In this document: positions 1 to 64,000 of the stretch, in pieces
Position numbering within the stretch: position 1 is the stretch's first letter
How the letters are laid out: every line of letters begins with the position of its first letter
DNA from: Candidatus Acidiferrales bacterium
GTDB lineage: Bacteria > Acidobacteriota > Terriglobia > Acidiferrales > UBA7541
Length of the DNA stretch: 64,000 nt
Assembly (NCBI GenBank): GCA_049591475.1
Contig: JBAWEZ010000066.1
Span: forward strand, 99,790 to 163,789
Reading direction: 5' to 3'
Translations under genes and position numbers: made by a program
The notes under the pieces: model-generated
Seen by the model: only the letters and a program-made list of their open reading frames with translations
Databases searched by the model: none
What the model was told of the DNA's origin: nothing

Positions 1-1044
1 TGCTTCCGATTCCCTTCCCGTCCGCCGACACATCCCTCAGGATTGATTGAATCTCCACATCCTCGTTCCAGCGTTTTGCTTTTTCCTTCAAAATCAGGTA
101 CGTCCGCATGCAGCCGGCAGCGAAGTCTTTCACGCCTTGGTAATCTTCCGTGCGGTACGCGTGCGCGTCGAAATGCCGCGGTCCTTCGTACCCGACGTCC
201 TCGAGAAACTTAACCAGCCAGAAAGCGGATTTGGGATTCGCCGACCCGAACCGGAGATCCTGGTCGTAGCGTCCGGGCATCTGGTCGTTCAGATCGATGT
301 GGAACAGCTTCCCGGATTCCCATGCCTGCGCCACCCCGTGCATGAAATTCAGGCCCGCCATGCGCTCGTGCGCCACTTCTGGATTCACACCGACCATTTC
401 AGGTCGATCGAGCGTTGGAATGAAACCAAGGTAGTGTCCGGTAGTAGCCATATAGATGTCTGCGCGGGGCTCGTTGGGCTTGGCTTCGAGCGCGAACTTG
501 AATCCATAGCGGCGATCGAGATTGTATTCGCACAAATAATTCACAGCGTCACGCAGGCGCTTGATCGCTTCATCGGCCCGCCGGCAGGCGTCGGTTTCCA
601 CGCCTTCCCGCCCACCCCACAAAACGAAAATCTTCGCGCCGAGTTCCGCGCCAATGTCCATGGCGCGCATCGTTTTTTGCAAGGCGTAGGCGCGCACCTC
701 GGGATCATTGGAGGTGAAAGCCCCATCGCGAAACACGGGATCGAAAAAGAGCGAGACCGTCGTCATGGGGACGACGATCCCGCTCTTTTTGCAGCTCGCG
801 GCAAATTCCTTTACCAGCCGGTCGCGCTCCGCAGGCGTTGCGTCGATGGGCACTAAATCGTTGTCATGCAGATTCACGCCCCACGCGCCGACTTCCGCGA
901 GCATGGATACGATTTCCGTGGGCTTGAGCGCGGGGCGAACCACATCGCCAAAAGGATCGCGCCCCCGGTTTCCGACGGTCCAAAGACCAAACGAAAATTT
1001 GTGCTCCGGCCCTGGCTTGTACGGATCGTTTGTTTTAGGGCTCA
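1..1044 (-). CDS. xylA: xylose isomerase, class I; the C-terminal ~40 codons lie beyond the window edge
   Basis: Absent from the ORF track because it is open to position 1. The reverse strand from ATG (cat 1042-1044) reads [66 protein letters not shown]... FxFGLWTVGxxGRDPFG and the HDxD segment are hallmarks of class I (actinomycete-type) XylA. AGGAGA RBS about 6 nt upstream; all 348 codons are open. Confidence 0.9.
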
Positions 1045-1081
1045 TTTAATTCTCCTCGCTGCAACGCAGGAAATCTTCGCG

Positions 1082-2587
1082 CTATGACGAATAGATCGAT
1101 TTCATCGCCGGGTAAATCCGGCGGTAGCGCGCGTACTGCGCGCTCAAGATAGCCACATGCTCGGGATCGGGCTCGACGCACTCCGCGATGCGCACCACGG
1201 ATTCGCACGCCGCTTCCACAGACGGCCATACCCCCGCGCCGACTCCCGCCAAAATCGCGGCGCCATACGCAGGCCCCTCCTCCACTTTGAGGATTTGAAC
1301 GGTACGACCATAGACGTCGGATTGCACGCGCCGCCAGAAGCGAGAACGCGCGCCGCCCCCTCCCAACCGGATATTGCTCACCGGAATTCCCATTTCTTCA
1401 AAAATTGCGAAAGTGTCTTTGAGGCTGAAGGCCACGCCTTCGAGAATTGCACGGATCACGTGCGCCCGCGTGTGTGACGCGGTCAAGCCAACCAGCGCGC
1501 CGCGCACAGTCGCGTCGAGATGCGGCGTTCGTTCGCCCATCAAGTACGGCGCCCACAGGAGTTTCTCGGAGCCTACCGGAGCCTTCTCGGCTTCCTCGGT
1601 CATCCGCGCGTATAAGTCCGCTCCGCCGTTCGCGGATTCCCGAAAGAAATTATCGCGGAACCATCGCAGCGAAAGCCCCGCAGCTTGTGTGACTCCCATC
1701 ACATGCCAACGGTCCGGCATCGCGTGACAAAACGTGTGTAGCCGACCTTGCGGATCTGTGAGCGGCCGGTCGGTGGACGCGAATACGACTCCGGACGTGC
1801 CGATGGTTGCGTGCACCGCGCCGGGCGCAATGACACCCAGGCCTACTGCACCCGCAGCCTGATCTCCAGCGCCGGCGACCACTGGAGTTCCGGCGGCAAG
1901 TCCACTTGCCTCGGCGCTCGATGCGGAAATTCGACCGCACACAGCTGGCGACTCGTAAAGGTCAGGCAATATCGACAGATCGATCTGGACCGCGTTTAGA
2001 AGTTCGTCGCACCACCTGCGGTGTGCGACGTTGAGCATCAGCGTTCCGGACGCATCCGTCACGTCCGTCGCCGCGCGTCCGGTGAGCTTGAATCGCACGT
2101 AATCCTTCGGCAGCATGACGGAGCGCACGCGGCGCCAATTGGCCGGCTCGTTGTCCCGAACCCAAAGCAGCTTTGTGAGCGTGAAGTTCGCCAGTGCGGG
2201 ATTGGCGGTGAGTTCGATCATCCGCTCGCGCCCGATTTGCTCGGTAAGATCGTCGCATTGTTTTTGGGTGCGAACGTCGCACCAGATCAGAGCCGGACGA
2301 ACGACGTTGCCCGTGGAATCGAGCATCACGGCGCCATGCATCTGCCCCGAAAAGCCCACGCACGAAATTTTCGCGGCGGATAATTTCGACTCACGGAGCG
2401 TCTTGCGAATGGCGACCTGCGCGGCGCGCCACCAATCGTCCGGATGCTGTTCGGCCCAACCGACTGCGGGTGAGGCAAACGGCGCGTGATCCTCGCTCGC
2501 CGAGGCGATCATCCGCCCGCTCGCGTCGATGATAACCGCGCGTGTGCCGCCCGTGCCCACGTCGATGCCCATCACAACGGCGTCCAT
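1082..2587 (-). CDS. xylB: xylulokinase (FGGY carbohydrate kinase)
   Basis: 501-aa ORF. FGGY N-terminus MGIDVGTGGTRAVIID...GWAEQHPDDWW, and GGGARS near the C-terminus. Ends 37 nt upstream of xylA on the same strand (xylB-xylA operon). Confidence 0.9.
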   Translation of the reverse strand: MDAVVMGIDVGTGGTRAVIIDASGRMIASASEDHAPFASPAVGWAEQHPDDWWRAAQVAIRKTLRESKLSAAKISCVGFSGQMHGAVMLDSTGNVVRPALIWCDVRTQKQCDDLTEQIGRERMIELTANPALANFTLTKLLWVRDNEPANWRRVRSVMLPKDYVRFKLTGRAATDVTDASGTLMLNVAHRRWCDELLNAVQIDLSILPDLYESPAVCGRISASSAEASGLAAGTPVVAGAGDQAAGAVGLGVIAPGAVHATIGTSGVVFASTDRPLTDPQGRLHTFCHAMPDRWHVMGVTQAAGLSLRWFRDNFFRESANGGADLYARMTEEAEKAPVGSEKLLWAPYLMGERTPHLDATVRGALVGLTASHTRAHVIRAILEGVAFSLKDTFAIFEEMGIPVSNIRLGGGGARSRFWRRVQSDVYGRTVQILKVEEGPAYGAAILAGVGAGVWPSVEAACESVVRIAECVEPDPEHVAILSAQYARYRRIYPAMKSIYSS

Positions 2588-3100
2588 ATTCTTCTAGGCT
2601 CGTTCCTCTAGTTCCACTGTCTCGCCAAAGCGCCCACACCTACGGCAACCACCGGAATTCCGCCCTTGGCAACGCTTTGGACAAATCCAGAACGCCTCTC
2701 AGCGACATTCCATCGTCGAGGTTCTCCAGGAATAGCGCTCTCGGGCAACCGCCCGGCGCCTTCGATCACCACAACGTATTTACGTATTTGGAGATACTTA
2801 AGTTCAGCGGCCCCCCAACAAACTCGCCATCCGATCAAGATCGCCGGGATCGGAGCGAGCTTCAATAAAACCCCTGCTCCCGAACTGGCATTGGCACAGC
2901 TTCGATCAGAACGTCCTCCGATTTTTGCACCTGGGTCGGATCGTTGCCGGTCGCCAATAGCAGCATTACGTCCGCACTCAGCGCCTCTGCGCGAGCCACA
3001 AACATAGTCCGGCAACCCTGCCGGCACTCTGGTGACTGGGTTCATCTTGACTCCCCGGAACGGAGTCTGCCGCGCAGCGCGCGGCCAGTAAATTTGGTTA

Positions 3101-3116
3101 CCGTGTACGTTAACGG
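3101..3116 (+). promoter_or_regulatory. operator-like imperfect palindrome, site 1 (upstream of the GH3 gene)
   Basis: CCGTGTACGTTAACGG, centred on CG, 60 nt upstream of the TTG start at 3177. It shares the exact 16-mer CGTGTACGTTAACGGC (3102-3117) with site 2. Confidence 0.45.
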
Positions 3117-3176
3117 CAGTGGTAGAGTACCACGCGAAATTCAGTTTTCAATCTTAGACATGTTGGGGAGGGTCCC

Positions 3177-5540
3177 TTGGGTCGCCGTTTACATATTCAC
3201 ATTTCGGCAGAACGTCTCCTGGCGGTCTCGATCCTCTGCGGGGCGTTCTGCTGCGGCGCCTCAGCCCAATCGATTCCGCCATACCGGAATCCAAAACTGC
3301 CGGTCGAGCAGCGCGTCGCCGATTTGATGTCGCGCATGACGCTCCAGGAGAAAATCGCGCAACTAGTTGGAACCTGGCAATCGAACTTACCGGCGGGTTC
3401 GCCCCAACGGTTCGAAGACAGCAAGGGGGCTTTCGATCCGGCTCTCGCTGCCGTAGCGCTGAAGAATGGCCTAGGTGAAATGACGCGTCCAAGCGAGAAT
3501 CGCGGGCCGCGCGAAGAGGCGATCTTCACCAACGAAGTCCAAAAATGGCTGCGCAAGCACACCCGTCTAGGAATTCCCGTGATTTTCCACGAGGAATGCC
3601 TGCACGGAGAAATGGCGCCAGGCGGCACCTCGTACCCGCAAGCGATCGCGCTGGCATCCACGTGGGACCCGTCGCTGGTTAAAGACGTATTTACAGCGAC
3701 TGCAGCGGAGGTACGGGCGCGGGGTGCGCAGCAGTGCCTCGCTCCGGTGCTTGGCCTGGCGCGGGATCCGCGCTGGGGCCGCACGGAAGAGACTTACGGC
3801 GAAGATCCATATCTCGTTTCGCGCATCGGCGTGGCGGCAATCGAAGGCTTCCAAGGCCAGGGACCCTTTATCGACAAAGAGCACGTGATCGCCACTGCGA
3901 AGCATTTCGCTGTCCACAGTCAGCCCGAGGGCGGCACCAATGTGGCCCCTGGAAATTATTCCGAACGTACGATCCGTGAATATTTTCTGAAACCCTTCAA
4001 AGCCGCCGTTCAGGAGGCGGGGGTGGGCGCGGTGATGGCATCGTACAACGAAATTGACGGCATCCCCGCGCACAGCGACACGCAGCTCCTTACCGGCACA
4101 CTACGGCAGAGATGGGGATTCCGCGGAATCGTGGTATCGGATTATTTCGGCATTACGCAACTGCGAACGATACACCACGTAGTGGCGACTGATGCCGAAG
4201 CAGCTAAGATGGCGCTCGAAGCGGGCGTGGATATGGAGCTTCCCTCCGCGGACGCCTTTACGCACCTGGAAGATTTGGTCAACAACGGGCAGGTGTCTGA
4301 GTTATACATCGACCGCGCCGTGGCGCGCGTGCTCCGGATGAAGTTTCTCACCGGCCTTTTTGACGATCCATACGTCAGTCCAGATTACGCCGTAAAAATC
4401 ACCAACGACTCCGCGCACCGCGAACTCGCGCTGAAAGCAGCCCACGAAGCGCTAACGCTACTCAAAAATGAAGGCAACCTGCTCCCGCTGGATATCTCCA
4501 AATACAAGCACATCGCGGTGATTGGCCCCAACGCGGCGGAAGCTCATCTCGGCGAGTACAGCGGTCAGCCGACGCAAAGCGTCAGCATTCTTCAAGGAAT
4601 TAAGGACAAGGTCGGATCGCGAGCGGAGGTCCTATATTCGCTCGGCTGCAAAATCACGGAGACACCCGCCGATTGGAACGCGGACAAAGTGGTCCTGGGC
4701 GATCCGATCCTGAATGCACAGCGCATTAAGAAAGCCGTCAAAGTTGCACAAGAGGCGGACTTGATCATTCTTGCCCTCGGCGGCAACGAGCAGACATCGC
4801 GCGAAGCATGGGCGACGAATCACCTGGGCGATCGCGAGAGCCTCAACCTGCTAGGCAATCAGGACGATTTGGTGCGAGCCATGCTGGCAACCGGAAAGCC
4901 GGTGGTGGTTGTGCTGATCCACGGCAGGCCGCTGGCTATCAACTACGTCGCCGAACACGTGCCGGCAATTCTCGATGGATGGTATGTGGGACAGGAGGGC
5001 GGCACCGCAGTGGCCGACGTTCTCTTCGGTAATTACAATCCCGGCGGCCATCTGCCGATTACCGTTCCGCGCTCCGTCGGGCAGCTGCCCGATTACTATT
5101 ATCAAAAGCCCTCGGCGAAGCGCGGCTTCGTGGACGGCAGCGTCACTCCTCTTTTTCCTTTCGGCTGGGGACTGAGCTATTCAACTTTCAAATACGCAAA
5201 TCTTCGCCTATCGCCGGCAACAATCGGCACGCAGGGTGAAACCACAGTGTCCGTCGACATCAGGAACACGAGCCACATCCGCGGAGATGAAGTCGTTCAG
5301 CTCTATATTCGCGACGAGGTCAGCTCGGTCACGCGGCCAGTTGAGGAATTGCGCGGCTTCCAACGCGTCACGCTCGATCCAGGCGAAACCAAAACCGCTC
5401 ATTTCAAGCTCGGCTTCCAGGAGCTGTGCTTCCTGAATCGCGATTGGCACTGGGTCGTCGAACCGGGCAATTTCAAGATTATGGTCGGCAGCAACTCTGT
5501 GGACCTAATTTCCACGGCACTGAAAGTCGTGGCTCCTTGA
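3177..5540 (+). CDS. glycoside hydrolase family 3 (beta-glucosidase/beta-xylosidase type), secreted
   Basis: 787-aa ORF with a TTG start just after GGGGAGGG. Signal peptide ...FCCGASAQ. GH3 segments RLGIPVIFHEECLHG, DPRWGRTEETYGEDPYL and GIVVSDY (nucleophile Asp context), plus a C-terminal Fn3-like domain. Confidence 0.9.
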   Translation: MGRRLHIHISAERLLAVSILCGAFCCGASAQSIPPYRNPKLPVEQRVADLMSRMTLQEKIAQLVGTWQSNLPAGSPQRFEDSKGAFDPALAAVALKNGLGEMTRPSENRGPREEAIFTNEVQKWLRKHTRLGIPVIFHEECLHGEMAPGGTSYPQAIALASTWDPSLVKDVFTATAAEVRARGAQQCLAPVLGLARDPRWGRTEETYGEDPYLVSRIGVAAIEGFQGQGPFIDKEHVIATAKHFAVHSQPEGGTNVAPGNYSERTIREYFLKPFKAAVQEAGVGAVMASYNEIDGIPAHSDTQLLTGTLRQRWGFRGIVVSDYFGITQLRTIHHVVATDAEAAKMALEAGVDMELPSADAFTHLEDLVNNGQVSELYIDRAVARVLRMKFLTGLFDDPYVSPDYAVKITNDSAHRELALKAAHEALTLLKNEGNLLPLDISKYKHIAVIGPNAAEAHLGEYSGQPTQSVSILQGIKDKVGSRAEVLYSLGCKITETPADWNADKVVLGDPILNAQRIKKAVKVAQEADLIILALGGNEQTSREAWATNHLGDRESLNLLGNQDDLVRAMLATGKPVVVVLIHGRPLAINYVAEHVPAILDGWYVGQEGGTAVADVLFGNYNPGGHLPITVPRSVGQLPDYYYQKPSAKRGFVDGSVTPLFPFGWGLSYSTFKYANLRLSPATIGTQGETTVSVDIRNTSHIRGDEVVQLYIRDEVSSVTRPVEELRGFQRVTLDPGETKTAHFKLGFQELCFLNRDWHWVVEPGNFKIMVGSNSVDLISTALKVVAP

Positions 5541-5752
5541 CGAGCAACGCTTCCGCATCTCTCGCACGAGATCCGGCATTCACGCGATTTCCCGGCCGGC
5601 GGACCTCTCCATCGGAACCGTGGATCGCGCTTTAGATGGGCGCGCCGGCATCGGCGAGGCGAATTGCGCGCATGCTCTGCGCATCCGGGGGCATCTTTGC
5701 GTTTGATCTAGCGGCAGAAGAGCAATTCCGCCAGCGCGGTAAGGCAATTCTC

Positions 5753-7390
5753 TCAAGGCTGCCGTTCGGGAACTATGGAATACAATCGCACCCGATATAT
5801 ATGAAACTGATGCGCGTCCATCAGCAACTGGCGCCCTTGATTGGTCTGATCGCCGTTCAGGTTTCTATCGGTGATCCATTGTCCCGATTTACGAGAGACT
5901 AGTTCAACGCTTTCGATACCGGCAACGCCTGAATCAACATCCGGATCGCGGATGAAATTGACCGTCAGGCCAGCGCCGAGGATATAAAACTCACCCGGCG
6001 CAGCCTGCAAGATCAACATCGCCCCGTTGTCGGTCGCGACTCCTCCCGCCGGCCACGAGCGCGAGAGCGAGGCTTGGAACAGATAACCTCCCAAAGCAAC
6101 CGTCTGCGTAGGACGTGGACTCGTCGCATGCAGCACCAAAGCGCGGGTGCGTCCTGCAACCTGCGCATCGGGCAAAAGATCGCGAATGCTGTCGAGCAGT
6201 TCGTACACCTGCATGATTCCAGGTGCAGAACCCGTATCCTTCGGAGCGCTCACGTTGTCGATGGCGAATGGGCAAAAGCCAAACGCCCGCGCTTGGCCAT
6301 ACGCGTAAAGAGCGTTGTACGGAGCAACATCCATGCGCGCTTCTGGAACGAAGATCGCGTTGCTAGAAATCTCATACCGCTTGATCCAATACTGGAAGTC
6401 CGGCCAGTAGATATCGGGCGAGTAGAAATCGATGCTGGGAGCAGCCGCGCGCCAAACGCTCACATAATCCGGGTGCGGACCGCCGCTGGGATATTCCCCG
6501 GCACGCTCCTGCGGCGCTGGAAGTTGTGCGTTGACGTACATGGGAACCGAATATTCGTGTTTGCCGGCCCGAACGACCGCTTCGATGTAGCGAGCGTAGT
6601 GCCAGGCCATGAACGCTTCGTCGGCGTCGTCCCCAAACGCACTGCTCCAATTCTTGCCATCCTCGGTAAAGTGGGACGCCAGTTCGGACGAGAGTTGAAG
6701 GCGGTTGGCCCCCAGCGCGCGCAATAAAGCGACTGGTACGGAACCGCGAAAAAGTCGATCAGCCTCAGGAGACCGATCACGGCCAAGGCCAAAGTAACCG
6801 ACTTCGTTTTCCACCTGCACCATCAACACAGTACCTTCCTGTGAGTCCTCCACCCGAACGTGGCGCATCAACGCGGCGAAAGCGACGCTGTCGCATCGGC
6901 GCGTTTCCGCGGAAAACGTGGAGAGAATTTCGAGTGGTTGCCCATCGGCGGATTCGGCGCGCGGAAACTGCTGCGGGTTCGATTTCACCCAGGAGGGCGC
7001 ATAATTCGAGAAGCCGTTCTTCCAGCTGCCGAACCACAGCAGCACCAAGTGCATGTTGTACTTTCGCGCCGTTTCAATCCAGTGATCGAGGATGCTGAAA
7101 TCGAAGTTGCCTTCTTTCGGCTCGATTTGATCCCAGGCCACCGGCATCAGGATTGTGTTTACGTGTAGTTTCGTTGCATTGGGGATGATCGTGTCCGCTT
7201 GCTCTGCCGTTCCAGCCGAGGAATTGCCAAGTTCACCGCCTAAAATCACAAATGGCCGACCATCCACGATCAACTGGCTCGCCCCGTTTTCGATCCGGAT
7301 GTGTGGCGGCTCCGCGGCGCGCGGCGCGGAGGAGAAAATAAGTGCGGCGGTAACGGTACAGAGAGCAGCGCGTAACGCGTTTTTCATCAT
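5753..7390 (-). CDS. GH35/GH42-like beta-galactosidase-type hydrolase with C-terminal DUF5597-like region, secreted
   Basis: 545-aa ORF. Signal peptide MMKNALRAALCTVTAALIFSSAPRAA. TIM-barrel segments LMPVAWDQIEPKEGNFDFSILDHWIETARKYNMHLVLLWFGSWKNG and MVQVENEVG. The family call is from memory, not searched. Confidence 0.75.
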   Translation of the reverse strand: MMKNALRAALCTVTAALIFSSAPRAAEPPHIRIENGASQLIVDGRPFVILGGELGNSSAGTAEQADTIIPNATKLHVNTILMPVAWDQIEPKEGNFDFSILDHWIETARKYNMHLVLLWFGSWKNGFSNYAPSWVKSNPQQFPRAESADGQPLEILSTFSAETRRCDSVAFAALMRHVRVEDSQEGTVLMVQVENEVGYFGLGRDRSPEADRLFRGSVPVALLRALGANRLQLSSELASHFTEDGKNWSSAFGDDADEAFMAWHYARYIEAVVRAGKHEYSVPMYVNAQLPAPQERAGEYPSGGPHPDYVSVWRAAAPSIDFYSPDIYWPDFQYWIKRYEISSNAIFVPEARMDVAPYNALYAYGQARAFGFCPFAIDNVSAPKDTGSAPGIMQVYELLDSIRDLLPDAQVAGRTRALVLHATSPRPTQTVALGGYLFQASLSRSWPAGGVATDNGAMLILQAAPGEFYILGAGLTVNFIRDPDVDSGVAGIESVELVSRKSGQWITDRNLNGDQTNQGRQLLMDAHQFHIYRVRLYSIVPERQP

Positions 7391-7655
7391 CCCCCTGCGC
7401 CGAGGTTATCTCAATCGCTCCAATTAGGGAATATCGAGTCGCGAATTATGTGGCGTAAGAACGCAATCAGCGGGTTGCGAGGTCAACGCCCCGAGATGCA
7501 GCTAAACCATTTGGATTGTGCGACGCTGGATCAACTCTCAAGCTTCGGGTGAAGGTTTCCTCCTGCTACACGCCTTCATTGCGGAAGTCGGCGACATGGT
7601 TTTTGGCCGACGACCTCGATCTGCTTCCCTACGGATTTCGACGTACCTTGTCGTG

Positions 7656-9269
7656 TCATTGCCTGACCGAGATTACGGTCACCGATTTAGGTTCCAGTTC
7701 CAGAGCCAGCTTCCCGTTTTGAGCCTTCGCGGCAATGAGCTTCGGCGTCACCTTATTGGGCGCGTCAAAGGTGTTGACGCTATCCACGTTTGGCGCAGTC
7801 AGCGTCTGCCCAACGGCAGATTCAGCCGTGCTGCCGGGCACGTTTACCTCGATTTCAACGGGACGGTTCGGATCGATGTTCGTGATTTCCAGCCACAGCT
7901 TGCCATCCGCATCCTTCGCCGCGATGGCATCCACGCGCGGCAAGGTGATGTCGCCATGCCTATAAGTGCCAGCGTCATAAGTGACCGGCACAAAGGTGGC
8001 GTCGTGAAACGGCACGTACATTTTGTACACGTAATAGGTGGGTGTCAGGACCATCTTGCCTTTATCCGTCATGATCATGGACTGGAGTACGTTGATCATC
8101 TGGGCGATATTCGCCATCCGCACTCGGTCCGCATGACGGGCAAAAATATTCAAATTGAGGGCCGCGAGGATGGCATCGCGCAGGCTGTTTTGCTGAACGA
8201 GGAAAGCCGGATTCGTACCGGCTAGCGGCTTGTACCATGCCCCCCATTCATCCACGACGAGCGCAACTTTCTTTTGCGGGTCGTACTTGTCCATGATGGC
8301 GGAATGCTCGTCGATCAGGTCCTTCATCTGGAGAGTGCTCTTTAAGATTTCAGCGTATTCGTTCTCTCCGAACCCGACGGAAGCGTAGGAGGGCGGCCAG
8401 TGTCCCCCTACCGTATAAGAATGCATCGATAGGCCATTAATACCGTCACTCGGACGACCCTGGTAGGCCTTCATGATGGTCTCAGTCCATTTGTCCCACT
8501 GAGGGCCGCCACCTCCCGGTCCAACCGCGATCTTCAGCATGTGCTGACTGCCCTGCTGTTCTGGATTGAAATTTCGGACGAAGTGGCTGTAGATCTTAAG
8601 CTGGCTCAGATAATAATCCGGTGTCATGTTGCCACCGCAACCCCAACTTTCGTTACCAATGCCGAGGAAGCCGACCTGATAAGGTTGCGGATGACCATTG
8701 GCGGCGCGTTCCTGGACCAATGTCGTAGGCTTCGCGGCAGTCATGTATTCCAACCAATCCTCTGCTTCGTGCGGAGTGCCGGAGCCAACGTTGATTGAGA
8801 CGTAGGCCTGCGCTCCAATCTGGTTGAGGAAGTCCATGAATTCTCGTGTTCCAAAGGTGTTCGGCTCGATCACGCCGCCCCAGTTGGGATTGAGCGTTAT
8901 CACTCGGTGAGGACCAATGCCGTCGCGCCAGTGGTATTCGTCTGCGAAGCACCCACCTGGCCAGCGGACATCCGGCACCTTCAGCACCTTGAGCGCGGAA
9001 ACAACGTCGTTTCGAATACCGCGGGTATTAGGGATTGTGGAGTCGGGACCTACCCAGATGCCACCGTAAACGCCGTGACCAAGATGCTCGGCGAACTGGC
9101 CGAAAAGGTTGCGGCTGATCTTGGTGCCGGGCTTAGAAACATCCACGGACAATTGAACGCTCTGCGCAGCAACAACAGGCACACTTGCAGCCACGGCGAT
9201 CAGAGCGAAACCGAAAAGAAGTGCGATGTTCGCGCACGAAGGCTTTCGGCTCACGAATCTGACTGGCAT
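7656..9269 (-). CDS. abfA: alpha-L-arabinofuranosidase, GH51, secreted
   Basis: GH51 signatures [40 protein letters not shown] (acid/base Glu), LVVDEWGAW (nucleophile Glu), and a C-terminal beta-sandwich. The ORF is open to 9392, but ATG at 9269 gives a classical signal peptide ([36 protein letters not shown]). Confidence 0.88.
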
Positions 9270-9765
9270 TGCAAAACAACGAGCAAGAATCGAGCGTTTC
9301 CCAGATGAGACTGTGCCCCGTCGCACCCCAGGGAGCTTATGATTTGGCGAGTATGCTGTCACCGTCGGTTCACCAGTGATTGTAAAAGGCATTCGTCGCT
9401 CTCCATACCGAAGTTCAACGGCAAATCGGTGCCGCAGGGTCGCAAATGTGTGAAAAAATCGTTTACTGAGAAGCTCCCCTATGGCTGCTTTTCATCGCAA
9501 AACAGCTGAATTTGAGCCCGATTTTTAGCACCAGGGCAGCCGCCCCGGCAAGCTATAATAAACTGCGCGCTGCGCGAATGATCGAGAAAGTAAAAGCGGG
9601 AAATATCTCCGGAGGTACGGCGGACTCTACGGTGAGCTGGGTGGGGGTAAGTGCATAGCTGTGGGCGCACTCCGCTTGGTGGTGCGCCGAGCCGCGCGGG
9701 AGGTCCAACAGGCGGTGGTCAAAACCAGGTCAGGAAAGGGATGCACGGGGAAGCGGCGCGTCGAA

Positions 9766-11502
9766 GTGCCGAGATTCTCGCGGAGAGAGTGGATGAAGGC
9801 CGCCGCGTCGGCAGGCGCCGCATTGGCGGCTGGCTCGCTGAGCGCATGGAGCAAAGCACCTTCTGCTCTAGGGACCGTTGCAGCTAAGGACTCCGCGCAG
9901 CAAGAACATTCGCTGGCCAAAATCCAATTTTCGCTGGAGAGTCTTCCGTTTCGCTTGGATTCCGACGAAACCTTGAACTTTCCGCACGCGCCTGCAACGA
10001 TGGCCGGTGGCGTAGCCGTCTTCGATTACAACAAAGATGGCAGGCCCGATATTTTCTTCACCAACGGCGCCAATGTCGAGACGCTCAGGAAAGATTCTCC
10101 GAGGTTCTACAACCGCCTTTTTCGCAACGACGGTAAAGGTTCATTCACGGACGTAACGGAGGCGGCTGGACTCACCGGCACCGGCTATGATATTGCTGCG
10201 GCTGTCGGCGATTATGACAACGACGGCTACCCGGATCTGTTCGTCGGTGGCGTGCACGGCACCACGCTCTACCACAACAATGGGGATGGGACATTCTCCG
10301 ACGTCACTGCCAAGGCGGGCCTCGGCAGTGTCATCGATCCGCAGTACGGCCCTCTCTGGAGAGCAGCGGCCGCCTGGGTGGACGTGAACAACGACAGCCT
10401 CCTCGATCTTGTGGTGATCAATTACCTACAGTGGGACTTGAAAACCGAGAAGCTGTGTCCGTTCATGGGCGCGAATGACTACTGCAGCCCCCGCTTATAC
10501 AAAGGCCAGCCGAACCAGTTGTTTCTGAACCGCGGAGACGGAACCTTCGAAGACGCCTCGGAAAAATGGGGCCTTCGCTCTCACGTCGGCAAAGGAATGG
10601 GAGTGGGAGTTGCTGATTACGATCTCGATGGCCGCCCCGATTTATTCGTCACGAACGACACCTCCTATAATTTCCTTTTTCACAACACCGGACAAAAGTT
10701 CGAGGAAGTTGCCTTTCAGGAAGGTGTCGCACTGCAAGAAACTGGCGATTTCATCTCCGGCATGGGAGTGGATTTTCGCGACTGTAACAATGATGGCTAC
10801 CCGGACATTATCTTCGTCGCTCTGAATAATCAGACGTTTCCTCTGTTTCTGAATAAGGCCGGAAAAGGTTTCGACGAAGCTGGCTTCCAGAATGGACTGC
10901 GTGAGTTAACGCGCTCGATGTCCGGGTACGGACCCGGATTGTTTGATTTTGACAACAACGGTTGGAAGGATCTGTTCGTTTCCAGGGGGCACGTCGAAAG
11001 GATCCCGACAGCTTCTTACCAGATCGATCAATACAACACCGTGTTCCGTAATCCCGGTCCTGCAGGAAAATGGCAAGCGCTGACCGCGGAAGCCGGATTG
11101 ACGGCTTCACCACGCGCGCGCCACCGTGGCTGTGCCTTTGGAGACTTTGACGGGGACGGTCGCATCGATGTGGTCGTTACGGCGCTTGGCAGAGAACCGG
11201 AAATCTGGATGAATCGCTCGCCGAACGCCGGTCATTGGCTGGCCATCGCATTGGAGGGCACGAAGAGCAACCGCGATGGAATCGGCGCCCGTATTAAAGT
11301 GCTGACTACGCAAGGAGCACAGTTCAACCACATGACCGCGAGCGTCGGGTACGCTTCATCGAGCCACGGACCAGTGCACTTCGGCCTTGGCGGGGATCGT
11401 AGGGCGAAGCTTGTGGAGATCCATTGGCCCTCGGGCACCGTTCAGGTGCTGCACGACGTGGCCGGTGACCGAGCGCTAAACGTCAAGGAATCTGCCACCT
11501 AG
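9766..11502 (+). CDS. CRTAC1-family protein (FG-GAP/VCBS repeats + UnbV/ASPIC C-terminal domain) with Tat-type signal
   Basis: Repeated ...DYNxDGxxDLFv.N...LYxNnGDGTFxDVT... units. C-terminal HWLAIALEGTKSNRDGIGARIKV...GYASSSHGPVHFGLG (UnbV/ASPIC). The ORF is open from 9661; an in-frame GTG at 9766 gives VPRFSRREWMKAAASAGAALAAG (the twin-arginine motif SRRxWMK). Start is uncertain (9661/9766). Confidence 0.85.
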   Translation: MPRFSRREWMKAAASAGAALAAGSLSAWSKAPSALGTVAAKDSAQQEHSLAKIQFSLESLPFRLDSDETLNFPHAPATMAGGVAVFDYNKDGRPDIFFTNGANVETLRKDSPRFYNRLFRNDGKGSFTDVTEAAGLTGTGYDIAAAVGDYDNDGYPDLFVGGVHGTTLYHNNGDGTFSDVTAKAGLGSVIDPQYGPLWRAAAAWVDVNNDSLLDLVVINYLQWDLKTEKLCPFMGANDYCSPRLYKGQPNQLFLNRGDGTFEDASEKWGLRSHVGKGMGVGVADYDLDGRPDLFVTNDTSYNFLFHNTGQKFEEVAFQEGVALQETGDFISGMGVDFRDCNNDGYPDIIFVALNNQTFPLFLNKAGKGFDEAGFQNGLRELTRSMSGYGPGLFDFDNNGWKDLFVSRGHVERIPTASYQIDQYNTVFRNPGPAGKWQALTAEAGLTASPRARHRGCAFGDFDGDGRIDVVVTALGREPEIWMNRSPNAGHWLAIALEGTKSNRDGIGARIKVLTTQGAQFNHMTASVGYASSSHGPVHFGLGGDRRAKLVEIHWPSGTVQVLHDVAGDRALNVKESAT

Positions 11503-11537
11503 TGGTTGCACTTTTCATTTCAGATACAGCCAGATCC

Positions 11538-12686
11538 TCACTGACTGCCAGTGACGAGATGTTTTTGCGCCTTCGCCGCGAGTTCTTGAGTCTGCTTTTC
11601 TCTAAGTTCACGAACTTTCGCGAACTCCTTCTCAGCCGCAGCCGTATTCCCCATGAGTTGATCAATGCGACCGATTCGGAAGTGTGCGTCCGTTTGGTTG
11701 GGGTCGAGCTCGACGGCACGTCGAAGGGCCGACAGCGCCTCTGGGAATTTCTTTTGATCCATAAGAATGCTGCCGGTGTCGAGGTAGGCCAAACGGTTGC
11801 CCTTTTGCAGCTGAGCCGCCCTGCGCAACAATGGAAGGGCCTTGGCGTAATCGCCCTTCTGCATGGCAATGTCTCCGAGATATGCCAGGGCCTGAGGGTT
11901 GCCTGGGACGATCGTAAGTTCGGCGTTGAAAGCGGCAACCGCGTCATCGAATCTTTGGGCTTTCCAGAACAGATAACCCAGCGCGAAGTGCAGTTCAGGT
12001 TGACGCGGAGCAAGGCTGATCGCCTTCTGAAACTCGACGATGGCGGCCGCAGTGTTTCCTTCGCCGTCCATCGCCTCGCCGGTGAACTTGTCCACGGCCC
12101 AGGAATTCGGATTGAGCTGCTGAAGCTTTCGAAACTCCCGCAGCGCGCACGGATAATCCTTCGCTAAGAGACAACTCTGGGCAAGCGTCTGATGAAGTTC
12201 CGTATTGGCCGCATCGGATGCGGCAGCCACAGCGAGATACTTGGAAGCCTCTGCAAAGCGCTTCGCTCCATAACAGCTTAAACCCAAAAGCGTGGCTGCC
12301 TGCAGGTTGTTTGGACTGGCAGAAAGGGCCGCGCGGAGTGGTGGAATCGCGGCTTCGAAATGGCCTTGCTTGAATTCCGCAAGGCCCAAATCGATCTGAA
12401 CCCCGGGCAAGCTCGGATTCAGAGCGATCGCTTTCCGATAGGCTGAGGTGGCTTCGCCGTACTTCTGCTGCTTTGATAGAACCAGCCCTAGGCTGGCGAA
12501 GGCTGCGGCGTCGTGCGGGCTTTGCTGCGTGACCGCCTCCCACGCCTGGGCAGCCTCCACAAGCTTTCCTTGTTTCTCTAATGCCGCTGCGGAGGCCGGA
12601 GTCGCGGTTTGAGCACGCAAAGATGGCACAAGTGTCATTGCGACGGACAAAAAGGCGATGAGCCGGACATTCCTGCAACCGCTCAT
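11538..12686 (-). CDS. secreted tetratricopeptide-repeat protein, downstream partner of the TonB-dependent receptor
   Basis: 382-aa ORF. Signal peptide ...LVPSLRAQ. About 8-9 TPR units (for example AWEAVTQQSPHDAAAFASLGLVLSKQQKYGEATSAYRKAIALNP). Starts 97 nt after the receptor stop on the same strand. Confidence 0.85.
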   Translation of the reverse strand: MSGCRNVRLIAFLSVAMTLVPSLRAQTATPASAAALEKQGKLVEAAQAWEAVTQQSPHDAAAFASLGLVLSKQQKYGEATSAYRKAIALNPSLPGVQIDLGLAEFKQGHFEAAIPPLRAALSASPNNLQAATLLGLSCYGAKRFAEASKYLAVAAASDAANTELHQTLAQSCLLAKDYPCALREFRKLQQLNPNSWAVDKFTGEAMDGEGNTAAAIVEFQKAISLAPRQPELHFALGYLFWKAQRFDDAVAAFNAELTIVPGNPQALAYLGDIAMQKGDYAKALPLLRRAAQLQKGNRLAYLDTGSILMDQKKFPEALSALRRAVELDPNQTDAHFRIGRIDQLMGNTAAAEKEFAKVRELREKQTQELAAKAQKHLVTGSQ

Positions 12687-12783
12687 GTTAGATGTTGTAG
12701 CTCAGTGGGCCGAAAAAGGAAACCCCGTTGGCGCCAATTTCGACGCCAGCGGGGGTGGGTGGAAAAATGTGAAGTACAGCCCG

Positions 12784-15700
12784 TTAGAATGCGAGCTTCG
12801 CGCCGAACTGGAACTCGCGGGGAGTCCATGCCGAGTTTGTCAAGCCGAAATTGGGATCTCCGACAGTGGTGTCCACCCCGTTCATTTGCGTGTGGTTCCA
12901 GAGGTCGAACGCGTCCACGCGGACCTGGAAGTTCAGGCGCTCAGTGATGGCAAAGGTCTTGAACAGAGACATATCCCAGTTATCGCGGCCTGGCCCCCAA
13001 GCACCGTCGTGCTGCAAGTCACCGAAAGTCGCAACGCTCTCTCCCGGGAGATCGTTGATGGCAAATGAAGCAGGGTTTAACCACTGGATGGTACTCAGCC
13101 CGCTCGTCAGTTTTGCCGCGGTTTTCGGATAGCTAATGGGCCCGACCAAGTTCGGGCGAACCGCACAGTTTGGAACGGCAGCGCAAACGGTCTGACCAGT
13201 GACTCCCAGATCTATGGGTACCCCTGTCTCCATGGTCACGATCCCAGCAACCGACCATCCACCGAGCGTCCCGCTCACCAACCGGCTGGCCCCGTGGAAG
13301 AAGGGAAGATTGTAGACAAAGTTGGTGAAAAAGATGTTCTGACGGTTGTCCTGCGCAGGGCCGTAGTCGAATCTCCAGCCCGCATAAGGATTCGACACGT
13401 TGTCGAAGTCGCCGCCGTCGCCATTGTTCAACGTTGGATCGTTCGCATGCGCGAAGGTGTAAGCTCCCTGCAACGTGAGGTTACGGTACTGAGAGCGCAG
13501 CGACACCTGCAACGAGTTGTAGTTCGACCTGGCATCGTTTTGCGCCACGAGAATGCTGGAGTACCCAAGATACGGCTTGTATAGGTTGGCCAAGCCGTTA
13601 TAGCCGCCGGTGGTCGTGAAGAACGACGGCAACATGCTCTCGGGGGGCAGATTGACTTCCGTTTTTTCGCTTTCGTTGCGACCCACGTTTCCGACGTAGG
13701 CTACCGACAGAACAGTCTGACTGCTGAGCTGCTGTTGGATGCCCGCGCTGTACTGGTAGCTGGTTGGAATGTTGTAGTCATTTGAGTTGAGCATCGAGAT
13801 TGGGTTCACCGTGACTGGAAGGGTGGCTGGGCTGAAGGTCACGTTGTTCTCGTCGATGCCGACGTGAGGATCTGAAAGAGAAACGTTGGAAATAGAGGGA
13901 TTGCCGCCAAACAGGTTATTGGCGCCGGATTGATACATGTCGTTCCCTTGGATACGCTCGTAGAACATGCCAAATCCAGCGCGTAAGATGGTTTTACCCC
14001 GCCCCGTGAGGTCGTAAGCAAAGCCCACCCGCGGGGCGAAGGTGTCCCAGTGGTTCTTTACCATAGAGCCCGTTTGTTTCAGGCCGTTGTCGTAGGAGAG
14101 AAGGCCGTTCAGCGCCGGATTGGGGCCGACTGCCAAGAAGGGGTTGGCACCAGTGCAGCTCGAGTTGGGAATACCGGCTCCGGAGCAAATCTCAGTGCCG
14201 TTGGCATTGGCGAAGCCGATCCCGCTGCCAGGGGCAAAGGCCGCTGCGGCACCAGCCGCGTCCCAAAGGTTAAAGTAGAAATTCGACATCTGGTTATTGA
14301 TTTCGTCCGTGTGCGGCATACCCTCCCAGCGCAGACCAAGGTTCAGGGTCAAGCGCGAATTCACACGCCAGTTGTCTTCTGCGTAGACATCCCAAGTAAC
14401 ACTGTTCCACTGGCGCGAGTCCTCAAGGGCAGCTTCGCTATACTGACTCGACAACCCCAGCAGGTAATCGGCGAAGTCATAGCCAGTGAAGCTGCCGTTG
14501 AAAGCAAAATCTCCTTCGGGGCTATCTTGCAAGGGCTGCAGCTTGCGGAAATTGGCCCAGCCAAAGCCGAACTTGAACTGGTGCGGGCCTTTGCTCCAGG
14601 AAACATCATCAGTAATATTGTAATCGTTGGCTACGTTGTCCCACGCTCCCCAGTTGTTGCTGAAAGTCGCCCCAGTCTTGCCGCCAAGGCTGATGATGGG
14701 CAGAACGTCGGCGTTGACGGTGCCGGTGAACAGCCTATTCTGCTGGAAGCCTGATGCAGACGAAATATTCCAGATTCCGCTCGGGTCCATGTTGATGCGG
14801 TTGCCGTCATAATTGAAGGCTACCTCGTTCAGCAACGTGGGGTTGATGACGTCCGTCAAATGGACGACAGCTTGGTAGGATGGGTTACCAAAGGTGTCCG
14901 AGCTCGTCGGCAGATTCGCCGAGCTCCAGCGGGTCGGTACATCGGTCTGTGATACCTGCTCCGAGATCCAGCTCCCGAAAATGGAATAGCGGCTGTTGAA
15001 GGTGTGATCGATGCGGACGATTTCTTCCTTCACGGAGGTCGGCGCATTGGGACCGCCGACAAACTGGTCACCGAGTGTCTCCGCCGGAAAAATGCCCGCT
15101 TTCAGCAATGCTGCAGCATTGGGATTGATCAGAGCCGGATTGATCACGTTCTGCTGCCCGTTGTAGACGAATGGAACGCCGGTTGCGTCAGGTACGCCGC
15201 CGGTGCAGCCGCTGAGAGCTTGGCCTGCCGCTGCAAATTCAGCGATGACGGCATTGGACACTTTACAAGCAAAGGGAGCCTGAAGTGCTGCAAAGCCAGG
15301 CTGGAGCAGCCCGCCAAAAGCCATGGCGTCGCTGAGGTTGGCTCCGTTTGCGAGGTTGGAGTAGTCATCGGCGAAGGGAACGCTTTGTTGAATCAAGGAA
15401 CCCAGGATTTGCCGCCGCCATTCCATGTTGTAAAAGAAGAAGGTCTTCGGATTGCTAGTGTGGTGAAATTCGACCGGCCCTCCGAGATTGAAGCCCCAGA
15501 GGTTGTAGCGGTACTCCGAAACTTTCTGCGGGGCCGGGTTGAAATAATTGCGCGCATCGAAAGCGTTGTTGCGACCGAACCACCAAGCGGAGCCGTGAAG
15601 CTGCCTAGTGCCGGACTTGACGACCATGCTGGTGGTTGCGCCAGATTCCGTGCCGTATTGTGCCGTGTAATTGGAGGTCATCACGCGGAGTTGGGACAGC

Positions 15701-16389
15701 GCTTGCTCGGAGGGCATGACAATGGCTCCGGAGCCGCCGCGGTCGTCCGCCTCGCCACCATCGATCAAGAACAACTGATGAGCAACGCGCTGGCCGTTAA
15801 AGCTAATGGTATCGTCGCCGCCCATCGACGTGGGCACTTGAACGTCGGCGTTATCGGCGGAGGCGCCTGGCACCAAGGTAACCAGGTTATATAGGCTCTG
15901 CCCGCTTTCCTGAAGGGCTTCAATCTGCTTGCCGGTGATCAAGGTACTGATTTCGTTGCTATCGGATTGGACTGCGATAGTGTTCGCGTGAACGGTAACT
16001 TCTTGCGTCGCGGCACCAATCTGAAGCTGGAAGTCCACGCGTCGGCGGGCGCCGACTTCGAGCACGATATTGCTTTGCTCGATAGCTTTGAAACTCGGCG
16101 CTGTAGCCTGCACAGTGTACTCGCCAATATGAAGCGAAGGAGCCACATAGTCGCCAGAGCTATCCGTCACCATATGAGTCACCAACCCTGTATCGACATT
16201 GGTGATGGTGATGGCGGCATTGGGAACTGCCGCACCGGAGGGATCAGTTACCGTGCCGACTATCGTCGCTTCTTGCGCGCTTGCCAAGAGCGGCAGGCCG
16301 AACAACAGCACGGCCAGCCCAAGTAAGCGAAGGATCCAGTTCCGGTTGATGTGATTATCGACCGACCGCAACAAACCATAGGCCTTCAT
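12784..16389 (-). CDS. TonB-dependent receptor with N-terminal carboxypeptidase-regulatory-like domain
   Basis: 1201-aa ORF with a GAAGGAGG RBS. Signal peptide ...LPLLASAQ. Ig-like domain ATIVGTVTDPSGAAVPNAAITITNVDTGL, then a plug region and a long beta-barrel ending in ...FQFGAKLAF (terminal aromatic). Confidence 0.9.
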   Translation of the reverse strand: MKAYGLLRSVDNHINRNWILRLLGLAVLLFGLPLLASAQEATIVGTVTDPSGAAVPNAAITITNVDTGLVTHMVTDSSGDYVAPSLHIGEYTVQATAPSFKAIEQSNIVLEVGARRRVDFQLQIGAATQEVTVHANTIAVQSDSNEISTLITGKQIEALQESGQSLYNLVTLVPGASADNADVQVPTSMGGDDTISFNGQRVAHQLFLIDGGEADDRGGSGAIVMPSEQALSQLRVMTSNYTAQYGTESGATTSMVVKSGTRQLHGSAWWFGRNNAFDARNYFNPAPQKVSEYRYNLWGFNLGGPVEFHHTSNPKTFFFYNMEWRRQILGSLIQQSVPFADDYSNLANGANLSDAMAFGGLLQPGFAALQAPFACKVSNAVIAEFAAAGQALSGCTGGVPDATGVPFVYNGQQNVINPALINPNAAALLKAGIFPAETLGDQFVGGPNAPTSVKEEIVRIDHTFNSRYSIFGSWISEQVSQTDVPTRWSSANLPTSSDTFGNPSYQAVVHLTDVINPTLLNEVAFNYDGNRINMDPSGIWNISSASGFQQNRLFTGTVNADVLPIISLGGKTGATFSNNWGAWDNVANDYNITDDVSWSKGPHQFKFGFGWANFRKLQPLQDSPEGDFAFNGSFTGYDFADYLLGLSSQYSEAALEDSRQWNSVTWDVYAEDNWRVNSRLTLNLGLRWEGMPHTDEINNQMSNFYFNLWDAAGAAAAFAPGSGIGFANANGTEICSGAGIPNSSCTGANPFLAVGPNPALNGLLSYDNGLKQTGSMVKNHWDTFAPRVGFAYDLTGRGKTILRAGFGMFYERIQGNDMYQSGANNLFGGNPSISNVSLSDPHVGIDENNVTFSPATLPVTVNPISMLNSNDYNIPTSYQYSAGIQQQLSSQTVLSVAYVGNVGRNESEKTEVNLPPESMLPSFFTTTGGYNGLANLYKPYLGYSSILVAQNDARSNYNSLQVSLRSQYRNLTLQGAYTFAHANDPTLNNGDGGDFDNVSNPYAGWRFDYGPAQDNRQNIFFTNFVYNLPFFHGASRLVSGTLGGWSVAGIVTMETGVPIDLGVTGQTVCAAVPNCAVRPNLVGPISYPKTAAKLTSGLSTIQWLNPASFAINDLPGESVATFGDLQHDGAWGPGRDNWDMSLFKTFAITERLNFQVRVDAFDLWNHTQMNGVDTTVGDPNFGLTNSAWTPREFQFGAKLAF

Positions 16390-16762
16390 GACGCCTCCTT
16401 CGGCTTTTCACAAGTCCGTAACCATCCGCCCATATATCCCGCGGCGCTAATACCCCGCCCCAGAAACTCAGCGCCCGCATTGGCGGTTACCTAGATGCGT
16501 TGATCCATTGCTGCTGGATTCTCCCTCGGATCGCTGACAACCGAAATCACCCCAATGCGTGCCATCGACTACACACAACTCAGCACGAAAACCAATCCGG
16601 CGACCGAAAAGGCATCGGCGTCACACGCTTGAGCACCGACTGTCCGCCAATCCGTGAGATTTAATACGACCCGTGAACTATCAGAAAAACAGGGCCACCA
16701 GGTACCAATTGCAATTACCCGAAATGACCGAGCCCCGCTTGCCCCCAAGTAAAATTCCCACC

Positions 16763-16778
16763 GCCGTTAACGTACACG
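16763..16778 (-). promoter_or_regulatory. operator-like imperfect palindrome, site 2 (TonB-dependent receptor promoter)
   Basis: The minus strand reads CGTGTACGTTAACGGC, identical to 3102-3117 and in the same orientation relative to the downstream gene. It overlaps the predicted -10 hexamer TACGTT. Confidence 0.45.
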
Positions 16779-16796
16779 AGGTTACAGGATTGTCAA
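16769..16796 (-). promoter_or_regulatory. sigma70-like promoter candidate for the TonB-dependent receptor/TPR operon
   Basis: The minus strand reads TTGACA (16796-16791), a 16-nt spacer, then TACGTT (16774-16769). This is a pattern match only. It would imply a ~370-nt leader. Confidence 0.3.
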
Positions 16797-16961
16797 GCGT
16801 TTTCTTGGAATTCTATCGAGGCGATTCAAATAGTGCGCTTGAAATAGAAAGATCCGCAATATAGATTGGGTCAATGGGCTTTCCCGCTGAGGTGATTTTG
16901 GGACGCCGAGATCTCGCTCCGGGGGGCAGGAGAGAGAATTGATTCACAAGAACCGAGAAAG

Positions 16962-18062
16962 CTAGGCAGCGCCGTCGTTGCGGCCAAGTGTGTCGGGCAA
17001 ACTCGTATCGGCGAGCCTAATCTCCCGAAAAAGATGCAGGTTGGATGACATCACCACTCCTGGACTGAGGTGCAGGGCGGGCGGAAAGCTCACTTTGCCG
17101 GTGAGATTGTCTGCCATCAAACGCACCGCAATCTGGCCCTGGCGATGGGGATGCTGGTAAATAGACGCGGCGATTGTTCCTTTTTTGAAGTACGGCGACA
17201 TTTCGAGAAACAGGTCCGTTGTAATCAGTTTTACTTTCCCGCTGAGCTTCCGAGCACCGAGCGCCCGGCACACCGGCAAACAGTTCACGGTGTTGACGTA
17301 GATGCCAGCAAGGCTAGGAATGCGGCGAAGCAAATCGAAGGTTTTCTGAAAGCTCTCGTCTTCTTCTTCGTGCCCTTCGATGACCGCCGCGATTTTTCCG
17401 CCCATGCAGTGCTTTGGAAACGCCTTCGAGAAACCGTCCGTTTTCTTGCGGTGGTCTTCGGCAGTCAGCATGCCCGCCACGATGGCCACTTTTGAGCCCG
17501 CCGGGACGAATTTCCCCATCAGTTCACCTGCCAAGCATCCGTTGAGGTACGGTTCGACGCAGACAACGCTGGAACGCCGGCTTTCCGGTGCATCCGTCGA
17601 GACGCAGAGGACGCGGATCCCCTTCGCTTCGGCGTCATCGATCAGATGCTTCAATTCTTTAGGATTGCCCGCCGTCAGAATGATCCCATTGACGCCCTGA
17701 TCGGCGAGTTGCCTGAAGGCCTCAGTGTCCCCCTCACCAAGCGCATGAACCGGACGGTGCACGAAATCAACGCCGAGCTGCGAAACCTGCTTCGCCTCTT
17801 CAAGAACGCCGCTCCAGAGTTGGTCATAGAAGAAATGAATCTCACGCGGGATGCACACGCCGATGCGTGCCCCCGCGCGCGTCACCGACAGGGTTCGCGC
17901 CGCCAAATTCGGCGTGTAGCCAATCTGCCGCGCGATCTGCAAGATGCGCTCGCGCGTTTTCTCCTTGATTCCGCCGCGCCCATGTAGCGCGCGATCAACG
18001 GTGCCAATGGAAACATTGGCAATTTGCGCGATCAGATGGATTCCGCGATGCTGCTTGGGCAT
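16962..18062 (-). CDS. LacI-family transcriptional regulator
   Basis: HTH IHLIAQIANVSIGTVDRALHGRGGIKEKTRERILQIARQIGYTPN, followed by a periplasmic-binding-protein-like sugar-binding core. The ORF is open to 18215, but ATG 18062 (MPKQHRG...) puts the HTH at the usual position. That start also leaves the operator-like site at 18148-18163 upstream of the CDS. ATG 18125 is the alternative. Confidence 0.85.
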   Translation of the reverse strand: MPKQHRGIHLIAQIANVSIGTVDRALHGRGGIKEKTRERILQIARQIGYTPNLAARTLSVTRAGARIGVCIPREIHFFYDQLWSGVLEEAKQVSQLGVDFVHRPVHALGEGDTEAFRQLADQGVNGIILTAGNPKELKHLIDDAEAKGIRVLCVSTDAPESRRSSVVCVEPYLNGCLAGELMGKFVPAGSKVAIVAGMLTAEDHRKKTDGFSKAFPKHCMGGKIAAVIEGHEEEDESFQKTFDLLRRIPSLAGIYVNTVNCLPVCRALGARKLSGKVKLITTDLFLEMSPYFKKGTIAASIYQHPHRQGQIAVRLMADNLTGKVSFPPALHLSPGVVMSSNLHLFREIRLADTSLPDTLGRNDGAA

Positions 18063-18147
18063 ATTGGCCGTTCCGAAGTCGGCGCTTATGTTATTCCTAT
18101 CCTGGATTTTTGTCGTGTGTTTCATTTGGGCGTAGAACGCGCATCCG

Positions 18148-18163
18148 CCGTGTACGATAACGA
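18148..18163 (+). promoter_or_regulatory. operator-like imperfect palindrome, site 3 (upstream of the LacI gene, candidate autoregulation)
   Basis: CCGTGTACGATAACGA, 14/16 identical to site 1. It lies 86 nt upstream of ATG 18062 of the LacI-family gene. Confidence 0.4.
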
Positions 18164-18491
18164 TAAAATGCTCCCAGGATTGAGCGCCGTCTTGAGCTGC
18201 ATCACAGGAAACCATCAGGCGAGCATATGACCAGAGAGAAACGGGGCCGCGAAACGTGCGAGCTGCGGCAACCCACTCGCGGTACTCTTGCCGTTGCTTA
18301 TCGACCTAATTTAACTGGGAGCCACGCCCAAAGCGGCCTGGGTCTGGTGACACGCCAACGCGCTGTGCCAAGCCGGGCGTTCGATGGCTGCTTCTCGAAC
18401 TCCGTGCATTCAACTCTCAATTGACGTACGATGACTTTGCTGCTTTTGCTGTGCCGCCCCTCTTACTCGTTCGCGACGGAGGGATCCTCAG

Positions 18492-19487
18492 ATGTGGCGA
18501 TTGTCCGCGTTGTTCTTGGCTTCATTTACTCTGGTAGCCCACGCACAAATATCCGCGAACCAGGGAAACGAAACGCTGTGCACGCTGCAAGTGGACGTCG
18601 AGTCCGCGAATAAAGGGTTGCCTGCGTCCGGAGCGCGGGTCGAGATCTTTCAGGGGCTTGCCGGCGTTACGCCCTACCAAGTTAGCCTGACCAACTCGTC
18701 GGGCTGGGCTGAATTCGACAATTTACTGCCGGGAGATTATCGCGCCGAGGTATCAGGAGCGGGCATCGAAACCACCAATAGCGGAAACATTCACATCGAA
18801 AATGGCCGAGTTTTTCTGACCACGCTCGTTGTGGTTCGCGCAAGTACCGAAATCAATCCTGCAACGGTTCCATCGACGGGAACCGTGAGCGTCCGCGAAC
18901 TCAAGACTCCGAAGGGCGCTTCTGAAGAGCTGGCACGCGGCGACGCGGAGATGGAGCACAAACACTGGAAAAAGGCGGCCGACCACTTCAAAAAGGCCGT
19001 CTCAATTTACCCGCAGTATTCTTCGGCTTATTACAATCTTTCGGTCGCGTACTATCGAATGGAACAACCGGACAAACAACGCGAAGCCTTAAAGAAGGCG
19101 TTGGCTAGCGACAATCACTTCGTGCCGGCACTCGTCAGCCTCGCGCACATCCAATTCGCCGATCATAAACTTCCCAAAACCAGGGACCTTTTGAACGAGG
19201 CAATTTCGGCTGATCCGACGAATGTCGAAGCACTTGCGCTGCTCGTCCGAGTGGATTTTCTCCAGGGCCAATACCAGGAGACGATCGCCGATGCTGAGAG
19301 GGTGCACAGCCTACCTCACCAGGGTTACGCCACCGTGCACTACACCGCGGCAGCAGCCTATCAGCACCTGAACCGTATTCCCGAGATGATCGAGCAATTA
19401 CAAATATATTTGAAAGAAGATCCCACGAGCCCTAGCGCCAGCTACGTACGCCAGACCATCGCGGCACTGGAGAGCCGGCATCAATAA
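18492..19487 (+). CDS. secreted protein with CarboxypepD_reg-like Ig domain + TPR repeats
   Basis: 331-aa ORF. Signal peptide MWRLSALFLASFTLVAHAQ. Ig-like segment ARVEIFQG...TNSSGWAEFDNLLPGDYRAEV, then TPRs (AVSIYPQYSSAYYNLSVAYYRMEQPDKQREALKKALASDNHF...). Its 3' end overlaps the araB stop by 7 nt (convergent). Confidence 0.8.
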   Translation: MWRLSALFLASFTLVAHAQISANQGNETLCTLQVDVESANKGLPASGARVEIFQGLAGVTPYQVSLTNSSGWAEFDNLLPGDYRAEVSGAGIETTNSGNIHIENGRVFLTTLVVVRASTEINPATVPSTGTVSVRELKTPKGASEELARGDAEMEHKHWKKAADHFKKAVSIYPQYSSAYYNLSVAYYRMEQPDKQREALKKALASDNHFVPALVSLAHIQFADHKLPKTRDLLNEAISADPTNVEALALLVRVDFLQGQYQETIADAERVHSLPHQGYATVHYTAAAAYQHLNRIPEMIEQLQIYLKEDPTSPSASYVRQTIAALESRHQ

Positions 19488-21136
19488 TCAGAGGAGCAGT
19501 TCGGCGTTTTATTTCGTTCATGGCCGCTCCCGGAAAGTAATGAAGCTGGCTTCGCCCGGCTCGATGACGCTTGCTCCTCGGCGATGCAGATGATGGCGGG
19601 CAAGACGTCGCCGAACGCAGACTCACTCATGGGCTGGCCGAAATCGAAGTACAGCCTTTTATAAAGGCCGTAGAGCCGATCGTAAGTGACCTGTGCGGCA
19701 GGCTCGGGTTGGAAAACAATATGCGGCGGGCAAACGTTGCCCTGTGCTTCTTCGATCGTCCGAAAAGTGCGGGCAGCAAGAAACGCGAAAATAGCCGAGC
19801 CAAGGCTCGTCACTTTGCGGCTCGGCACAAGCACCGGACGGCCCAAGACATTTGCGTATACCTGGTTGAGGACAAGATTGCTCTGAGGAATGCCGCCGGC
19901 GTTGATGACGCGTTCGATGGTAATGCCGTGTTGAGCCATACGGTCGAGGATTATCCGCGTGTGGAACGCGGTGCCCTCAATGGCGGCAAATAGCTCGTCC
20001 TGGGCCGTGTGCTGGAGATTCCATCCCAACGTAACGCCGCGGAGATTAGGGTTGACGAGAACGGTGCGGTCGCCATTGTCCCACGACAATCGAAGCAAGC
20101 CCGTCTGGCCGGCACGGTACTTTTCAAGGCCCTCGCTCAATCGCGAGACGGACGTGGCGGCCCGGCGGGCGATGGCTTCAAAGATATCGCCGGTGGCGGA
20201 AAGTCCGGCCTCGATGCCGGTAAAGCCGGGGTGCACGCTTCCCTTCACCACTCCGCACAGGCCGGGCACCAGATTCGTTTGCTGGGAAATTCCGATGATG
20301 CATGTCGACGTGCCGATTACGTTGACGATGTCCTTTTCACGTGCTCCCGCGCCTATAGCATCCCAGTGAGCGTCGAACGCGCCCAGAGGGATCGGTATAC
20401 CCGCGCGCAACCCTAGCTTCGCTGCCCACGACGGCGAAAGCAATCCGGCAATTTTGTCGGAGGTCTCGTAACTTCCTTGGAGCTTTGCGCGGGCTCCGGC
20501 AAGCAGCGGGTCAACCTTAGTGAGGAATTCCTCGGGGGGAAGACCACCCATATCGGGATGCCAGAGCCACTTATGCCCCATCGCGCAGACGCTGCGCTTC
20601 GCGCGAGACGGCTCGGTGATGCCACAGAGCGTGGCCACCACCATGTCACAATGTTCGAACGCACTGGCGAACCGGCTGCGCTTGTCTGGGTTGTGCCTGA
20701 GCCAGTGCAGCAGCTTCGAGAAGCCCCATTCCGAGGAATAGACGCCCCCGCACCAGCGAATAGCTTCCAAGCCTTCGCGGTGTGCCATCGCCGTTATCTC
20801 GGCGGCTTCGGCCTTGGCACGATGGTCGCACCACAAGTAATACTCGCCGAGCGGAACCATGCCTGCGTCAACCGGAAGCACCGACGAGCCGGTCGTATCG
20901 AGAGAGATGGCTTCGACTGCATCGGGCGGGACGCTCGCTTCGCGAAGCGCTTCAAAAGTGGCAGACGCAAGAGCCCGCATATGGTCGTCATGCGATTGCG
21001 TGGCGTATTCGGGATCCTCACGCTTCCGGTGCAGAGGATACTCAGCCATGGCTGTACCTAGCAATCCACGCTCGCTATCGACCAGCGAGACGCGGACGCT
21101 CAAGGTACCAAAATCGACGCCAGCGACGATCGCCAT
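19481..21136 (-). CDS. araB: ribulokinase (FGGY family)
   Basis: From ATG 21136: MAIVAGVDFGTLSVRVSLVD... (AraB-type N-terminus), 551 aa. The 103-codon upstream extension in the ORF track (Arg-rich, no similarity) was rejected. It lies 17 nt downstream of the isomerase gene. Confidence 0.88.
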   Translation of the reverse strand: MAIVAGVDFGTLSVRVSLVDSERGLLGTAMAEYPLHRKREDPEYATQSHDDHMRALASATFEALREASVPPDAVEAISLDTTGSSVLPVDAGMVPLGEYYLWCDHRAKAEAAEITAMAHREGLEAIRWCGGVYSSEWGFSKLLHWLRHNPDKRSRFASAFEHCDMVVATLCGITEPSRAKRSVCAMGHKWLWHPDMGGLPPEEFLTKVDPLLAGARAKLQGSYETSDKIAGLLSPSWAAKLGLRAGIPIPLGAFDAHWDAIGAGAREKDIVNVIGTSTCIIGISQQTNLVPGLCGVVKGSVHPGFTGIEAGLSATGDIFEAIARRAATSVSRLSEGLEKYRAGQTGLLRLSWDNGDRTVLVNPNLRGVTLGWNLQHTAQDELFAAIEGTAFHTRIILDRMAQHGITIERVINAGGIPQSNLVLNQVYANVLGRPVLVPSRKVTSLGSAIFAFLAARTFRTIEEAQGNVCPPHIVFQPEPAAQVTYDRLYGLYKRLYFDFGQPMSESAFGDVLPAIICIAEEQASSSRAKPASLLSGSGHERNKTPNCSSDY

Positions 21137-21153
21137 GGACAAATTCCCCGACT

Positions 21154-22575
21154 CTAGTTGGAGTGCAAATACATATCCCAGCCGAGATACCGAGTGGCCG
21201 CTTCGTGGACGGCGGCGGCGACCGTAGAAAAGTTTGCCGCGACGTGGTGCTCGAAGCCGTTTTTGCAGATGTAATGGAGCAGTTCTTGCATATGGGGAAT
21301 TTCGACCACGCCGGCGCCACCGAAGGTTTCGAGCGGGTCGTCCGTGAAAGCGCCACCGCCCACGTAGCCCCGCATTCGTCCCGTGCGATCGTCGGTTGAG
21401 AAGCGGGCGAATGTCATCGCCCCAGGATGAACTAGCCCCACGCATGTGCCGTAGGTGTTCTCTTTGCCTACCGATCCCGCGATGATGGCCTGAAAATCCA
21501 TCTTCACAGTCTTCAAAAAATGTTTCGGGAGGTTACTGCAGTGGAAGCAAACGGCTTTGTTCGGATCGTCGCCGTAGTTGTTATTCCAGTCAAGCAGAGC
21601 ACTAGGAGTTTCCGAAGCCAGTCGGAGCACATGCATGCTGAGCACGCCGCAAATATCCACCTCGCACGCGCTGGACATCAGGCTATCGCTCATCATGCTC
21701 ATAATTGTGCAGGGAACGACACCTAGGTTCTCTTCGATGGAAGTCCAACATTGGACCGCGCTGATGGCCACGTCCGCCTGTTGCATCCATTCGTCGATCA
21801 CCGCGCCTAATTTAGCCATTTTGATCAGCGATTCATTGGGCACATCGTTCGTGGAGACATATTTTTCGATGGAGCGCAGCTTCGCTTGCACGGCTTCGTC
21901 GGCGTCTTTTCTCCGCGCGATACGGCCGATCACCTCGGACAGGTCCAGTGTCTCTACGGAAATTCCCTGCGACTCGAGAATCTTTTCGCTGTAGCGAACC
22001 GTGTTGAACGCCGCCGGCCGCGCGCCGATACTGCCGATACGAAGATTTTTCAGGCCCCGTATAATTCGGCAAACCGCCGCAAACCACTCCAAGTCCCGCT
22101 GGAACTCCGGCGCGCCGGGAATAACGGTGTGAGAGGACGTGAGCGAATATGGAATGCCGTACTGCATCAGATTGTTGCAGGCAGACATCTTGCCGCAAAA
22201 GCTGTCGCGCCGGTGGGTGATCGTCATCTTTGCCGGAGTATCCGGCGTGGCCTGGACCAGGACCGGAACTCCGAGCCGTGCCAGACGAAGAGTGTCCGCG
22301 ATCGCGCGTTCATCGCCGAAATTCGGCAGAGTGACAATTACTCCGTCAATCCGCTCAATGTTGGCGCGGAACAGATCCGCGCACCGCTTGGCTTCCTGGT
22401 GCGATTCGACAGCGCCGTGCCGGCTTTCCGTCGGTTCGAGCGCCACTACATCTATGCCGCGCGCCCCCAACGCTTGCATCATCTCTTTGCGCCCGGATTC
22501 CGCGAGGTGCCCGGGAAAGAATCCCCGGTTCCCCACGATAAGGCCCACCGTCATTCTCTTTTTGTCGTTCGCCAT
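21154..22575 (-). CDS. L-fucose/L-arabinose isomerase (FucI) family protein, probable L-arabinose isomerase of this operon
   Basis: 473 aa from ATG 22575 (MANDKKRMTVGLIVGNRGFFPGHL...). Segments RRDSFCGKMSACNNL, SACEVDICG and GFEHHVAAN resemble FucI-family sugar isomerases, not canonical AraA. Sandwiched between araD and araB. Confidence 0.75.
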   Translation of the reverse strand: MANDKKRMTVGLIVGNRGFFPGHLAESGRKEMMQALGARGIDVVALEPTESRHGAVESHQEAKRCADLFRANIERIDGVIVTLPNFGDERAIADTLRLARLGVPVLVQATPDTPAKMTITHRRDSFCGKMSACNNLMQYGIPYSLTSSHTVIPGAPEFQRDLEWFAAVCRIIRGLKNLRIGSIGARPAAFNTVRYSEKILESQGISVETLDLSEVIGRIARRKDADEAVQAKLRSIEKYVSTNDVPNESLIKMAKLGAVIDEWMQQADVAISAVQCWTSIEENLGVVPCTIMSMMSDSLMSSACEVDICGVLSMHVLRLASETPSALLDWNNNYGDDPNKAVCFHCSNLPKHFLKTVKMDFQAIIAGSVGKENTYGTCVGLVHPGAMTFARFSTDDRTGRMRGYVGGGAFTDDPLETFGGAGVVEIPHMQELLHYICKNGFEHHVAANFSTVAAAVHEAATRYLGWDMYLHSN

Positions 22576-22712
22576 TGATTCCCATTCCCTTACGGACAAT
22601 CGTTGTAACCGCGCCCGGCTCCTTCTTTGTCCGTTCTTATCAGGAGGCGCCGTGGTTCTCTGCGCCGAAGCATTCCTTCACTAAGAAGGAATTTAACGAT
22701 CTGGCAATCCCC

Positions 22713-23429
22713 TCAGTGCTTTCCGACAGTTTGTCCGTAATAAGCATCACGCCCATGCTTACGCAGAAAATGCTTGTCCCGCAGTGCATTCGAGAGAGGA
22801 CCTGCTTCCTCGGACAACTCGACCGTGTAGAATGCCATTCTCGCGACGGCTTCAAGGATCACCGCATTGTGTGCAGCGGCTGTCGCATTCTCTCCCCAAC
22901 AAAACGGGCCGTGGCCGCGAACCAAAACCGCGGGGATCGAGTCGGGATCGAGATGCTCGAACGTCCTGCAAATCGCCACACCCGTGTTTCGCTCGTAGTC
23001 TCGCTCGATTTCATCCTGTATCAGATGCTCGGTAACCGGAACAGCGCCGTGGAAGGAATCCGCATGGGTGGTTCCGAGGCAAGGAATCGGTCGGCCCGCC
23101 TGCGCCCAGGCAGTCGCAAATTCAGAATGCGTGTGAACGACACCGCCAATAGAAGGAAACTTCCGATAGAGCACAAGGTGGGTGGCAAGATCAGAAGACG
23201 GTCGGAGTTCGCCTTCCACGATGGCGCCGTCGAGGTTCGTAATCACCATATCCTCAGGCTTTAATTCGTCGTAAGAAACGCCGCTGGGCTTTATTACGAC
23301 ATAACCCTCATCTCGCGAAATTCCGCTGGCGTTACCAAAGGTATAGAGAACCAATCCCCGGCGAACAACTTCGAGATTGGCTTCAAGGACTTCCCGACGC
23401 AGATTCCCGAGCAGCATGGTGGTGGCCAT
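22713..23429 (-). CDS. araD: L-ribulose-5-phosphate 4-epimerase
   Basis: MLLGNLRREVLEANLEVVRRGLVLYTFGNASGISRDEGYVVIKPSGVSYDEL...GGVVHTHSEFATAWAQAGRPIPCLGTTHAD is collinear with E. coli AraD (MLEDLKRQVLEANL...). The start is ambiguous (TTG 23435, ATG 23429, ATG 23417). Confidence 0.9.
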   Translation of the reverse strand: MATTMLLGNLRREVLEANLEVVRRGLVLYTFGNASGISRDEGYVVIKPSGVSYDELKPEDMVITNLDGAIVEGELRPSSDLATHLVLYRKFPSIGGVVHTHSEFATAWAQAGRPIPCLGTTHADSFHGAVPVTEHLIQDEIERDYERNTGVAICRTFEHLDPDSIPAVLVRGHGPFCWGENATAAAHNAVILEAVARMAFYTVELSEEAGPLSNALRDKHFLRKHGRDAYYGQTVGKH

Positions 23430-23456
23430 ACTCAACTCATGGGCTGTTGCTTTTCA

Positions 23457-23470
23457 AGAAAACGTTCTCT
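23457..23470. promoter_or_regulatory. 14-bp near-palindrome AGAAAACGTTCTCT just upstream of araD (candidate operator)
   Basis: Centred on CG, with 6 of 7 arm positions complementary. It sits about 28 nt upstream of ATG 23429 and has a LacI/GalR-like AACGTT core. Confidence 0.25.
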
Positions 23471-23594
23471 CAAAACCAGAGACTGCTCAACTCGGCGATG
23501 CCCCGAAGGGATTCGATTGCCTTTGCCCAGTCGGCCTAAGTGAGTGTCGCAGTCAATCCCTGCCGGATAAACTGATTTCCGAGCGACAGCCGAG

Positions 23595-23624
23595 ATTTTG
23601 AAGGACACTCAAACACTTTGTCAA
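23595..23624 (-). promoter_or_regulatory. sigma70-like promoter candidate for the araD operon
   Basis: The minus strand reads TTGACA (23624-23619), an 18-nt spacer, then CAAAAT (23600-23595). Pattern match only. It would give a ~160-nt leader containing the palindrome at 23457-23470. Confidence 0.25.
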
Positions 23625-24049
23625 CAATCGGCGTTCGTCCTCTGCGGAATTCATTCCCGGAACTGGCGAATGCTTCAGATTGAAATAGGGCTAGGAGCTG
23701 GACCGGAATCACGTTGACAGCGCCGGTATTCGAATTCAGAGTTTCGGGTAAGCTCGTCTGACTTCAGAAAAACCCCCACTCGATGAAGGCTCGCCCCCAA
23801 ACGGTACCGCATGCGCACCAGGTAGGAAAATTTCTTGGCCGCCGCGTACAGCGGATCGCTCCACCAGAGTCTCCGATGGAAATGAACCTGCATCTTATTC
23901 CGGGGGAACGAAGCGCTCGACTAGCGCGCGCCAGAAAGTCGACTGCCCACGTTGTAAGTTCGCTACCCCTATATCTGCTTTCCCCGGATCCTTTTGTCAT
24001 ACGAGCCGGCCAGGCTGAGCTGTCGAGGGCCTGGACGATATGTCTTCGG

Positions 24050-24280
24050 TCAAGAATTTCGAGGCCGATCGCGGGTGGGCGGAAAGCGAAGGCAGAAAAA
24101 AAGCCCGAGCACGGATAGAAGGCCGCCCCACCATATGCTCGCGTGCAAGTGGTAGAGCACGACGGGATGAGCCGGTGGATGCCCCAATTCATACAGGCCG
24201 GCGCCCAGAATCAGCACGCCATTGACCAGCAAGGATATGCCGATGAAAAACCAGATCGATATTGAGCCGCCTGTTTTCAT
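24050..24280 (-). CDS. small two-helix membrane protein (hypothetical), translationally linked to the SSS symporter
   Basis: 76 aa from ATG 24280 (MKTGGSISIWFFIGISLLVNGVLILGAGLY...IWWGGLLSVLGLFFCL). It starts 5 nt after the symporter stop. Two clear hydrophobic helices. No family recognised. Confidence 0.5.
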   Translation of the reverse strand: MKTGGSISIWFFIGISLLVNGVLILGAGLYELGHPPAHPVVLYHLHASIWWGGLLSVLGLFFCLRFPPTRDRPRNS

Positions 24281-24285
24281 TGTTC

Positions 24286-25983
24286 TCACCAGAAATAAAT
24301 ATTGAGCCCAATCAATACGACAGCGACAATCACGGCCCAGAACGCCGGCTTGTGAAACATCGACGCCCTCTCTTCGTGAGGAATATCCGTCGCGCCGTAA
24401 ACCAGTCCGGTCAGCTCCGCGATGGGCTGGGCCTTGGTCGACAGGCTCACCACTACCGTCACGAGGACGCAGAGGATCCAGCACCACAGGGCCCTATACA
24501 TGTCTTCCGCCATCGTCTTCGCGTGACTCGAAAGCGCCACATACGACAGCGCAGCCGGATTAATCCGCACCCATGCCCACATACCGACCGAGGACACCGT
24601 CCCTACGAGGAGGCCCCAGAACCCTCCCGCCGGGGTCGCCCGCTTCCACAGCATTCCCAAGATTACAGTCCCGAACAGTGGCGCTATGAAGAAGCTGAAC
24701 AATGCTTGCACGTAGTCCATAATGCTCAGGAAGTGCATCGCGAAATACGCTGTCCCGATGCTGATCAGCACTCCGACGATCGTGGACCACCTGCCCATCA
24801 GCACGTAGTGATTGTCCGTCGCGTTTTTCTTGATGAGCGCGCGATAAATGTCGTAAGTCCACACTGTGGCAAAAGCGCTCACGTTTCCCGCCATCCCGGA
24901 CATGAATCCGGCGACCAACGCCGTGATCCCGAGTCCCAGCAAACCGGGACCGCAATAGCGCGCCAGCATCAGTGGCAGCACCTGGTTGTAATTGTGCCCT
25001 CCTGCCGCCGCAACGCTCGCCCCGGTCAATCCCGGAAGCACAGCCAGCGCGATCAGGCCCGGCAAAATCACGATGAACGGCACCAGCATCTTGAACCCCG
25101 CACCGATAATGGGCGCCATTTTTGCCGCGCGCAGATCCTTCGCCGCCAACACGCGCTGCACCACTAGAAAATCCGTCGTCCAATAGCCGAAGGAAATGAC
25201 GAACCCCAGCCCGAACACAATGCCCGTCCAATGAATCCCCATAGGGTTGCTACTGAACGATCCCAGAGTGCTCCACAAATGCGTGTATTGACTCGATGCG
25301 TTGTGCGTGATGCGCGCTTTGAGGTTGTCCCACCCACCTACTTCGATCAACCCGAGAATCGGAATCAATAGCGCGCCCGCCCAGATCAGGAAGAATTGCA
25401 GGACTTCGTTGAAGATCGCCGAACGGAGTCCTCCCAGCGCAACATAAATGGCCACGGTGAGTGCCGATATCCAGATGCTGAAGTGAATGCTCCATCCCAG
25501 CACCACATTCATGGTCACTGCCATTGCGTACATGTTGATACCGCTCATCAGCACGGTCATGAACGCGAACGAAATGGCCGAAAGCGCCCGGGTGGGTTCG
25601 CCGAACCGCAACTTGAGGTATCCCGGAACCGAATGTGTTTTGGAAATGTAGTAGAACGGCATCATCACCAGCGCGAGGAATAGCATCGCGGGAATCGCGC
25701 CGATCCAATACCAGTGCGTTGCCAGAATGCCGTATTCATAGGCCGCCGCCGCCCAGCCCATCAATTCGAGAGCTCCGAGGTTGGCGGAAAGAAAACTCAG
25801 CCCCGCCACCCACGCCGTCATTTCCCTGCCGGCCATGAAAAAATCTTCGCCGGTATTCGACCGCCCTTTGAGATAAAACCCAATACCCAACACCAGCACG
25901 AAATAGAAAATGATGATCGCCATGTCTACCGGCGACAAGCGGACTAACCGCGATGCGGAGACCAAACTTAAAACTGCGGTCAT
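24286..25983 (-). CDS. sodium:solute symporter (SSS family), probable pentose/hexose transporter
   Basis: 565-aa ORF, roughly 13-14 hydrophobic helices, with SSS-type N-terminal segments (FFMAGREMTAWVAGLSFLSANLGALELMG). Located between galM and the ara genes. Confidence 0.88.
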   Translation of the reverse strand: MTAVLSLVSASRLVRLSPVDMAIIIFYFVLVLGIGFYLKGRSNTGEDFFMAGREMTAWVAGLSFLSANLGALELMGWAAAAYEYGILATHWYWIGAIPAMLFLALVMMPFYYISKTHSVPGYLKLRFGEPTRALSAISFAFMTVLMSGINMYAMAVTMNVVLGWSIHFSIWISALTVAIYVALGGLRSAIFNEVLQFFLIWAGALLIPILGLIEVGGWDNLKARITHNASSQYTHLWSTLGSFSSNPMGIHWTGIVFGLGFVISFGYWTTDFLVVQRVLAAKDLRAAKMAPIIGAGFKMLVPFIVILPGLIALAVLPGLTGASVAAAGGHNYNQVLPLMLARYCGPGLLGLGITALVAGFMSGMAGNVSAFATVWTYDIYRALIKKNATDNHYVLMGRWSTIVGVLISIGTAYFAMHFLSIMDYVQALFSFFIAPLFGTVILGMLWKRATPAGGFWGLLVGTVSSVGMWAWVRINPAALSYVALSSHAKTMAEDMYRALWCWILCVLVTVVVSLSTKAQPIAELTGLVYGATDIPHEERASMFHKPAFWAVIVAVVLIGLNIYFW

Positions 25984-26374
25984 AGGGTCACCCCCGTCGG
26001 TTCAGGGACGTTCCAATTCGCGCTCATTTGCAATTTCCCAGAATGGCGCGGGCCAATCTTGTGGGACCGATAAGCGGTTTTAAACATGGCTCGGGATACT
26101 AGCATAGGAGGGACGCGTGAAGATCAGATCGTACTTTGCGGGCGAGGCTTCCAAACCGCATTTTTGTGGATTGCCCCATGTACGCAGAAGACCCGTCGAC
26201 TAGCACCCATCCCGAATTACAGTCCGCGGATCGTGTCGTGGCGAGTTGTTTGAGCTTGCCAAAGGAGGGTAAGACGCACTTCTCCGGAGAGGTCCTCTTT
26301 TGTCGGACAGAGAAGAAGATAAATTCCGCTGTGTCGAAAGCACGCTTTTCCCAGGCTCGTGACAGGTCTCGCAT

Positions 26375-27496
26375 TTATCGAACAGAAAACCTGAATTCCG
26401 TGACTTGGTGATAGCGCTGCCGGGGTTTCAATTCGGTGGTCGGAAACTTGGGATGATTGGGAGAATCCGGAAAACGTTGGGTCTCCAGGGCGAGAGCACC
26501 GCGGTGAACGTATACTTTCCCGTCCTTCCCCGTGATCGAACCATCCAGAAAATTGCCCGTGTAGACCTGAATCCCCGGCTGAGTGGTCCAAACGGTAAGA
26601 ACGCGTCCTGAGATTGGATCGTATACCTCGGCGGCCTCTCCGAACTGGCCCGCAGGCTTATCCAGCACCCAATTGTCGTCATATCCCTTGGAGTTGTGCA
26701 GTTGTTGGTTGTTCTCATTGATGCGTGAACCAATCACCGTTAACTTGCGGAAATCGAACGGTGTTCCCGCAACCGACTCCAAAACCCCCGTGGGAATCAG
26801 ATTGGCATTCACGGGAGTGAAACGCGAGGCGTTGATTTTCAGTTCATCGTGGAGGATGGTGCCGTTCCCTTGTCCGGAAAGGTTGAAATAGGAATGGTTA
26901 GTCAGGTTCACCACCGTGTCTTTGTCCGTGGTCGCCGTATAGTCGATGTGCAGCTTCTTTCCGATCAAAGTGTATTTGACGACAGCCGTCAGAGTGCCGG
27001 GGAATCCCTGGTCGCCGTTAGGACTTACGTGCGTCAGTTCGATGCCATCGGGAATAACCTTGGCCTTCCATACCACTTTGTCGAATCCGCGAGTACCCCC
27101 GTGGAGCGTATTCTCGCCATCGTTCTTGGGCAGAGTGTAAGTGTGGCCGTCGAGCTTGAACTCCCCGTGGGCAATCCGATTGGCATAACGCCCAATGAGC
27201 GCGCCGAAGTAAGGGCTCGGGTTGGCGATGTATTTGTCGACGGAGTCAAAACCCAGAACAACATCCGCGACTTTGCCTTTGCGGTCGGGGACCTTCAGCG
27301 ACTGGACAATGCCCCCATAGGTCATGATGCGCGCTTGGATGGTCCCATCCTTGAGCGTGTAGATCTCAACGGGCGTTCCATCCGCCAACTTGCCGAAAGG
27401 CTGCCTTGTCACTTGTGTCTGCGCCTCCAGATTCAACGGCAGCATTCCTAGAACCAGAATAATTGCAAGCCTTACCACCGCTTTTGTCCAATGCAT
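26375..27496 (-). CDS. galM: aldose 1-epimerase (galactose mutarotase), secreted form
   Basis: From ATG 27496 (GGAGGG RBS): MHWTKAVVRLAIILVLGMLPLNLEAQ signal peptide. Mutarotase segments NTLHGGTRGFDKVVW, VNLTNHSYFNLSG and ALALETQRFPDSPN. The 82-codon upstream extension of the ORF track was rejected. Confidence 0.88.
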   Translation of the reverse strand: MHWTKAVVRLAIILVLGMLPLNLEAQTQVTRQPFGKLADGTPVEIYTLKDGTIQARIMTYGGIVQSLKVPDRKGKVADVVLGFDSVDKYIANPSPYFGALIGRYANRIAHGEFKLDGHTYTLPKNDGENTLHGGTRGFDKVVWKAKVIPDGIELTHVSPNGDQGFPGTLTAVVKYTLIGKKLHIDYTATTDKDTVVNLTNHSYFNLSGQGNGTILHDELKINASRFTPVNANLIPTGVLESVAGTPFDFRKLTVIGSRINENNQQLHNSKGYDDNWVLDKPAGQFGEAAEVYDPISGRVLTVWTTQPGIQVYTGNFLDGSITGKDGKVYVHRGALALETQRFPDSPNHPKFPTTELKPRQRYHQVTEFRFSVR

Positions 27497-27831
27497 TTTT
27501 ATGGCCCTCCGTTTAATCTTCCATCGACTACCCAACTTGCAGCCCAGGAAGCGGGACGCAACCACCGAACGGGTCCCATTTTCTAAACCTTGTACAGAGG
27601 GGCCAGCAATTGCGCATAGCTGAAGGTGCTTGCTGAGGAGGCCTCGATAGCGAGGAAGCGCGTCTTGGAGACTTGCAGGACGATGCGAGCAAACGGCAGG
27701 AGTCGGCCGGCTCAACCATGTTGCCTCCTGTCCCGATAGCAAACACCAATTTCGAACAGTCTCATCTCTTAGCTCTTCATCATTGTAACGAAGATGTCAA
27801 CAGCGTCGCATTCTAGTCCGTAAATTCCAGT

Positions 27832-30800
27832 CTAGGGTTGTTCCGGGCGATAGTGAAAAAGATACGAACGAGGAGGAGCGCCCGAGACTTCGCGAGTGTT
27901 GTAATGCAAATAATATTCAACATGGCTGCGGTCGTAGGGATAGCCTGCGCCTTTCGGATACGGATAAGAAAGGAGGCTATGGATGGGCAACGGAGTAACC
28001 GTGGCCCCGAAAGCGGCATAAATATCCATGTCTTTGTCGAACCCATTCGCACAAAAGAAATAATCGCGCACCCATCCATGGGAAAGTTTGGGCAACAAGG
28101 AAGGGTCAAAACTCAACGCGACCTCGTCCCCCGAGCCAAAGATGGCGTATTTTTCATCAGCGTGGGTTAGAAGCGGGAGAACGTCGCCGTAGCGAGTATA
28201 GTTTCCTGACTGCTGCGCGTAGGGACCTGTTGCACTTATGTCGTCATAAACGTAGCTGAGATCGCCGCTCGTTTTGCCTTCGATGTAACGCGGATATCCC
28301 CGAAAATCGAGCTTAGCCTCCACGAGAGGGACGTTTATAACTCGATGCGGTACATCCAGAGGAGAATTATCAATGCGAATGCGGTCCCAATAGACTTTCA
28401 AGTTCGTAACGATGCGGATCCGACGCGTGCCTGCTGGCAGTTTTCCGGTGAGATCAACAACCATGCTGCGTTCCAGACCTGCGGGGAATCCCATGTCTTG
28501 AATCACACGGTGCCAACGGCCCGAGGAATCCTGAGCTTCCACAAAGGGCGGGATCGGCTTCATACCCGCTTGCCGAGCCGCATATAGGGAATCGGCACTG
28601 AAATAATCGGTGAAGCCGTCCATCAGCAGGCGCAGAGGACGATGCGGATTCCATTCCCCCAAATCTAGTTCGAGCCAGTGCATTTTCGCGAGGCCCGCGA
28701 AAGACAGGCCCTGAAAACCATCGACGAAGCGATGGTCGCGCACCAAAAGAACCGGGAGTTCATTCCGGCCATAATTGTCCCACGCACCGAGCGGAGGGTG
28801 CGCGCGACGGATGGCAATCACCTTGAATTGGGGGAAGGGCGGACGCATGGCAAAGTGCGAGTTCGAGTACACCTCCACACCTGCGGGATGATCCACCGCG
28901 ACGAGGCGGACTTGATCCAGATAGTCGAGTTCCTCCATCGGTTCGAGCAAACGAAAACTGAGCAGGCCCTTCCTCGGCTGAGCGTCCGAGCCTTGCACCT
29001 TCATATATTCTTCGGGATCGGGGATGTTGCGGCGCCTGGGTGCTATCCAGTGGCCGACGATACCCGCGCCGAGAATATCGTCGATGAACTTGAAATGATG
29101 TCCGTCCCAAGAGAACAGCAAGGGGCACGAACTGCCATGGCGGTCAAGTTCCTCGATGGCGGCATGCCCATCTACAGGGAAGTTAATTTCATCCTGAAGC
29201 ACTCCAGTCGGCCACAACATGCGGACAATATCCGCCTTTGTAGCCGAATCGAGTCCGACATCGAGGGATATGTCGCTCTGGCCCAGGTAACCGGAAGCCG
29301 CGCGAATTTCAAATTTCTGGCGCAGAGTACCAGCGAACACCTGGACTTTCGTGCCGATCGCGCTACGGTTGTCGACAAGACCGTGCAGCGTCAGTCGAAG
29401 CCAGTGATTGCGATTGGACTCCATGTTACGCAAAAGGACCGGCGGGCCGCCAGCTTGGGTGACGAGAAGATCGCTCGAACCATCACCGAAGAAATCGGCG
29501 GATACGAGCGAGCGCGGATGCGTGAGGCGAATTTGGTCGAGGCCAACATCCTGAGAGACATTGCGAAATCCTGCAGCACCTTCATTGCGCAGCAAAACGA
29601 TGTGGCCGCCGGATGAATTTGTCCCCACGGCGGCAATGTCAATCCAGCCATCGTGGTCATAGTCGAGCGTTACGAGCCCCCAGCCCCGACCCCAGCCAAG
29701 TTCAGGCAGCAATACGGCCGTGAACTTCTTACCGTCGACATTGCGCCAAAGGGAAATCCCAGGCGTGCGGGAATGCGTGAACGCCAAATCCATCCATCCG
29801 TCCTTGTTAAAATCGAAAGCGACGACGCCGACCGCCGGGGAAGTCATCGCGGGCTCCCAAGGCACTGCCGCCCGGAATGCGCCTTCGCGTGGATTGAAGT
29901 AAATGGCCGGCGGACGATGCATCGAGGCCACCACGAAATCCACAGCGCGATCATTGTTGATGTCGCTCGCCGTTGCGCCCCAGCTTCCGCCCGGATTCGC
30001 CAAACCCGTTTCGCGGGTCACATTGGTAAACGCCCCGTTACCGTTGTTGCGCCAAAGCTCGTTGGACGATGGGCCCGCTAATGAAGGGGACGAATTTGAA
30101 CCGCGTGAGACATACAGATCCAGGTCGCCGTCCTGGTCGTAGTCAACAAAGGTGAGGCCCAGTGGGACGCCCGTAACGTTGATACCGGATTCTGAAGTGA
30201 CATTCTTGAACGTTCCATCGCCCTCGTTTTGAAACAGTGCCACTCCTCCGCGATAGCTGACCGCCAACCCAGGGTGGCCGTCGTTGTCGAAGTCCCCGGC
30301 AGTGCAGCCAATCGCAGGCCCCGGGAGATCGATGCCGGACTGGGAGATAACGTTCGCGAATTGTCCATCGCCGAGATTGTGATAGAGCGCCGCATGGCCC
30401 GTGCCATCGTTACCGAGAAAGATATCCGGCTTGCCGTCGCCGTCGTAATCGAAGACGCAAGCCCCGGAACCGAAATCTTCTGCTGGGTCCCGCGACTTCG
30501 CCGGGCGAGTCGCCCATCGAGACGGCAGACCCGATTGGGCAGTCACATCGACGAAATGTACTTGGCTTTGAGCAGGAACCGGCTCGATGCCCGGGGACAT
30601 TTTCTCCGCAAGAGAATATTTTCCTTGGTCGCCGTAGGTGAGACTCATCGGCTTGCCGAGTTTCGTCTCGGTCAAGTGCTGGAAACGAATGAGTTGCCCT
30701 CGGGCTTGTTCGGGATGGCCCGAACGCTCATATGCCTGCGCCAACGCGAACTCCGAAGACGCGTGGAAGGGATCGAGGTGCAGGGCGCGTTCGAAAGCGG

Positions 30801-31299
30801 CAATCGCTTTCCCATACTGATTTAGGCTGAGGTAATCCTGGCCAAGAAAATACTGCGTGTCCGCATCCTGCGGATCCAGCGCGGTGACTCTCTCAAAATT
30901 CTGCACGGATATCTGGGTATGGCCAAGGGATCTTTCGATGAGTCCGAGGTTATACCAGGTGCGGGGATTCCTGGGCTCACGCACTGCCGCTTCTTCGAGA
31001 ATTGCGAGAGCCGGGGGAAACCTCTCCAAATTCAGCAGCGCGATGGCTTGATTGAGGCGTGCGGCGTAAAGGGCAGGATCGAGAGAATAGGCCTTCTCAA
31101 ACTCGGAGAGAGCGTTCCGCTCGTCTTGTCGATTCATGTACGCAATGCCGAGGTTGTTATGCGCAATCGCTTCCTGCTTTGCCTGTGCGTTTGAATTCGC
31201 AGGACGTTGCGAAACGAACCGATCGTTAAAAAATGGAACGGAACAGGCGAGCACCACAAGGGCGGTAAAGAAAGTCGCGCGATGTGGGATTCGCGTCAT
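27832..31299 (-). CDS. large TPR + FG-GAP/VCBS + UnbV/ASPIC (CRTAC1-family) protein with ~450-aa unassigned C-terminal extension
   Basis: 1155-aa ORF with an N-terminal signal/anchor (MTRIPHRATFFTALVVLACS). About 6 TPRs, then VCBS-like repeats (DYDGDGKPDIFLGN...ALYHNLGDGQFANV), then NHWLRLTLHGLVDNRSAIGTKVQV (UnbV/ASPIC). After that comes a long region starting ...GSSCPLLFSWDGHHFKFIDDILG that has no motif I recognise. Starts 9 nt after the preceding gene's stop. Confidence 0.85.
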   Translation of the reverse strand: MTRIPHRATFFTALVVLACSVPFFNDRFVSQRPANSNAQAKQEAIAHNNLGIAYMNRQDERNALSEFEKAYSLDPALYAARLNQAIALLNLERFPPALAILEEAAVREPRNPRTWYNLGLIERSLGHTQISVQNFERVTALDPQDADTQYFLGQDYLSLNQYGKAIAAFERALHLDPFHASSEFALAQAYERSGHPEQARGQLIRFQHLTETKLGKPMSLTYGDQGKYSLAEKMSPGIEPVPAQSQVHFVDVTAQSGLPSRWATRPAKSRDPAEDFGSGACVFDYDGDGKPDIFLGNDGTGHAALYHNLGDGQFANVISQSGIDLPGPAIGCTAGDFDNDGHPGLAVSYRGGVALFQNEGDGTFKNVTSESGINVTGVPLGLTFVDYDQDGDLDLYVSRGSNSSPSLAGPSSNELWRNNGNGAFTNVTRETGLANPGGSWGATASDINNDRAVDFVVASMHRPPAIYFNPREGAFRAAVPWEPAMTSPAVGVVAFDFNKDGWMDLAFTHSRTPGISLWRNVDGKKFTAVLLPELGWGRGWGLVTLDYDHDGWIDIAAVGTNSSGGHIVLLRNEGAAGFRNVSQDVGLDQIRLTHPRSLVSADFFGDGSSDLLVTQAGGPPVLLRNMESNRNHWLRLTLHGLVDNRSAIGTKVQVFAGTLRQKFEIRAASGYLGQSDISLDVGLDSATKADIVRMLWPTGVLQDEINFPVDGHAAIEELDRHGSSCPLLFSWDGHHFKFIDDILGAGIVGHWIAPRRRNIPDPEEYMKVQGSDAQPRKGLLSFRLLEPMEELDYLDQVRLVAVDHPAGVEVYSNSHFAMRPPFPQFKVIAIRRAHPPLGAWDNYGRNELPVLLVRDHRFVDGFQGLSFAGLAKMHWLELDLGEWNPHRPLRLLMDGFTDYFSADSLYAARQAGMKPIPPFVEAQDSSGRWHRVIQDMGFPAGLERSMVVDLTGKLPAGTRRIRIVTNLKVYWDRIRIDNSPLDVPHRVINVPLVEAKLDFRGYPRYIEGKTSGDLSYVYDDISATGPYAQQSGNYTRYGDVLPLLTHADEKYAIFGSGDEVALSFDPSLLPKLSHGWVRDYFFCANGFDKDMDIYAAFGATVTPLPIHSLLSYPYPKGAGYPYDRSHVEYYLHYNTREVSGAPPRSYLFHYRPEQP

Positions 31300-31308
31300 G
31301 AGCTTTCG

Positions 31309-33018
31309 TTAGTCCTTCTCGTAGGGTCTCGCGGAGATGATTCCCCGGCCTTCCTGGACTGTAATCATTTGTCCGGCGGAGACATTCTTCAAATGGTCCA
31401 CGCGGCCGCTGGGCCAATCAATTTCGATTGCCGTAGCCTCCGTATTGCGGGCAAGGCCGAACGTAAGAACCAGCTCGCTCGAAGAAAGATAGCTGGAGCC
31501 GCTCTTCAGCATTTTCCACTCCGTTGAGCCGCCCGAAGTGACCTTCACCACCGCGCCGATTCCGTCGCGATTCGATTTCGCGCCGACCAGCTTGATGCGC
31601 AAGCTGCGATTCGTGCCCCCCGTGTTGCGGAAAAGAACGGCAGGGCCGCTGTTAGTCGAGATCAAGATGTCCAGTTTGCCGTCATTGTATACATCCCCAT
31701 AGGCGGCGCCGCGAGCGACGCGCGGCGTGTTAAATGCGGTCCCCATTCGGGATGTCACGTCGGCGAATTTTCCCCCACCGAGATTGCGGAACAGCAGCGG
31801 CGGTTCCGCATAGTGAACTTGCGGCTGCACTTTTTGGATATCCTGCTGGATGTGACCGTTGGCAACGAAGATATCGGGCCAGCCGTCGTTATTGTAATCG
31901 AAGAAGAAGCAGCCGAAGCCTAGAGTGAGTAGGCTCGCGTGACCGACTTCCGACTCTGGCGCTTCGTCCACGAACAGACCGTTGCCTTCGTTGTGATAAA
32001 GCGAGAGCATCTGATTCGAAAAGTTCGAAATTAAGATACTTGGATAACCAGAACGGTCGTAATCGGCGGAGTCCGTACCCATGCCGGCGCGGGCTTCCCC
32101 ATTTTCACTAAAGCCGACGCCAGAAACGACCCCTGTATTTCTGAAGCTTCCATTGCGATTGTTGATGTAAAGCTTATTCGGTTCCGTATCATTGCTGACG
32201 AAAATGTCTGGCCAGCCGTCCCGGTTCGCATCGAGGATGGAGATCCCCAGGCTTTTCGCCGTAGGATCGTAGAGTCCCGCTTTTTTTGTCACATCGGTGA
32301 ACGTGCCGTTGCCGTTGTTGTGCCAGAGGCGTAATGACGCACCCTTATAGGCAACGGGGGTGCAATACGACTTCGTTTTGCCGTCGATAGTGCAGTAAAT
32401 ATCGGTCTGGGGCGACCATTCAACGTAATTTGCTACGACTAAATCCAAGTATCCGTCACGGTCGTAATCTACCCATGCCGCTCCCGTGCTGAAATCTTTT
32501 GGCCCCCAGAGACCGGCGTGCTTGGTCACATCCGTGAATGTGCCATTGCAATTGTTGCGAAAGAGATGATTCTGGCCGAGGGCCGTGACGAAAATATCGT
32601 CGCAGCCGTCGTTGTTGTAATCTCCGATGGCTACACCCATGCCGTACATTTCCACATCCAGGCCAGCCTGCTTGGTCACATCGGTGAACGTGCCGTTGTG
32701 ATTGTTGCGGTAGAGAGCCATGTAGGTGTGGTGGCGAACGTGGCCCGGCCAGTCTTGCCCGTTGATCAAGAGAATGTCTTGCCAGCCGTCCCGGTTGTAA
32801 TCGAGAAATGCCACCCCAGAGCCTATGGCCTCGGGCAACCATTCCTTTCCAAACGCGCCATTATTGTGAATGAAATGAATGCCAGCGGCCCGCGTGACGT
32901 CCTGAAACGTGATTAGTTCCGAGGCCGGTCCCTTCTGCGCGTCTAAGGTGGCGGAAAAGAGAATCAGGAAGCAAGCCGAAAGCACCAGCGGAAATTTACG
33001 TCGAGAAGGATAGTTCAT
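31309..33018 (-). CDS. CRTAC1-family protein (FG-GAP/VCBS repeats + UnbV/ASPIC domain), secreted or lipoprotein
   Basis: From ATG 33018: MNYPSRRKFPLVLSACFLILFSATLDAQ. Repeats ...DYNRDGWQDILLING...LYRNNHNGTFTDVT...; C-terminal NRSLRIKLVGAKSNRDGIGAVVKV...SGSSYLSSSE. Its ATG overlaps the TAA of the upstream cytochrome gene (TAATG, 33016-33020). Confidence 0.85.
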   Translation of the reverse strand: MNYPSRRKFPLVLSACFLILFSATLDAQKGPASELITFQDVTRAAGIHFIHNNGAFGKEWLPEAIGSGVAFLDYNRDGWQDILLINGQDWPGHVRHHTYMALYRNNHNGTFTDVTKQAGLDVEMYGMGVAIGDYNNDGCDDIFVTALGQNHLFRNNCNGTFTDVTKHAGLWGPKDFSTGAAWVDYDRDGYLDLVVANYVEWSPQTDIYCTIDGKTKSYCTPVAYKGASLRLWHNNGNGTFTDVTKKAGLYDPTAKSLGISILDANRDGWPDIFVSNDTEPNKLYINNRNGSFRNTGVVSGVGFSENGEARAGMGTDSADYDRSGYPSILISNFSNQMLSLYHNEGNGLFVDEAPESEVGHASLLTLGFGCFFFDYNNDGWPDIFVANGHIQQDIQKVQPQVHYAEPPLLFRNLGGGKFADVTSRMGTAFNTPRVARGAAYGDVYNDGKLDILISTNSGPAVLFRNTGGTNRSLRIKLVGAKSNRDGIGAVVKVTSGGSTEWKMLKSGSSYLSSSELVLTFGLARNTEATAIEIDWPSGRVDHLKNVSAGQMITVQEGRGIISARPYEKD

Positions 33019-35882
33019 TAACGAAAGCCTTTCGACTCTGCTGGGTCGCCGGCACGATAGGCAGTAGGCGTCGGCGCGCCGGATGCGATTTCGTGGATGG
33101 GCTGGCGCTCGTTGTTCTCGTCCGGATGGGAGCGGAGATAAGGGCCCGTCAGCGAACCTTCCGCTTCGTTTGCCTTGAAGCGCAAATAGCGAATTTCGAA
33201 CCGGCGAGCCTGATCGGGTTTCCCCATTCCGGTATAACAAAGCATGAGGTTGTAGTTGGCCTCCACATCCTCCGGATCGATCGCGATTACTTTTTTGAAT
33301 TCACCGATGGCTTCGGCATACCGACGCTTGAGAAAGTAGGCGCGGCCGAGACTATTCCGCACCACGCGGTCCGTGGGATATTGCTTGAGGGCAGTCTTAT
33401 ACTGGGCGATGGCCGGGTTATAATGGCCCTGATCGCGCAGCACTTGGCCGTAAAAAAAGTGAGCACTGGCCAGCGAAGGTGCAACCTTCAGCGCGCGCAG
33501 AAGAACTTTTTCCGCCGCTGGCAGGTTCCCTTCTTGGAGCCTTGCGCGCGCCATGTTCACCCAGCCGTCCGGCCGACTCGGCGCGGCCTGCGCGACTTTG
33601 GCAAACGCGGCGTCCGCACCCTGCAAATCCCCCTGAAGCAGCAAGCCAATTCCGTAGTCATTCCAGCGTCCCCAGTCCGCAGGTAGTACGTCAAGGTGAG
33701 GCTTCGGCTCCGGCGCGCTGGCGGGCAAAACTTCTAACTGTGCTTTGTCGTCCGCCATGACAACAATGGGAAGGTTCGGAATGCCGGGCCGTTTGCCAGA
33801 ATCATCCTTTGTGCTGCCCGTGAAAACCCAGTTGGTGTCGTCGTAGCTGGGCGAAACGGCAGGATTGTGCTGGCTGGGATCATGCGCCCCGGCGAAAGCG
33901 AACTGGGTGAACCACCAGTCAAATTTGCGATAGTTCAGCTTTGCCGTGAGCGTGATGCGATTGCCGGCATCCTTCGGGATAGACAGGCGGTAGTGAACCG
34001 TATCGGCGGCGCCAGGAGGGATCAGCTTGACATAAATGACGGCGCGCTCGGCCCAGGCATTGCGCTTGTTAATCGGGTTCCCGTGGGCATCCACGAGTAA
34101 CGCGCGATAGAACTGCGCGCTGGGGTCCACGGGACCGTCGTTGCTCCTGCCTTTTGGGCCTTCCGGTCTCCCACTCCAAAAAATCACGTGACCTTTGCTA
34201 TCGGTGGCCTTGAGCTCGAGCCACAAGTCGAAGGCATCGACCGTTCCGCCCGGGAAGAAGTGGCCTACCCCGCGCGTCCGGACAACGACATCGACCCGGA
34301 TCGTGTCACCGCGCCGAACCTGCACGGGGAACCGCCCAAATGGGGCCGTCAGTTCCGTCGCCGGGGTCGCAAATTGCTGAACGCCTCGCGGAGCCACGAA
34401 CTCCGATTCTTCACCGACGGCGAATGCTGTCTGGATCTGCGGCTCTGTGCCCGGCCGCGGACCAGGCGGGGTCACTGCTTTCACGCTGGAAGTTGGGTGT
34501 TCGGGAGAAATCCCGAAAATGTCTACGCTAACCTTATCCGTCTTTAGGAAATTCTCGACGGTCTCGAGTTGCTTGGTATCCTCGTTTTCGTACGGCAATG
34601 CGGTATTCGCTGCGGGAAAACGGTGCGAATGAACGAAGCCGTGATCATTGCCGAAATCATGTGAATGCACTTTCGGCATGTGGCAATCCGTGCAAACTTC
34701 TGGATGTTCGGGATAGTAAAAGGAGCGGGCGCCCAAGCCAGAGACTCCGCTCGCCTGCCAGTTGTCATAATCGTCGAAACCACGCACCCAGCGATAATGA
34801 TTGACCGGCAAATCGAGATGTACCTTGTGGCAGACCGAACAGAATTGGGCGGTCTGATTTTTTACGAAAGGTTTCATGAAAACGCGGCGGTGCGGTTCCG
34901 GGTTGAGCTTAATAAGATAATCGACAAGGCCGCGCATGACTGGGTTCTTGCTTGTCGCCAGATCGTTCAAATGAGGATATTCGAGCACGTAATCATTCTG
35001 GCCCATGGTGGACTGCACCCGCACGATCGAATGGCACATAATGCAGCCGAGGCCGGCCTGGCCTTCCGGCGTGTTCTCGATTTCGCGGACCGGCCGGTCA
35101 AACATTCCGGTCAAAAGCAGCGCAGGGTCGTGGCAACCCGCACACCATTTCGACGGGCGAATGCCGACTGTGTCCTGCATGTATTCAATACTCTTCCGAT
35201 ACCACTGATTATTGAACGTTGAAAAGTGGTGCGCGGAACTCTCCCATTGGCGATAAATGTCAGCATGGCAAGGCTGGCAAGTTTTCGAGTCCAGAAAATA
35301 CTGTTTGGGGATTTTCGCGTTGTTAGCGACTTCCGCGGAGGCCGGAAAAAATGGGCTCGAAGCTCCGCCGCCCTCGTCATTCATGCTCGCAGGGGCGATT
35401 TTGGGATTCAGTATTTTGTAGTCGTCCTGCCAGGGAATGGTTCGCAGCCACCATGCGCCGTAACTGAGACCCGCAAACAGAAGAACGACGACGCCCCAGC
35501 GCAGCGCGCCACCAAAGGATACGGATCTTAGCCAACCTTTGCGCGCTGCCCAACTACCCAGAAGCAGCACAATTCCAACGACGCACAGGGCAATGTGCGC
35601 ATAGAGCAGCGGAAAATCATTGCGTTGTGCGCCGACGAACCCCAAGACAACACCAAGAAATCCGCCTAAAACAAGCGAACTCCATCCGGCAAGGTCAGCG
35701 CGGCCATGCGTGTCCCATTGTCTTTTGACAAGAAGAAAAAGCAATAGGCCAAGAAAAACGAGGCCGGCGGCCAAATGCAGCGCAACCAGAACGTAGTAGT
35801 AGACGGCCGCAGTGGGCCAGGAATAGACGATGGCCGCCGTGAAGAACAGCAAGTGCAGAAGACCGATTTTGAGTCGAGTCAT
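33018..35882 (-). CDS. membrane-anchored pentahaem c-type cytochrome fused to C-terminal TPR repeats
   Basis: 954-aa ORF. About five N-terminal hydrophobic helices. Five CXXCH motifs (CQPCH, CAGCH, CIMCH, CSVCH, CTDCH) in a cytochrome c554/NrfA-like spacing. An unassigned middle region, then C-terminal TPRs (AKVAQAAPSRPDGWVNMARARLQEGNLPAAEKVLLRALKVAPS...). Confidence 0.85.
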   Translation of the reverse strand: MTRLKIGLLHLLFFTAAIVYSWPTAAVYYYVLVALHLAAGLVFLGLLLFLLVKRQWDTHGRADLAGWSSLVLGGFLGVVLGFVGAQRNDFPLLYAHIALCVVGIVLLLGSWAARKGWLRSVSFGGALRWGVVVLLFAGLSYGAWWLRTIPWQDDYKILNPKIAPASMNDEGGGASSPFFPASAEVANNAKIPKQYFLDSKTCQPCHADIYRQWESSAHHFSTFNNQWYRKSIEYMQDTVGIRPSKWCAGCHDPALLLTGMFDRPVREIENTPEGQAGLGCIMCHSIVRVQSTMGQNDYVLEYPHLNDLATSKNPVMRGLVDYLIKLNPEPHRRVFMKPFVKNQTAQFCSVCHKVHLDLPVNHYRWVRGFDDYDNWQASGVSGLGARSFYYPEHPEVCTDCHMPKVHSHDFGNDHGFVHSHRFPAANTALPYENEDTKQLETVENFLKTDKVSVDIFGISPEHPTSSVKAVTPPGPRPGTEPQIQTAFAVGEESEFVAPRGVQQFATPATELTAPFGRFPVQVRRGDTIRVDVVVRTRGVGHFFPGGTVDAFDLWLELKATDSKGHVIFWSGRPEGPKGRSNDGPVDPSAQFYRALLVDAHGNPINKRNAWAERAVIYVKLIPPGAADTVHYRLSIPKDAGNRITLTAKLNYRKFDWWFTQFAFAGAHDPSQHNPAVSPSYDDTNWVFTGSTKDDSGKRPGIPNLPIVVMADDKAQLEVLPASAPEPKPHLDVLPADWGRWNDYGIGLLLQGDLQGADAAFAKVAQAAPSRPDGWVNMARARLQEGNLPAAEKVLLRALKVAPSLASAHFFYGQVLRDQGHYNPAIAQYKTALKQYPTDRVVRNSLGRAYFLKRRYAEAIGEFKKVIAIDPEDVEANYNLMLCYTGMGKPDQARRFEIRYLRFKANEAEGSLTGPYLRSHPDENNERQPIHEIASGAPTPTAYRAGDPAESKGFR

Positions 35883-35954
35883 TCGACGCCCGAGGTGCAG
35901 AAATAGCTAAAGAACCGCGCCTGAAAACCCTGAACTCCCCCGCTTTTGCACGGG

Positions 35955-35983
35955 ATTCTCCTGCCGGGAATTTCAGAAGTCAA
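35955..35983 (-). promoter_or_regulatory. sigma70-like promoter candidate for the cytochrome/CRTAC1 operon
   Basis: The minus strand reads TTGACT (35983-35978), a 17-nt spacer, then GAGAAT (35960-35955), about 70 nt upstream of ATG 35882. Pattern match only. Confidence 0.3.
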
Positions 35984-36070
35984 TGCATTTATCGGTAGAA
36001 AAGTAACGCGGACTTAGGCTTTCCGGTGGAATGATACACTCTTTGAGCTTCAAACCCGCGGAGGAACCGC

Positions 36071-37510
36071 ATGCAAGACCGGGCCAAACCTCAAAAAAAA
36101 AACCTGACATCCCTGACCCTCAGCGAAATGGTGGCGGGAATCCGTCAGAAAACGGTTTCGCCCCTGGATTTAGTCGAGGCGCATCTCGATCAAATAACGC
36201 GCCTCAATCCACAGCTGAATGCCTTCGTGTATGTGGACGAGGAGGCGGCGCGGCGTCAAGCGAGAGCCGCGGAATCCGCCATCTTGCGGGGAGAAGCGCT
36301 TGGACCACTCTACGGAGTTCCGCTCTCGATCAAGAGCTCGATCGATGTGGCCGGTTGGCCGATATGGTGTGGATCCAAACTGCGCAAGCATTGTGTGGCG
36401 GTCGAGGACGCGCCGCTCGTTTCACGTTTGCGCCGTGCAGGGGCAATTTTACTGGGCAATACGAACGCTCCGGAATTTTTGATGGCCTACGAGACCGATA
36501 ACGTGGTCACGGGCAGGACAAACAATCCCTGGAATTTGAGCCGCACACCCGGCGGGTCGAGCGGGGGAGAAGCTGCGGCGATTGCGGCGCACTGTTCAGC
36601 CGGCGGGGTGGGCAGCGACGGAGGAGGATCGATTCGCGTCCCGGCGCATTACAGCGGAATCTGTGGGCTCAAGCCGACGCCTGGACGAATTCCGGCCACG
36701 GGTCATTTCCCAGCCTCAGCGGGCCCCTTCGCGCTCCTCGGAGTAGTTGGCCCGTTGGCGCGGACCGTGGGGGATCTAAGCGTGCTGTTTGAAATAATGA
36801 TGGGTCCAGACTGCGGCGATTCGTTCTCCGCCCCGATCCCTATGCGTCAGCCCGCGCAAACTGAAATTCTGAAATTGCGGATCGGATTTTTCGAGGAAGA
36901 CGGTCGCACACCCGTGACCGCCGAGACCCGAGCGGCAGTCCGAAAGGCGATTTCGGCGTTAGTAAACGCGGGAATGACGGTCGAGCCATTTCTACCCGAA
37001 GGATTGGAAGAAGCGCGCAGAATTTGGTGGAATTTTTTCGGCCGGGCGGGTGAGTTTGTCCTGGGTCCTATGGTCGCGGGCCAAGAGGCGGACCTGAGCC
37101 CGCTATTCGCTGAATTCCTAGGGAATGTGCGGAAAGAGCCGAAGCTTACGCTAAATGAACTCATGAATACCATGCTCGAACGCGATGCCTTGCGTCCGAA
37201 GTTTCTTCGCCAGATGGAGAAATATCCGGTGTTGATTTGTCCGGTTTGCTCCGTGCCTGCCTTCCGTCATGGCGAGCGCGTGTGGGATGTGGGCGAGCGT
37301 AAAGTCGATTACTTTCAAGCTATGAGCTATTGTCAGTGGTTCAACGCGCTGGGGAATCCGGCGGCTGTCGTGCCCGTGGGGCGTTCGCCAGAAGGGTTGC
37401 CGATCGGCGTGCAGGTAGTTGGCCGGCCCTACGAAGAAGAAATTGTCTTGGCGGTAGCACGAATCATAGAAGAGACCTCCGGAAATTCGTGCGATCCACC
37501 GCTGTTGTAA
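36071..37510 (+). CDS. amidase (amidase-signature family)
   Basis: 479-aa ORF with a GGAGGAA RBS. AS-family core GVPLSIKSSIDVAG...GGSSGGEAAAIAA...GSDGGGSIRVPA (Ser-cisSer-Lys context). Confidence 0.88.
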   Translation: MQDRAKPQKKNLTSLTLSEMVAGIRQKTVSPLDLVEAHLDQITRLNPQLNAFVYVDEEAARRQARAAESAILRGEALGPLYGVPLSIKSSIDVAGWPIWCGSKLRKHCVAVEDAPLVSRLRRAGAILLGNTNAPEFLMAYETDNVVTGRTNNPWNLSRTPGGSSGGEAAAIAAHCSAGGVGSDGGGSIRVPAHYSGICGLKPTPGRIPATGHFPASAGPFALLGVVGPLARTVGDLSVLFEIMMGPDCGDSFSAPIPMRQPAQTEILKLRIGFFEEDGRTPVTAETRAAVRKAISALVNAGMTVEPFLPEGLEEARRIWWNFFGRAGEFVLGPMVAGQEADLSPLFAEFLGNVRKEPKLTLNELMNTMLERDALRPKFLRQMEKYPVLICPVCSVPAFRHGERVWDVGERKVDYFQAMSYCQWFNALGNPAAVVPVGRSPEGLPIGVQVVGRPYEEEIVLAVARIIEETSGNSCDPPLL

Positions 37511-37573
37511 CCGGGCTTTCCTGGAGCAAGCGGCGGCGTTCGCCGGCTATACCGCAGGTGAGAGGTACGCGCT

Positions 37574-38617
37574 ATGCGTCGCGTTCAAGCTGACAAGTCC
37601 GGCGAGTGCATCCTAATCACCGGAGCTGGCGGCTACGTCGGGTCCGCGCTCGCCAAAGCGATAGCCTCTGCCAATCCCCTGCACCTTATCGTGCTGGATC
37701 ATTCAGAGCAGGGCATTCATGAACTCCTGCACGCACTTGGCGATATCGAAACCCGCGTCCATCCAGTGATTGGCGATATCGCTGATTCGGCCTTGTTAAA
37801 CGAGATTTTCGAAGAGCATCGCCCCGACGTGGTTTATCACGCGGCGGCGTACAAGCACGTCCCCCTGATGGAGCAGAACCCCTTTGCAGTGGTTCGAAAC
37901 AATGCGATCGGTACTGCAATTCTCGCCAAAACGGCCGTGCAATATCAGGTCGCCAAGCTCGTCATGATTTCCACAGATAAGGCCGTCACCCCCCGAAGCG
38001 TCATGGGTGCTTCAAAGCGTGTAACCGAGCTCATGTTGCTTCGCTGGACCAACGGAGTCAGCCGGATGAGTGCGATCCGATGCGGAAATGTGCTCGGCTC
38101 TACCGGCAGCGTATTGCCCCTTTTTCATCGGCAGTTATCTCAGGGCCTGCGTTTAACCGTGACCGATCCTGAAGCAAGCAGGTATTTTTTTTCGCTGGAA
38201 GACACCGTTGCGCTGATTCTCGCCGCAAGCGAGCGCGACGAAAGTGGATCTATTTTTGTTCCCGAAGCGGGAGCACCGACCAAGATCCTGGAACTGGCGC
38301 GACACCTTTTGGGCGAGTTGGGACGCCACGATGATGCCGAGGGTAGCGCCATTCATTTCACTGGTCTCCGCCCAGGAGAGAAGCTTACGGAGGAATTCAC
38401 GTTCGAATATGAACGCACCGAACCGGTCGGGAACAACCTTCGCCGAGTAACAAGTCCCCTTGTGCTAGCCGACAACTTCGATGCCACGGTAGAGGAGCTT
38501 GAAGAGGCCGTGGCGCGCCGGGATCTTGGACGCCTTCTCGAACTGCTTCGGTACCATGTGCCGGAATATCGACCGAGCGAACTGCTGCTTCGTGCAGTGG
38601 CCGGCTCGGCCGTGTGA
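37574..38617 (+). CDS. CapD/PglF-type nucleotide-sugar 4,6-dehydratase (Polysacc_synt_2 family, short form)
   Basis: ILITGAGGYVGSALA (Rossmann), VYHAAAYKHVPLMEQNPFAVVRNNAIGT, ISTDKAVTPRSVMGASKR, RCGNVLGSTGSVLPLF, GLRPGEKLTEE. Confidence 0.82.
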   Translation: MRRVQADKSGECILITGAGGYVGSALAKAIASANPLHLIVLDHSEQGIHELLHALGDIETRVHPVIGDIADSALLNEIFEEHRPDVVYHAAAYKHVPLMEQNPFAVVRNNAIGTAILAKTAVQYQVAKLVMISTDKAVTPRSVMGASKRVTELMLLRWTNGVSRMSAIRCGNVLGSTGSVLPLFHRQLSQGLRLTVTDPEASRYFFSLEDTVALILAASERDESGSIFVPEAGAPTKILELARHLLGELGRHDDAEGSAIHFTGLRPGEKLTEEFTFEYERTEPVGNNLRRVTSPLVLADNFDATVEELEEAVARRDLGRLLELLRYHVPEYRPSELLLRAVAGSAV

Positions 38618-38623
38618 ACAATC

Positions 38624-39814
38624 ATGAAGCGCAAAATCGCGATCGTCACCACATCTCGCGCCGACTATAGCCACCTGTACTGGCCGCTCCAAGACCTGTT
38701 GGACCACAACGAAGTGGATTTGCGGATTATCGCGCTCGGGTCACATTTGTCACCCGAATTCGGCTTTACGGTTCGGGACATTGAGAAGGATGGATTTCAA
38801 ATTGATTCCCGAATTGAATGTCTTCTCAGCTCAGACAGCGATGTGGGAATGGCCAAGACAATTGGCGTAGCAACGCTTGGCTTGAGCGACGCTTTGGGAC
38901 AGATGCGTCCGGATATTCTGCTGCTCATCGCTGATCGGTACGAGATGCTGGCCCCGGCGTCGGTGGCCCTGGCTCTGCGGATCCCTATCGCTCATATTGA
39001 AGGAGGCGAAGTGAGCGAGGGCGCCATCGACGACGCCGTTCGAAACGCACTCACCAAGATGAGCCACATTCATTTCACCTCGACCGAGTTGGCGCGGGAT
39101 CGTGTGATCGCGATGGGAGAGGAACGGTGGCGAGTACATCGGGCGGGTGCTCCATCGCTTGACCACTTACGGCGCCAGCCTCTGCTCAGCCGAGAACAGG
39201 TTGAGTCTGAACTCGGCGTCGATCTCCTAAAGCCCACGATTCTTGTGCTGTATCACCCAGTCACAATCGCCAGGGATACTCTCCGCGAAGCCGACTCCTT
39301 ATTCTCGGCATTGGCGGCTCTTCCGAACCAGATCATGTTCTGCTATCCAAACGCCGATGCTGGCAGCCGGGAGCTAATCGAACGAACGCACAGTTTTATT
39401 GGCTCGCGGGCGAACGCGCGAATCTTCGTGAACCTTCCTCCGGTCACCTATTGGAGCCTCTTGAGATTCGTCGATCTTTTATTAGGCAATTCCAGCAGTG
39501 GGATCATGGAATCAGCTTCTTTCGCCCTGCCGACCGTGAACGTAGGATTCAGGCAACAAGGAAGAGAGAGACCTCGGAACGTCCTCGACGCCGCACCCGA
39601 GGCTGACTCGATCCTGGCCATGGTCCGAACCGCGCTTGGCACTTCCTTCCGGGAGTCTCTTCGGGGAATGGCGAACCCCTATGGTGATGGATTTGCGTCA
39701 GAAAAAATCGTTCAGGTGCTTACTACCGTGCCCCTTTCTCAGGAGCTCCTAGTAAAGCGGCACGGTACCACCCAATCTTTCGTCGATCCGGTTAATCTCA
39801 AATCCGTCCGATGA
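38624..39814 (+). CDS. UDP-N-acetylglucosamine 2-epimerase, hydrolysing (NeuC/LegG family)
   Basis: MKRKIAIVTTSRADYSHLYWPLQDL...DILLLIADRYEMLAPASVALALRIPIAHIEGGEVSEGAIDDAVRNALTKMSHIHF is the NeuC-type pattern. Starts 6 nt after the dehydratase stop. Confidence 0.82.
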   Translation: MKRKIAIVTTSRADYSHLYWPLQDLLDHNEVDLRIIALGSHLSPEFGFTVRDIEKDGFQIDSRIECLLSSDSDVGMAKTIGVATLGLSDALGQMRPDILLLIADRYEMLAPASVALALRIPIAHIEGGEVSEGAIDDAVRNALTKMSHIHFTSTELARDRVIAMGEERWRVHRAGAPSLDHLRRQPLLSREQVESELGVDLLKPTILVLYHPVTIARDTLREADSLFSALAALPNQIMFCYPNADAGSRELIERTHSFIGSRANARIFVNLPPVTYWSLLRFVDLLLGNSSSGIMESASFALPTVNVGFRQQGRERPRNVLDAAPEADSILAMVRTALGTSFRESLRGMANPYGDGFASEKIVQVLTTVPLSQELLVKRHGTTQSFVDPVNLKSVR

Positions 39815-40947
39815 AGATCCCGCTCGCGGCTCCCGAGATCACCGAAGATGACATCGAGGCCGTGGCACAAGTGCTGCGTACGTCACGGCTAAGTCTTGGA
39901 CCCAAGCTCGAAGAATTTGAAGGTTGCGTATCCACGTATATAGGTGCCCGGAACGCCGTGGCAGTTAGCTCGGGAACTAGTGCGCTGCATTTGTGCATGC
40001 GCGCCATGGGAGTCAAACCAGGCGACGAGGTAATCGTACCTTCGTTCGCGTTTATCGCTGTCGCGAACGCGGTTCGCTACGAGGGTGGTATTCCTGTTTT
40101 TGCGGATATCGATCCCAAAACTTTGGATATTGGTCCGGCACAGATCGAGGAAGTAATCAGCTCCCGGACCGTCGGAATCGTGGTAGTGCATACGTTCGGC
40201 TGTCCCGCCGATCTGGCCGAGATTCTCCGCGTTGCCAGGCGCCATGGACTATTCGTAATCGAGGACGCCTGCGAAGCCTTGGGTGCGGAATATGATGGAC
40301 GTAAAGTAGGAATCCACGGTGACGCCGGGGTTTTTGGTTTTTACCCAAACAAACAGATCACCACCGGCGAAGGTGGAATGTTGGTTACAAACGACAAACG
40401 AACGGCTCATTTCGCAAGGCAACTCCGCAATCAAGGCCGAGGAGATGAGGAGGATTGGTTCGAACACACCGAGCTGGGCTACAACTATCGAATTCCTGAA
40501 ATGAACTGCGCTCTTGGAATCGAGCAGCTGAAACGAATCGAGCAAATCTTGGCGAAACGCGAAGGCGTTGCCGGCGCTTACAACAACAGGTTGAGATCGT
40601 GTCGCGATGTGATACTGCCGATCATCGATTTCCCGAACCGGAAAATCAGCTGGTTCGGTTATGTGGTGCGATTGAGCCCGTCACTGGAACGCGAACATCG
40701 CGACTGGATCTGCCGCGAGCTGATCGCCCGAGAAATAGGCTGCGGAAGGTACTTCGCTCCGATTCACCTGCAGCCCGCATACCGAAAGGTATCCGGAGCT
40801 GTGCCGTCCCTACCAGTCACAGAATTCGCCGCAGATCGTGTGCTCGCACTTCCGTTTTTCAATGGGCTCAACGAAGCGCAAATTGCCGACGTTTGCTCGA
40901 CGCTGTTGGCATTGTTGCACCAATGCCGGGAGCGAGAATCCGGCTAA
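39811..40947 (+). CDS. DegT/DnrJ/EryC1/StrS-family sugar aminotransferase (PLP-dependent)
   Basis: 378-aa ORF. Its ATG overlaps the previous stop (ATGA, 39811-39814). Segments AVSSGTSALHL, VIVPSFAFIAVANAV and FGFYPNKQITTGEGGML (PLP-Lys context). Confidence 0.88.
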   Translation: MKIPLAAPEITEDDIEAVAQVLRTSRLSLGPKLEEFEGCVSTYIGARNAVAVSSGTSALHLCMRAMGVKPGDEVIVPSFAFIAVANAVRYEGGIPVFADIDPKTLDIGPAQIEEVISSRTVGIVVVHTFGCPADLAEILRVARRHGLFVIEDACEALGAEYDGRKVGIHGDAGVFGFYPNKQITTGEGGMLVTNDKRTAHFARQLRNQGRGDEEDWFEHTELGYNYRIPEMNCALGIEQLKRIEQILAKREGVAGAYNNRLRSCRDVILPIIDFPNRKISWFGYVVRLSPSLEREHRDWICRELIAREIGCGRYFAPIHLQPAYRKVSGAVPSLPVTEFAADRVLALPFFNGLNEAQIADVCSTLLALLHQCRERESG

Positions 40948-41048
40948 GCCACGACTTCTTGGGCTGGGTACATTCCGTGCGGCGATGCCGATTCGTTTGG
41001 AGATGCAGGCTGACAGTTGTCCGGCAACCAGGGCATCGGCTAACTGAG

Positions 41049-42944
41049 TTAGCTTTGCACTCTCTGATACAGCCGGTACGGCTCGTCCTTTATGACCATG
41101 AATGAGCGGAAGGTGATTGGTCCGCGGTTCGAGGGAACCATCCAATCGTCGGACGACCGCGATGATAGGGCGGCGGTTAGCAATTGCTGGCGGGTAGCTT
41201 CCGCCGGATCTTTGCCGATGGCAAAAAGGGCGAGTGGACCGCGCATCAGTGCCACCGTGTCTCGATTCTCCTGCGCGATGGCCTCCAGGCGCAGCGTCAT
41301 GTCGAACTCGATTTCCACTCGGTCCCCGTCCTTCCAAGTCCGCTGAATCGCCAGGAATTTCGCCGGTACGATCTGGCCTTCCACACGCTTTCCGTTGACG
41401 CTCACTATCGTCTTCGGCCCTGCCCATTCCGGTATGCGCACATTCAGAGCGAATGTTTCCGGACGCTCCAGCCCCAGCATCATCTCGGTCGTGCTCGCCT
41501 TGGGATAGTCCGTCTTCTGCGTCAGAGTACATTGCGTCCCCCCTTGCATCCACGTCACGCGCGACGGCAGGAACAGATTCACGTACAGCTCCTCTCTGCT
41601 CTGGTAGTACGAACTTATCCCGTAGTCCGCCGTAAGTTGCGGAAAGGTTCCCGAGCAGCACGGCCATTTCGACCAGTACCAGACCTTCTTGGCATCTACG
41701 TTGTTGTAATCCGAGTAGTAGTAGCTAGTTCCATCGGGCTGAATCAGCCGGGCGCCAGCAATCGTGTTGTATAACACGCGCTCCATGCTGTCGCCGTAGC
41801 GCGAGTCACGCGTCGTGCGCAGTAAGTATCGTGTGATCTTGAAGTGGCCGTACGAACCGCACGGGGTCTCGAAGCTGTTATGCGTGGCTTTCAGACTTCC
41901 GGCAAGCGCGCCGCAGCCCGGTCCGACGAAGCCTTCATCCGGCCCCCATCCACCTGTCGCGAAGCTCTGGTCTTGCACCATCCGAAGTCCGTTGCGCGCT
42001 GCGCGCAAGTACTTTTCGTCACCTAGGACCAGATATCCCTGCATGGCGGAACTTAGGGCGTTCACGTGGCTATATGCGTGTTCGTAAGGCAGAACGTTGG
42101 CGTTTCTGGAGAGAGGATCGAAATAATTCTGTTCCAAGTAACGCGTGCCTAGCTCGCGATAGCGCTCGTTGCCGCTTCGGCGGTATGCCAGGAAAAGATT
42201 CTCCGGCAGCGTGTAGGTTTCATCCCACGTCGTCGCGATATCCGTATAGCCGCGTGATCGTTGTTCGTACCGGTTCAGCGCGTGATCGGGCAGATGCGAC
42301 AGGACGGCTTGGGTCGCCTTCCAATGCACGTCCATAGCTATCGGGTCCTTGGCGAATTCGTGCGCGTCGATCAGGCCGCAGCTCGTTTTGTCGTACGTGT
42401 AGGCTGGGAGCCGGTAGCCAGCGTAAAATTTTCCGGCCGGATCGACCGTTGCGGCAAAGGCGCGGACCAGGCGGTTAACTTTTTCCTGCGTCGGCTTCGA
42501 TCCCGTCACCGCGTACATCCGCGCCAGCGCGGAAAGATACTGGCCAAAACTGTGTCCAGGAATAAAGCCATGAAAGTTGCTTGCTGGATTGAAATCATCA
42601 GAATTGTCGTACCAGCCTCCCATGTCGGGACCCGGAGCCGGCAACCCTTCGCGCTCGCGGAACGGCTTCAGCAGCGCGTCTTCGTTCAGATTCACGAACA
42701 GTTCGTGATTGTGGTGAAACTGATCGCGAAAGAGCCCGTCCAGCAGTTCGACTTGAGTGTATCCGAGCTGTGAAAGCGGAGGAACGGTCGCGACCTGCGG
42801 CAAGGATTCTACCCGTGCGCCGGTGCCCGAATTGCCCGTCGAGTGAGACAAAGAAGAACTCGCCTTGACGACACCAGCGACTAGGGCGCTGCCAGCAGCC
42901 GCTGCGCCCACCTTCATAAATTGCCTTCGCGATGATTTGTTCAT
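41049..42944 (-). CDS. GH127/DUF1680-family beta-L-arabinofuranosidase-like protein with Tat signal
   Basis: From ATG 42944 (GGAG RBS): MNKSSRRQFMKVGAAAAGSALVAG (twin-arginine motif). A conserved Cys-Cys pair (WSKWPCCSGTF), as in the GH127 Zn/nucleophile site (from memory). The 194-codon extension of the ORF track (to 43526) is antisense to the neighbouring gene and was rejected. Confidence 0.8.
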   Translation of the reverse strand: MNKSSRRQFMKVGAAAAGSALVAGVVKASSSLSHSTGNSGTGARVESLPQVATVPPLSQLGYTQVELLDGLFRDQFHHNHELFVNLNEDALLKPFREREGLPAPGPDMGGWYDNSDDFNPASNFHGFIPGHSFGQYLSALARMYAVTGSKPTQEKVNRLVRAFAATVDPAGKFYAGYRLPAYTYDKTSCGLIDAHEFAKDPIAMDVHWKATQAVLSHLPDHALNRYEQRSRGYTDIATTWDETYTLPENLFLAYRRSGNERYRELGTRYLEQNYFDPLSRNANVLPYEHAYSHVNALSSAMQGYLVLGDEKYLRAARNGLRMVQDQSFATGGWGPDEGFVGPGCGALAGSLKATHNSFETPCGSYGHFKITRYLLRTTRDSRYGDSMERVLYNTIAGARLIQPDGTSYYYSDYNNVDAKKVWYWSKWPCCSGTFPQLTADYGISSYYQSREELYVNLFLPSRVTWMQGGTQCTLTQKTDYPKASTTEMMLGLERPETFALNVRIPEWAGPKTIVSVNGKRVEGQIVPAKFLAIQRTWKDGDRVEIEFDMTLRLEAIAQENRDTVALMRGPLALFAIGKDPAEATRQQLLTAALSSRSSDDWMVPSNRGPITFRSFMVIKDEPYRLYQRVQS

Positions 42945-42989
42945 CTCCACTCCCCGGCTCGGGCCTCTTGTGAGTCCCCTATAAACGTT

Positions 42990-44204
42990 TTGGTCAAGAT
43001 AGGCCGTGCGGCGGACCGTTGTCAAACACCTCGAAGTCGCGTGAGGCAAAGTCCCAGCGGGACGGCTAACGGGCCCTTCGTTGTCTGTGGCGGACCTGCG
43101 ATCTCTAGCGGAGAAGTGATCGATCACCCTCAACGCGGGTGGGAGCTTGGCCGCACGGATTTGAAGTATTACGTCCTCAAGCACAACGAATTTTCGCGGG
43201 CCATGCGAAAGGTGGACCCGTCGATTACGATTCTCGCGTCCGGGGCGACGCCCGATGAGGAGATCATTGAAGGTATTGCTCGCGACATGCACCTCAAGAA
43301 CGATCAGGTTCCGATCTGTTCGAGCGCCGACTGGACCTGCGGTTTTCTGAAGCACAGCTGGGGACTCTTCGACGGCATCACCGAGCATTGGTACGCGCGC
43401 GCGGGCGTGCGCTTCGATCCCGCGCGCGCGGAGAAAGGTGAACAGATAGGTGGCATGGAGGCTGGCTACGTCCCAGTCAAGCAGAGCGTGCTCGATTGGG
43501 TCCGGGTGCCATCCGACCGCGTGCATCTGAAGGCCGAAGAGTGGCGGGAGTATGAACGGCTATTTCCCGCCATGATCGACAGGAAAATCTTCTTGTCGAA
43601 CGACGAATATGCTTATACGGGCGCGCCCACGAATCTGAAGCTCGCGCTTGCTTACGCCATGGTCTTCAACGAGATGCTCCGGCATACCGATTTTTGGCGA
43701 ATGTCCGCGTTCACCATGGCTGTCTCCACGCTTGACATGAACCGGACCGCGTCCGTGCTGAACACAACAGGGCTCCTCTTCAAACTGTATGGCGGTCACA
43801 TGGGCGCAGGTATGCTGCCGGTGGCCGTTTCGGGAAATTCACCTCAGCCCCAGCCAGAGCAACACATCGCCGGGGACTTGCCGCGGACGAGCGCCGGCAG
43901 TTCGACCTATCCACTCGACGTGGTGGCGGCGCTGAGTCCGGACCGGATGTACCTGAATCTTGCTGTTGTCAACGCCACGGAATCGGCTCAACCGCTCGAT
44001 CTAAATGTAGTGGGCGCCCGGCTGACGGGAAAATCAACGCTGTGGGAAATGACAGGAAAGGATCTCGACGCTGCCAATCGCGTCGGACAGGAACCACAGG
44101 TCGAAATAAAGAAGATTCCCATGAAGAATGTCCCAACGACGCTATCAGTTGCGCCTATTAGCGTGGACATCTATCGGTTTTCGGTGGCGCAAGCGGCTCA
44201 GTGA
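42990..44204 (+). CDS. GH51-like alpha-L-arabinofuranosidase remnant lacking the N-terminal half of the catalytic barrel; possible pseudogene
   Basis: From about aa 48 it is collinear with the C-terminal part of GH51 enzymes (compare abfA at 7656-9269): ...WELGRTD (where GNE is expected), KVDPSITILASG, FLSNDEYAY (where the DEW nucleophile is expected), LALAYAMVFNEMLRHTD, then the Alpha-L-AF_C beta-sandwich. Only ~190 nt separate it from the divergent GH127 start, so there is no room for the missing ~250 codons. The first ATG is at 43203. Confidence 0.5.
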   Translation: MVKIGRAADRCQTPRSRVRQSPSGTANGPFVVCGGPAISSGEVIDHPQRGWELGRTDLKYYVLKHNEFSRAMRKVDPSITILASGATPDEEIIEGIARDMHLKNDQVPICSSADWTCGFLKHSWGLFDGITEHWYARAGVRFDPARAEKGEQIGGMEAGYVPVKQSVLDWVRVPSDRVHLKAEEWREYERLFPAMIDRKIFLSNDEYAYTGAPTNLKLALAYAMVFNEMLRHTDFWRMSAFTMAVSTLDMNRTASVLNTTGLLFKLYGGHMGAGMLPVAVSGNSPQPQPEQHIAGDLPRTSAGSSTYPLDVVAALSPDRMYLNLAVVNATESAQPLDLNVVGARLTGKSTLWEMTGKDLDAANRVGQEPQVEIKKIPMKNVPTTLSVAPISVDIYRFSVAQAAQ

Positions 44205-44245
44205 CGGATTCCGGATAATTAAATAGTTTCGCAGGGGGAAATAGC

Positions 44246-45361
44246 GTGAGCGCGATCCAGAGCGTTTTCGAAAAAGGTCGAAGGGTTAGTTGGAGAATTT
44301 TCGCTATGGCGATCGTACTGGCCATAGTCGCTCAGACGGGCCTGGCGCAGGTGAAGACGGAGGCCCCACCCGTTGTACCGGGTGCAAAACCTGTATTTGT
44401 AGAACACATTAAGATTCACGGTGAGGCGCTGGAAGGCAACCTTGAAGGCGATGCTGTGAACCGCGACGTGATCGTATTCCTCCCGCCCAGCTACAAGAAG
44501 GACAAGCATCGGCGGTATCCCGTCGTGTATGCGCTGCATGGCTATTCCATCGGAGCAGAGCAGTGGACCCACGAGATCCGCGTGCCGCAAACAATCGAAG
44601 GGGCTTTTGCTCAAGGCGCCAAAGAAATGATTGTGGTGCTACCCGATTCGAAGACCGTGTACGGCGGCTCGATGTATTCGAGTTCCGTCACCACGGGGAA
44701 CTTCGAGCGATTCATCGCCCATGACGTGGTCACCTATATCGATGCTCACTATCGAACCATACCCGACCGCAAGAGCCGCGGCTTGGTGGGCCATTCCATG
44801 GGAGGTTATGGCGCCGTTCGAATCGGAATGAAGCATCCCGACGTGTTCGGCGGTCTTTACGTCATGAGCGCCTGTTGTCTTTCTCCGATGGGCGCCCGGC
44901 CTGCAAATCCAGCCACGCAGAAGGAGATGGAAGCGCTGCAATCGGTAAAGACTCCTGCCGATGCGGCTCGGTTGTCGTTCTTCGCGCGCGCCCAACTCGC
45001 CTCTGCCGCTGCATGGTCACCCGACCCGAAAAATCCGCCGCTCTATCTAGACTTGCCTATGAAAAATGGAGTGCTCCAATCCGATGTGGTCGCCAAATGG
45101 ACCGCCAATGCCCCGCTGGCCTTCATCGACCAATACATTTACAACCTTCGCGAGTATCGTGCGATTGCCCTCGATGTTGGCGACCAGGATGGTTTACGGT
45201 TCGACATGATCAAGCTGCACCAGATCCTCGACAACTATGGCATCGCTAATGGCTTTGAGATTTATCACGGTACTCATACCAGCGCAGTCGCTGATCGGTT
45301 TCAAAATCATGTGATCCCGTTCTTCAGCCGAAATCTGTGCGCGACGGAAAACTGCAAGTGA
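44246..45361 (+). CDS. secreted esterase, alpha/beta-hydrolase (CE1 / esterase-D-like; candidate feruloyl or acetyl-xylan esterase)
   Basis: 371-aa ORF with a GTG start. Signal peptide ...AIVAQTGLAQ. Segments YPVVYALHGYS and GHSMGGYGA (GxSxG nucleophile elbow). Confidence 0.82.
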   Translation: MSAIQSVFEKGRRVSWRIFAMAIVLAIVAQTGLAQVKTEAPPVVPGAKPVFVEHIKIHGEALEGNLEGDAVNRDVIVFLPPSYKKDKHRRYPVVYALHGYSIGAEQWTHEIRVPQTIEGAFAQGAKEMIVVLPDSKTVYGGSMYSSSVTTGNFERFIAHDVVTYIDAHYRTIPDRKSRGLVGHSMGGYGAVRIGMKHPDVFGGLYVMSACCLSPMGARPANPATQKEMEALQSVKTPADAARLSFFARAQLASAAAWSPDPKNPPLYLDLPMKNGVLQSDVVAKWTANAPLAFIDQYIYNLREYRAIALDVGDQDGLRFDMIKLHQILDNYGIANGFEIYHGTHTSAVADRFQNHVIPFFSRNLCATENCK

Positions 45362-45388
45362 GCATTCGGTCGTGCGAAACCGGATACA

Positions 45389-48052
45389 CTATTCCGGCAG
45401 CATGATCTGACCGTTGACCTCAAAATGGCTGCTGACGGACGCAACTCCAGTTCCGGGCTGACCGCCGCCGACCGACACGGTGTATTGGCCTTGGGCGACT
45501 ATAATGTCGCCGGCGTCAGTAACCATGCTGAGATCGCGACGCTTTAGGTGAAACTTCACTTCCTGGCTGGCGCCGGGTTCCAGATGGATGCGTTGGAATC
45601 CGCGGAGGGCTCGGATTGGCGCGCCCGGCACATCTGGGAACTTCAGATAGAGCTCTGCCACTTCGTCACCCGCGAGCTTCCCCGTATTCGTCACGGTCGC
45701 CGACACATTCAGCGGATCGCCCGCATTGATCGGTGCGCTCGGCACAGTGAGATCGCTGTATTTAAATGTTGTGTAGCTGAGGCCGTATCCAAAGGGCCAC
45801 AGCGGCTGGCCATCGAAGTAGCGGTAGGTGCGGCCTTTCATGGAGTAGTCCTCGAAGTTTGGCAACTGGTTGATGTTCTGATAGAAGGTTACGGGGAGAC
45901 GTCCGCCGGGATTGTTCTTTCCACTCAGTGTGTCCGCAATGGCGGCGCCGCCCTCCTCGCCGGAGTACCAGGCTTCTAGAATGGCGTTGGCATGCGCCTT
46001 TTCCCAATTAACGGCCAGGGCACTGCCGTTCATGAGCACGACGACGAGCGGCTTACCGGTAGCGGCTACGGCTTGGACCAGAGCCTCTTCCGGTCCGGGC
46101 ATTTTGAGGTTGGTGCGATCTCCTCCAAGAAAGCCAGGCTGCTCAACCTGCATCTCCTCGCCTTCGAGTCGGCTGGTGAGGCCGACCACGGCGATGACCA
46201 CGTCCGCGTTTCTCGCAGCAGCAACGGCGGCGGGATCAGGCGCGTTGTTGACGGGAACCCACTCAAGCTGGGCTGCCGGCTTGCCCCCGCGCATCTCCCC
46301 GTATGTCACATCGAGCTTCGCCGGCTGTCCTTTCACCAGATGCACGCGGCCGAGCTGCACCTGGGTGCTCTTGGAGCCACGGCCAGACGTCTGCGCGATC
46401 TGTCGATCATTGAGTGAAACGCGGGCAACGCCCGCGGCTCTGATGCCGACGAGATATTCGCCAGTTTCAGGGGCGTTGAGGAATCCAGTCCATTGCACGG
46501 TGAAAGCGGATTTTCCTTTCACCTGCTCGGGAAGATTGTTTTCGTTCAGGTCCACGGAGGCTTCCACCCGCGAAGTAATAGGATTGGATTCTTGGCCTAG
46601 GGCGGCGCCTGAACTGTAGCTGGCATCGAGGCCCGGCTTGCCGTTGCGTGTCGTGAGCGCCGACGCAGGTACGGGCTTCCCTCCGCCGTTTGAAAGGAAC
46701 TGGGTCCCAGGGACGTACGTGATCTTCGCGTTGGGAAATTCAGCCTTCATCCCTTCGAGCATGCTGACCGTGTGCGTGGGGATGCCGTTGTAGTTGCCCA
46801 GCAGGACGGCGGTCTGATCGGCAAGCGGACCGACGATGGCGATGCGCTCAACCGACGGCTTCAGCGGCAGTACGCCGTCATTCTTCAGCAGCACCATCGA
46901 TTCATCGGCGATGCGGCGGGCCAGCTCGCGATGTGCCGCGCTGTTGAGTTGGCTTGGGTCAATGTGGTCATAGGGCACCATTGAGGGCGGATCAAACATG
47001 CCCAGCTTAATCCGCGCAGTGAACAAGCGGACAAGCGCGGTGTTGATCGCGCTTTCGGAAAGATAGCCCTGTTGCACCGCTTCGATGAACGGCTTGTAGT
47101 CGTGGTCGTCCGTGGTTTTGGTGAAGAAATCGGCACACTCGTTATCCATGCCGCGTTCGAGCGAGATCGCTGAGGATTGAGCTTGAGTGGGCCGGTAATG
47201 GTGCCCGCTAAAGATGTCGCGAACAGCGTCACAATCAGAGACCACGTAGCCTTGGAATTGCCACGCGCCGCGCAGCGTATCCTGCAGCAGAAACTGGTTG
47301 GCGCAATCTGGCTCGCCCTTGAGACCGGTGTACGCGCACATTATCGATCCCGCATGACCCTCCACAATTGCGGCACGGAACGCAGGCAGGTACGTATCTT
47401 CCAGGTCGTGCTTGCTAACGTCATAGTCGGCGAAATGACGGATCGGCTCAGGCCCGCTGTGCGCATCAAAGTGCTTGGGACTGGAAATTACCTGGTAGTA
47501 GTGAGGATCAGTCCCTTGCATTCCCGTTACAAAAGCAACGGCCATCCGCGCGTCAAGGAACGGGTCCTCGCCGTATGTCTCCTGGCCCCGGCCCCAGCGT
47601 GGGTCGCGGAAGATATTCACGTTCGGAGCCCAGAAATCAAGGCCATGAAAAATTGTCGAGTTTCCGTCGTGTACGGACTGAGCATGCACGATGCGTCCTT
47701 CGATGCCGATGGCTGTGGCCATCTCGTGAATGCCGGGTTCGTCGAAAGTGGCGGCCAGGCCGATGGGCTCGGGGAATTCTGTGGTGCCATTTACCATCAC
47801 GCCGTGCAGCGCCTCGCTCCACCAGTTGTAGGCCGGCACACCTAGCCGTGGGATCGCGCGAGCCTGATTGACGAGCTGCGACGTCTTCTCCGGCAGCGTC
47901 ATTCGGTGAACCAAGTCAGCCGCGCGCTCCTCAGTCGGCAGTTTTGGATTCATATAAGGCAGCTTAGAAACTTCCTGGGCGCTGGCGGCACAGGCCAAAA
48001 GGGCGATGCAGGCGATCAGGGCTAACAATTTGCGCTTTCCGCAATAAGTCAT
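45389..48052 (-). CDS. glycoside hydrolase family 3 with PA14 insertion (beta-glucosidase/beta-xylosidase type), secreted
   Basis: From ATG 48052: MTYCGKRKLLALIACIALLACAASAQ. GH3 segments DPRWGRGQETYGEDPFL and GYVVSDC. PA14-like insert FTVQWTGFLNAPETGEYLVGIRAAG. C-terminal Fn3-like domain. Confidence 0.88.
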   Translation of the reverse strand: MTYCGKRKLLALIACIALLACAASAQEVSKLPYMNPKLPTEERAADLVHRMTLPEKTSQLVNQARAIPRLGVPAYNWWSEALHGVMVNGTTEFPEPIGLAATFDEPGIHEMATAIGIEGRIVHAQSVHDGNSTIFHGLDFWAPNVNIFRDPRWGRGQETYGEDPFLDARMAVAFVTGMQGTDPHYYQVISSPKHFDAHSGPEPIRHFADYDVSKHDLEDTYLPAFRAAIVEGHAGSIMCAYTGLKGEPDCANQFLLQDTLRGAWQFQGYVVSDCDAVRDIFSGHHYRPTQAQSSAISLERGMDNECADFFTKTTDDHDYKPFIEAVQQGYLSESAINTALVRLFTARIKLGMFDPPSMVPYDHIDPSQLNSAAHRELARRIADESMVLLKNDGVLPLKPSVERIAIVGPLADQTAVLLGNYNGIPTHTVSMLEGMKAEFPNAKITYVPGTQFLSNGGGKPVPASALTTRNGKPGLDASYSSGAALGQESNPITSRVEASVDLNENNLPEQVKGKSAFTVQWTGFLNAPETGEYLVGIRAAGVARVSLNDRQIAQTSGRGSKSTQVQLGRVHLVKGQPAKLDVTYGEMRGGKPAAQLEWVPVNNAPDPAAVAAARNADVVIAVVGLTSRLEGEEMQVEQPGFLGGDRTNLKMPGPEEALVQAVAATGKPLVVVLMNGSALAVNWEKAHANAILEAWYSGEEGGAAIADTLSGKNNPGGRLPVTFYQNINQLPNFEDYSMKGRTYRYFDGQPLWPFGYGLSYTTFKYSDLTVPSAPINAGDPLNVSATVTNTGKLAGDEVAELYLKFPDVPGAPIRALRGFQRIHLEPGASQEVKFHLKRRDLSMVTDAGDIIVAQGQYTVSVGGGQPGTGVASVSSHFEVNGQIMLPE

Positions 48053-48132
48053 GTTCTTCTCCCAAGCAGAATTGTCCAAGCGCAGCGGCGCAGTCTTAGG
48101 AAAGATCGCCGCAGTTTCCCAAGCCCGCGACG

Positions 48133-48161
48133 AGGATAGTGGCGCCCATTCTGGCTGTCAA
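48133..48161 (-). promoter_or_regulatory. sigma70-like promoter candidate for the GH3-PA14 gene
   Basis: The minus strand reads TTGACA (48161-48156), a 17-nt spacer, then TATCCT (48138-48133), about 80 nt upstream of ATG 48052. Pattern match only. Confidence 0.3.
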
Positions 48162-48280
48162 CGGGAACGATAAGCGGCGGGGGCCGATAAGTGCGGACAA
48201 CCGAACAGAAGTTTGGCCTTCAGCTAAAAGTGGATATTTGAGAGGTAAGAGCCCGCGGTGCTCGAATCAGAGTAGAACCA

Positions 48281-48583
48281 CTAGGACGTTCCTAGCTTCC
48301 GCTTGATCGCGGCCTGATATTCCGGGAAATATTTCCCGATCACGCTCAAGTCGAATTGCCTCAGGATTGACTCTTTCGGCTCATTTTCCAGCAGAAATTC
48401 AAACGACCTCCGCACCAGTTCCGCCGGATCCGCTTTTCCGCCCGTCAGCCGCAAATAATCCTCCGGCTGCACCGTCACCAAATGCGACGTTTCGCTACCA
48501 TGTTCGCTCACCCGCACGCGAAATTGGTTTTCGCCGGGCCGCTCAATCTCAATCTTCGCAGCCATCGCGCCCTCCAACTCCAT
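48281..48583 (-). CDS. conserved hypothetical protein
   Basis: 100-aa ORF (AAKIEIERPGENQFRVRVSEHGSETSHLVTVQPEDY...SFEFLLENEPKESILRQFDLSVIGKYFPEY). It resembles a small family I recall from actinobacteria, of unknown function. Good codon-like composition. Confidence 0.6.
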   Translation of the reverse strand: MELEGAMAAKIEIERPGENQFRVRVSEHGSETSHLVTVQPEDYLRLTGGKADPAELVRRSFEFLLENEPKESILRQFDLSVIGKYFPEYQAAIKRKLGTS

Positions 48584-48678
48584 CTTCCCATTCGCGCCGC
48601 GAATGAGAAAGGCTCGTAGAGCGAAAAAAGCCCGGTGATCCGCGCAATGCGCAACCGTCGCAACGAAACTGCTCGCGC

Positions 48679-48978
48679 TTAATGGCTCCCCGCAGCCCGC
48701 CCGCTGCTTTCCGCCGAAGTAGGATCGATCACTGACTGCACTTGCGAAACTTTGGTAGCCGGAAATCCGCCCTGCCGCGCGTGTTCCCGGATCATCTCCT
48801 CATTGGGTGCAATGTAGATGCAATAGATTTTGTCGTCCGTCACATAGCTTTCCACCCACTGGATCTGCGGCCCCAGGTTTCGCAACACGGAGCAAGATCT
48901 TTCGGATACTCCCTGCAAATCAGCGCCGCTCAATTTCCCGGCACCGGGCAAATCACGTTCGATAATGAACTTCGGCAT
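48679..48978 (-). CDS. DUF4242-like small protein
   Basis: From ATG 48978 (GGAGGG RBS): MPKFIIERDLPGAGKLSGADLQGVSERSCSVLRNLGPQIQWVESYVTDDKIYCIYIAPNEEMIREHARQGGFPA. The upstream 82-codon extension was rejected. Confidence 0.65.
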   Translation of the reverse strand: MPKFIIERDLPGAGKLSGADLQGVSERSCSVLRNLGPQIQWVESYVTDDKIYCIYIAPNEEMIREHARQGGFPATKVSQVQSVIDPTSAESSGRAAGSH

Positions 48979-49342
48979 GTGCGTTTCCCTCCTCGATGCG
49001 ACAGCGCGTGCTCCAGCGGCGGCGCAGTTGCTTCCGTGAAGTTTCCGACGGAACTTCTGTGCTGCGTATCGTACCCTACGTGAGTTCCACGGCCAACCGA
49101 TTCGCGCCCCGTGCGGACCTCGAAGGCTGTGAATGAAATGATATCGACCTGAAGGGCGGCGCGCCCGCCGCGGTTGCAGGGACAGGTCAAATGGCTCACG
49201 AGATTCGCAAGGATCGCGCCGCACATCGCTACGAATCCAATGCGATCCCGGCCGCCAACATTCCTCGCTTGTTAGAATGGATGCGTCCGGTCGGAAACAG
49301 CACAGAGACTTCGCGGAATCACCAGATGCCTCCGTGGACCTG

Positions 49343-49594
49343 CTACTGCGCAGGCGTTTTCAGCTTCAGCCGGCTCTTGTTCTCTTCCAAAAAATTCCGC
49401 AGGCCGTCGGCGGCGTCGAGCAGCCTGATCCACTGCTCGTAATAGAGTGTCACTGGAAATCGTCCCAGCCCGTAAACGCTCACGCCGCCTTTCTCGCCCA
49501 CGCGGAATTCCAGGCTGCCGCGCGCCCGTCCTCCGGTTTGCTTTTCCAGCTCGGCAATACGCGCCATCAATTCTTCTTTGGTTGGTTCGGCCAT
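49343..49594 (-). CDS. hypothetical small protein
   Basis: 83-aa ORF, MAEPTKEELMARIAELEKQTGG...GVSVYGLGRFPVTLYYEQWIRLL. Protein-like composition; no family recognised. Confidence 0.5.
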   Translation of the reverse strand: MAEPTKEELMARIAELEKQTGGRARGSLEFRVGEKGGVSVYGLGRFPVTLYYEQWIRLLDAADGLRNFLEENKSRLKLKTPAQ

Positions 49595-49760
49595 CGATCT
49601 TCTCCCTGTGAGATTCGGCTCCGAATCATATCATCGGCTCGGGCAGCCGGAGCTTCAGCCCGCCCTTGCGCCTGCTGGTCGCAATACATGCCGCTTCGGT
49701 TTTCAGTGCGAAGCGATTATGCTACGGGAGCTTTATAGGATGCGCAACGGAGGAGCAAAC

Positions 49761-50504
49761 ATGACCGCTGAGATCGCCACCCAGAAAGTTACCTTGGACG
49801 TTTCCGACGGCACCTCGATGAACGCGTACGTCGCGCGCCCGGCCGAGCCCGGCAAATTCCCCGGCATGCTCGTATTGCAGGAAGCGTTCGGAGTGAACGC
49901 CCACATTCGCGACATCACCGAGCGTATCGCCCGCGAAGGATACGTGGCCATAGCGCCCGAATTATTTCATCGCACTGGGCCAGGCTTCGAGGGCCGCTAC
50001 GACGATTTTCCCGCCGTAATGCCGCACATGCAGGGCCTCACCGAACAGGGCCAGGCTGCTGACATGCGCGCAGCCTACGATTGGCTCCGCGCCCACGATC
50101 AAGTCGCCGCCGACCGCGTCGCCAGCATCGGCTTCTGCATGGGTGGCCGCGCATCGTTCCTCGCCGACGCGATACTTCCGCTGCAAGCGTCGATTTCATT
50201 TTACGGCGGAGGCATTGCGCAGCAGTTTCTGCAACATGCACCGAATATGCACTCGCCGATTCTGCTGTTCTGGGGAGGTGAGGATAAGCACATCCTGGCG
50301 GAGCATCGTCACGCCGTTGTCGAAGCGCTCACCAAAGCCGGAAAGCAATTCGTGAATGTGCTGGTTTCCTACGCGGATCACGGGTTCTTTTGCGACGCGC
50401 GCGCTAGTTACAACCCCGCGGCAGCCGCCTTGGCGTGGGCGCTTACGAAGGAGTTTTTGAACACCTACGTGAAGGGTTCGGCGGCGAGAGCCAGCGCGGG
50501 ATAG
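49761..50504 (+). CDS. dienelactone hydrolase family protein
   Basis: From ATG 49761 (GGAGGAG RBS): MTAEIATQKVTLDVSDGTSMNAYVARP...PGMLVLQEAFGVNAHIRD...GFCMGG (Cys nucleophile elbow)...ADHGF. The ORF-track extension from 49578 was rejected. Confidence 0.85.
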   Translation: MTAEIATQKVTLDVSDGTSMNAYVARPAEPGKFPGMLVLQEAFGVNAHIRDITERIAREGYVAIAPELFHRTGPGFEGRYDDFPAVMPHMQGLTEQGQAADMRAAYDWLRAHDQVAADRVASIGFCMGGRASFLADAILPLQASISFYGGGIAQQFLQHAPNMHSPILLFWGGEDKHILAEHRHAVVEALTKAGKQFVNVLVSYADHGFFCDARASYNPAAAALAWALTKEFLNTYVKGSAARASAG

Positions 50505-50538
50505 TAGCGCCGGCTCGTCGATCGCGGTCAGTTGACTG

Positions 50539-51273
50539 TCAGTCGCGGTAAACGAATTCGAGCTTCACGCCAGCCACTTCGATCACGTCGCCCTGCTCGA
50601 GTTTAGTGGGGTGGTCGATCGGTTTCCCGTTGACGCTCGGCGTTTTGTCCGCCCCGCCCACGTAGTACGATTGATCCTCGCGACGGTTGATCTGTGCCGC
50701 AGCGCGCGGAGCGAACCAACTGGTTAACTTCACAGTGGCCATCGCCGATTTGCCGACCACCGTCAGCTTGTCCGAGAGCGCGTATTCCTTCTGATTGGTT
50801 TTGCCCTTGCGCACCACCAGCGTGGGCACCTTCATCCGCGCGGGTGCCACTTGTGAACTTTCGCCGCCAGCCGCCACTTGCTGCATGAACGTCCGCCGCT
50901 CTTTGGTGTCGAGAATGACCGTCTCGTTTATTTTGGGCGCGGCCGGCTTTGCGCTGCCGTTTCCCGCGGCGAATCCATCCAGATCTCGCGAATCGGATAC
51001 CACGATCGTGTGCTTGCCGATGGCCACGGAATCACCCGGCTTCAGAGTCACCATCTTGACGCGTTGCCCGTTCACAAACGTACCGTTGAGGCTTCCGAAA
51101 TCCTCCAGCATCATCCGGCCCTCTTCATTGAACACACGCGCGTGGTAGTGCGACACCGCCGGATTATCGATCACCAGCGCGTTATCGGGCGAGCGTCCGA
51201 TGCTCACCTCTTTGGCGTTCACCGGAACTTCTTGCAGTACCGCGTTTTCGAATTTCAGCACTAGCTTGGGCAT
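50539..51273 (-). CDS. FHA-domain protein (two FHA-like modules)
   Basis: The N-terminal FHA module is SIGRSPDNALVIDNPAVSHYHARV...GSLNGTFVNGQRV. A second FHA-like module lies at the C-terminus (...VGKSAMATVKL...NGKPIDHPTKLEQGDVIEVAGVKLEFV). Confidence 0.85.
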   Translation of the reverse strand: MPKLVLKFENAVLQEVPVNAKEVSIGRSPDNALVIDNPAVSHYHARVFNEEGRMMLEDFGSLNGTFVNGQRVKMVTLKPGDSVAIGKHTIVVSDSRDLDGFAAGNGSAKPAAPKINETVILDTKERRTFMQQVAAGGESSQVAPARMKVPTLVVRKGKTNQKEYALSDKLTVVGKSAMATVKLTSWFAPRAAAQINRREDQSYYVGGADKTPSVNGKPIDHPTKLEQGDVIEVAGVKLEFVYRD

Positions 51274-51305
51274 TTTCTCGCCCTCCCGATCACATCAATT
51301 CGCAA

Positions 51306-52118
51306 TCAATTGCCTCGTTTGAGCCATTTTCCAATGCATGAGAGAGCGCCCGCGGGTTTCGCGGCAAGCCGCAGTACGATAGCGGTGATGTTATCTCCGC
51401 CGCCAGCCTGCTTGGCGGCATCCACCAGTTGGTCAGCTGCTTCCTGAGCGTCATCGAGTTCGCCCAGCACGGCCGCGATCTGCGCGTCCGACAATTCGCG
51501 CGTGAGCCCGTCGGAACAGAGCAGCACGGTATCGTCGTCGAGCACCAACTCTTCGGCGACATCCACATCCACTTCCGGCGCGGTCCCGAGTGCGCGAATC
51601 AGCACGTTTTGCAATCCGCTCTGCTCGGCTTCCCGCTCGGTCATGCGGCCCTGGCGCACTTGTTCGGCAACGAACGAGTGATCGCGCGTCAATTGTTCCA
51701 GTTGCTGGCCGCGCAGCCGGTAGGCCCTGCTATCTCCCACGTGCGCCACGCTCATGCGCTCGCCCGCGAACCGCACGGCGACGATAGTCGCACCCATAGG
51801 CTGAGCCGGTCCACTGGTTTGCGCCGTTCGAAAGATTGCCTGATTTGCGCCCCGAATCGCAGCCACCAGACCGTTCGACTCAGCGGATACGCCTGCGATG
51901 AACTCGCCATTCGTCCCGACCGCCGATTTTGCACCGCGGCATTCGCGCACCACCGTTTCAACCGCGAGTCGGCTGGCCACTTCTCCATACGCCAGACCTC
52001 CCATGCCGTCCGACAGCACGAAGAGGCCCAACTCTGGCGCGGTGCCGTAGCTATCTTCGTTACCTTCGCGGACGCACCCCGTGTCGCTCCGCGCTCCGAA
52101 TTCGATTTCCGTGTCCAC
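51306..52118 (-). CDS. PP2C-family Ser/Thr protein phosphatase
   Basis: GTG start. RSDTGCVREGNEDSYG, LSDGMGGLAYGEVAS, LLCSDGLT, GGGDNITAIV. Confidence 0.88.
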   Translation of the reverse strand: MDTEIEFGARSDTGCVREGNEDSYGTAPELGLFVLSDGMGGLAYGEVASRLAVETVVRECRGAKSAVGTNGEFIAGVSAESNGLVAAIRGANQAIFRTAQTSGPAQPMGATIVAVRFAGERMSVAHVGDSRAYRLRGQQLEQLTRDHSFVAEQVRQGRMTEREAEQSGLQNVLIRALGTAPEVDVDVAEELVLDDDTVLLCSDGLTRELSDAQIAAVLGELDDAQEAADQLVDAAKQAGGGDNITAIVLRLAAKPAGALSCIGKWLKRGN

Positions 52119-52151
52119 TATGCGCCACCTGATTGGAGTCCATCCGAGAGC

Positions 52152-54260
52152 TCAGTCTTCCGGGTCCTGTTCCACGCCAGGAACCAGCCGCCCATCTCGC
52201 AGCGGATTTTTCAGCACTCGAATTCCTGCAAATCCCTGTTCCTTTAGCCACTCCATCACGCTGCCAAGGCGCTCGGGACCAAAAGGTCCGCTGAGGACCA
52301 GGAAAAACTGGCCCATTCCTGCGCGCCGCGATCTCACCACCACCGGCAATCCCAGGTCTTCCACTTTTTTCGCGGTCACCTGCGCGCGATCCTCGGTTTC
52401 GAAGCGGCCGATCCACAGGTACCGCTGCAAGTGGTCGTTCACGGGCGGAACGGAAAGCGTACTCTCGCCAAATGCAGCGTCCGCGCGCCGCTGCACCGCC
52501 GAGGGGGTGCCAGTTCCCTGCGCTGTAGCTCGTTTCGGCTTGGCGGGCACGACAGGCGTCCGCGTGCCCCTATCCGCAACCGCACGCGAGTTACTCGCAG
52601 CTTTCAGTCCGATGGTTTGCGCTGGGGTCACGCCGAAATCTGCGGTACTTGGCGGTACCGCTGCAACCGAATGCGCCTCATGTGTCGGCGGTGAAGGCAG
52701 CTCTTGCTTTGGAGTCGCCGTTGGCGCGGCACTGGAGTCATCTTCGACGCCGCTCGAGATTTTAGGCGCGATTTGCGGCGATTGCGCTGTACCCCGCGAA
52801 GCATCAGGAGATGTTGAATCTTGGCCGGAGGCTTGGTCGCTCGATTGTGGATTCGTTTCCGCGACCGACTGTGAATTCTGTTGTGCGGGAGCGCCCTGGA
52901 TGAACGATTTCGCCCGCCCGTAATAAAATTTCGCGGCACTGACGGTCAAGGGCGCGTATTCGCGCTCCGCTTGCACCACCTGGCTCCAGCGCAGGGCGGC
53001 ATACGCGCCGCCGGCGAGCAAGATCAGCAACAGGATCCATCCCGATTTCGACGTTCGCTTCGGCTCCGCCGCCGACAACGCGGATGCTCCATAAAGCGGA
53101 TGCAAAGCAAATGGCGCGCCATTCGTGGTGCGATTCGTCGCCGCAGTCGCAGAGGTGATGGGCAGCGGAGTATGCAACGCGCCCACCGCTGCAATTGTTG
53201 CTGCGCTCGCCGAAACAGCGGCTGCCGGAGCGCGCAACGTGTCCGCCAGTTGCGAGACCGATTGGAATCGATTCGCCGGATCCTTTTGCAGGCACTTCAT
53301 GATGGCCCGCTCGATGCCGAATGGAATCGAGGCATCAATTTCGTGCGGCGCTTTGGCCGCTTCCCGCATCTGTTTCAGCGCCACGGCAACCGCGTTCTCG
53401 GCTTGAAACGCGGGCTGCCCGGTGAAAATTTCGTAGAGAATCAATCCGAGCGCGTAGATATCTGTGCGGAAATCCACCTGTTTCCCGGACACTTGCTCGG
53501 GTGCCATGTACGCCGGGGTGCCGACCATCGATCCGGTAAGCCGCGTCATCGCGTCCATCGAACGCGCGATGCCGAAATCCATTATCTTCACGTTGCCCTG
53601 CGCGTCGACCATCACGTTTTCAGGTTTCAGGTCGCGATGAACGATTCCCTGCGCGTGCGCCTCCTGCAGTGCCGAGCACATTTGCAGCGCCACATCGAGA
53701 CCCTTGCGTAGCGGCAGGCCGCCGAAGCGGTTCAGCACGGCGCGCAAGCTATCGCCCTCGACAAATTCCATCGACGTATAAGCGATGCCGCCAATGCGGT
53801 TAAAATCGTAAACGCGGCAGACGTTCTTGTGCGTAATCTTGCGGGCAAAGAGCAGCTCTTTTTTAAACCGCTCCACCATGGTCTGATCGGAAGCGATTTC
53901 GGGCTTCAGCAGCTTGAGCGCCACGGTTTCACCGGTTTCGCGGTCGCGCGCTTTGTAAACGTTTCCCATGCTGCCGTGGCCGGCTTCGGCGAGCAGCTCA
54001 TACCGGTGCGAAAGCGGCGTCAGATCGACCGAAGGAAATTGCGGCTTGCTTGCCAGCTGTCCGGAGCCGGTGCTCGTGCCCGCAGGCGAGTCTTCGGGAC
54101 GGCCTCCTCCGTCGGGCATTAGTGCGGACGCATCTAGCAGGTCGCTGAGCAGCAACGTATCGTGGCGCTTATCACGACCCTGCTGCTGGCGGAGGTCTTT
54201 CGCGGCGCTGGCGTCGTTCGCGGACGCGGCCATCGAATCGGAATGGGGCGGCTGGGGCAT
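52152..54260 (-). CDS. Hanks-type Ser/Thr protein kinase with one transmembrane segment and extracytoplasmic C-terminal SPOR-like domain
   Basis: Kinase motifs GHGSMGNVYKA, VALKLL, HRDLKPEN, DFGIA, APE. TM segment WILLLILLAGGAYAAL, then a low-complexity linker. The C-terminus YLWIGRFETEDRAQVTAKKVEDLGLPVVV...FFLVLSGPFGPERLGSVMEWLKEQGF fits the SPOR pattern (Y.v..G.F...A....L...G......Y.V..GPF). Confidence 0.85.
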   Translation of the reverse strand: MPQPPHSDSMAASANDASAAKDLRQQQGRDKRHDTLLLSDLLDASALMPDGGGRPEDSPAGTSTGSGQLASKPQFPSVDLTPLSHRYELLAEAGHGSMGNVYKARDRETGETVALKLLKPEIASDQTMVERFKKELLFARKITHKNVCRVYDFNRIGGIAYTSMEFVEGDSLRAVLNRFGGLPLRKGLDVALQMCSALQEAHAQGIVHRDLKPENVMVDAQGNVKIMDFGIARSMDAMTRLTGSMVGTPAYMAPEQVSGKQVDFRTDIYALGLILYEIFTGQPAFQAENAVAVALKQMREAAKAPHEIDASIPFGIERAIMKCLQKDPANRFQSVSQLADTLRAPAAAVSASAATIAAVGALHTPLPITSATAATNRTTNGAPFALHPLYGASALSAAEPKRTSKSGWILLLILLAGGAYAALRWSQVVQAEREYAPLTVSAAKFYYGRAKSFIQGAPAQQNSQSVAETNPQSSDQASGQDSTSPDASRGTAQSPQIAPKISSGVEDDSSAAPTATPKQELPSPPTHEAHSVAAVPPSTADFGVTPAQTIGLKAASNSRAVADRGTRTPVVPAKPKRATAQGTGTPSAVQRRADAAFGESTLSVPPVNDHLQRYLWIGRFETEDRAQVTAKKVEDLGLPVVVRSRRAGMGQFFLVLSGPFGPERLGSVMEWLKEQGFAGIRVLKNPLRDGRLVPGVEQDPED

Positions 54261-54458
54261 AGTCCCGATCAGTTAGATTAGGCCAGGAAATGGGTCCGGT
54301 TCTATGGACCGCCCGCTATTTGTGAGCTAAGAGTATCCGGTACCAATGACTAGCCGGATTCGCGGTGCAGGCCGATGCACCTTTTTGCCCCGTCCATGTG
54401 TCTATATGATTGTTACGGTTAGAGCTACGCGGTACGATCCAATGGTGAGGAGACTCAG

Positions 54459-55835
54459 TTGAGAATTTCGGTGATCGGAACGGGGTACGTTGGGCTGGTA
54501 ACCGGCGCTTGCCTGGCGGAAATCGGCCACGAAGTGGTTTGCACGGATAGCGACGTTTCGAAAATCAAGACGCTGGAGTCCGGCGGTTTGCCGATCTACG
54601 AGCCTGGCCTGGACAAAGTCATCGCCAAGGCCCGCAAGGAAAACCGCCTGCGCTTCTGCGCGAACCCTGCCGAGGCCGTTCCCGAAGGCGACGCCATTTT
54701 CATCTGTGTGGGCACACCTCCGCTGCCCAACGGCGATGCCGACTTAAGTGCGATTGACCATGTAGCGCGCCTGATCGCCGCCGAAGCGACTTCTCCCAAG
54801 CTGGTGATCGAAAAAAGCACTGTGCCGGCCCGCACGGGCCACGAACTCAAGCGCGCCTTATCCGTATACACACGCAGACCGGGCGTGACGCTGCGGGTGG
54901 CCTCCAATCCGGAGTTTCTGCGCGAAGGAACGGCCCTGGAAGATTTCCTGCACCCCGATCGAGTGGTGGTGGGCGTGGAAGACGAAACCGCCGAGCGCCA
55001 GCTGCATGATATCTACCGCCCCGTACTGGAGTGCAAGTTTAAATGCCCCGTGCATGCGGGTGCCTGCCCTGATGGGCCCGCGCCGCACTGGCTGGTCACC
55101 ACCATCAGCAGCGCGGAGCTAATCAAACACGCCTCGAATTCGTTTCTGGCATTGAAGGTTTCCTACGCGAATATGGTGTCCGATCTTGCCGAAAAGCTGG
55201 GCGCGGATATCGGCGAAGTGACTCGCGCGATGGGCATGGACCCGCGCATCGGTCCCAGCTTTCTGAGCGCTGGCTTGGGATTCGGAGGATTCTGCCTGCC
55301 GAAGGATTTGCAGGCATTCATGCGATTGGCGGAACGTTGCGGCGTGGATTTTTCGATGCTGAAAGCCGCCGAGAAGATCAACAAGCACCGCATCGACCGG
55401 TTCTTCGAGAAAGTTCGCGAAGCACTTTGGGTGGTGCGCGATAAGCCCGTGGGCGTGCTCGGGCTAGCGTTCAAGCCAAACACGGACGATGTGCGTTTCG
55501 CTCCGGCGATCGATCTGATCCACCGCCTGATCGAGGAAGGCGCACGCGTCCGGGCATACGATCCGCAGGCCATGGAGAAGGCTCGCGCGATCCTGCCGGA
55601 GATCGAATATGTCGAGTCGGCGTACGATGTCGCCAAAGGAAGTGAAGCGCTGGTGATCGCCACGGAGTGGCCGGAGTTTCGTTCTCTCGATTGGGAAAAA
55701 ATCCGAGCGCTGATGGCCCGTCCGCTGGTGCTAGATGGACGCAACTTGCTTTCGCCCACCACTATGCGCGACTACGGATTCGAGTACCGCTCGTTCGGCC
55801 GTCAGGATGCCTTGGCTGCGGTACAGCCAGCCTGA
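54459..55835 (+). CDS. ugd: UDP-glucose 6-dehydrogenase
   Basis: TTG start after GGTGAGGAG. RISVIGTGYVGLVTGACLA (Rossmann), GFGGFCLPKD (catalytic Cys), 458 aa. Confidence 0.9.
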   Translation: MRISVIGTGYVGLVTGACLAEIGHEVVCTDSDVSKIKTLESGGLPIYEPGLDKVIAKARKENRLRFCANPAEAVPEGDAIFICVGTPPLPNGDADLSAIDHVARLIAAEATSPKLVIEKSTVPARTGHELKRALSVYTRRPGVTLRVASNPEFLREGTALEDFLHPDRVVVGVEDETAERQLHDIYRPVLECKFKCPVHAGACPDGPAPHWLVTTISSAELIKHASNSFLALKVSYANMVSDLAEKLGADIGEVTRAMGMDPRIGPSFLSAGLGFGGFCLPKDLQAFMRLAERCGVDFSMLKAAEKINKHRIDRFFEKVREALWVVRDKPVGVLGLAFKPNTDDVRFAPAIDLIHRLIEEGARVRAYDPQAMEKARAILPEIEYVESAYDVAKGSEALVIATEWPEFRSLDWEKIRALMARPLVLDGRNLLSPTTMRDYGFEYRSFGRQDALAAVQPA

Positions 55836-55850
55836 ACGACGGCTCCCCAA

Positions 55851-56801
55851 CTAAGCTTGCGTGCTCGCGGCAGCGGCCTGCTGGCGGAAAAAATCGTAGG
55901 TCCGCTCCAAACCTTCTTCCAGATTTACTTTTGGCTCCCAGTGCAGGACGCGCTTCGCTTTGCTGATGTCCGGGCAGCGCTGCTTCGGATCGTCTTGTGG
56001 CAGCGGACGAAACACAATCGGCGCGTCTGCCCCTACCAGTTTGCGCACGCGCTCGGCGAATTCCAAAATCGTTATTTCATGCGAATTGCCGATATTCACC
56101 GGCTCGTGCTCCTCTGATTCCAATAGCCGGTAAATTCCCTCAATTAAATCCGAGACGTAGCAAAAGCTGCGCGTCTGCTTGCCGTCGCCATACACGGTGA
56201 TTGGTTCGCCCGCCAGCGCCTGATAGAGAAAATTCGGCAGCGCGCGGCCGTCATTCAGTCGCATCCGCGGACCGTAGGTATTAAAAATCCGCACGATGCG
56301 CGTATCGATTCCGTGATAGCGGTGATACGCCATGGTCAGCGCTTCTGCGAATCGCTTGGCTTCGTCGTACACGCCACGCGGCCCAATGGGATTCACGTGG
56401 CCCCAGTAGGATTCCGGCTGAGGGCTCACGTCCGGATCGCCGTAGCATTCAGATGTCGACGCCTGCAGAAATTTGGCCTTCTTCGCTTTTGCAAGGCCCA
56501 GCGAATTGTGCGTGCCCAGCGAACCGACCTTCAGAGTCTGAATGGGCAGCTTCAAATAATCGGGCGGGCTGGCGGGCGAAGCGAAGTGCAGCACGGCGTC
56601 CACGGGACCCGCTACATCGATATATTGCGAGACGTCCTTGAATGCGAACGTGAATTTCGGACTGGAACGGAGGTGCGCGACGTTCGCTTCCGCTCCAGTA
56701 GCCAAATTATCGAGGCACAGCACGTCCCAGCCTTTGTCCAGCATGTATTCGCACAAGTGCGAACCCAGAAAACCCGCACCGCCAGTGATTACTGCGCGCA
56801 A
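55851..56801 (-). CDS. uxs: UDP-glucuronate decarboxylase (UDP-xylose synthase)
   Basis: TTG start after [50 protein letters not shown] and [13 protein letters not shown] match UXS-type short-chain dehydrogenases. Confidence 0.85.
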
Positions 56802-56909
56802 TTTGTCTTCTCCTGTACCGCAAATCGCCCGCCGTGCGGCAACTCATTATGACCGAAATTAGCGCCAGAGGATAATTTAGCGAAGTAGGTTCCGGCAAAA
56901 AATCTTTAC

Positions 56910-57386
56910 TTGCCTTCGCGCAAGTCTGACGCCAAAATTGCAGCCAACCGCGAGGCACAATTGCCGCAAGCAGCTCCGACAATCGACGGGACCTTGCGTC
57001 TGCTGCGCGTCATTTACGCTGCTCTCGTCACTGCCATCGTTTTCTACGCCTGGATTCCGCGCGGCATGCTCCATGTTGCCGTACAACCAATCGATCGCGC
57101 GCTGTACGTTGGGATCGCAGCGGTTGCTATCGTGTCGGCGGCCATGGCCGTTGTGATGCGCAACCGCATTTTGCCACCGGCGTTAGCAACTCTGCAAAAG
57201 GATCCGAGGGACGCGGCGTCACACAGGCGTTGGAGGGCGGGTATTCTCGTCAGTTATTCGCTGGCTCTCACGGTGGTCTTGTATGGCCTCGTATTGAGCA
57301 TGATGGGCGCCACCTTCGCCCAGGCCGCGCCATTTTATGCCGCAGGCTTGGCGCTGATGCTTTTTTGGTGGCCTCGTCGCCCATAG
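56910..57386 (+). CDS. hypothetical membrane protein (about 4 helices)
   Basis: 158-aa ORF with a TTG start of uncertain position. Hydrophobic helices LLRVIYAALVTAIVFYAWI, LYVGIAAVAIVSAAMAVV, ILVSYSLALTVVLYGLVL and FYAAGLALMLFWW. Confidence 0.5.
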   Translation: MPSRKSDAKIAANREAQLPQAAPTIDGTLRLLRVIYAALVTAIVFYAWIPRGMLHVAVQPIDRALYVGIAAVAIVSAAMAVVMRNRILPPALATLQKDPRDAASHRRWRAGILVSYSLALTVVLYGLVLSMMGATFAQAAPFYAAGLALMLFWWPRRP

Positions 57387-57431
57387 CCCGTAGAATGCTT
57401 TCCGAGTGGTCGTTCCCGATCCGGGGGTTCC

Positions 57432-57962
57432 ATGCCGCGCAAAGTTTCCAGCAAACACTCGCCGCAAAAGAAATCTGCTCGGAGCGGAGACCGTAATTCG
57501 ATTTCTCTGCGCCACGCGCTTGCCACGCTCGCTTACCGCGCAGCCAAGCCTCTACGCGATGCGCCGTCCGACTTCAGCAGCTTTCGCGCGGCGCAAGGTT
57601 CGCGCTCGGCCGGCGAAGTCCTGGCTCATCTTGGTGACTTAATGGATTGGGCGCTTTCGCTCGCGCGCGGGAAAGAAAAGTGGCGCAACTCGAAACCGCA
57701 AGCTTGGAGCGACGACGTGGCCCGATTTTTCGGCGCGCTCACTGCCGTGGACCAGCATCTCGCGTCCGGCGCGGCCCTGGGTGCGCCAGCCGAAAAGCTC
57801 TTCCAAGGCGCGATCGCCGATTCCTTCACCCACGTCGGACAACTTTCCTTGCTGCGCCGCTTGGCCGGAGCACCCGTTCGCGGAGAAAATTACTCAGTCG
57901 CGATCATAGAAATCGGCCGCACCAGCGTCGATCAAAATCCAGCGGCGTTTGAATTCGGTTAG
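57432..57962 (+). CDS. DinB-like (DinB_2 fold) hypothetical protein
   Basis: 176-aa ORF. Helical-bundle-like sequence with a His-containing segment GEVLAHLGDLMDW...FTHVGQLSLLRR, typical of the DinB superfamily. Weak call. Confidence 0.5.
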   Translation: MPRKVSSKHSPQKKSARSGDRNSISLRHALATLAYRAAKPLRDAPSDFSSFRAAQGSRSAGEVLAHLGDLMDWALSLARGKEKWRNSKPQAWSDDVARFFGALTAVDQHLASGAALGAPAEKLFQGAIADSFTHVGQLSLLRRLAGAPVRGENYSVAIIEIGRTSVDQNPAAFEFG

Positions 57963-57998
57963 GCTCCGAAGCGCGCTGCCCTGCGCTAAACTGTCCTC

Positions 57999-58559
57999 AT
58001 GAATTCCGCATACTGCGCCTTCGATACCGCGATCGGTCGCTGCGCGGTTGCGTGGCGTGAGTCAGCTGAATCGAGCCAACCGGCGGTGCTCTGGTTTCAG
58101 CTTCCGGAAGCCACACCCGTGCTGACGGAATCTCGCATAGCGGAAAAATCCGGCGCTTGCAAATCGAACCCGCCACAGCAGATTTCCGCGCTGATCGATA
58201 GAATTCGCAAACATCTCGCCGGCAACTTGCAGGATTTCCGTGATGTCCCAGTCGATCTGAGCGCCGCTGCGCCATTTGCGCGGCGCGTACTCGAAGCAGC
58301 GCGCGAAATTCCGCATGGCCGGACGGCAACCTACGGCGAACTGGCGCGCTCTGCTGGACGCCCGGACGCTGCTCGCGCCGTCGGCCAAATCATGGGCAGC
58401 AATCCGGTCCCGCTGATCATTCCGTGCCACCGCGTGGTCGCGGTCGGAGGTAAATCGGGAGGTTTTTCCGCGCACGGCGGTCGATTGAGGAAGGCCGAAT
58501 TGCTCGCAATTGAGCGAGCGGGTTCGCCGTTGCTATTTGGCGGGATGGCTAGACCGTAG
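57999..58559 (+). CDS. ogt: methylated-DNA--protein-cysteine methyltransferase
   Basis: GRTATYGELARSAGRPDAARAVGQIMGSNPVPLIIPCHRVV (PCHR active site). Confidence 0.88.
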   Translation: MNSAYCAFDTAIGRCAVAWRESAESSQPAVLWFQLPEATPVLTESRIAEKSGACKSNPPQQISALIDRIRKHLAGNLQDFRDVPVDLSAAAPFARRVLEAAREIPHGRTATYGELARSAGRPDAARAVGQIMGSNPVPLIIPCHRVVAVGGKSGGFSAHGGRLRKAELLAIERAGSPLLFGGMARP

Positions 58560-58602
58560 CAGTCCAAAAGTGAGGCAACTCAGAGGCGTAACGTGCTGCG
58601 GT

Positions 58603-59601
58603 TCAATAGGCCCAGCGCATCAGCACCGCGCCGGTGGTATATCCCGCGCCTACGGCGATCAGCAGCACCAGATCGCCTTTCCTCAACCGTCCTTGTTCAA
58701 CTGCATCCCGCAGTCCCAGCGGAATCGTGGCCGCCGTGGTGTTGCCGTAGCGATCGATATTTACCATTACCTTCGAATCGTCCACTCCGAGCCGCTCTTG
58801 CATCGCGCGAATAATGCGGAGATTCGCCTGGTGCGGCACCACCAACGCCAGATCGCGGCTTGAAAGACCGTTGCGCTGTAGCATTTCGCACGCCAGCTCG
58901 CTCATGCGCCGCACCGCGTACTTGAATACCTGTTGCCCTTCCTGGTGAACGTAGTGCATGCGCTTCTCGACGGTTTCCTGCGACGCCGGATGAAGCGATC
59001 CACCGCCAGGCATGTACAGGTTGCAGCCTCCCGAGCCATCTACCTCGTTCACAAAATCGATGATTCCCTCGGCATCGGATGTTGCAGGTTCGACCAGCAC
59101 GGCGCCCGCGCCATCTCCGAACAGTACGCAGGTGGCGCGATCCTTGAAATCGAGGATCGACGTCATCACATCGCTGCCGATAGCGAGCGCCTTCTTGTGC
59201 GTGCCGACGCCGACGAACTGCGCCGCCACCGTAAACGCGTACAAAAATCCCGAGCAGGCCCCGGAAAGATCGAAACCCCACGCGTTAGTTGCTCCCAGAC
59301 GATCCTGAATCAGGCAGGCAGTGGCCGGGAAAAACATGTCCGGGGTCACGGTGGCCACTACGATCATTTCAATTTCGGCGGGATCGACGCCCTTCGCTGC
59401 CAACAATTTTCTTGCCGCTTCCGTGCCCATGTGCGACGAAGCCACTCCGGGCGCGGCGAAGTGCCGTTCGCGGATGCCGGTGCGCGTGCGGATCCACTCG
59501 TCGTTGGTATCCACAATTTTTTCCATGTCCGCGTTAGTGACAACGCGCGGCGGCAGATACCCGGCCACACCGGTAATCTTTGCGGCGATCCGCTGGCTCA
59601 T
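58603..59601 (-). CDS. fabH: beta-ketoacyl-ACP synthase III
   Basis: 332 aa. [18 protein letters not shown] (Cys), VPHQANLRI (His), GNTTAATIP (Asn). Confidence 0.92.
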
Positions 59602-59761
59602 TCAGCTCTCCGTCTGTCGCATGAACAATCGAACGATTCTATGCAATCCGCAGTAGGGGTTACAAGCAGAACAGGCGCAATTCGCGATGTCGTTGCGTTA
59701 ACGCACAAAAACGGCGTTCGCGGTTTTTGTCTAGAGCTTTCATCTAAGGCATCATGGGGTC

Positions 59762-61018
59762 ATGGTGCAATCGGAACGAACTTCGTGGATCGTCGAACGC
59801 GCGCGCGGCGCGGGTTTCGATCTCTGCGGAGTAGCGCCGCTCGATGCGCGCGATTTCTCCGGGCCAAATGTTGGCGAAATTCCAGGTTTGGATCGATTCG
59901 GCGAACTTCGCAACTTGCCGGAATGGCTGGCGCGCGGCTATGCGGGCGAGATGAAATATCTCCACGATGCGCGCCGCTCCAATCCTTGTAGCGTGCTGTC
60001 AGGTGCGCGCAGCGTGATCGTCACCGCCATGAATTATCACTCCGCGCAATCGCTCTCGACCGAGATGCCCGCCGATTCACCGAACGGCGCTCTGCGCGGA
60101 TGGATTTCGCGCTACGCCTGGGGCGACGACTACCACGAAACCATTTTGCCAAAATTAAATGCGTTGATCGCGGAAATGCGCGCCGAATTCGCGGAATCGT
60201 TCGACGCCCGCGCGTACGTCGATACCGGGCCAATCGTCGAACGTATTGCCGCTAAATACGCTGGACTCGGATGGCTGGCGAAAAATACTTGCCTGATAAA
60301 TCGAAAGCTCGGCTCATGGCTCTTTCTCGGCGTGATCGTCACCACGCTTGATCTCGAACCGAGTCTCGCGCCAGATGAAGCGCCGCCTCCCGATCTCTGC
60401 GGAAGTTGCACCCGATGCCTGGACGCTTGCCCCACGCAGGCTTTCCCGGAACCGTACGTACTCGACGCGCGCCGCTGCATTTCCTACCTCACCATCGAGT
60501 TGCGCAGCGCGATCCCCGAAGACCTTCGCGCCTCAATGGGCAACGCCGCGATCGGCTGCGATATCTGCCAGGACGTTTGCCCTTGGAATCGCAAAGCTCC
60601 CGTCACCGCACTCGCCGCGTTTCAACCGCGCTCAATTCCGCAGCAGTTGCCATCCGCTTCCGGCGAATCGGCACTGGGCGCCGCGAATCGGATGGAAACT
60701 GCGTCCCCGCGCGAGGCTTCCCAATCGCTGTGGGCGCCCGATCTTGAATTGCTCGCTTCTCTCTCGCAGCAGGAATTCAGCCAAATATTTCAACGCAGTG
60801 CCGTCAAACGAGCCAAATGGCGCGGCTTGGTGCGCAATGCCTGCGTCGCCCTCGGAAATTCCAGAATTTCGTCAGGCGCGCCTGAATTTTCGCGCATCGC
60901 GAATCTGCTGGAGCGCCTGGCCGGGAGCGATGATCCGCTAATTTCCGAGCATGCTCGCTGGGCTCTCGACCGCCTTTCGCCCACGTTGAACGTCACCCGC
61001 AAAACGCATCGGCGGTAA
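59762..61018 (+). CDS. queG: tRNA epoxyqueuosine(34) reductase
   Basis: ISRYAWGDDYH. Two ferredoxin-type clusters, CGSCTRCLDACPTQAF and CDICQDVCPWN. C-terminal HEAT-like region. Confidence 0.88.
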   Translation: MVQSERTSWIVERARGAGFDLCGVAPLDARDFSGPNVGEIPGLDRFGELRNLPEWLARGYAGEMKYLHDARRSNPCSVLSGARSVIVTAMNYHSAQSLSTEMPADSPNGALRGWISRYAWGDDYHETILPKLNALIAEMRAEFAESFDARAYVDTGPIVERIAAKYAGLGWLAKNTCLINRKLGSWLFLGVIVTTLDLEPSLAPDEAPPPDLCGSCTRCLDACPTQAFPEPYVLDARRCISYLTIELRSAIPEDLRASMGNAAIGCDICQDVCPWNRKAPVTALAAFQPRSIPQQLPSASGESALGAANRMETASPREASQSLWAPDLELLASLSQQEFSQIFQRSAVKRAKWRGLVRNACVALGNSRISSGAPEFSRIANLLERLAGSDDPLISEHARWALDRLSPTLNVTRKTHRR

Positions 61019-61205
61019 CCAATCGAAGCCCTTCCTTAGGCCTAGTCGCTCTTCCTGCAATGCCGCTTCCCCACGTTCAAGTGACGAAATCTTAAAAACA
61101 TCATGGACAGCCAATCGCGGTTTTTGCGATACTTTTGCGGATGAACAGCGGCCATTTTTCTTTGTACATGCGCTGCATCCCAACTCAAGTCAGGATTGGA
61201 ACTCG

Positions 61206-61709
61206 ATGAAGGCTACGCATCGGCTTGCTTTTTGTCTGCTCGCAGTTCTCGCCACTGGTTTTGGCGCCACGCGCCTCTCGTCTCGTGAAAAGGCCGCGCC
61301 TGCGCCACGGAAGGCGCAAAAGTCCGCTCAGAAGGCCGCTGCCACCCCGGCGGTCAATCAGAGCCAGATCGACCGCGGAAAATATCTGGTCGAAAATGTC
61401 GGCATGTGCGAGGAATGCCACACGCCGCGTCTCGTTAGCGGCGACATTGACGAGTCGCGCCGCCTGCAAGGCGCGGCCATCTGGATCATGCCTGTTCACA
61501 CGATGACCAATTGGGCCATGCGCGCTCCCGCGCTTGCCGGCCTGCCCGGCTTCACCGACGCTGAAGCGGAAACCGTTCTCGAACAGGGCATCGGTCCAAA
61601 CGGCATCCCGATTCAACCTCCCATGCACATCTATCACATGGCTCCCGCGGACGCGCAGGCGATCGTTGCCTATCTCCGCTCCATGCCAGATACATACCCG
61701 CGCAATTAG
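61206..61709 (+). CDS. secreted monohaem c-type cytochrome
   Basis: Signal peptide MKATHRLAFCLLAVLATGFGA. A single CXXCH (GMCEECHTP). Distal Met candidates in ...PPMHIYHMAP. Confidence 0.8.
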   Translation: MKATHRLAFCLLAVLATGFGATRLSSREKAAPAPRKAQKSAQKAAATPAVNQSQIDRGKYLVENVGMCEECHTPRLVSGDIDESRRLQGAAIWIMPVHTMTNWAMRAPALAGLPGFTDAEAETVLEQGIGPNGIPIQPPMHIYHMAPADAQAIVAYLRSMPDTYPRN

Positions 61710-61782
61710 TCCCAGCGGATTTACAATCCAATGCTTCGCTTGGCGCGCGGCCCGCGTCCTGATCGACGTATAATCGCGTGCA

Positions 61783-63420
61783 GTGGAAGAGCGCGTGAAG
61801 GCGGCGGTTTCGTGGTTGCTCGGCCCGGAAACTCCGCCGGGCGAGCGAACCGGCCGAGGGCATTTGTGGGCGCGTTGGATATTCTTGCGGGCGCTCGCGT
61901 TGATCTATCTCTCCGCGTTTTATTCCTTTTTCTTTCAGATTAAAGGTCTGATTGGCCCCGCCGGCATTCTTCCCGCGGACGATTATCTACAAGCCGTAGC
62001 CGCGCAACTCCATTCGGTACGGTATTGGTACGCGCCCACGCTACTGTGGCTAGGCTCCAGCGACCGAGCCCTGATGATCGTTTGCTGGGCCGGAATCGTT
62101 GCATCGCTTCTTGTCTTTTTCAACGTGTGGCCGCGCCTATCGCTGGCGATTTGCTTCGTCTGCTTTCTTTCGTTCATTACCGCCGCGCAGGATTTTGCCA
62201 GCTATCAATCAGACGGCATGTTGCTCGCCTCCGGCTTTCTGTCTCTTTTTCTCGCGCCTCCTGAAATCAGGCCCGGCCTCGGACGTGCCAATCCGCCTTC
62301 GCGCGTCAATCAGTTCTTGCTGCTGTGGATTTGGTTTCGCATCTACTTCGAATCTGGCGTAGTGAAAATTCTCAGCGGCGATCGGTCCTGGCGCAATTTC
62401 ACCGCAATGGACGATTACTACCAGAATTCGCCGCTGCCCACCTGGATCGGATGGTACGTCCAGCATTTGCCGCATTGGTTCCACGCCGGAACGGTGGGAC
62501 TCACTTTCGCCGTCGAACTGGTGCTCTGCTGGGCGCTCTTCTTGCCGCGGCGTTTTCGTATCGCCTGCTTCTGCATCGCTACGCCGTTTCAAATCGGCAT
62601 CATCCTCACCGGCAACTACGCGTTTCTCAACTACATCGTCTTATCACTGGGACTCCTGCTGCTCGATGATAAGTTCATCGAGTGGGTGATCCCGCAGCGA
62701 GTTCGCCAACTGATCGACCGCCCACGCGCGGCAGAAACGGTCCGTCACAACGAGCCTGCAAACGTTCTACCGCAAGCATCTGCCTCTATCTCTATGAAAC
62801 CCTTCGGTCTGCTCGGCATGGCCGTCGCGGGCTTCTGCTTCCTTTGGATCTTCTACGCCACCAGCGCGAAGCTGATCTGGATGTTCGTGCCACGCGCGCC
62901 GTTGCCGACGCAGCCCGTGCAGTTCCTCGAACCATTCCGCATCGCCAACGAATACGGCCTGTTTGCCGTCATGACCCACGCCCGCTACGAAATCGAATTT
63001 CAGGGCTCGCGGGACGGCCAAACCTGGACGGCCTATCCATTCCGCTACAAACCGCAGAACCCCGCCCAAGCACCCGGCATCTACGCCCCGTATCAGCCTC
63101 GCTTCGAATGGAACTTGTGGTTCGCTTCGCTCGGCTCGTGGCCGCAATATCGTTTTGTCGTCTGGACGGAAGAGCGCCTGCTATCGAACGACCCCGACGT
63201 GCTTCAGCTCTTCGCCAAAAATCCCTTCGGCGCCAATCCCCCCACGGAAGTGCGCGCCGTGATTTATCAATACTGGTTCACCAGCATGAAAACCAAGCGC
63301 CAGACGGGAATGTGGTGGAAGCGCAAACTTCTGGGCGTTTACGCGCCGCCGCTCGAACGGCAGCCCGATGGCAAAGTTGTGCTGATGAATGTACAGACGG
63401 TTGCACCTGCGTCGCCCTGA
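61783..63420 (+). CDS. lipase maturation factor (LMF1/DUF1222) family membrane protein
   Basis: 545-aa ORF with a GTG start. N-terminal multipass region (WIFLRALALIYLSAFYSFFFQIKGLIGPAGILPA) and a C-terminal soluble region (EYGLFAVMTHARYEIEFQGS.DGQTW..Y.FRYKP...P....PYQPRFEWNLWF). The family was recognised from memory. Confidence 0.75.
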   Translation: MEERVKAAVSWLLGPETPPGERTGRGHLWARWIFLRALALIYLSAFYSFFFQIKGLIGPAGILPADDYLQAVAAQLHSVRYWYAPTLLWLGSSDRALMIVCWAGIVASLLVFFNVWPRLSLAICFVCFLSFITAAQDFASYQSDGMLLASGFLSLFLAPPEIRPGLGRANPPSRVNQFLLLWIWFRIYFESGVVKILSGDRSWRNFTAMDDYYQNSPLPTWIGWYVQHLPHWFHAGTVGLTFAVELVLCWALFLPRRFRIACFCIATPFQIGIILTGNYAFLNYIVLSLGLLLLDDKFIEWVIPQRVRQLIDRPRAAETVRHNEPANVLPQASASISMKPFGLLGMAVAGFCFLWIFYATSAKLIWMFVPRAPLPTQPVQFLEPFRIANEYGLFAVMTHARYEIEFQGSRDGQTWTAYPFRYKPQNPAQAPGIYAPYQPRFEWNLWFASLGSWPQYRFVVWTEERLLSNDPDVLQLFAKNPFGANPPTEVRAVIYQYWFTSMKTKRQTGMWWKRKLLGVYAPPLERQPDGKVVLMNVQTVAPASP

Positions 63421-63554
63421 TCGCGTTGTGCCGATATTCGAAAGCAGCTTTTGCCACGCGCCACCAATTCCGATAGCCTGTGTGCGATGCCTGCGCTGGC
63501 TTTGGCAGTCGGGGCCGCGCATCACGCTCCCGGTCAAGCACACAAAACTCGCCC

Positions 63555-64000
63555 ATGAAACGCAAATACGGCAGCTATGAACAACCGCAGCGCGAAGAGG
63601 AGGTCACTCGCGAAGAAGTCGTGGCGCATCTCGCCGAACTCCCCCAACCCGCCAGCATTCGCCAGATCGCTCACGGCATGGGGCTGCGTCATGGCGGACG
63701 CCGCTATCTCCCGCGCGTCATCGACAAACTGCTGCGCGCCGGCGAAATCGACGAAATTCACGGCGGCCGCTATCGCCTCACCGGACGCAAGCAACGGCCC
63801 GCGCACTCCGCGCAACAGCAGCGGGCGGCTCGGCCACCGACAAGCACCACGGAGCCTCACTCCTCATCCCGTCCGGCGGCCCCGGAAAGCGCCGCGCAAG
63901 AAAATCTCGCGCCGCAAAATGCCGCGCGCAGTTCATCCGCTCCGGTTCGCAGTCGCGATCCTAGTCTCGTATCCGGCCGCATTGTGGCGCATCGCGACGG
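63555..64000 (+). CDS. rnr: ribonuclease R, N-terminal part (continues beyond the window)
   Basis: Not in the ORF track (open to the window end). MKRKYGSYEQPQREEEVTREEVVAHLAELPQPASIRQIAHGMGL...RVIDKLLRAGEIDEIHGGRYRL (RNase R winged-helix), then a low-complexity linker, then ...VSGRIVAHRDG (start of the cold-shock/OB region, usually HRDGFGF). Confidence 0.7.
   Translation, partial: MKRKYGSYEQPQREEEVTREEVVAHLAELPQPASIRQIAHGMGLRHGGRRYLPRVIDKLLRAGEIDEIHGGRYRLTGRKQRPAHSAQQQRAARPPTSTTEPHSSSRPAAPESAAQENLAPQNAARSSSAPVRSRDPSLVSGRIVAHRD

Follow-up and report, generated by a model that had tools for sequence, protein, structure and literature searches.

The window analyzed here, a 64-kb stretch of DNA from a Candidatus Acidiferrales bacterium, contains a gene for a LacI-family regulator of 366 aa (16962-18062, minus strand). 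Judged by its sequence, the protein is a canonical member of the family, with a helix-turn-helix (HTH) domain, a hinge, and a Peripla_BP_4 sensor. The HTH (PF00356, E = 7e-12) occupies residues 11-52, and its recognition helix is VSIGTVDRALHGR. The headpiece aligns to those of CcpA, LacI, PurR, and CytR. At the sequence level the hinge, YTPNLAARTLS, aligns with YRPNAVARGLA of CcpA and the leucine is present. The sensor (PF13407, E = 4e-46) matches sugar-binding proteins and LacI-family regulators among PDB sequences, the best being 6GQ0. A longer reading frame is open upstream, and a previous sequence-only reading of this DNA had preferred the short start at 18062. The comparison with relatives bears this out: the methionine at 18062 begins all 80 orthologs (see below), the Pfam HTH begins only at residue 62 of the long frame (residues 62-103), and in close relatives 1-nt indels upstream of the methionine break the frame.

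An outer-membrane receptor of 1201 aa is encoded at 12784-16389 (minus strand). It has a CarboxypepD_reg domain and a large beta-barrel (PF13620 and PF25183), resembles acidobacterial TonB-dependent receptors, had no match to a Plug domain in Pfam, and is followed by a TPR gene (11538-12686). Divergent from the LacI gene is a gene for a protein with CarboxypepD_reg and TPR domains by Pfam (18492-19487, plus strand). A GH3 glycoside hydrolase gene (3177-5540, plus strand) encodes Pfam GH3 N, GH3 C, and Fn3-like domains; its best NCBIfam matches are beta-xylosidase models, with scores below the equivalog cut-offs. Divergent from GH3 is xylB, for xylulokinase (1082-2587, minus strand; TIGR01312, 556 bits vs a cut-off of 380). 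Downstream of xylB, and cut by the window start, is xylA, for a xylose isomerase of the Arthrobacter type (11-1036, minus strand). This xylA was found by tblastn and is 82% identical to the protein of a related locus (L018), which scores 527 bits against TIGR02631 (cut-off 447). An open reading frame at 2608-3045, considered as a possible target, had no Pfam or NCBIfam match and no homolog in any locus, and we rejected it as spurious.

We found three copies of a putative operator in the window. The 16-mer CGTGTACGTTAACGGC is present exactly at 3102-3117 (plus strand) and 16763-16778 (minus strand). The first copy, O1 (CCGTGTACGTTAACGG, 3101-3116, plus strand; core 3102-3115), is in the divergent region between xylB-xylA (minus strand) and GH3 (plus strand), 60 nt before the TTG start of GH3 at 3177. 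O2 (CGTGTACGTTAACGGC, 16763-16778, minus strand; core 16765-16778) is at the receptor promoter. O3 (CCGTGTACGATAACGA, 18148-18163, plus strand; core 18149-18162), a 14/16 copy, lies between the divergent LacI gene (minus strand) and 18492 gene (plus strand); 85 nt separate it from the ATG at 18062. A sequence search of the window reproduced the coordinates that the sequence-only reading had given for all three. The motif is palindromic about a central CG at 10/14 core positions, or 12/16 with flanks.

Statistics within the window are modest and only suggestive, and it is the comparative data that decide. Allowing up to 3 mismatches, the 16-mer has three matches in the window vs 0.33 expected, and three were reached in 2/100 shuffles, in agreement with the modest significance claimed earlier. 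A weight matrix made solely from sites of other genomes was then scored on the window. O1, O2, and O3 scored 28.8, 25.7, and 23.7 bits, respectively, and there was no further comparable site in the 64 kb. The next-best match (15.7 bits, 20312-20329) falls within a coding region, and its score borders on the null range (4.1-15.4 bits for the best matches in 20 random windows); we rejected it as a fourth site and attribute it to chance.

We found that the motif is conserved in related genomes. The comparative set contained 80 orthologous loci from Acidiferrales, Acidoferrum, and Sulfotelmatobacter MAGs (1.49 Mb, in 21-kb pieces rather than whole genomes), fetched by the LacI protein and not by the motif. 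The source MAGs are phylogenetically non-independent. The 14-mer CGTGTACGTTAACG occurs in 101 exact copies, vs 0.009 expected, and there are 157 sites (these 101 included) with at most one mismatch. In 68/78 loci a site lies no more than 300 nt upstream of the LacI gene (0.002 expected per locus), and in 49/76 a site lies no more than 700 nt downstream, past the LacI stop and before the receptor ortholog. The motif flanks the LacI gene at equivalent positions in 71 of the 80 genomes. More than 25 loci have a site upstream of the GH3 ortholog, and the divergent gene there is usually xylB or xylA (xylB at the GH3-class site in 17 loci). Information is near its maximum over the 14 core positions and drops to approximately zero within 3 nt on the flanks, and the sites are almost all intergenic after discounting ORF-extension artefacts. 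The O3 block is invariant in three related loci (L001-L003) in which the flanks vary. Phylogenetic footprinting, which the sequence-only reading had named as a check, finds the motif at equivalent places in most of the 80 loci.

The motif also tracks the recognition helix of the regulator. The recognition helix and hinge are invariant in 80/80 orthologs, so that an invariant helix and hinge are matched to an invariant operator. In a motif-first test, we scanned metagenomes for the exact 14-mer, giving 120 loci. A LacI protein whose recognition helix is SIGTVDR was present in 31 of these, mostly within 300 nt of the motif, and there was no other LacI-type helix among the 120. The SIGTVDR proteins include some that are only 21-29% identical overall, and the loci range from 28 to 66% GC. 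In a TF-first test with Bacteroidota relatives (helix SVGTVDR), sites containing CGTGTAC were present upstream of 3/4 genes. Based on these results, O1, O2, and O3 quite probably serve as operators for the LacI-family repressor whose gene is at 16962-18062. A LacI/GalR-type operator common to the regulator, the receptor, and GH3 had been proposed before, and it is now supported by footprinting, by the invariant helix, and by the co-occurrence of motif and helix in distant LacI proteins.

The genes that carry sites across the loci are xylA, xylB, two GH3 beta-xylosidase-like genes, a GH67 alpha-glucuronidase gene, an aldose epimerase gene, the receptor gene, and sometimes the regulator gene; GH3+PA14 is among the site-associated genes. 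In the window, the aldose epimerase gene (26375-27742) and a GH3+PA14 gene (45389-48079) are without a site, so membership of the regulon differs among genomes. The ortholog of the 18492-19487 gene is downstream of the site in L001-L003, and this gene is the likely target of O3 in the window clade. The divergent xylB-xylA beside GH3 at O1 marks the system as one for xylose and xylan. GH3 had previously been named as the only target at O1; GH3 stands, and the divergent xylB-xylA operon had been overlooked. As judged from gene content, the motif marks a xylan/xylose-utilisation regulon across related genomes, the regulation itself being predicted.

We read promoter elements by eye from hexamers conserved in the alignments. 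A generic promoter/terminator scanner run on the window called none of the promoters discussed here, and it missed that of the receptor because TACGTT fits TATAAT at only 3/6 positions. The candidate receptor promoter (16769-16796, minus strand) has TTGACA (16796-16791), a 16-nt spacer, and TACGTT (16774-16769), with an A-rich tract upstream. Its -10 is supplied by O2: the earlier claim that O2 overlaps the receptor -10 hexamer was reproduced, with TACGTT inside O2. A conserved AAAAAATGCTTGACA precedes the motif at 32 non-redundant sites, with TTGACA 12 nt (in the window clade) or 24-27 nt away. O2 and the receptor start codon are 374 nt apart, more than the 30-140 nt that is usual for LacI-family sites (PMC4052901).

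The putative GH3 promoter has an extended -10-like element, TGgTAGAGT (3120-3128, plus strand), read from the sequence, and the O1 core would span about -33 to -20. At orthologous loci of the GH3 class, TG-n-TATAGT begins 6-7 nt past the motif. Of 154 non-redundant sites, 68 are followed by TA[TGC]A[GC]T at a distance of 4-7 nt, with an extended -10 TG in 51/68. A second operator over the GH3 -10, TGGTA-N3-TACCA, was considered and rejected, as its left arm is unconserved across GH3-class sites; the conserved part at this position is only TATAGTACCA(C/T)G. Abutting O3 is a -10-like TAAAAT (18164-18169, plus strand) that would face 18492-19487 and is partly conserved in L001-L003; other clades have TGcTATACT 4 nt after the O3-equivalent site. 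For the LacI gene, we tentatively read a candidate -10, TAACAT (18088-18093, minus strand), and TAAAAT, TAAGAT, or TAGAAT is found at equivalent places in other loci. The centre of O3 is ~75 nt upstream of this best candidate LacI promoter. Public sequencing runs with the window sequence were DNA metagenomes only, with no RNA run.

We found that the asymmetry of the motif is itself conserved. An imperfect palindrome centred on CG had been described before. The central CG holds, and the motif is better described as a conserved pseudo-palindrome than as a degenerate perfect one. The CGTGTAC half is invariant and the asymmetry is consistent across sites. The second, weak half differs by lineage (GTTAACG, GATAACG, GCAAACG, GTAAACG, or GTACACG), and in the Acidiferrales group it too is frozen. 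The doubly strong palindrome CGTGTACGTACACG was not found (0 copies in the 1.49 Mb of Acidiferrales-group loci). The perfect palindrome CGTTAACGTTAACG is present in 21 copies in the 1.49 Mb, and in about 20 loci it takes the place of the motif at the receptor promoter. The conserved asymmetry departs, at the level of sequence, from the prediction of a simple symmetric homodimer model. In each of the four promoter classes seen, the CGTGTAC half is the one farther from the promoter; given only about four independent classes, the same orientation would occur by chance about 1/8 of the time, and we do not claim an orientation bias. Cytophagales have distant SIGTVDR/SVGTVDR LacI proteins beside SusC/SusD pairs, and there the sites occur in pairs 21 bp apart. 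More speculatively, a subfamily with S(I/V)GTVDR and Peripla_BP_4 might have retained a single DNA specificity across Acidobacteriota and Bacteroidota even as sugars and targets were swapped, with an operator that is intrinsically asymmetric and an orientation that may be functional. If this were true, a symmetric homodimer would read two non-equivalent half-sites, CGTGTAC and a lineage-specific half.

From the observed motif, its conservation and placement, the gene content of the regulon, and the co-occurrence of motif and helix, we infer a repressor switch, in which binding, repression as the direction of control, the effector, and the transcription starts are predicted. A dimer would bind the 14-16-bp pseudo-palindrome cCGTGTAC-GTTAACGg, with the hinge-helix leucine L58 touching the central CpG. 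The bound repressor would exclude RNA polymerase, which we propose because each site sits inside or against a core promoter. O1 would act on GH3 from between the -35 region and extended -10 of its promoter, and it has xylB-xylA on the opposite side; O2 would act over the -10 of the receptor/TPR operon, and O3 against the -10-like element facing the CarboxypepD_reg-TPR gene. Binding of an effector to the periplasmic-binding-protein-like sensor would release the DNA, and the most likely effector would be D-xylose or a xylo-oligosaccharide.

Autoregulation through O3 is the least secure part of the sequence-only reading in this window. The -10-like element next to O3 reads away from the LacI gene, and the candidate LacI promoter is ~75 nt off, so occlusion of its own promoter by the regulator is not apparent here. 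O3 might instead serve only the divergent promoter (that of the CarboxypepD_reg-TPR gene here, and of a GH3+PA14 xylosidase gene in most relatives), with the regulator made constitutively. We regard this as a serious possibility, somewhat short of an even chance. It would explain why, in most loci, the TGcTATACT that follows the O3-equivalent site after 4 nt points away from the LacI gene, and why TAAAAT adjoins O3 on the plus strand in the window. The candidate LacI -10s (TAAGAT and TAGAAT; TAACAT in the window) are 35-55 nt beyond the operator, placing it near -57 to -75. However, these promoter assignments are putative, a repressor between close divergent promoters often acts on both, and in 8 other loci an operator-bearing promoter is directly upstream of the LacI gene and faces it.

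Our results might also indicate that the motif is bound by another factor encoded elsewhere, or that the LacI protein activates at some sites, since asymmetry and a constant orientation at four promoter classes are unusual for a symmetric repressor dimer. We consider this improbable. Another factor would not be expected to have a motif that flanks the LacI gene in 71/80 genomes and tracks SIGTVDR in very distant homologs, with no other LacI helix in 120 loci, and the sites lie over the -35/-10 spacer, the -10, or the start region rather than at the activator-typical -41/-61. The constant orientation relative to the downstream gene, and the candidate -10 TACGTT inside the motif in the window clade, could also fit a promoter element (e.g., for an alternative sigma factor) or an RNA leader element, although this is very unlikely. 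A sigma element should keep a fixed distance to its partner hexamer, and the spacing instead varies by promoter class (4, 5, 6, or 7 nt before the -10; 12 or 24-27 nt after TTGACA). In two classes the motif is upstream of the -10 and would be untranscribed, there is no Rfam family in the whole window, and folding of the receptor leader (374 nt, 16390-16760) is no better than that of shuffled sequence (z = +0.66), which speaks against an RNA switch there. Lastly, a chance repeat, or a functionless remnant of a duplicated or mobile segment, would be in keeping with the window by itself, where chance would give about one exact shared 16-mer and three matches arose in 2/100 shuffles. The comparative data rule this out: there are 101 exact copies vs 0.009 expected, with unconserved flanks and almost all intergenic, and the same positions are occupied in 71/80 genomes.

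Acidiferrales-type Terriglobia are abundant in soil and uncultured, and genetics is nearly absent for them. The predicted operator, regulator, and targets would be the first sequence-defined regulon for xylan and xylose use in these bacteria. Because the 14-mer holds about 26-29 bits, it is specific enough for regulon prediction straight from MAGs or metagenomes. With one helix (SIGTVDR) going with one operator even among LacI proteins that are very distant, the pair offers a clean case for the LacI recognition code, and it may prove to be an orthogonal repressor/operator pair of use in engineering. We searched the literature for the motif, for the peptide of the helix, and for any xylan regulon under a LacI protein in acidobacteria and found nothing relevant, and the helix SIGTVDRALH was absent from solved structures and the searchable literature.

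No mechanism of a new kind is revealed; the switch is of an ordinary type and stands out mainly by its rigid conservation. As in LacI-lacO, PurR, and CcpA-cre, the regulator has an HTH, a leucine hinge helix, and a type-I periplasmic-binding-protein-like sensor. The motif fits the LacI/GalR pattern in its even length (14-16 bp), central CG, and location by promoters, but its asymmetry is conserved. An even-length operator with central CG was found for 1173/1303 LacI-family regulators in a survey that left out Acidobacteria (PMC4052901). Compared with the family, the helix is SIGTVDRALH rather than the usual S-x-x-TVSRVLN type, the sensor fits Peripla_BP_4 best, and the operator is asymmetric and near-invariant (about 26-29 bits).

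The LacI-type XylR of Caulobacter crescentus and Xanthomonas represses xylA, xylB, and xylan-degrading enzymes and is released by xylose; its xyl-box is TGGTAGCGCTA(A/C)CA (PMC10380989). The predicted regulon is similar, with sites before xylA, xylB, GH3, GH67, mutarotase, and receptor genes. In contrast, CGTGTACGTTAACG is a sequence unrelated to the xyl-box. At 3 mismatches the xyl-box had 2 matches in the window vs 1.69 expected, none near these genes, and we rejected it as the operator here, being absent beyond chance. TonB-dependent transporters for xylo-oligosaccharides in Xanthomonas are reportedly under XylR control as well (work of Dejean et al. in 2013). The operators of Cra (FruR) and the natural lacO1 have one strong and one weaker half-site. 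Likewise, the CGTGTAC half is near-invariant and the other half varies by lineage; unlike those operators, the weak half is frozen in Acidiferrales. The regulators of Bacteroidota PULs (SusR, hybrid two-component, and ECF/anti-sigma systems) also join an outer-membrane receptor and glycoside hydrolases for one glycan. In contrast to them, the regulator described here is predicted to be a cytoplasmic one-component repressor that does not sense in the periplasm.

The sequence-only reading had proposed that a LacI-type operator links a regulator gene, a receptor promoter and a distant GH3 gene. All three copies were reproduced in the window with the coordinates and sequences it gave, and we conclude that its main interpretation was right and the finding real. 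O1 (CCGTGTACGTTAACGG; 3101-3116, plus strand) lies between the divergent xylBA genes and GH3 (3177-5540, plus; closest models, beta-xylosidase). xylB (1082-2587, minus) scores above the cut-off for TIGR01312, and xylA (11-1036, minus) is truncated at the window edge. O2, the exact 16-mer CGTGTACGTTAACGGC that is also present at 3102-3117 (plus), lies at 16763-16778 (minus), between the regulator stop codon and the gene for a 1201-aa receptor with CarboxypepD_reg and beta-barrel domains (12784-16389, minus); a TPR gene (11538-12686, minus) is 3' of the receptor. O3 (CCGTGTACGATAACGA, 14/16; 18148-18163, plus) lies between the divergent genes for the LacI-family regulator (HTH and Peripla_BP_4; 16962-18062, minus) and a CarboxypepD_reg-TPR protein (18492-19487, plus). 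The xylB-GH3 intergenic stretch (2588-3100) is ~590 nt here versus ~125-260 nt in relatives. Its ORF (2608-3045, 145 aa) is probably not a gene, because it has no family match and no homolog among the fetched loci.

Statistics from the window alone are only suggestive: the 16-mer has three matches at ≤3 mismatches (0.33 expected), a number equalled in 2 of 100 shuffles. Using the 366-aa regulator as query and one genome per species, we retrieved by protein 80 loci (75-98% identity), all from Acidiferrales/Acidoferrum/Sulfotelmatobacter-type Terriglobia MAGs. Phylogenetic footprinting, a check suggested in the sequence-only reading, bore out the motif. At least one site was near the regulator in 71/80 loci, and the core CGTGTACGTTAACG occurred in 101 exact copies in 1.49 Mb (0.009 expected) and in 157 copies at ≤1 mismatch. 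Sites were found ≤300 nt upstream of the regulator gene in 68/78 loci (chance, 0.002 per locus) and ≤700 nt downstream in 49/76 (chance, 0.0045 per locus). Forty-two sites scored as inside ORFs, nearly always because the longest-ORF rule had extended a start or because the ORF was small and spurious. At its 14 positions the core is nearly invariant; in both flanks, information has dropped to about zero by 3 nt out. A weak c (-1) and g (+1) are the only bases that carry the symmetry out to 16 bp. A weight matrix made solely from sites in other genomes gave O1, O2 and O3 scores of 28.8, 25.7 and 23.7 bits. The fourth-best match, within a gene, scored 15.7 bits, and top scores in 20 random windows were 4.1-15.4 bits; on these scores the window has three sites and no more.

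One contig (CAWFTQ010000004.1; loci L060 and L074) encodes two regulator paralogs ~13 kb apart with identical recognition helices and has adjacent operators beside only one, which raises the question of cross-talk. A LacI homolog by two operator copies (L122, 6-1043) has an in-frame stop (…VCVP*QIAY…), possibly a pseudogene or a sequencing error.

We found that the operator is asymmetric. Substitutions cluster in the right half (positions 9-12), and CGTGTAC is almost untouched. Over the close loci (1.49 Mb), CGTGTAC joined to GTTAACG accounts for the 101 exact copies, CGTTAACGTTAACG occurs 21 times, always in the receptor promoter of Sulfotelmatobacter-like loci, and CGTGTACGTACACG never. In distant lineages CGTGTAC stays and the second half is GCAAACG, GATAACG, GTAAACG, GTACACG or GCGCACG; within Acidiferrales this second half does not vary. 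Most simply, a strong half-site would be combined with a weaker one, as in Cra and lacO1 operators. In each of the four promoter classes, the invariant half is the one farther from the promoter, an agreement that could be chance (~1/8 with four classes).

The operator is paired with one recognition helix. The helix VSIGTVDRALHGR and hinge YTPNLAAR-x-LS are invariant in 80/80 orthologs. A motif-first metagenome scan with the exact 14-mer gave at least 120 loci. Among the 120 matches listed, 37 have xylA, xylB, GH3, GH67, receptor or LacI homologs within 1.5 kb, and 31 encode a LacI protein with exactly SIGTVDR, mostly ≤300 nt from the motif; no other x-S-x-x-TV[SD]R helix is encoded. Among these listed matches, identity of the SIGTVDR proteins to the window protein runs from 82% down to 21-29%, and GC of their loci from 28 to 66%. 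Neighbours of the distant ones are SusC-like receptors, GH2, DUF5107-TPR and FGGY kinase; because these differ, DNA specificity appears older than xylan function. The other listed loci mostly have low GC and resemble chance matches. A TF-first test started from one distant member and took four of its relatives in Cytophagales (Dawidia, Chryseolinea, Chryseosolibacter; helix SVGTVDR). In three of the four, CGTGTAC-containing sites precede the regulator gene by 110-150 nt, paired 21 bp apart. The fourth, which lacks nearby sugar genes, had no CGTGTAC-containing site.

Pairs exactly 21 bp centre to centre occur in Cytophagales and one high-GC lineage (L195, 7404-7438; L201, ~5846-5880; L204, ~5855-5889; L203, 3007-3041 and 5869-5903; L130, 231-265), versus single sites in Acidiferrales promoters. 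Often such a pair is a 14-7-14 inverted repeat whose outer halves co-vary, an arrangement that suggests a dimer of dimers.

Candidate promoter elements were identified from conservation; a generic promoter scanner called none of them, and the public sequencing runs that match this sequence are DNA metagenomes only. Three arrangements recur. In the GH3 class of related loci, TG-n-TATAGT-ACCA(C/T)G begins 6-7 nt past the motif (TGgTAGAGT at 3120-3128 of the window). In the receptor class, AAAAAATGCTTGACA lies upstream of the motif by 12 nt in the window clade and 24-27 nt in others; the window reads TTGACA-16 nt-TACGTT, placing the -10 within O2 as the sequence-only reading had it. In the regulator-divergent class, TGcTATACT follows after 4 nt and points away from the regulator. 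Such -10 elements begin 4-7 nt downstream of 68 of 154 non-redundant sites (51 of the 68 with the extended -10 TG), and TTGACA lies upstream of another 32. Site positions (-35/-10 spacer, -10, start region) would fit repression by occlusion, not activation.

The receptor leader (16390-16762, minus) is 374 nt, and ~270-380 nt in the window clade (L002-L005); most of the other loci have just 35-60 nt between operator and start codon. The window leader contains an invariant block, CCTGTTTTTCTGATAGTTCA (16674-16693, minus), and on folding against shuffles was not unusually structured (z = +0.66). A conserved block, ATT(G/T)CAAG(G/C)A, lies 40-55 nt past GH3-class sites (L008, L012, L016, L020, others), after the TATAGTACCA(C/T)G promoter and before differing genes (GH3, aldose epimerase, regulator). 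The block may be where ribosomes bind within a portable promoter-leader module; the window GH3 has GGAGGG in its place. Sulfotelmatobacter-like receptor promoters embed the site in a 6-bp-periodic run, CGTGGT CGTTAA CGTTAA CG(A/T)AAA CG, giving three overlapping motif registers (L039, L040, L054, L061, L070; ~11364-11389, locus coordinates varying).

Across loci, genes downstream of sites include orthologs of the window GH3 and receptor, a GH3+PA14 enzyme that most resembles Xyl3A xylosidase, GH67 alpha-glucuronidase, aldose 1-epimerase and, in 8 loci, the regulator itself. Divergent from the gene behind a GH3-class site is either xylB (17 loci) or a gene whose 390-aa product passes the cut-off of TIGR02631, the xylose isomerase model. 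In the window clade, CarboxypepD_reg-TPR replaces GH3+PA14 as the regulator-divergent gene and the site is kept. This gene set is a predicted xylan/xylose regulon, and D-xylose or xylo-oligosaccharides are therefore likely effectors. Operator-free sugar genes outside the regulon lie at 19481-27742 and 41049-48079: FGGY kinase, an L-fucose-isomerase-like gene, SSF symporter, aldose epimerase (26375-27742), GH127 (41049-43526) and GH3+PA14 (45389-48079; 49% identity to the regulated paralog of other genomes).

Autoregulation, also proposed in the sequence-only reading, is its weakest element for this window. The doubt that the reading cast on a long regulator start at 18215 was justified: orthologs begin at the short Met, HTH starts at residue 62 of the long ORF, and in a close relative (L001) two 1-nt deletions precede the short Met. 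O3 is unchanged in three close relatives (L001-L003), in surroundings ~75% identical with indels. TAAAAT directly abuts O3, oriented toward 18492, and the best candidate LacI -10 (TAACAT, 18093-18088) would place O3 near -75, so autoregulation by simple occlusion is not evident in the window. Other clades have TAAGAT or TAGAAT 35-55 nt past the operator. Autoregulation is likely in the 8 loci with a GH3-type operator-promoter before the regulator gene.

Among the papers that could be searched, none mentions the motif, the peptide of the helix or a LacI-controlled xylan regulon in Acidobacteria, and no solved structure has this recognition helix. The regulator has all sequence-level features of the LacI/GalR family, and its operator, an even palindrome centred on CG, agrees with the family norm described in a large survey that left out Acidobacteria (PMC4052901). 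LacI-type XylR of Caulobacter and Xanthomonas is a functional parallel, but its xyl-box, TGGTAGCGCTA(A/C)CA, is unlike the window motif in sequence (PMC10380989) and is absent from the window. The system, in which a LacI-type protein is predicted to repress a xylan/xylose regulon of uncultured Terriglobia, is a new, well-defined case of a familiar switch. Two features should interest specialists: the operator is rigid and asymmetric, and it goes with a single recognition helix across phyla.

Follow-up and report, generated by a model that had tools for sequence, protein, structure and literature searches.

We know of no biochemical role for CRTAC1 proteins in either bacteria or humans; CRTAC1 and integrin-type FG-GAP propellers are classically calcium-dependent binding modules. 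Hydrazine-synthase-like haem proteins are encoded next to a CRTAC1 gene in Planctomycetota, Paludibaculum, and Syntrophobacter (PMC12758564), which we count as an independent precedent for pairing a haem protein with CRTAC1. Among described cytochromes, the pentahaem c552 of T. tepidum and MccSep of Geobacter are both built as a five-haem cap plus an Ig-like stem (bioRxiv 10.1101/2025.11.18.688581). In the window (the whole 64,000-nt stretch of DNA analyzed, from a Candidatus Acidiferrales bacterium), the gene of a five-haem cytochrome stands directly ahead of CRTAC1 genes, as it does in hundreds of bacteria from soils and the sea. We found no prior description of this cytochrome-CRTAC1 cassette in the searchable literature, and the pairing gives the CRTAC1 family its first consistent partner. 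The cassette comprises the following features:

35955-35983, minus strand: promoter-like TTGACT-17-GAGAAT upstream of gene 1 (sequence match)
33018-35882, minus strand: gene 1, membrane-anchored pentahaem cytochrome c with a TPR tail, 954 aa (ORF and translation, Pfam)
35418-35882, minus strand: gene 1 aa 1-155, five predicted transmembrane helices with His36 and His96 (AF2 model, alignments)
34593-35297, minus strand: gene 1 aa 196-430, five-haem domain (motifs at C202, C247, C280, C348, and C397)
33723-34550, minus strand: gene 1 aa 445-720, predicted beta-sandwich (Ig-like) stem (AF2 strands, profile match)
33153-33665, minus strand: gene 1 aa 740-910, periplasmic TPR domain (Pfam TPR families, AF2)
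31309-33018, minus strand: gene 2, secreted CRTAC1-family protein, 569 aa from the ATG in TAATG (ORF, Pfam)
27832-31299, minus strand: gene 3, secreted TPR, CRTAC1 propeller, UnbV_ASPIC, and C-terminal all-beta protein, 1155 aa (Pfam)
27832-29166, minus strand: gene 3 aa 712-1155 (~440 aa), predicted tandem beta-sandwich or jelly-roll (AF2)

Genes 1 to 3 are co-directional on the minus strand (27832-35882) and look like one tightly coupled unit: the gene 1 stop and gene 2 start overlap as TAATG at 33016-33020, and a 9-nt gap separates the TAA of gene 2 (31309-31311) from the ATG of gene 3 (31299). An earlier sequence-only reading had placed the three ORFs and both junctions at these coordinates, which hold, and had considered a single coupled unit very likely, a view in line with the conserved cytochrome-to-CRTAC1 order in relatives. 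It had also asked whether the two genes stay adjacent elsewhere. Of 76 related Terriglobia loci, 74 have a CRTAC1 gene immediately after the cytochrome gene. All six of the Gammaproteobacteria loci that we examined, with a cytochrome ~30% identical, show this order too, and the pairing is far beyond chance. In 8 of 9 gene-called loci, the two genes overlap by at most 11 nt or lie at most 12 nt apart. Gene 3 was found in 37 of 56 fully flanked loci, as well as in Gammaproteobacteria at ~30% identity. When all ORFs of 88 loci and the window were clustered all-vs-all, the only widely shared families were the cytochrome, CRTAC1, and an amidase. The proposed promoter-like element is present upstream of gene 1, but such sites are not enriched (2 found vs 6.1 expected in shuffles). 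It is kept in L089, the closest relative (cytochrome 93% identical), where the entire spacer is 91% identical, making its conservation there uninformative.

The database annotation of gene 1 is 'tetratricopeptide repeat protein' only. The protein has at least 7985 homologues, and those with E<=1e-30 form 723 clusters at 50% identity. Its translation carries CQPCH, CAGCH, CIMCH, CSVCH, and CTDCH, which hold 10 of its 12 cysteines, and Pfam recognizes Cytochrome_C554 at aa 201-285 (31.7 bits, cut-off 20.8) and TPRs at aa 745-900. The hydrophobic N-terminal helices, previously read as about five, number five in the AF2 model (residues 2-21, 27-52, 61-83, 87-114, and 124-155). The positive-inside rule predicts an N-in, C-out topology; the N-terminus is 5 residues long and the loops are short. 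The TPR domain, modeled at a pLDDT of 80-94 and matched to TPR proteins by Foldseek, is our proposed docking site for CRTAC1. A multihaem periplasmic domain on a polytopic membrane anchor could also suit a periplasmic redox or oxygen sensor signaling via the membrane domain, and a redox sensor had been suggested earlier. Yet so short an N-terminus and such loops leave no cytoplasmic output domain, Pfam showed no kinase, GGDEF, MCP, or HTH domain, and the ORF clustering across 88 loci and the window revealed no regulator gene conserved nearby, so that we consider a sensor highly improbable.

The five CXXCH motifs are invariant among 35 orthologues and in the cross-phylum alignment, as the sequence-only reading would have them kept; across the 84-sequence family alignment, the haem 1 motif is CXXCH in 53 and CX4CH in 31. 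Candidate distal ligands are H218, H331, H355, and H420 in the haem domain and H541 in the stem. Four of these (H218, H331, H420, and H541) are conserved at 100% in the family alignments, and H355 at >=90% in the alignment of Acidobacteriota and Gammaproteobacteria. This gives one distal candidate per haem, and all five c-haems are probably bis-His in the gene 1 subfamily, with the haem-ligand pairs read as candidates at a mean AF2 pLDDT of 57.8 for the haem domain. By contrast, just 52% of the whole family have His at position 355, and many members have Ser, Gly, or Asn there. In some relatives, one haem may therefore be open and catalytic, and a picture of the haem chain as wire only may not extend to the whole family. 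For gene 1, the predicted topology and the five conserved distal-His candidates fit the extracytoplasmic electron-transfer role that had been proposed for it.

The periplasmic profile of gene 1 matches both pentahaem c552 (5ZE8, E=1.3e-7) and MccSep (E=6.5e-4), which makes the periplasmic core of the protein distantly homologous to the pentahaem-plus-Ig-like class. The region that the sequence-only reading could not assign gave no match in Pfam, but the profile comparison places it, as an Ig-like stem, in the c552/MccSep fold class; its beta strands come from an AF2 model of low confidence. Within the stem, the invariant loop G540-H541-x-F-x-x-G546-T547 aligns with the Sec loop of MccSep (GHSIPDG[U]P). 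This alignment, and a fold class in common with the polysulfide reductase MccSep, could mean that the cytochrome is itself an enzyme like MccSep, NrfA, or OTR, whose substrate, a small inorganic or organic molecule, would react at haem 2 by the Ig-domain loop; the CRTAC1 proteins would then assist as scaffolds or carry the substrate. Residues 361-391, a highly conserved stretch specific to the family and located between haems 4 and 5, would suit such a role, as would the count of just four non-motif His that are universal family-wide for five haems. Still, in the window's subfamily and in Gammaproteobacteria, H355 brings the distal candidates to five for five haems, and the catalytic equipment of MccSep is missing: its Sec/Cys is replaced by Thr at position 547 (Thr in 64 of 84 sequences), and the family has no conserved non-motif Cys to match its haem-ligating Cys. 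Alignment did not place the counterpart of MccSep C239. We consider an enzymatic cytochrome unlikely.

Two further histidines lie in the membrane domain of gene 1. H36 (TM2) and H96 (TM4) are invariant in the 35-orthologue and cross-phylum alignments and conserved at 93-96% family-wide, each ~9 residues into its helix counted from the periplasmic side; this suggests a candidate b-haem near the periplasmic face. In 55-57% of the family, Gammaproteobacteria homologues included, these two helices bear another His pair, 18 and 14 residues beyond the first; it is missing from the window's gene 1. Two His pairs on two membrane helices are the classic di-haem-b pattern. Pfam matches of the membrane region were far below threshold (Ni_hydr_CYTB at E=7e-4, DUF4405, and PepSY_TM), some homologues carry the JGI labels cytochrome b561 or FdnI, and a PDB sequence search for the domain returned no match.

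Among the partner proteins, Pfam agrees with what had been read from sequence: FG-GAP_3 and UnbV_ASPIC in both gene 2 and gene 3, with N-terminal TPRs added to the propeller of gene 3 and no match in its C-terminal region. Gene 2 has seven FG-GAP/VCBS calcium-binding repeats plus UnbV_ASPIC, and the gene 3 propeller matches human CRTAC1 (9ETN, E=3.6e-7). The C-terminal domain of gene 3 has 1488 homologues, and the Pfam domains among the matches listed were FG-GAP and/or UnbV_ASPIC. Its AF2 model is all beta (mean pLDDT 74.6), with weak Foldseek matches to APC10/Doc1, discoidin, and CBM22/16/11 only. No redox cofactor motif is visible in the CRTAC1 proteins, where only two invariant His (H51 and H389) stand out amid many calcium-binding Asp and Asn. 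A further pair lies elsewhere in the window:

9661-11502, plus strand: third CRTAC1 paralogue (Pfam), with a Tat-like SRREWMK signal if the start is at 9766
11538-12686, minus strand: secreted TPR protein, 382 aa, paired with the third paralogue (Pfam TPR families), with a signal-like sequence at its N-terminus

The third paralogue adjoins a TonB-type receptor, as previously described for 9766-11502. An equivalent CRTAC1 and TPR gene pair sits in the cassette cluster of L089 and of the Gammaproteobacteria loci L083-L085 and L087, and a separate TPR gene lies beside CRTAC1 in L083-L088 as it does in the window. TPRs thus occur as fusions with the cytochrome (gene 1) or with CRTAC1 (gene 3) and also as separate genes, a Rosetta-stone pattern that we count in favor of TPR docking.

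The mechanism that we tentatively favor, at somewhat short of an even chance, is electron exchange between a b/c-type cytochrome linked to quinol and CRTAC1 partners docked through TPRs. The architecture of gene 1 is that described above, and onto it we infer the cofactors and electron flow. In this inner-membrane cytochrome, His36 and His96 of the five-helix anchor would bind a single b-type haem near the periplasmic face, and this haem would feed a periplasmic chain of five c-type haems. This chain would rest on the Ig-like stem, the same build as in T. tepidum c552 and MccSep, followed by the C-terminal TPR arm. The arm would dock the co-translated gene 2 propeller, to which gene 1 is linked genetically, and possibly gene 3, which would bring its own TPR and C-terminal beta-sandwich domain. 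Electrons would then pass between the quinone pool of the membrane and a target in the periplasm that the calcium-binding propellers either bind or act on. That no redox cofactor motif is visible in the CRTAC1 proteins weighs against this reading.

The sequence-only reading had instead placed the cassette in plant-polymer (arabinoxylan, lignocellulose) or humic processing, as a redox-assisted step tied to glycoside hydrolases and galM-SSS. Its neighbors in the window are indeed GH51, GH127, GH3, galM, an SSS transporter, FGGY kinases, and an AraD-like aldolase; L089 also keeps GH127 and GH51 beside the cassette, and the C-terminal domain of gene 3 has a weak fold similarity to carbohydrate-binding modules. 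However, the CBM-like Foldseek matches have TM-scores <=0.4 and poor E-values, and the genomic context is not conserved. Neither galM nor SSS adjoins the cassette in any of 82 related Terriglobia loci, weak GH127 matches, 26-28% identical, appear in just 2 of 85 loci, and the 10-kb flanks of the six marine Gammaproteobacteria loci contain no glycoside hydrolases. In L089 itself, gene 3 and the third CRTAC1 paralogue have no galM, SSS, and TonB block between them, indicating that the window's arrangement is a local rearrangement. The plant-polymer idea is thus unsupported by context, and we regard it as quite unlikely.

Other neighbors form a divergent operon (36071-40947), in which three sugar genes are co-directional with the amidase:

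36071-37510, plus strand: amidase-signature amidase, divergent, no signal peptide (Pfam Amidase; NCBIfam matches all below cut-off)
37574-38617, plus strand: PseB/FnlA-like 4,6-dehydratase (Pfam; NCBIfam below cut-off)
38624-39814, plus strand: NeuC-type hydrolysing UDP-GlcNAc 2-epimerase (Pfam; TIGR03568, 421 bits vs 235.9 cut-off)
39811-40947, plus strand: PseC/LegC-like aminotransferase (Pfam; NCBIfam below cut-off)

Of 56 fully flanked loci, 32 contain the amidase gene in one orientation or the other, and gene 3 accompanies it in 30 of these 32; Gammaproteobacteria have a non-homologous CN_hydrolase in its place. Of 83 Terriglobia loci examined besides the window, only 2 have the sugar trio at most 10 kb away: it adjoins the cassette in L089 and sits between genes 2 and 3 in L034. 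Part of it also occurs in the Gammaproteobacteria loci L083-L085 and L087. The cytoplasmic amide hydrolase and the trio belong to the wider functional unit by co-location only.

Recurrence of this trio with the cassette could point to envelope or matrix assembly, in which a modified amino sugar made by these neighboring genes goes into a structure of TPR and CRTAC1 proteins, located in the periplasm or on the cell surface and either adhesive or associated with exopolysaccharide, and the cytochrome gives electrons only for maturation or cross-linking or is a structural anchor. The best NCBIfam matches of the TPR proteins, all below cut-off, are assembly factors of the PrsT, PilW, Tgl, and BcsC type, PEP-CTERM proteins adjoin the minimal locus L086, and the calcium-dependent binding generally known for FG-GAP propellers would suit adhesion. 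Yet the trio comes without the NeuB-type synthase and CMP-transferase needed for the nonulosonic acid route, and the clustering of 88 loci and the window showed no conserved glycosyltransferase, polymerase, flippase, or export porin nearby. Five invariant haem sites and conserved membrane His would also be a heavy cost for a mere anchor, and an assembly role therefore seems to us improbable.

Separately, the recurrent set exceeds the boundaries drawn by the sequence-only reading, from which the amidase, dehydratase, NeuC-like, and aminotransferase operon and the distant, separate TPR and CRTAC1 pair were absent; both also recur with the cassette, and the NeuC-type epimerase is 52-58% identical across phyla.

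The sequence-only reading had proposed a three-gene minus-strand operon, and its open reading frames have exactly the coordinates claimed. The features discussed here are as follows.

33018-35882, minus strand: gene 1, a 954-aa cytochrome with C-terminal tetratricopeptide repeats (TPRs)
31309-33018, minus strand: gene 2, a 569-aa protein of the CRTAC1 family (FG-GAP/VCBS propeller plus UnbV/ASPIC)
27832-31299, minus strand: gene 3, a 1155-aa TPR-CRTAC1 protein
36071-37510, plus strand: amidase
37574-40947, plus strand: sugar trio, in the order PseB/FnlA-like dehydratase, NeuC-type hydrolysing UDP-GlcNAc 2-epimerase, PseC/LegC-like aminotransferase
9661-11502, plus strand: third CRTAC1 paralogue (probable start 9766)
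11538-12686, minus strand: 382-aa TPR protein paired with the third paralogue

Both junctions of the operon were also seen in the sequence: the stop codon of gene 1 overlaps the start codon of gene 2 as TAATG, and gene 3 starts 9 nt after gene 2 stops. The promoter-like element TTGACT-17-GAGAAT does exist, but it carries no weight because such sites were rarer in our scan (2) than in shuffled sequence (6.1). It was therefore dropped as evidence, being not above chance and uninformative in its conservation. Rfam scans of the window and the 5' region returned zero matches.

The linkage between the cytochrome and CRTAC1 is real and old. A word-index search gave at least 7985 candidate homologues of gene 1, an exhaustive search of 50%-identity representatives resolved the family into 723 clusters at 50% identity (E<=1e-30), and at least 596 stretches of GTDB species-representative genomes matched. 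All of the 80 best loci came from Terriglobia-type Acidobacteriota. In 74 of the 76 sufficiently flanked loci, a CRTAC1 gene with at least 50% identity to gene 2 begins on the same strand no more than 1.3 kb past the cytochrome gene. Through a distant representative and its relatives we reached Gammaproteobacteria homologues (~30% identity to gene 1) at six loci, namely the isolates Pseudoalteromonas spongiae, Aliikangiella and Pseudomarimonas, a Glaciecola MAG, a 3.5-Mb single-record genome labelled MAG Pseudomonadota, and one metagenome contig. CRTAC1 lies immediately downstream of the cytochrome in all six, so that the synteny spans phyla, and in 8 of 9 gene-called loci the two genes overlap by up to 11 nt or stand up to 12 nt apart. 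When all ORFs from 88 loci plus the window were clustered against each other, only the cytochrome (87), CRTAC1 (79) and the amidase (36, under a strict coverage filter) were widely shared.

Database entries name these cytochromes "tetratricopeptide repeat protein", "TadD" or "PilF", and the haem domain is generally overlooked. A large cytochrome family is thus concealed under such labels by annotation pipelines, and metabolic reconstructions of Acidobacteriota leave out this electron-transfer module. Six loci (L023, L029, L036, L038, L060 and L072) carry Terriglobia-type cassettes of cytochrome and CRTAC1 genes (52-57% identity to gene 1) under the labels Limnocylindrales, Saccharimonadales, Dormiibacterota, Binatia and Verrucomicrobiia. 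These are probably mis-binned or mis-classified MAGs, and we therefore left them out of the evidence for phyletic range. At another locus on a 4.5-Mb contig (L001 12754-18003), the equivalents of genes 2 and 3 are split into pieces of 247, 130, 182, 176 and 572 aa, which may be assembly frameshift errors rather than true pseudogenes.

The domain architecture of gene 1 comprises a hydrophobic N-terminus, a five-haem core and a Pfam TPR block at aa 745-900. The five CXXCH motifs (C202, C247, C280, C348 and C397) hold 10 of its 12 cysteines and are invariant across orthologue alignments, while haem 1 varies in the wider family, where 31 of 84 members have CX4CH (CGxxGCH) rather than CXXCH. Cytochrome_C554 scored above its Pfam threshold. 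A profile of the periplasmic part (aa 160-735), built from Acidobacteriota and Gammaproteobacteria sequences and run against the PDB, revealed remote homology to the Thermochromatium tepidum pentahaem cytochrome c552 (5ZE8, E=1.3e-7, over haems 1-3) and to the Geobacter polysulfide reductase MccSep (E=6.5e-4). A single-sequence PDB search with gene 1 was swamped by TPR matches. The AF2 model of full gene 1, built from a 35-sequence alignment, was poor in the haem domain (mean pLDDT 57.8), and Foldseek with this model returned TPR proteins only, with no fold-level assignment of the cytochrome core. In its secondary structure, helices run until ~aa 447 and are followed by low-confidence strands at 451-719. 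In c552 and MccSep alike, a helical cap with five haems sits on a stem formed by an Ig-like beta-sandwich (bioRxiv 10.1101/2025.11.18.688581). This cap-plus-stem build fits the helices then strands of gene 1 and would account for the region that had earlier resisted assignment; HMMER aligns a gene 1 loop to the Ig domain of MccSep as a weak domain match.

Gene 1 also departs from both relatives. Like c552, it places five c-type haems in an alpha-helical cap ahead of a predicted Ig-like beta-sandwich, and it has CHMP at haem 5. However, c552 is a 435-residue chain without the membrane anchor and TPRs that gene 1 has, its haems 4 and 5 are spaced by 31 residues rather than 49, and the stretch between haems 3 and 5 could not be aligned. 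The T. tepidum protein is reportedly water-soluble, and we know of no function assigned to it. With MccSep, gene 1 shares the cap, the predicted stem and the five CXXCH motifs. MccSep/ExtKL (a multihaem cytochrome c selenoprotein, PDB 9WT8/9WT9) is a soluble homotetramer whose activity requires Sec325 and the haem-ligating Cys239, the distal ligand of haem 2 (bioRxiv 10.1101/2025.11.18.688581). An invariant gene 1 loop, G540-H541-F-F-P-G-G546-T547, aligns with MccSep GHSIPDG[U]P, the loop that bears its catalytic selenocysteine, and position 547 in 84 family sequences is Thr in 64, Lys in 12 and another residue in 8, with no Cys or stop codon. The same alignment has no conserved Cys beyond the haem motifs. 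Lacking both Sec/Cys at the D-G-U-P loop and a conserved extra Cys, gene 1 is therefore not an MccSep-family enzyme. It also adds a membrane domain and TPRs. Searches with the fragment aa 335-466 and a profile of aa 270-440 gave nothing useful, and an equivalent of MccSep C239 could not be aligned. Distribution differs as well: MccSep occurs in Desulfobacterota and Nitrospirota, whereas gene 1 extends the c552/MccSep fold class to Terriglobia and marine Gammaproteobacteria, lineages known in culture as aerobes.

Four histidines outside the haem motifs, H218, H331, H420 and H541, are 100% conserved in the 84-sequence family alignment. A fifth, H355, follows the haem-4 His by three residues; it is kept as His in 52% of sequences family-wide and in at least 90% of those in the window's subfamily and the Gammaproteobacteria. 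The window locus thus offers five candidate distal ligands for five haems, which favors a pure electron-transfer chain. Some gene 1 relatives may, judging from their alignment, have one open haem. We consider it improbable that the cytochrome itself is catalytic.

Five hydrophobic helices form the N-terminus of gene 1 in the AF2 secondary structure (aa 2-21, 27-52, 61-83, 87-114 and 124-155). Positively charged segments read from the translation (MTRLK, KRQWDTHGR and ARKGWLR) fall on alternate loops, so the topology is N-in/C-out with the remainder of the protein periplasmic. His36 in TM2 and His96 in TM4 are 93-96% conserved, each ~9 residues short of the helix's periplasmic end. In 55-57% of the family, Gammaproteobacteria included, these two helices carry a further His pair, +18 and +14 residues along; it is absent from the window protein, whose subfamily has lost it. 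Two-by-bis-His is the textbook pattern of a di-haem cytochrome b, and for the window protein we infer one candidate b-haem. On a di-haem cytochrome b domain of the Ni_hydr_CYTB/FdnI type, Pfam gave sub-threshold matches only (E=7e-4 to 2.8, 8-15 bits against a 30-bit cut-off); the three families matched, Ni_hydr_CYTB, PepSY_TM and DUF4405, are all membrane families with b-haem. A profile of the TM domain found no homologue in the PDB.

Geobacter CbcL exemplifies a quinol-linked b-type anchor fused to a periplasmic multihaem c domain, and ImcH, NrfH and NapC are functionally comparable. Gene 1 similarly combines a polytopic membrane anchor, in which His residues are conserved, with a multihaem c domain in the periplasm, an arrangement that suits a link between the quinone pool and redox partners there. 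It differs in having no significant match to Ni_hydr_CYTB/FdnI or NapC/NirT, in the single His pair kept by the window protein, and in its TPR tail and CRTAC1 partner, which have no counterpart in CbcL-type systems. By function, b/c fusion quinol oxidoreductases such as CbcL appear to be its nearest analogues, without detectable homology. The cassette does not fit an extracellular porin-cytochrome conduit of the MtrCAB or Pcc type, whose outer-membrane beta-barrel and surface multihaem cytochrome are co-encoded: no porin or second cytochrome family is conserved across the 88 loci and the window, and the MtrC/MtrF domain match in gene 1 is sub-threshold (25.6 vs 30 bits).

The partner proteins belong to the CRTAC1 family. 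FG-GAP_3 matched gene 2, gene 3 and the third paralogue at E=5e-51, 2e-44 and 5e-53, and UnbV_ASPIC (PF07593) matched them at 62.9, 39.2 and 64.9 bits against a 23.4-bit cut-off. Seven DxNxDGxxD-type calcium-binding repeats are visible in the gene 2 translation. Across 68 cytochrome-coupled orthologues of gene 2, just two His are invariant, and no residue pattern suggests a binding site for copper, PQQ or haem. Gene 3 aa 276-701 matches residues 25-483 of human CRTAC1 (9ETN_A, E=3.6e-7), with which it shares the FG-GAP/VCBS calcium-binding beta-propeller and UnbV/ASPIC. The bacterial genes differ in being coupled to a cytochrome gene, and gene 3 further adds N-terminal TPRs and a 440-aa C-terminal region without a Pfam match. 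Vertebrate CRTAC1 has a C-terminal EGF-like region that the bacterial proteins do not, and Pfam found no EGF domain in genes 2 and 3. The C-terminal domain of gene 3 has 1488 homologues, and any Pfam domain on the matches listed was FG-GAP and/or UnbV_ASPIC. It is ~30% identical in Gammaproteobacteria and is predicted to be all-beta (mean pLDDT 74.6), with Foldseek resemblance to jelly-roll, CBM and Doc1 structures (TM-score <=0.4) that is too weak to assign a function.

TPRs come fused to the cytochrome, fused to CRTAC1, or encoded by a neighboring gene, and this Rosetta-stone pattern suggests contact between TPR and CRTAC1. Matches to PF23914 (CcmH/CycH TPR) in gene 3 (48.3 bits vs a 42-bit cut-off) and the 382-aa TPR protein (63.1 bits) were taken to be generic TPR cross-matches and not evidence of a role in cytochrome maturation. 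We likewise dropped a Tat signal on gene 2 (SRRKF; RR motif in 1 of 77 orthologues) and gene 3 as a lipoprotein (lipobox in 4 of 49 orthologues, the Pseudoalteromonas protein having one). The third paralogue has a twin-arginine-like signal, PRFSRREWMKAAASAGAALAAG, and a similar paralogue upstream of the cytochrome at L052 (8029-9702) has NRRDFLISALGAG; from these motifs, some CRTAC1 proteins may be exported folded, via Tat.

We class the system as a redox module of periplasmic haem c and propeller, built on a membrane cytochrome. Propellers paired with c-type haems that pass electrons into or out of the respiratory chain are familiar from quinohaemoprotein amine dehydrogenase, PQQ quinohaemoprotein alcohol dehydrogenases and cytochrome cd1, whose cofactors are CTQ, PQQ and haem d1. 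By contrast, CRTAC1 has no homology to these enzymes and no recognisable cofactor site here. A CRTAC1 gene also lies between hydrazine-synthase-like alpha and beta-gamma genes in Planctomycetota, Paludibaculum fermentans and Syntrophobacter (PMC12758564). There too a CRTAC1-family gene sits amid genes for periplasmic c-type haem and propeller proteins, an independent hint that CRTAC1 propellers work with such haem proteins. That system is itself uncharacterised, has no TPR or membrane anchor, and its haem proteins are unrelated to gene 1 (one or two haems, propeller- or peroxidase-like folds). It was the sole related item in the literature searched, where no description of a cytochrome-TPR/CRTAC1 pairing appeared. 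Our preferred reading, to which we give slightly less than an even chance, is that a b/c-type cytochrome of the inner membrane connects the quinone pool with CRTAC1 propellers that are docked on TPRs in the periplasm. The membrane part of gene 1, with its candidate b-haem, would couple to quinone, the propellers would dock on the TPRs, and electrons would pass in either direction between the cytochrome and CRTAC1 or a ligand of CRTAC1.

The functional unit is larger than the three genes first proposed. Among 56 Terriglobia loci (9 kb on both sides), a gene-3-type long CRTAC1 is present in 37 and the amidase in 32, on the same strand in 27 and divergent in 5; gene 3 accompanies it in 30 of the 32. 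In Gammaproteobacteria, a non-homologous CN-hydrolase (best matches formamidase and aliphatic amidase) replaces this amidase-signature enzyme, and both are without a signal peptide. That two unrelated amide hydrolases occupy this position points to a functional link and not to gene order kept by descent. The window pair 9661-12686 also has a counterpart inside the Gammaproteobacteria clusters, and at L089, the closest relative (cytochrome 93% identical), it lies ~3 kb from gene 3.

The window amidase is the first gene of a closely spaced co-directional run that continues into the sugar trio, with gaps of 63 and 6 nt and then a 4-nt overlap. The epimerase is of the NeuC/LegG type (TIGR03568, 421.2 bits vs a 235.9-bit cut-off), whereas the best matches of the dehydratase (PseB, 154 vs 408 bits) and the aminotransferase (PseC, 312 vs 424 bits) fall below cut-off. 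All four genes adjoin the cassette at L089, the trio lies between genes 2 and 3 at L034, and parts of it occur in 4 of 6 Gammaproteobacteria loci, with the epimerase 52-58% identical across phyla, exceeding the cytochrome. An envelope or matrix assembly system with the cytochrome as an accessory is a reading that would build on this trio. Of a nonulosonic-acid (legionaminic or pseudaminic) pathway, the NeuB-type synthase and the CMP-sugar synthetase are absent from the scanned window ORFs, L034 and L089. We give the assembly reading a small chance.

A different partner appears at 16 Terriglobia loci (L013, L014, L016, L018-L020, L021, L022, L023, L029, L031, L033, L036, L046, L052 and L073), which have no amidase in the fetched flanks and no gene-3-type long CRTAC1. 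Between their cytochrome and CRTAC1 genes is a gene for an AhpD-like "peroxidase-related enzyme" (TIGR01926, 106.6 bits vs an 81.8-bit cut-off), for example at

L013 12915-13481: AhpD-like gene
L021 12891-13472: AhpD-like gene

In each of the 16, a TGA stands in frame where the AhpD-like CxxC would have its second Cys (C-[HF]-Y-*-I-[EV]-S-H), and past it conserved coding sequence runs on in frame. A hairpin, ACGCAGAGUUUCUGCGU, lies 11 nt downstream of the TGA; its folding energy is no better than that of shuffled sequence (z = -0.03). The gene is probably a selenoprotein, cut into two ORFs by ordinary ORF calling. It marks a second operon variant, in which a thiol/peroxide-type redox enzyme is tied to the same cytochrome-CRTAC1 pair.

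A bolder version of the preferred reading, possible but on balance unlikely, is that cytochrome-TPR and CRTAC1 form an unrecognised class of quinone-linked periplasmic oxidoreductase. Its CRTAC1 propeller would bind or convert the substrate, and the cytoplasmic amidase/CN-hydrolase or, in the second operon variant, the putative AhpD-like selenoprotein would process the product. CRTAC1/ASPIC-UnbV proteins abound in soil Acidobacteriota and also occur in marine Gammaproteobacteria. To our knowledge, no biochemical function is known for them, the human orthologue included. If such a class exists, bacterial genetics would give the family, including the human cartilage protein, its first biochemical activity. 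More generally, CRTAC1 function becomes a testable redox hypothesis now that the family has a partner kept from phylum to phylum, namely a b/c-type cytochrome of the membrane with a putative b-haem, and P. spongiae, Aliikangiella and Pseudomarimonas are cultured carriers.

Plant-polymer or humic processing had been suggested from the surroundings of the cassette. GH127 and GH51 do stay beside it at L089. Across the wider sample, galM and SSS were absent from 82 of 82 Terriglobia loci (the set before L089), and GH127 gave weak matches in 2 of 85 loci and nowhere else among them; we regard this reading as very improbable. A redox sensor, also raised earlier, would make use of the same haem protein, and near the cassette no regulator, porin or transporter is conserved in the 88 loci and the window; we hold it to be highly improbable.

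At L089 (12194-20313), GH51 comes straight after gene 3, and then the third CRTAC1 paralogue with its TPR gene. Within the window (7656-27742) a block of this type is inverted and ~15 kb away from gene 3, the interval holding a TonB-type receptor, LacI regulator, TPR protein, FGGY kinase, aldolase, SSS transporter and galM; the two layouts differ by a local rearrangement or insertion. Three window regions (1082-9392, 16962-27742 and 41049-48079) encode two GH3 enzymes, a GH35/42-like enzyme, a GH51 alpha-L-arabinofuranosidase, a GH127 beta-L-arabinofuranosidase, two FGGY kinases, a class II aldolase (AraD-like), aldose 1-epimerase, SSS transporter, LacI regulator, TonB-type receptor and esterase, and are probably an arabinan/L-arabinose utilisation region. 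An FHA-domain protein, a PP2C phosphatase and a Ser/Thr protein kinase at 50539-54260 on the minus strand are unrelated to the cassette. Upstream of the amidase at L002 (1-9769), two inosine-uridine nucleoside hydrolases, a TonB-type receptor and a ureide permease hint, at this one locus, at nitrogen scavenging.
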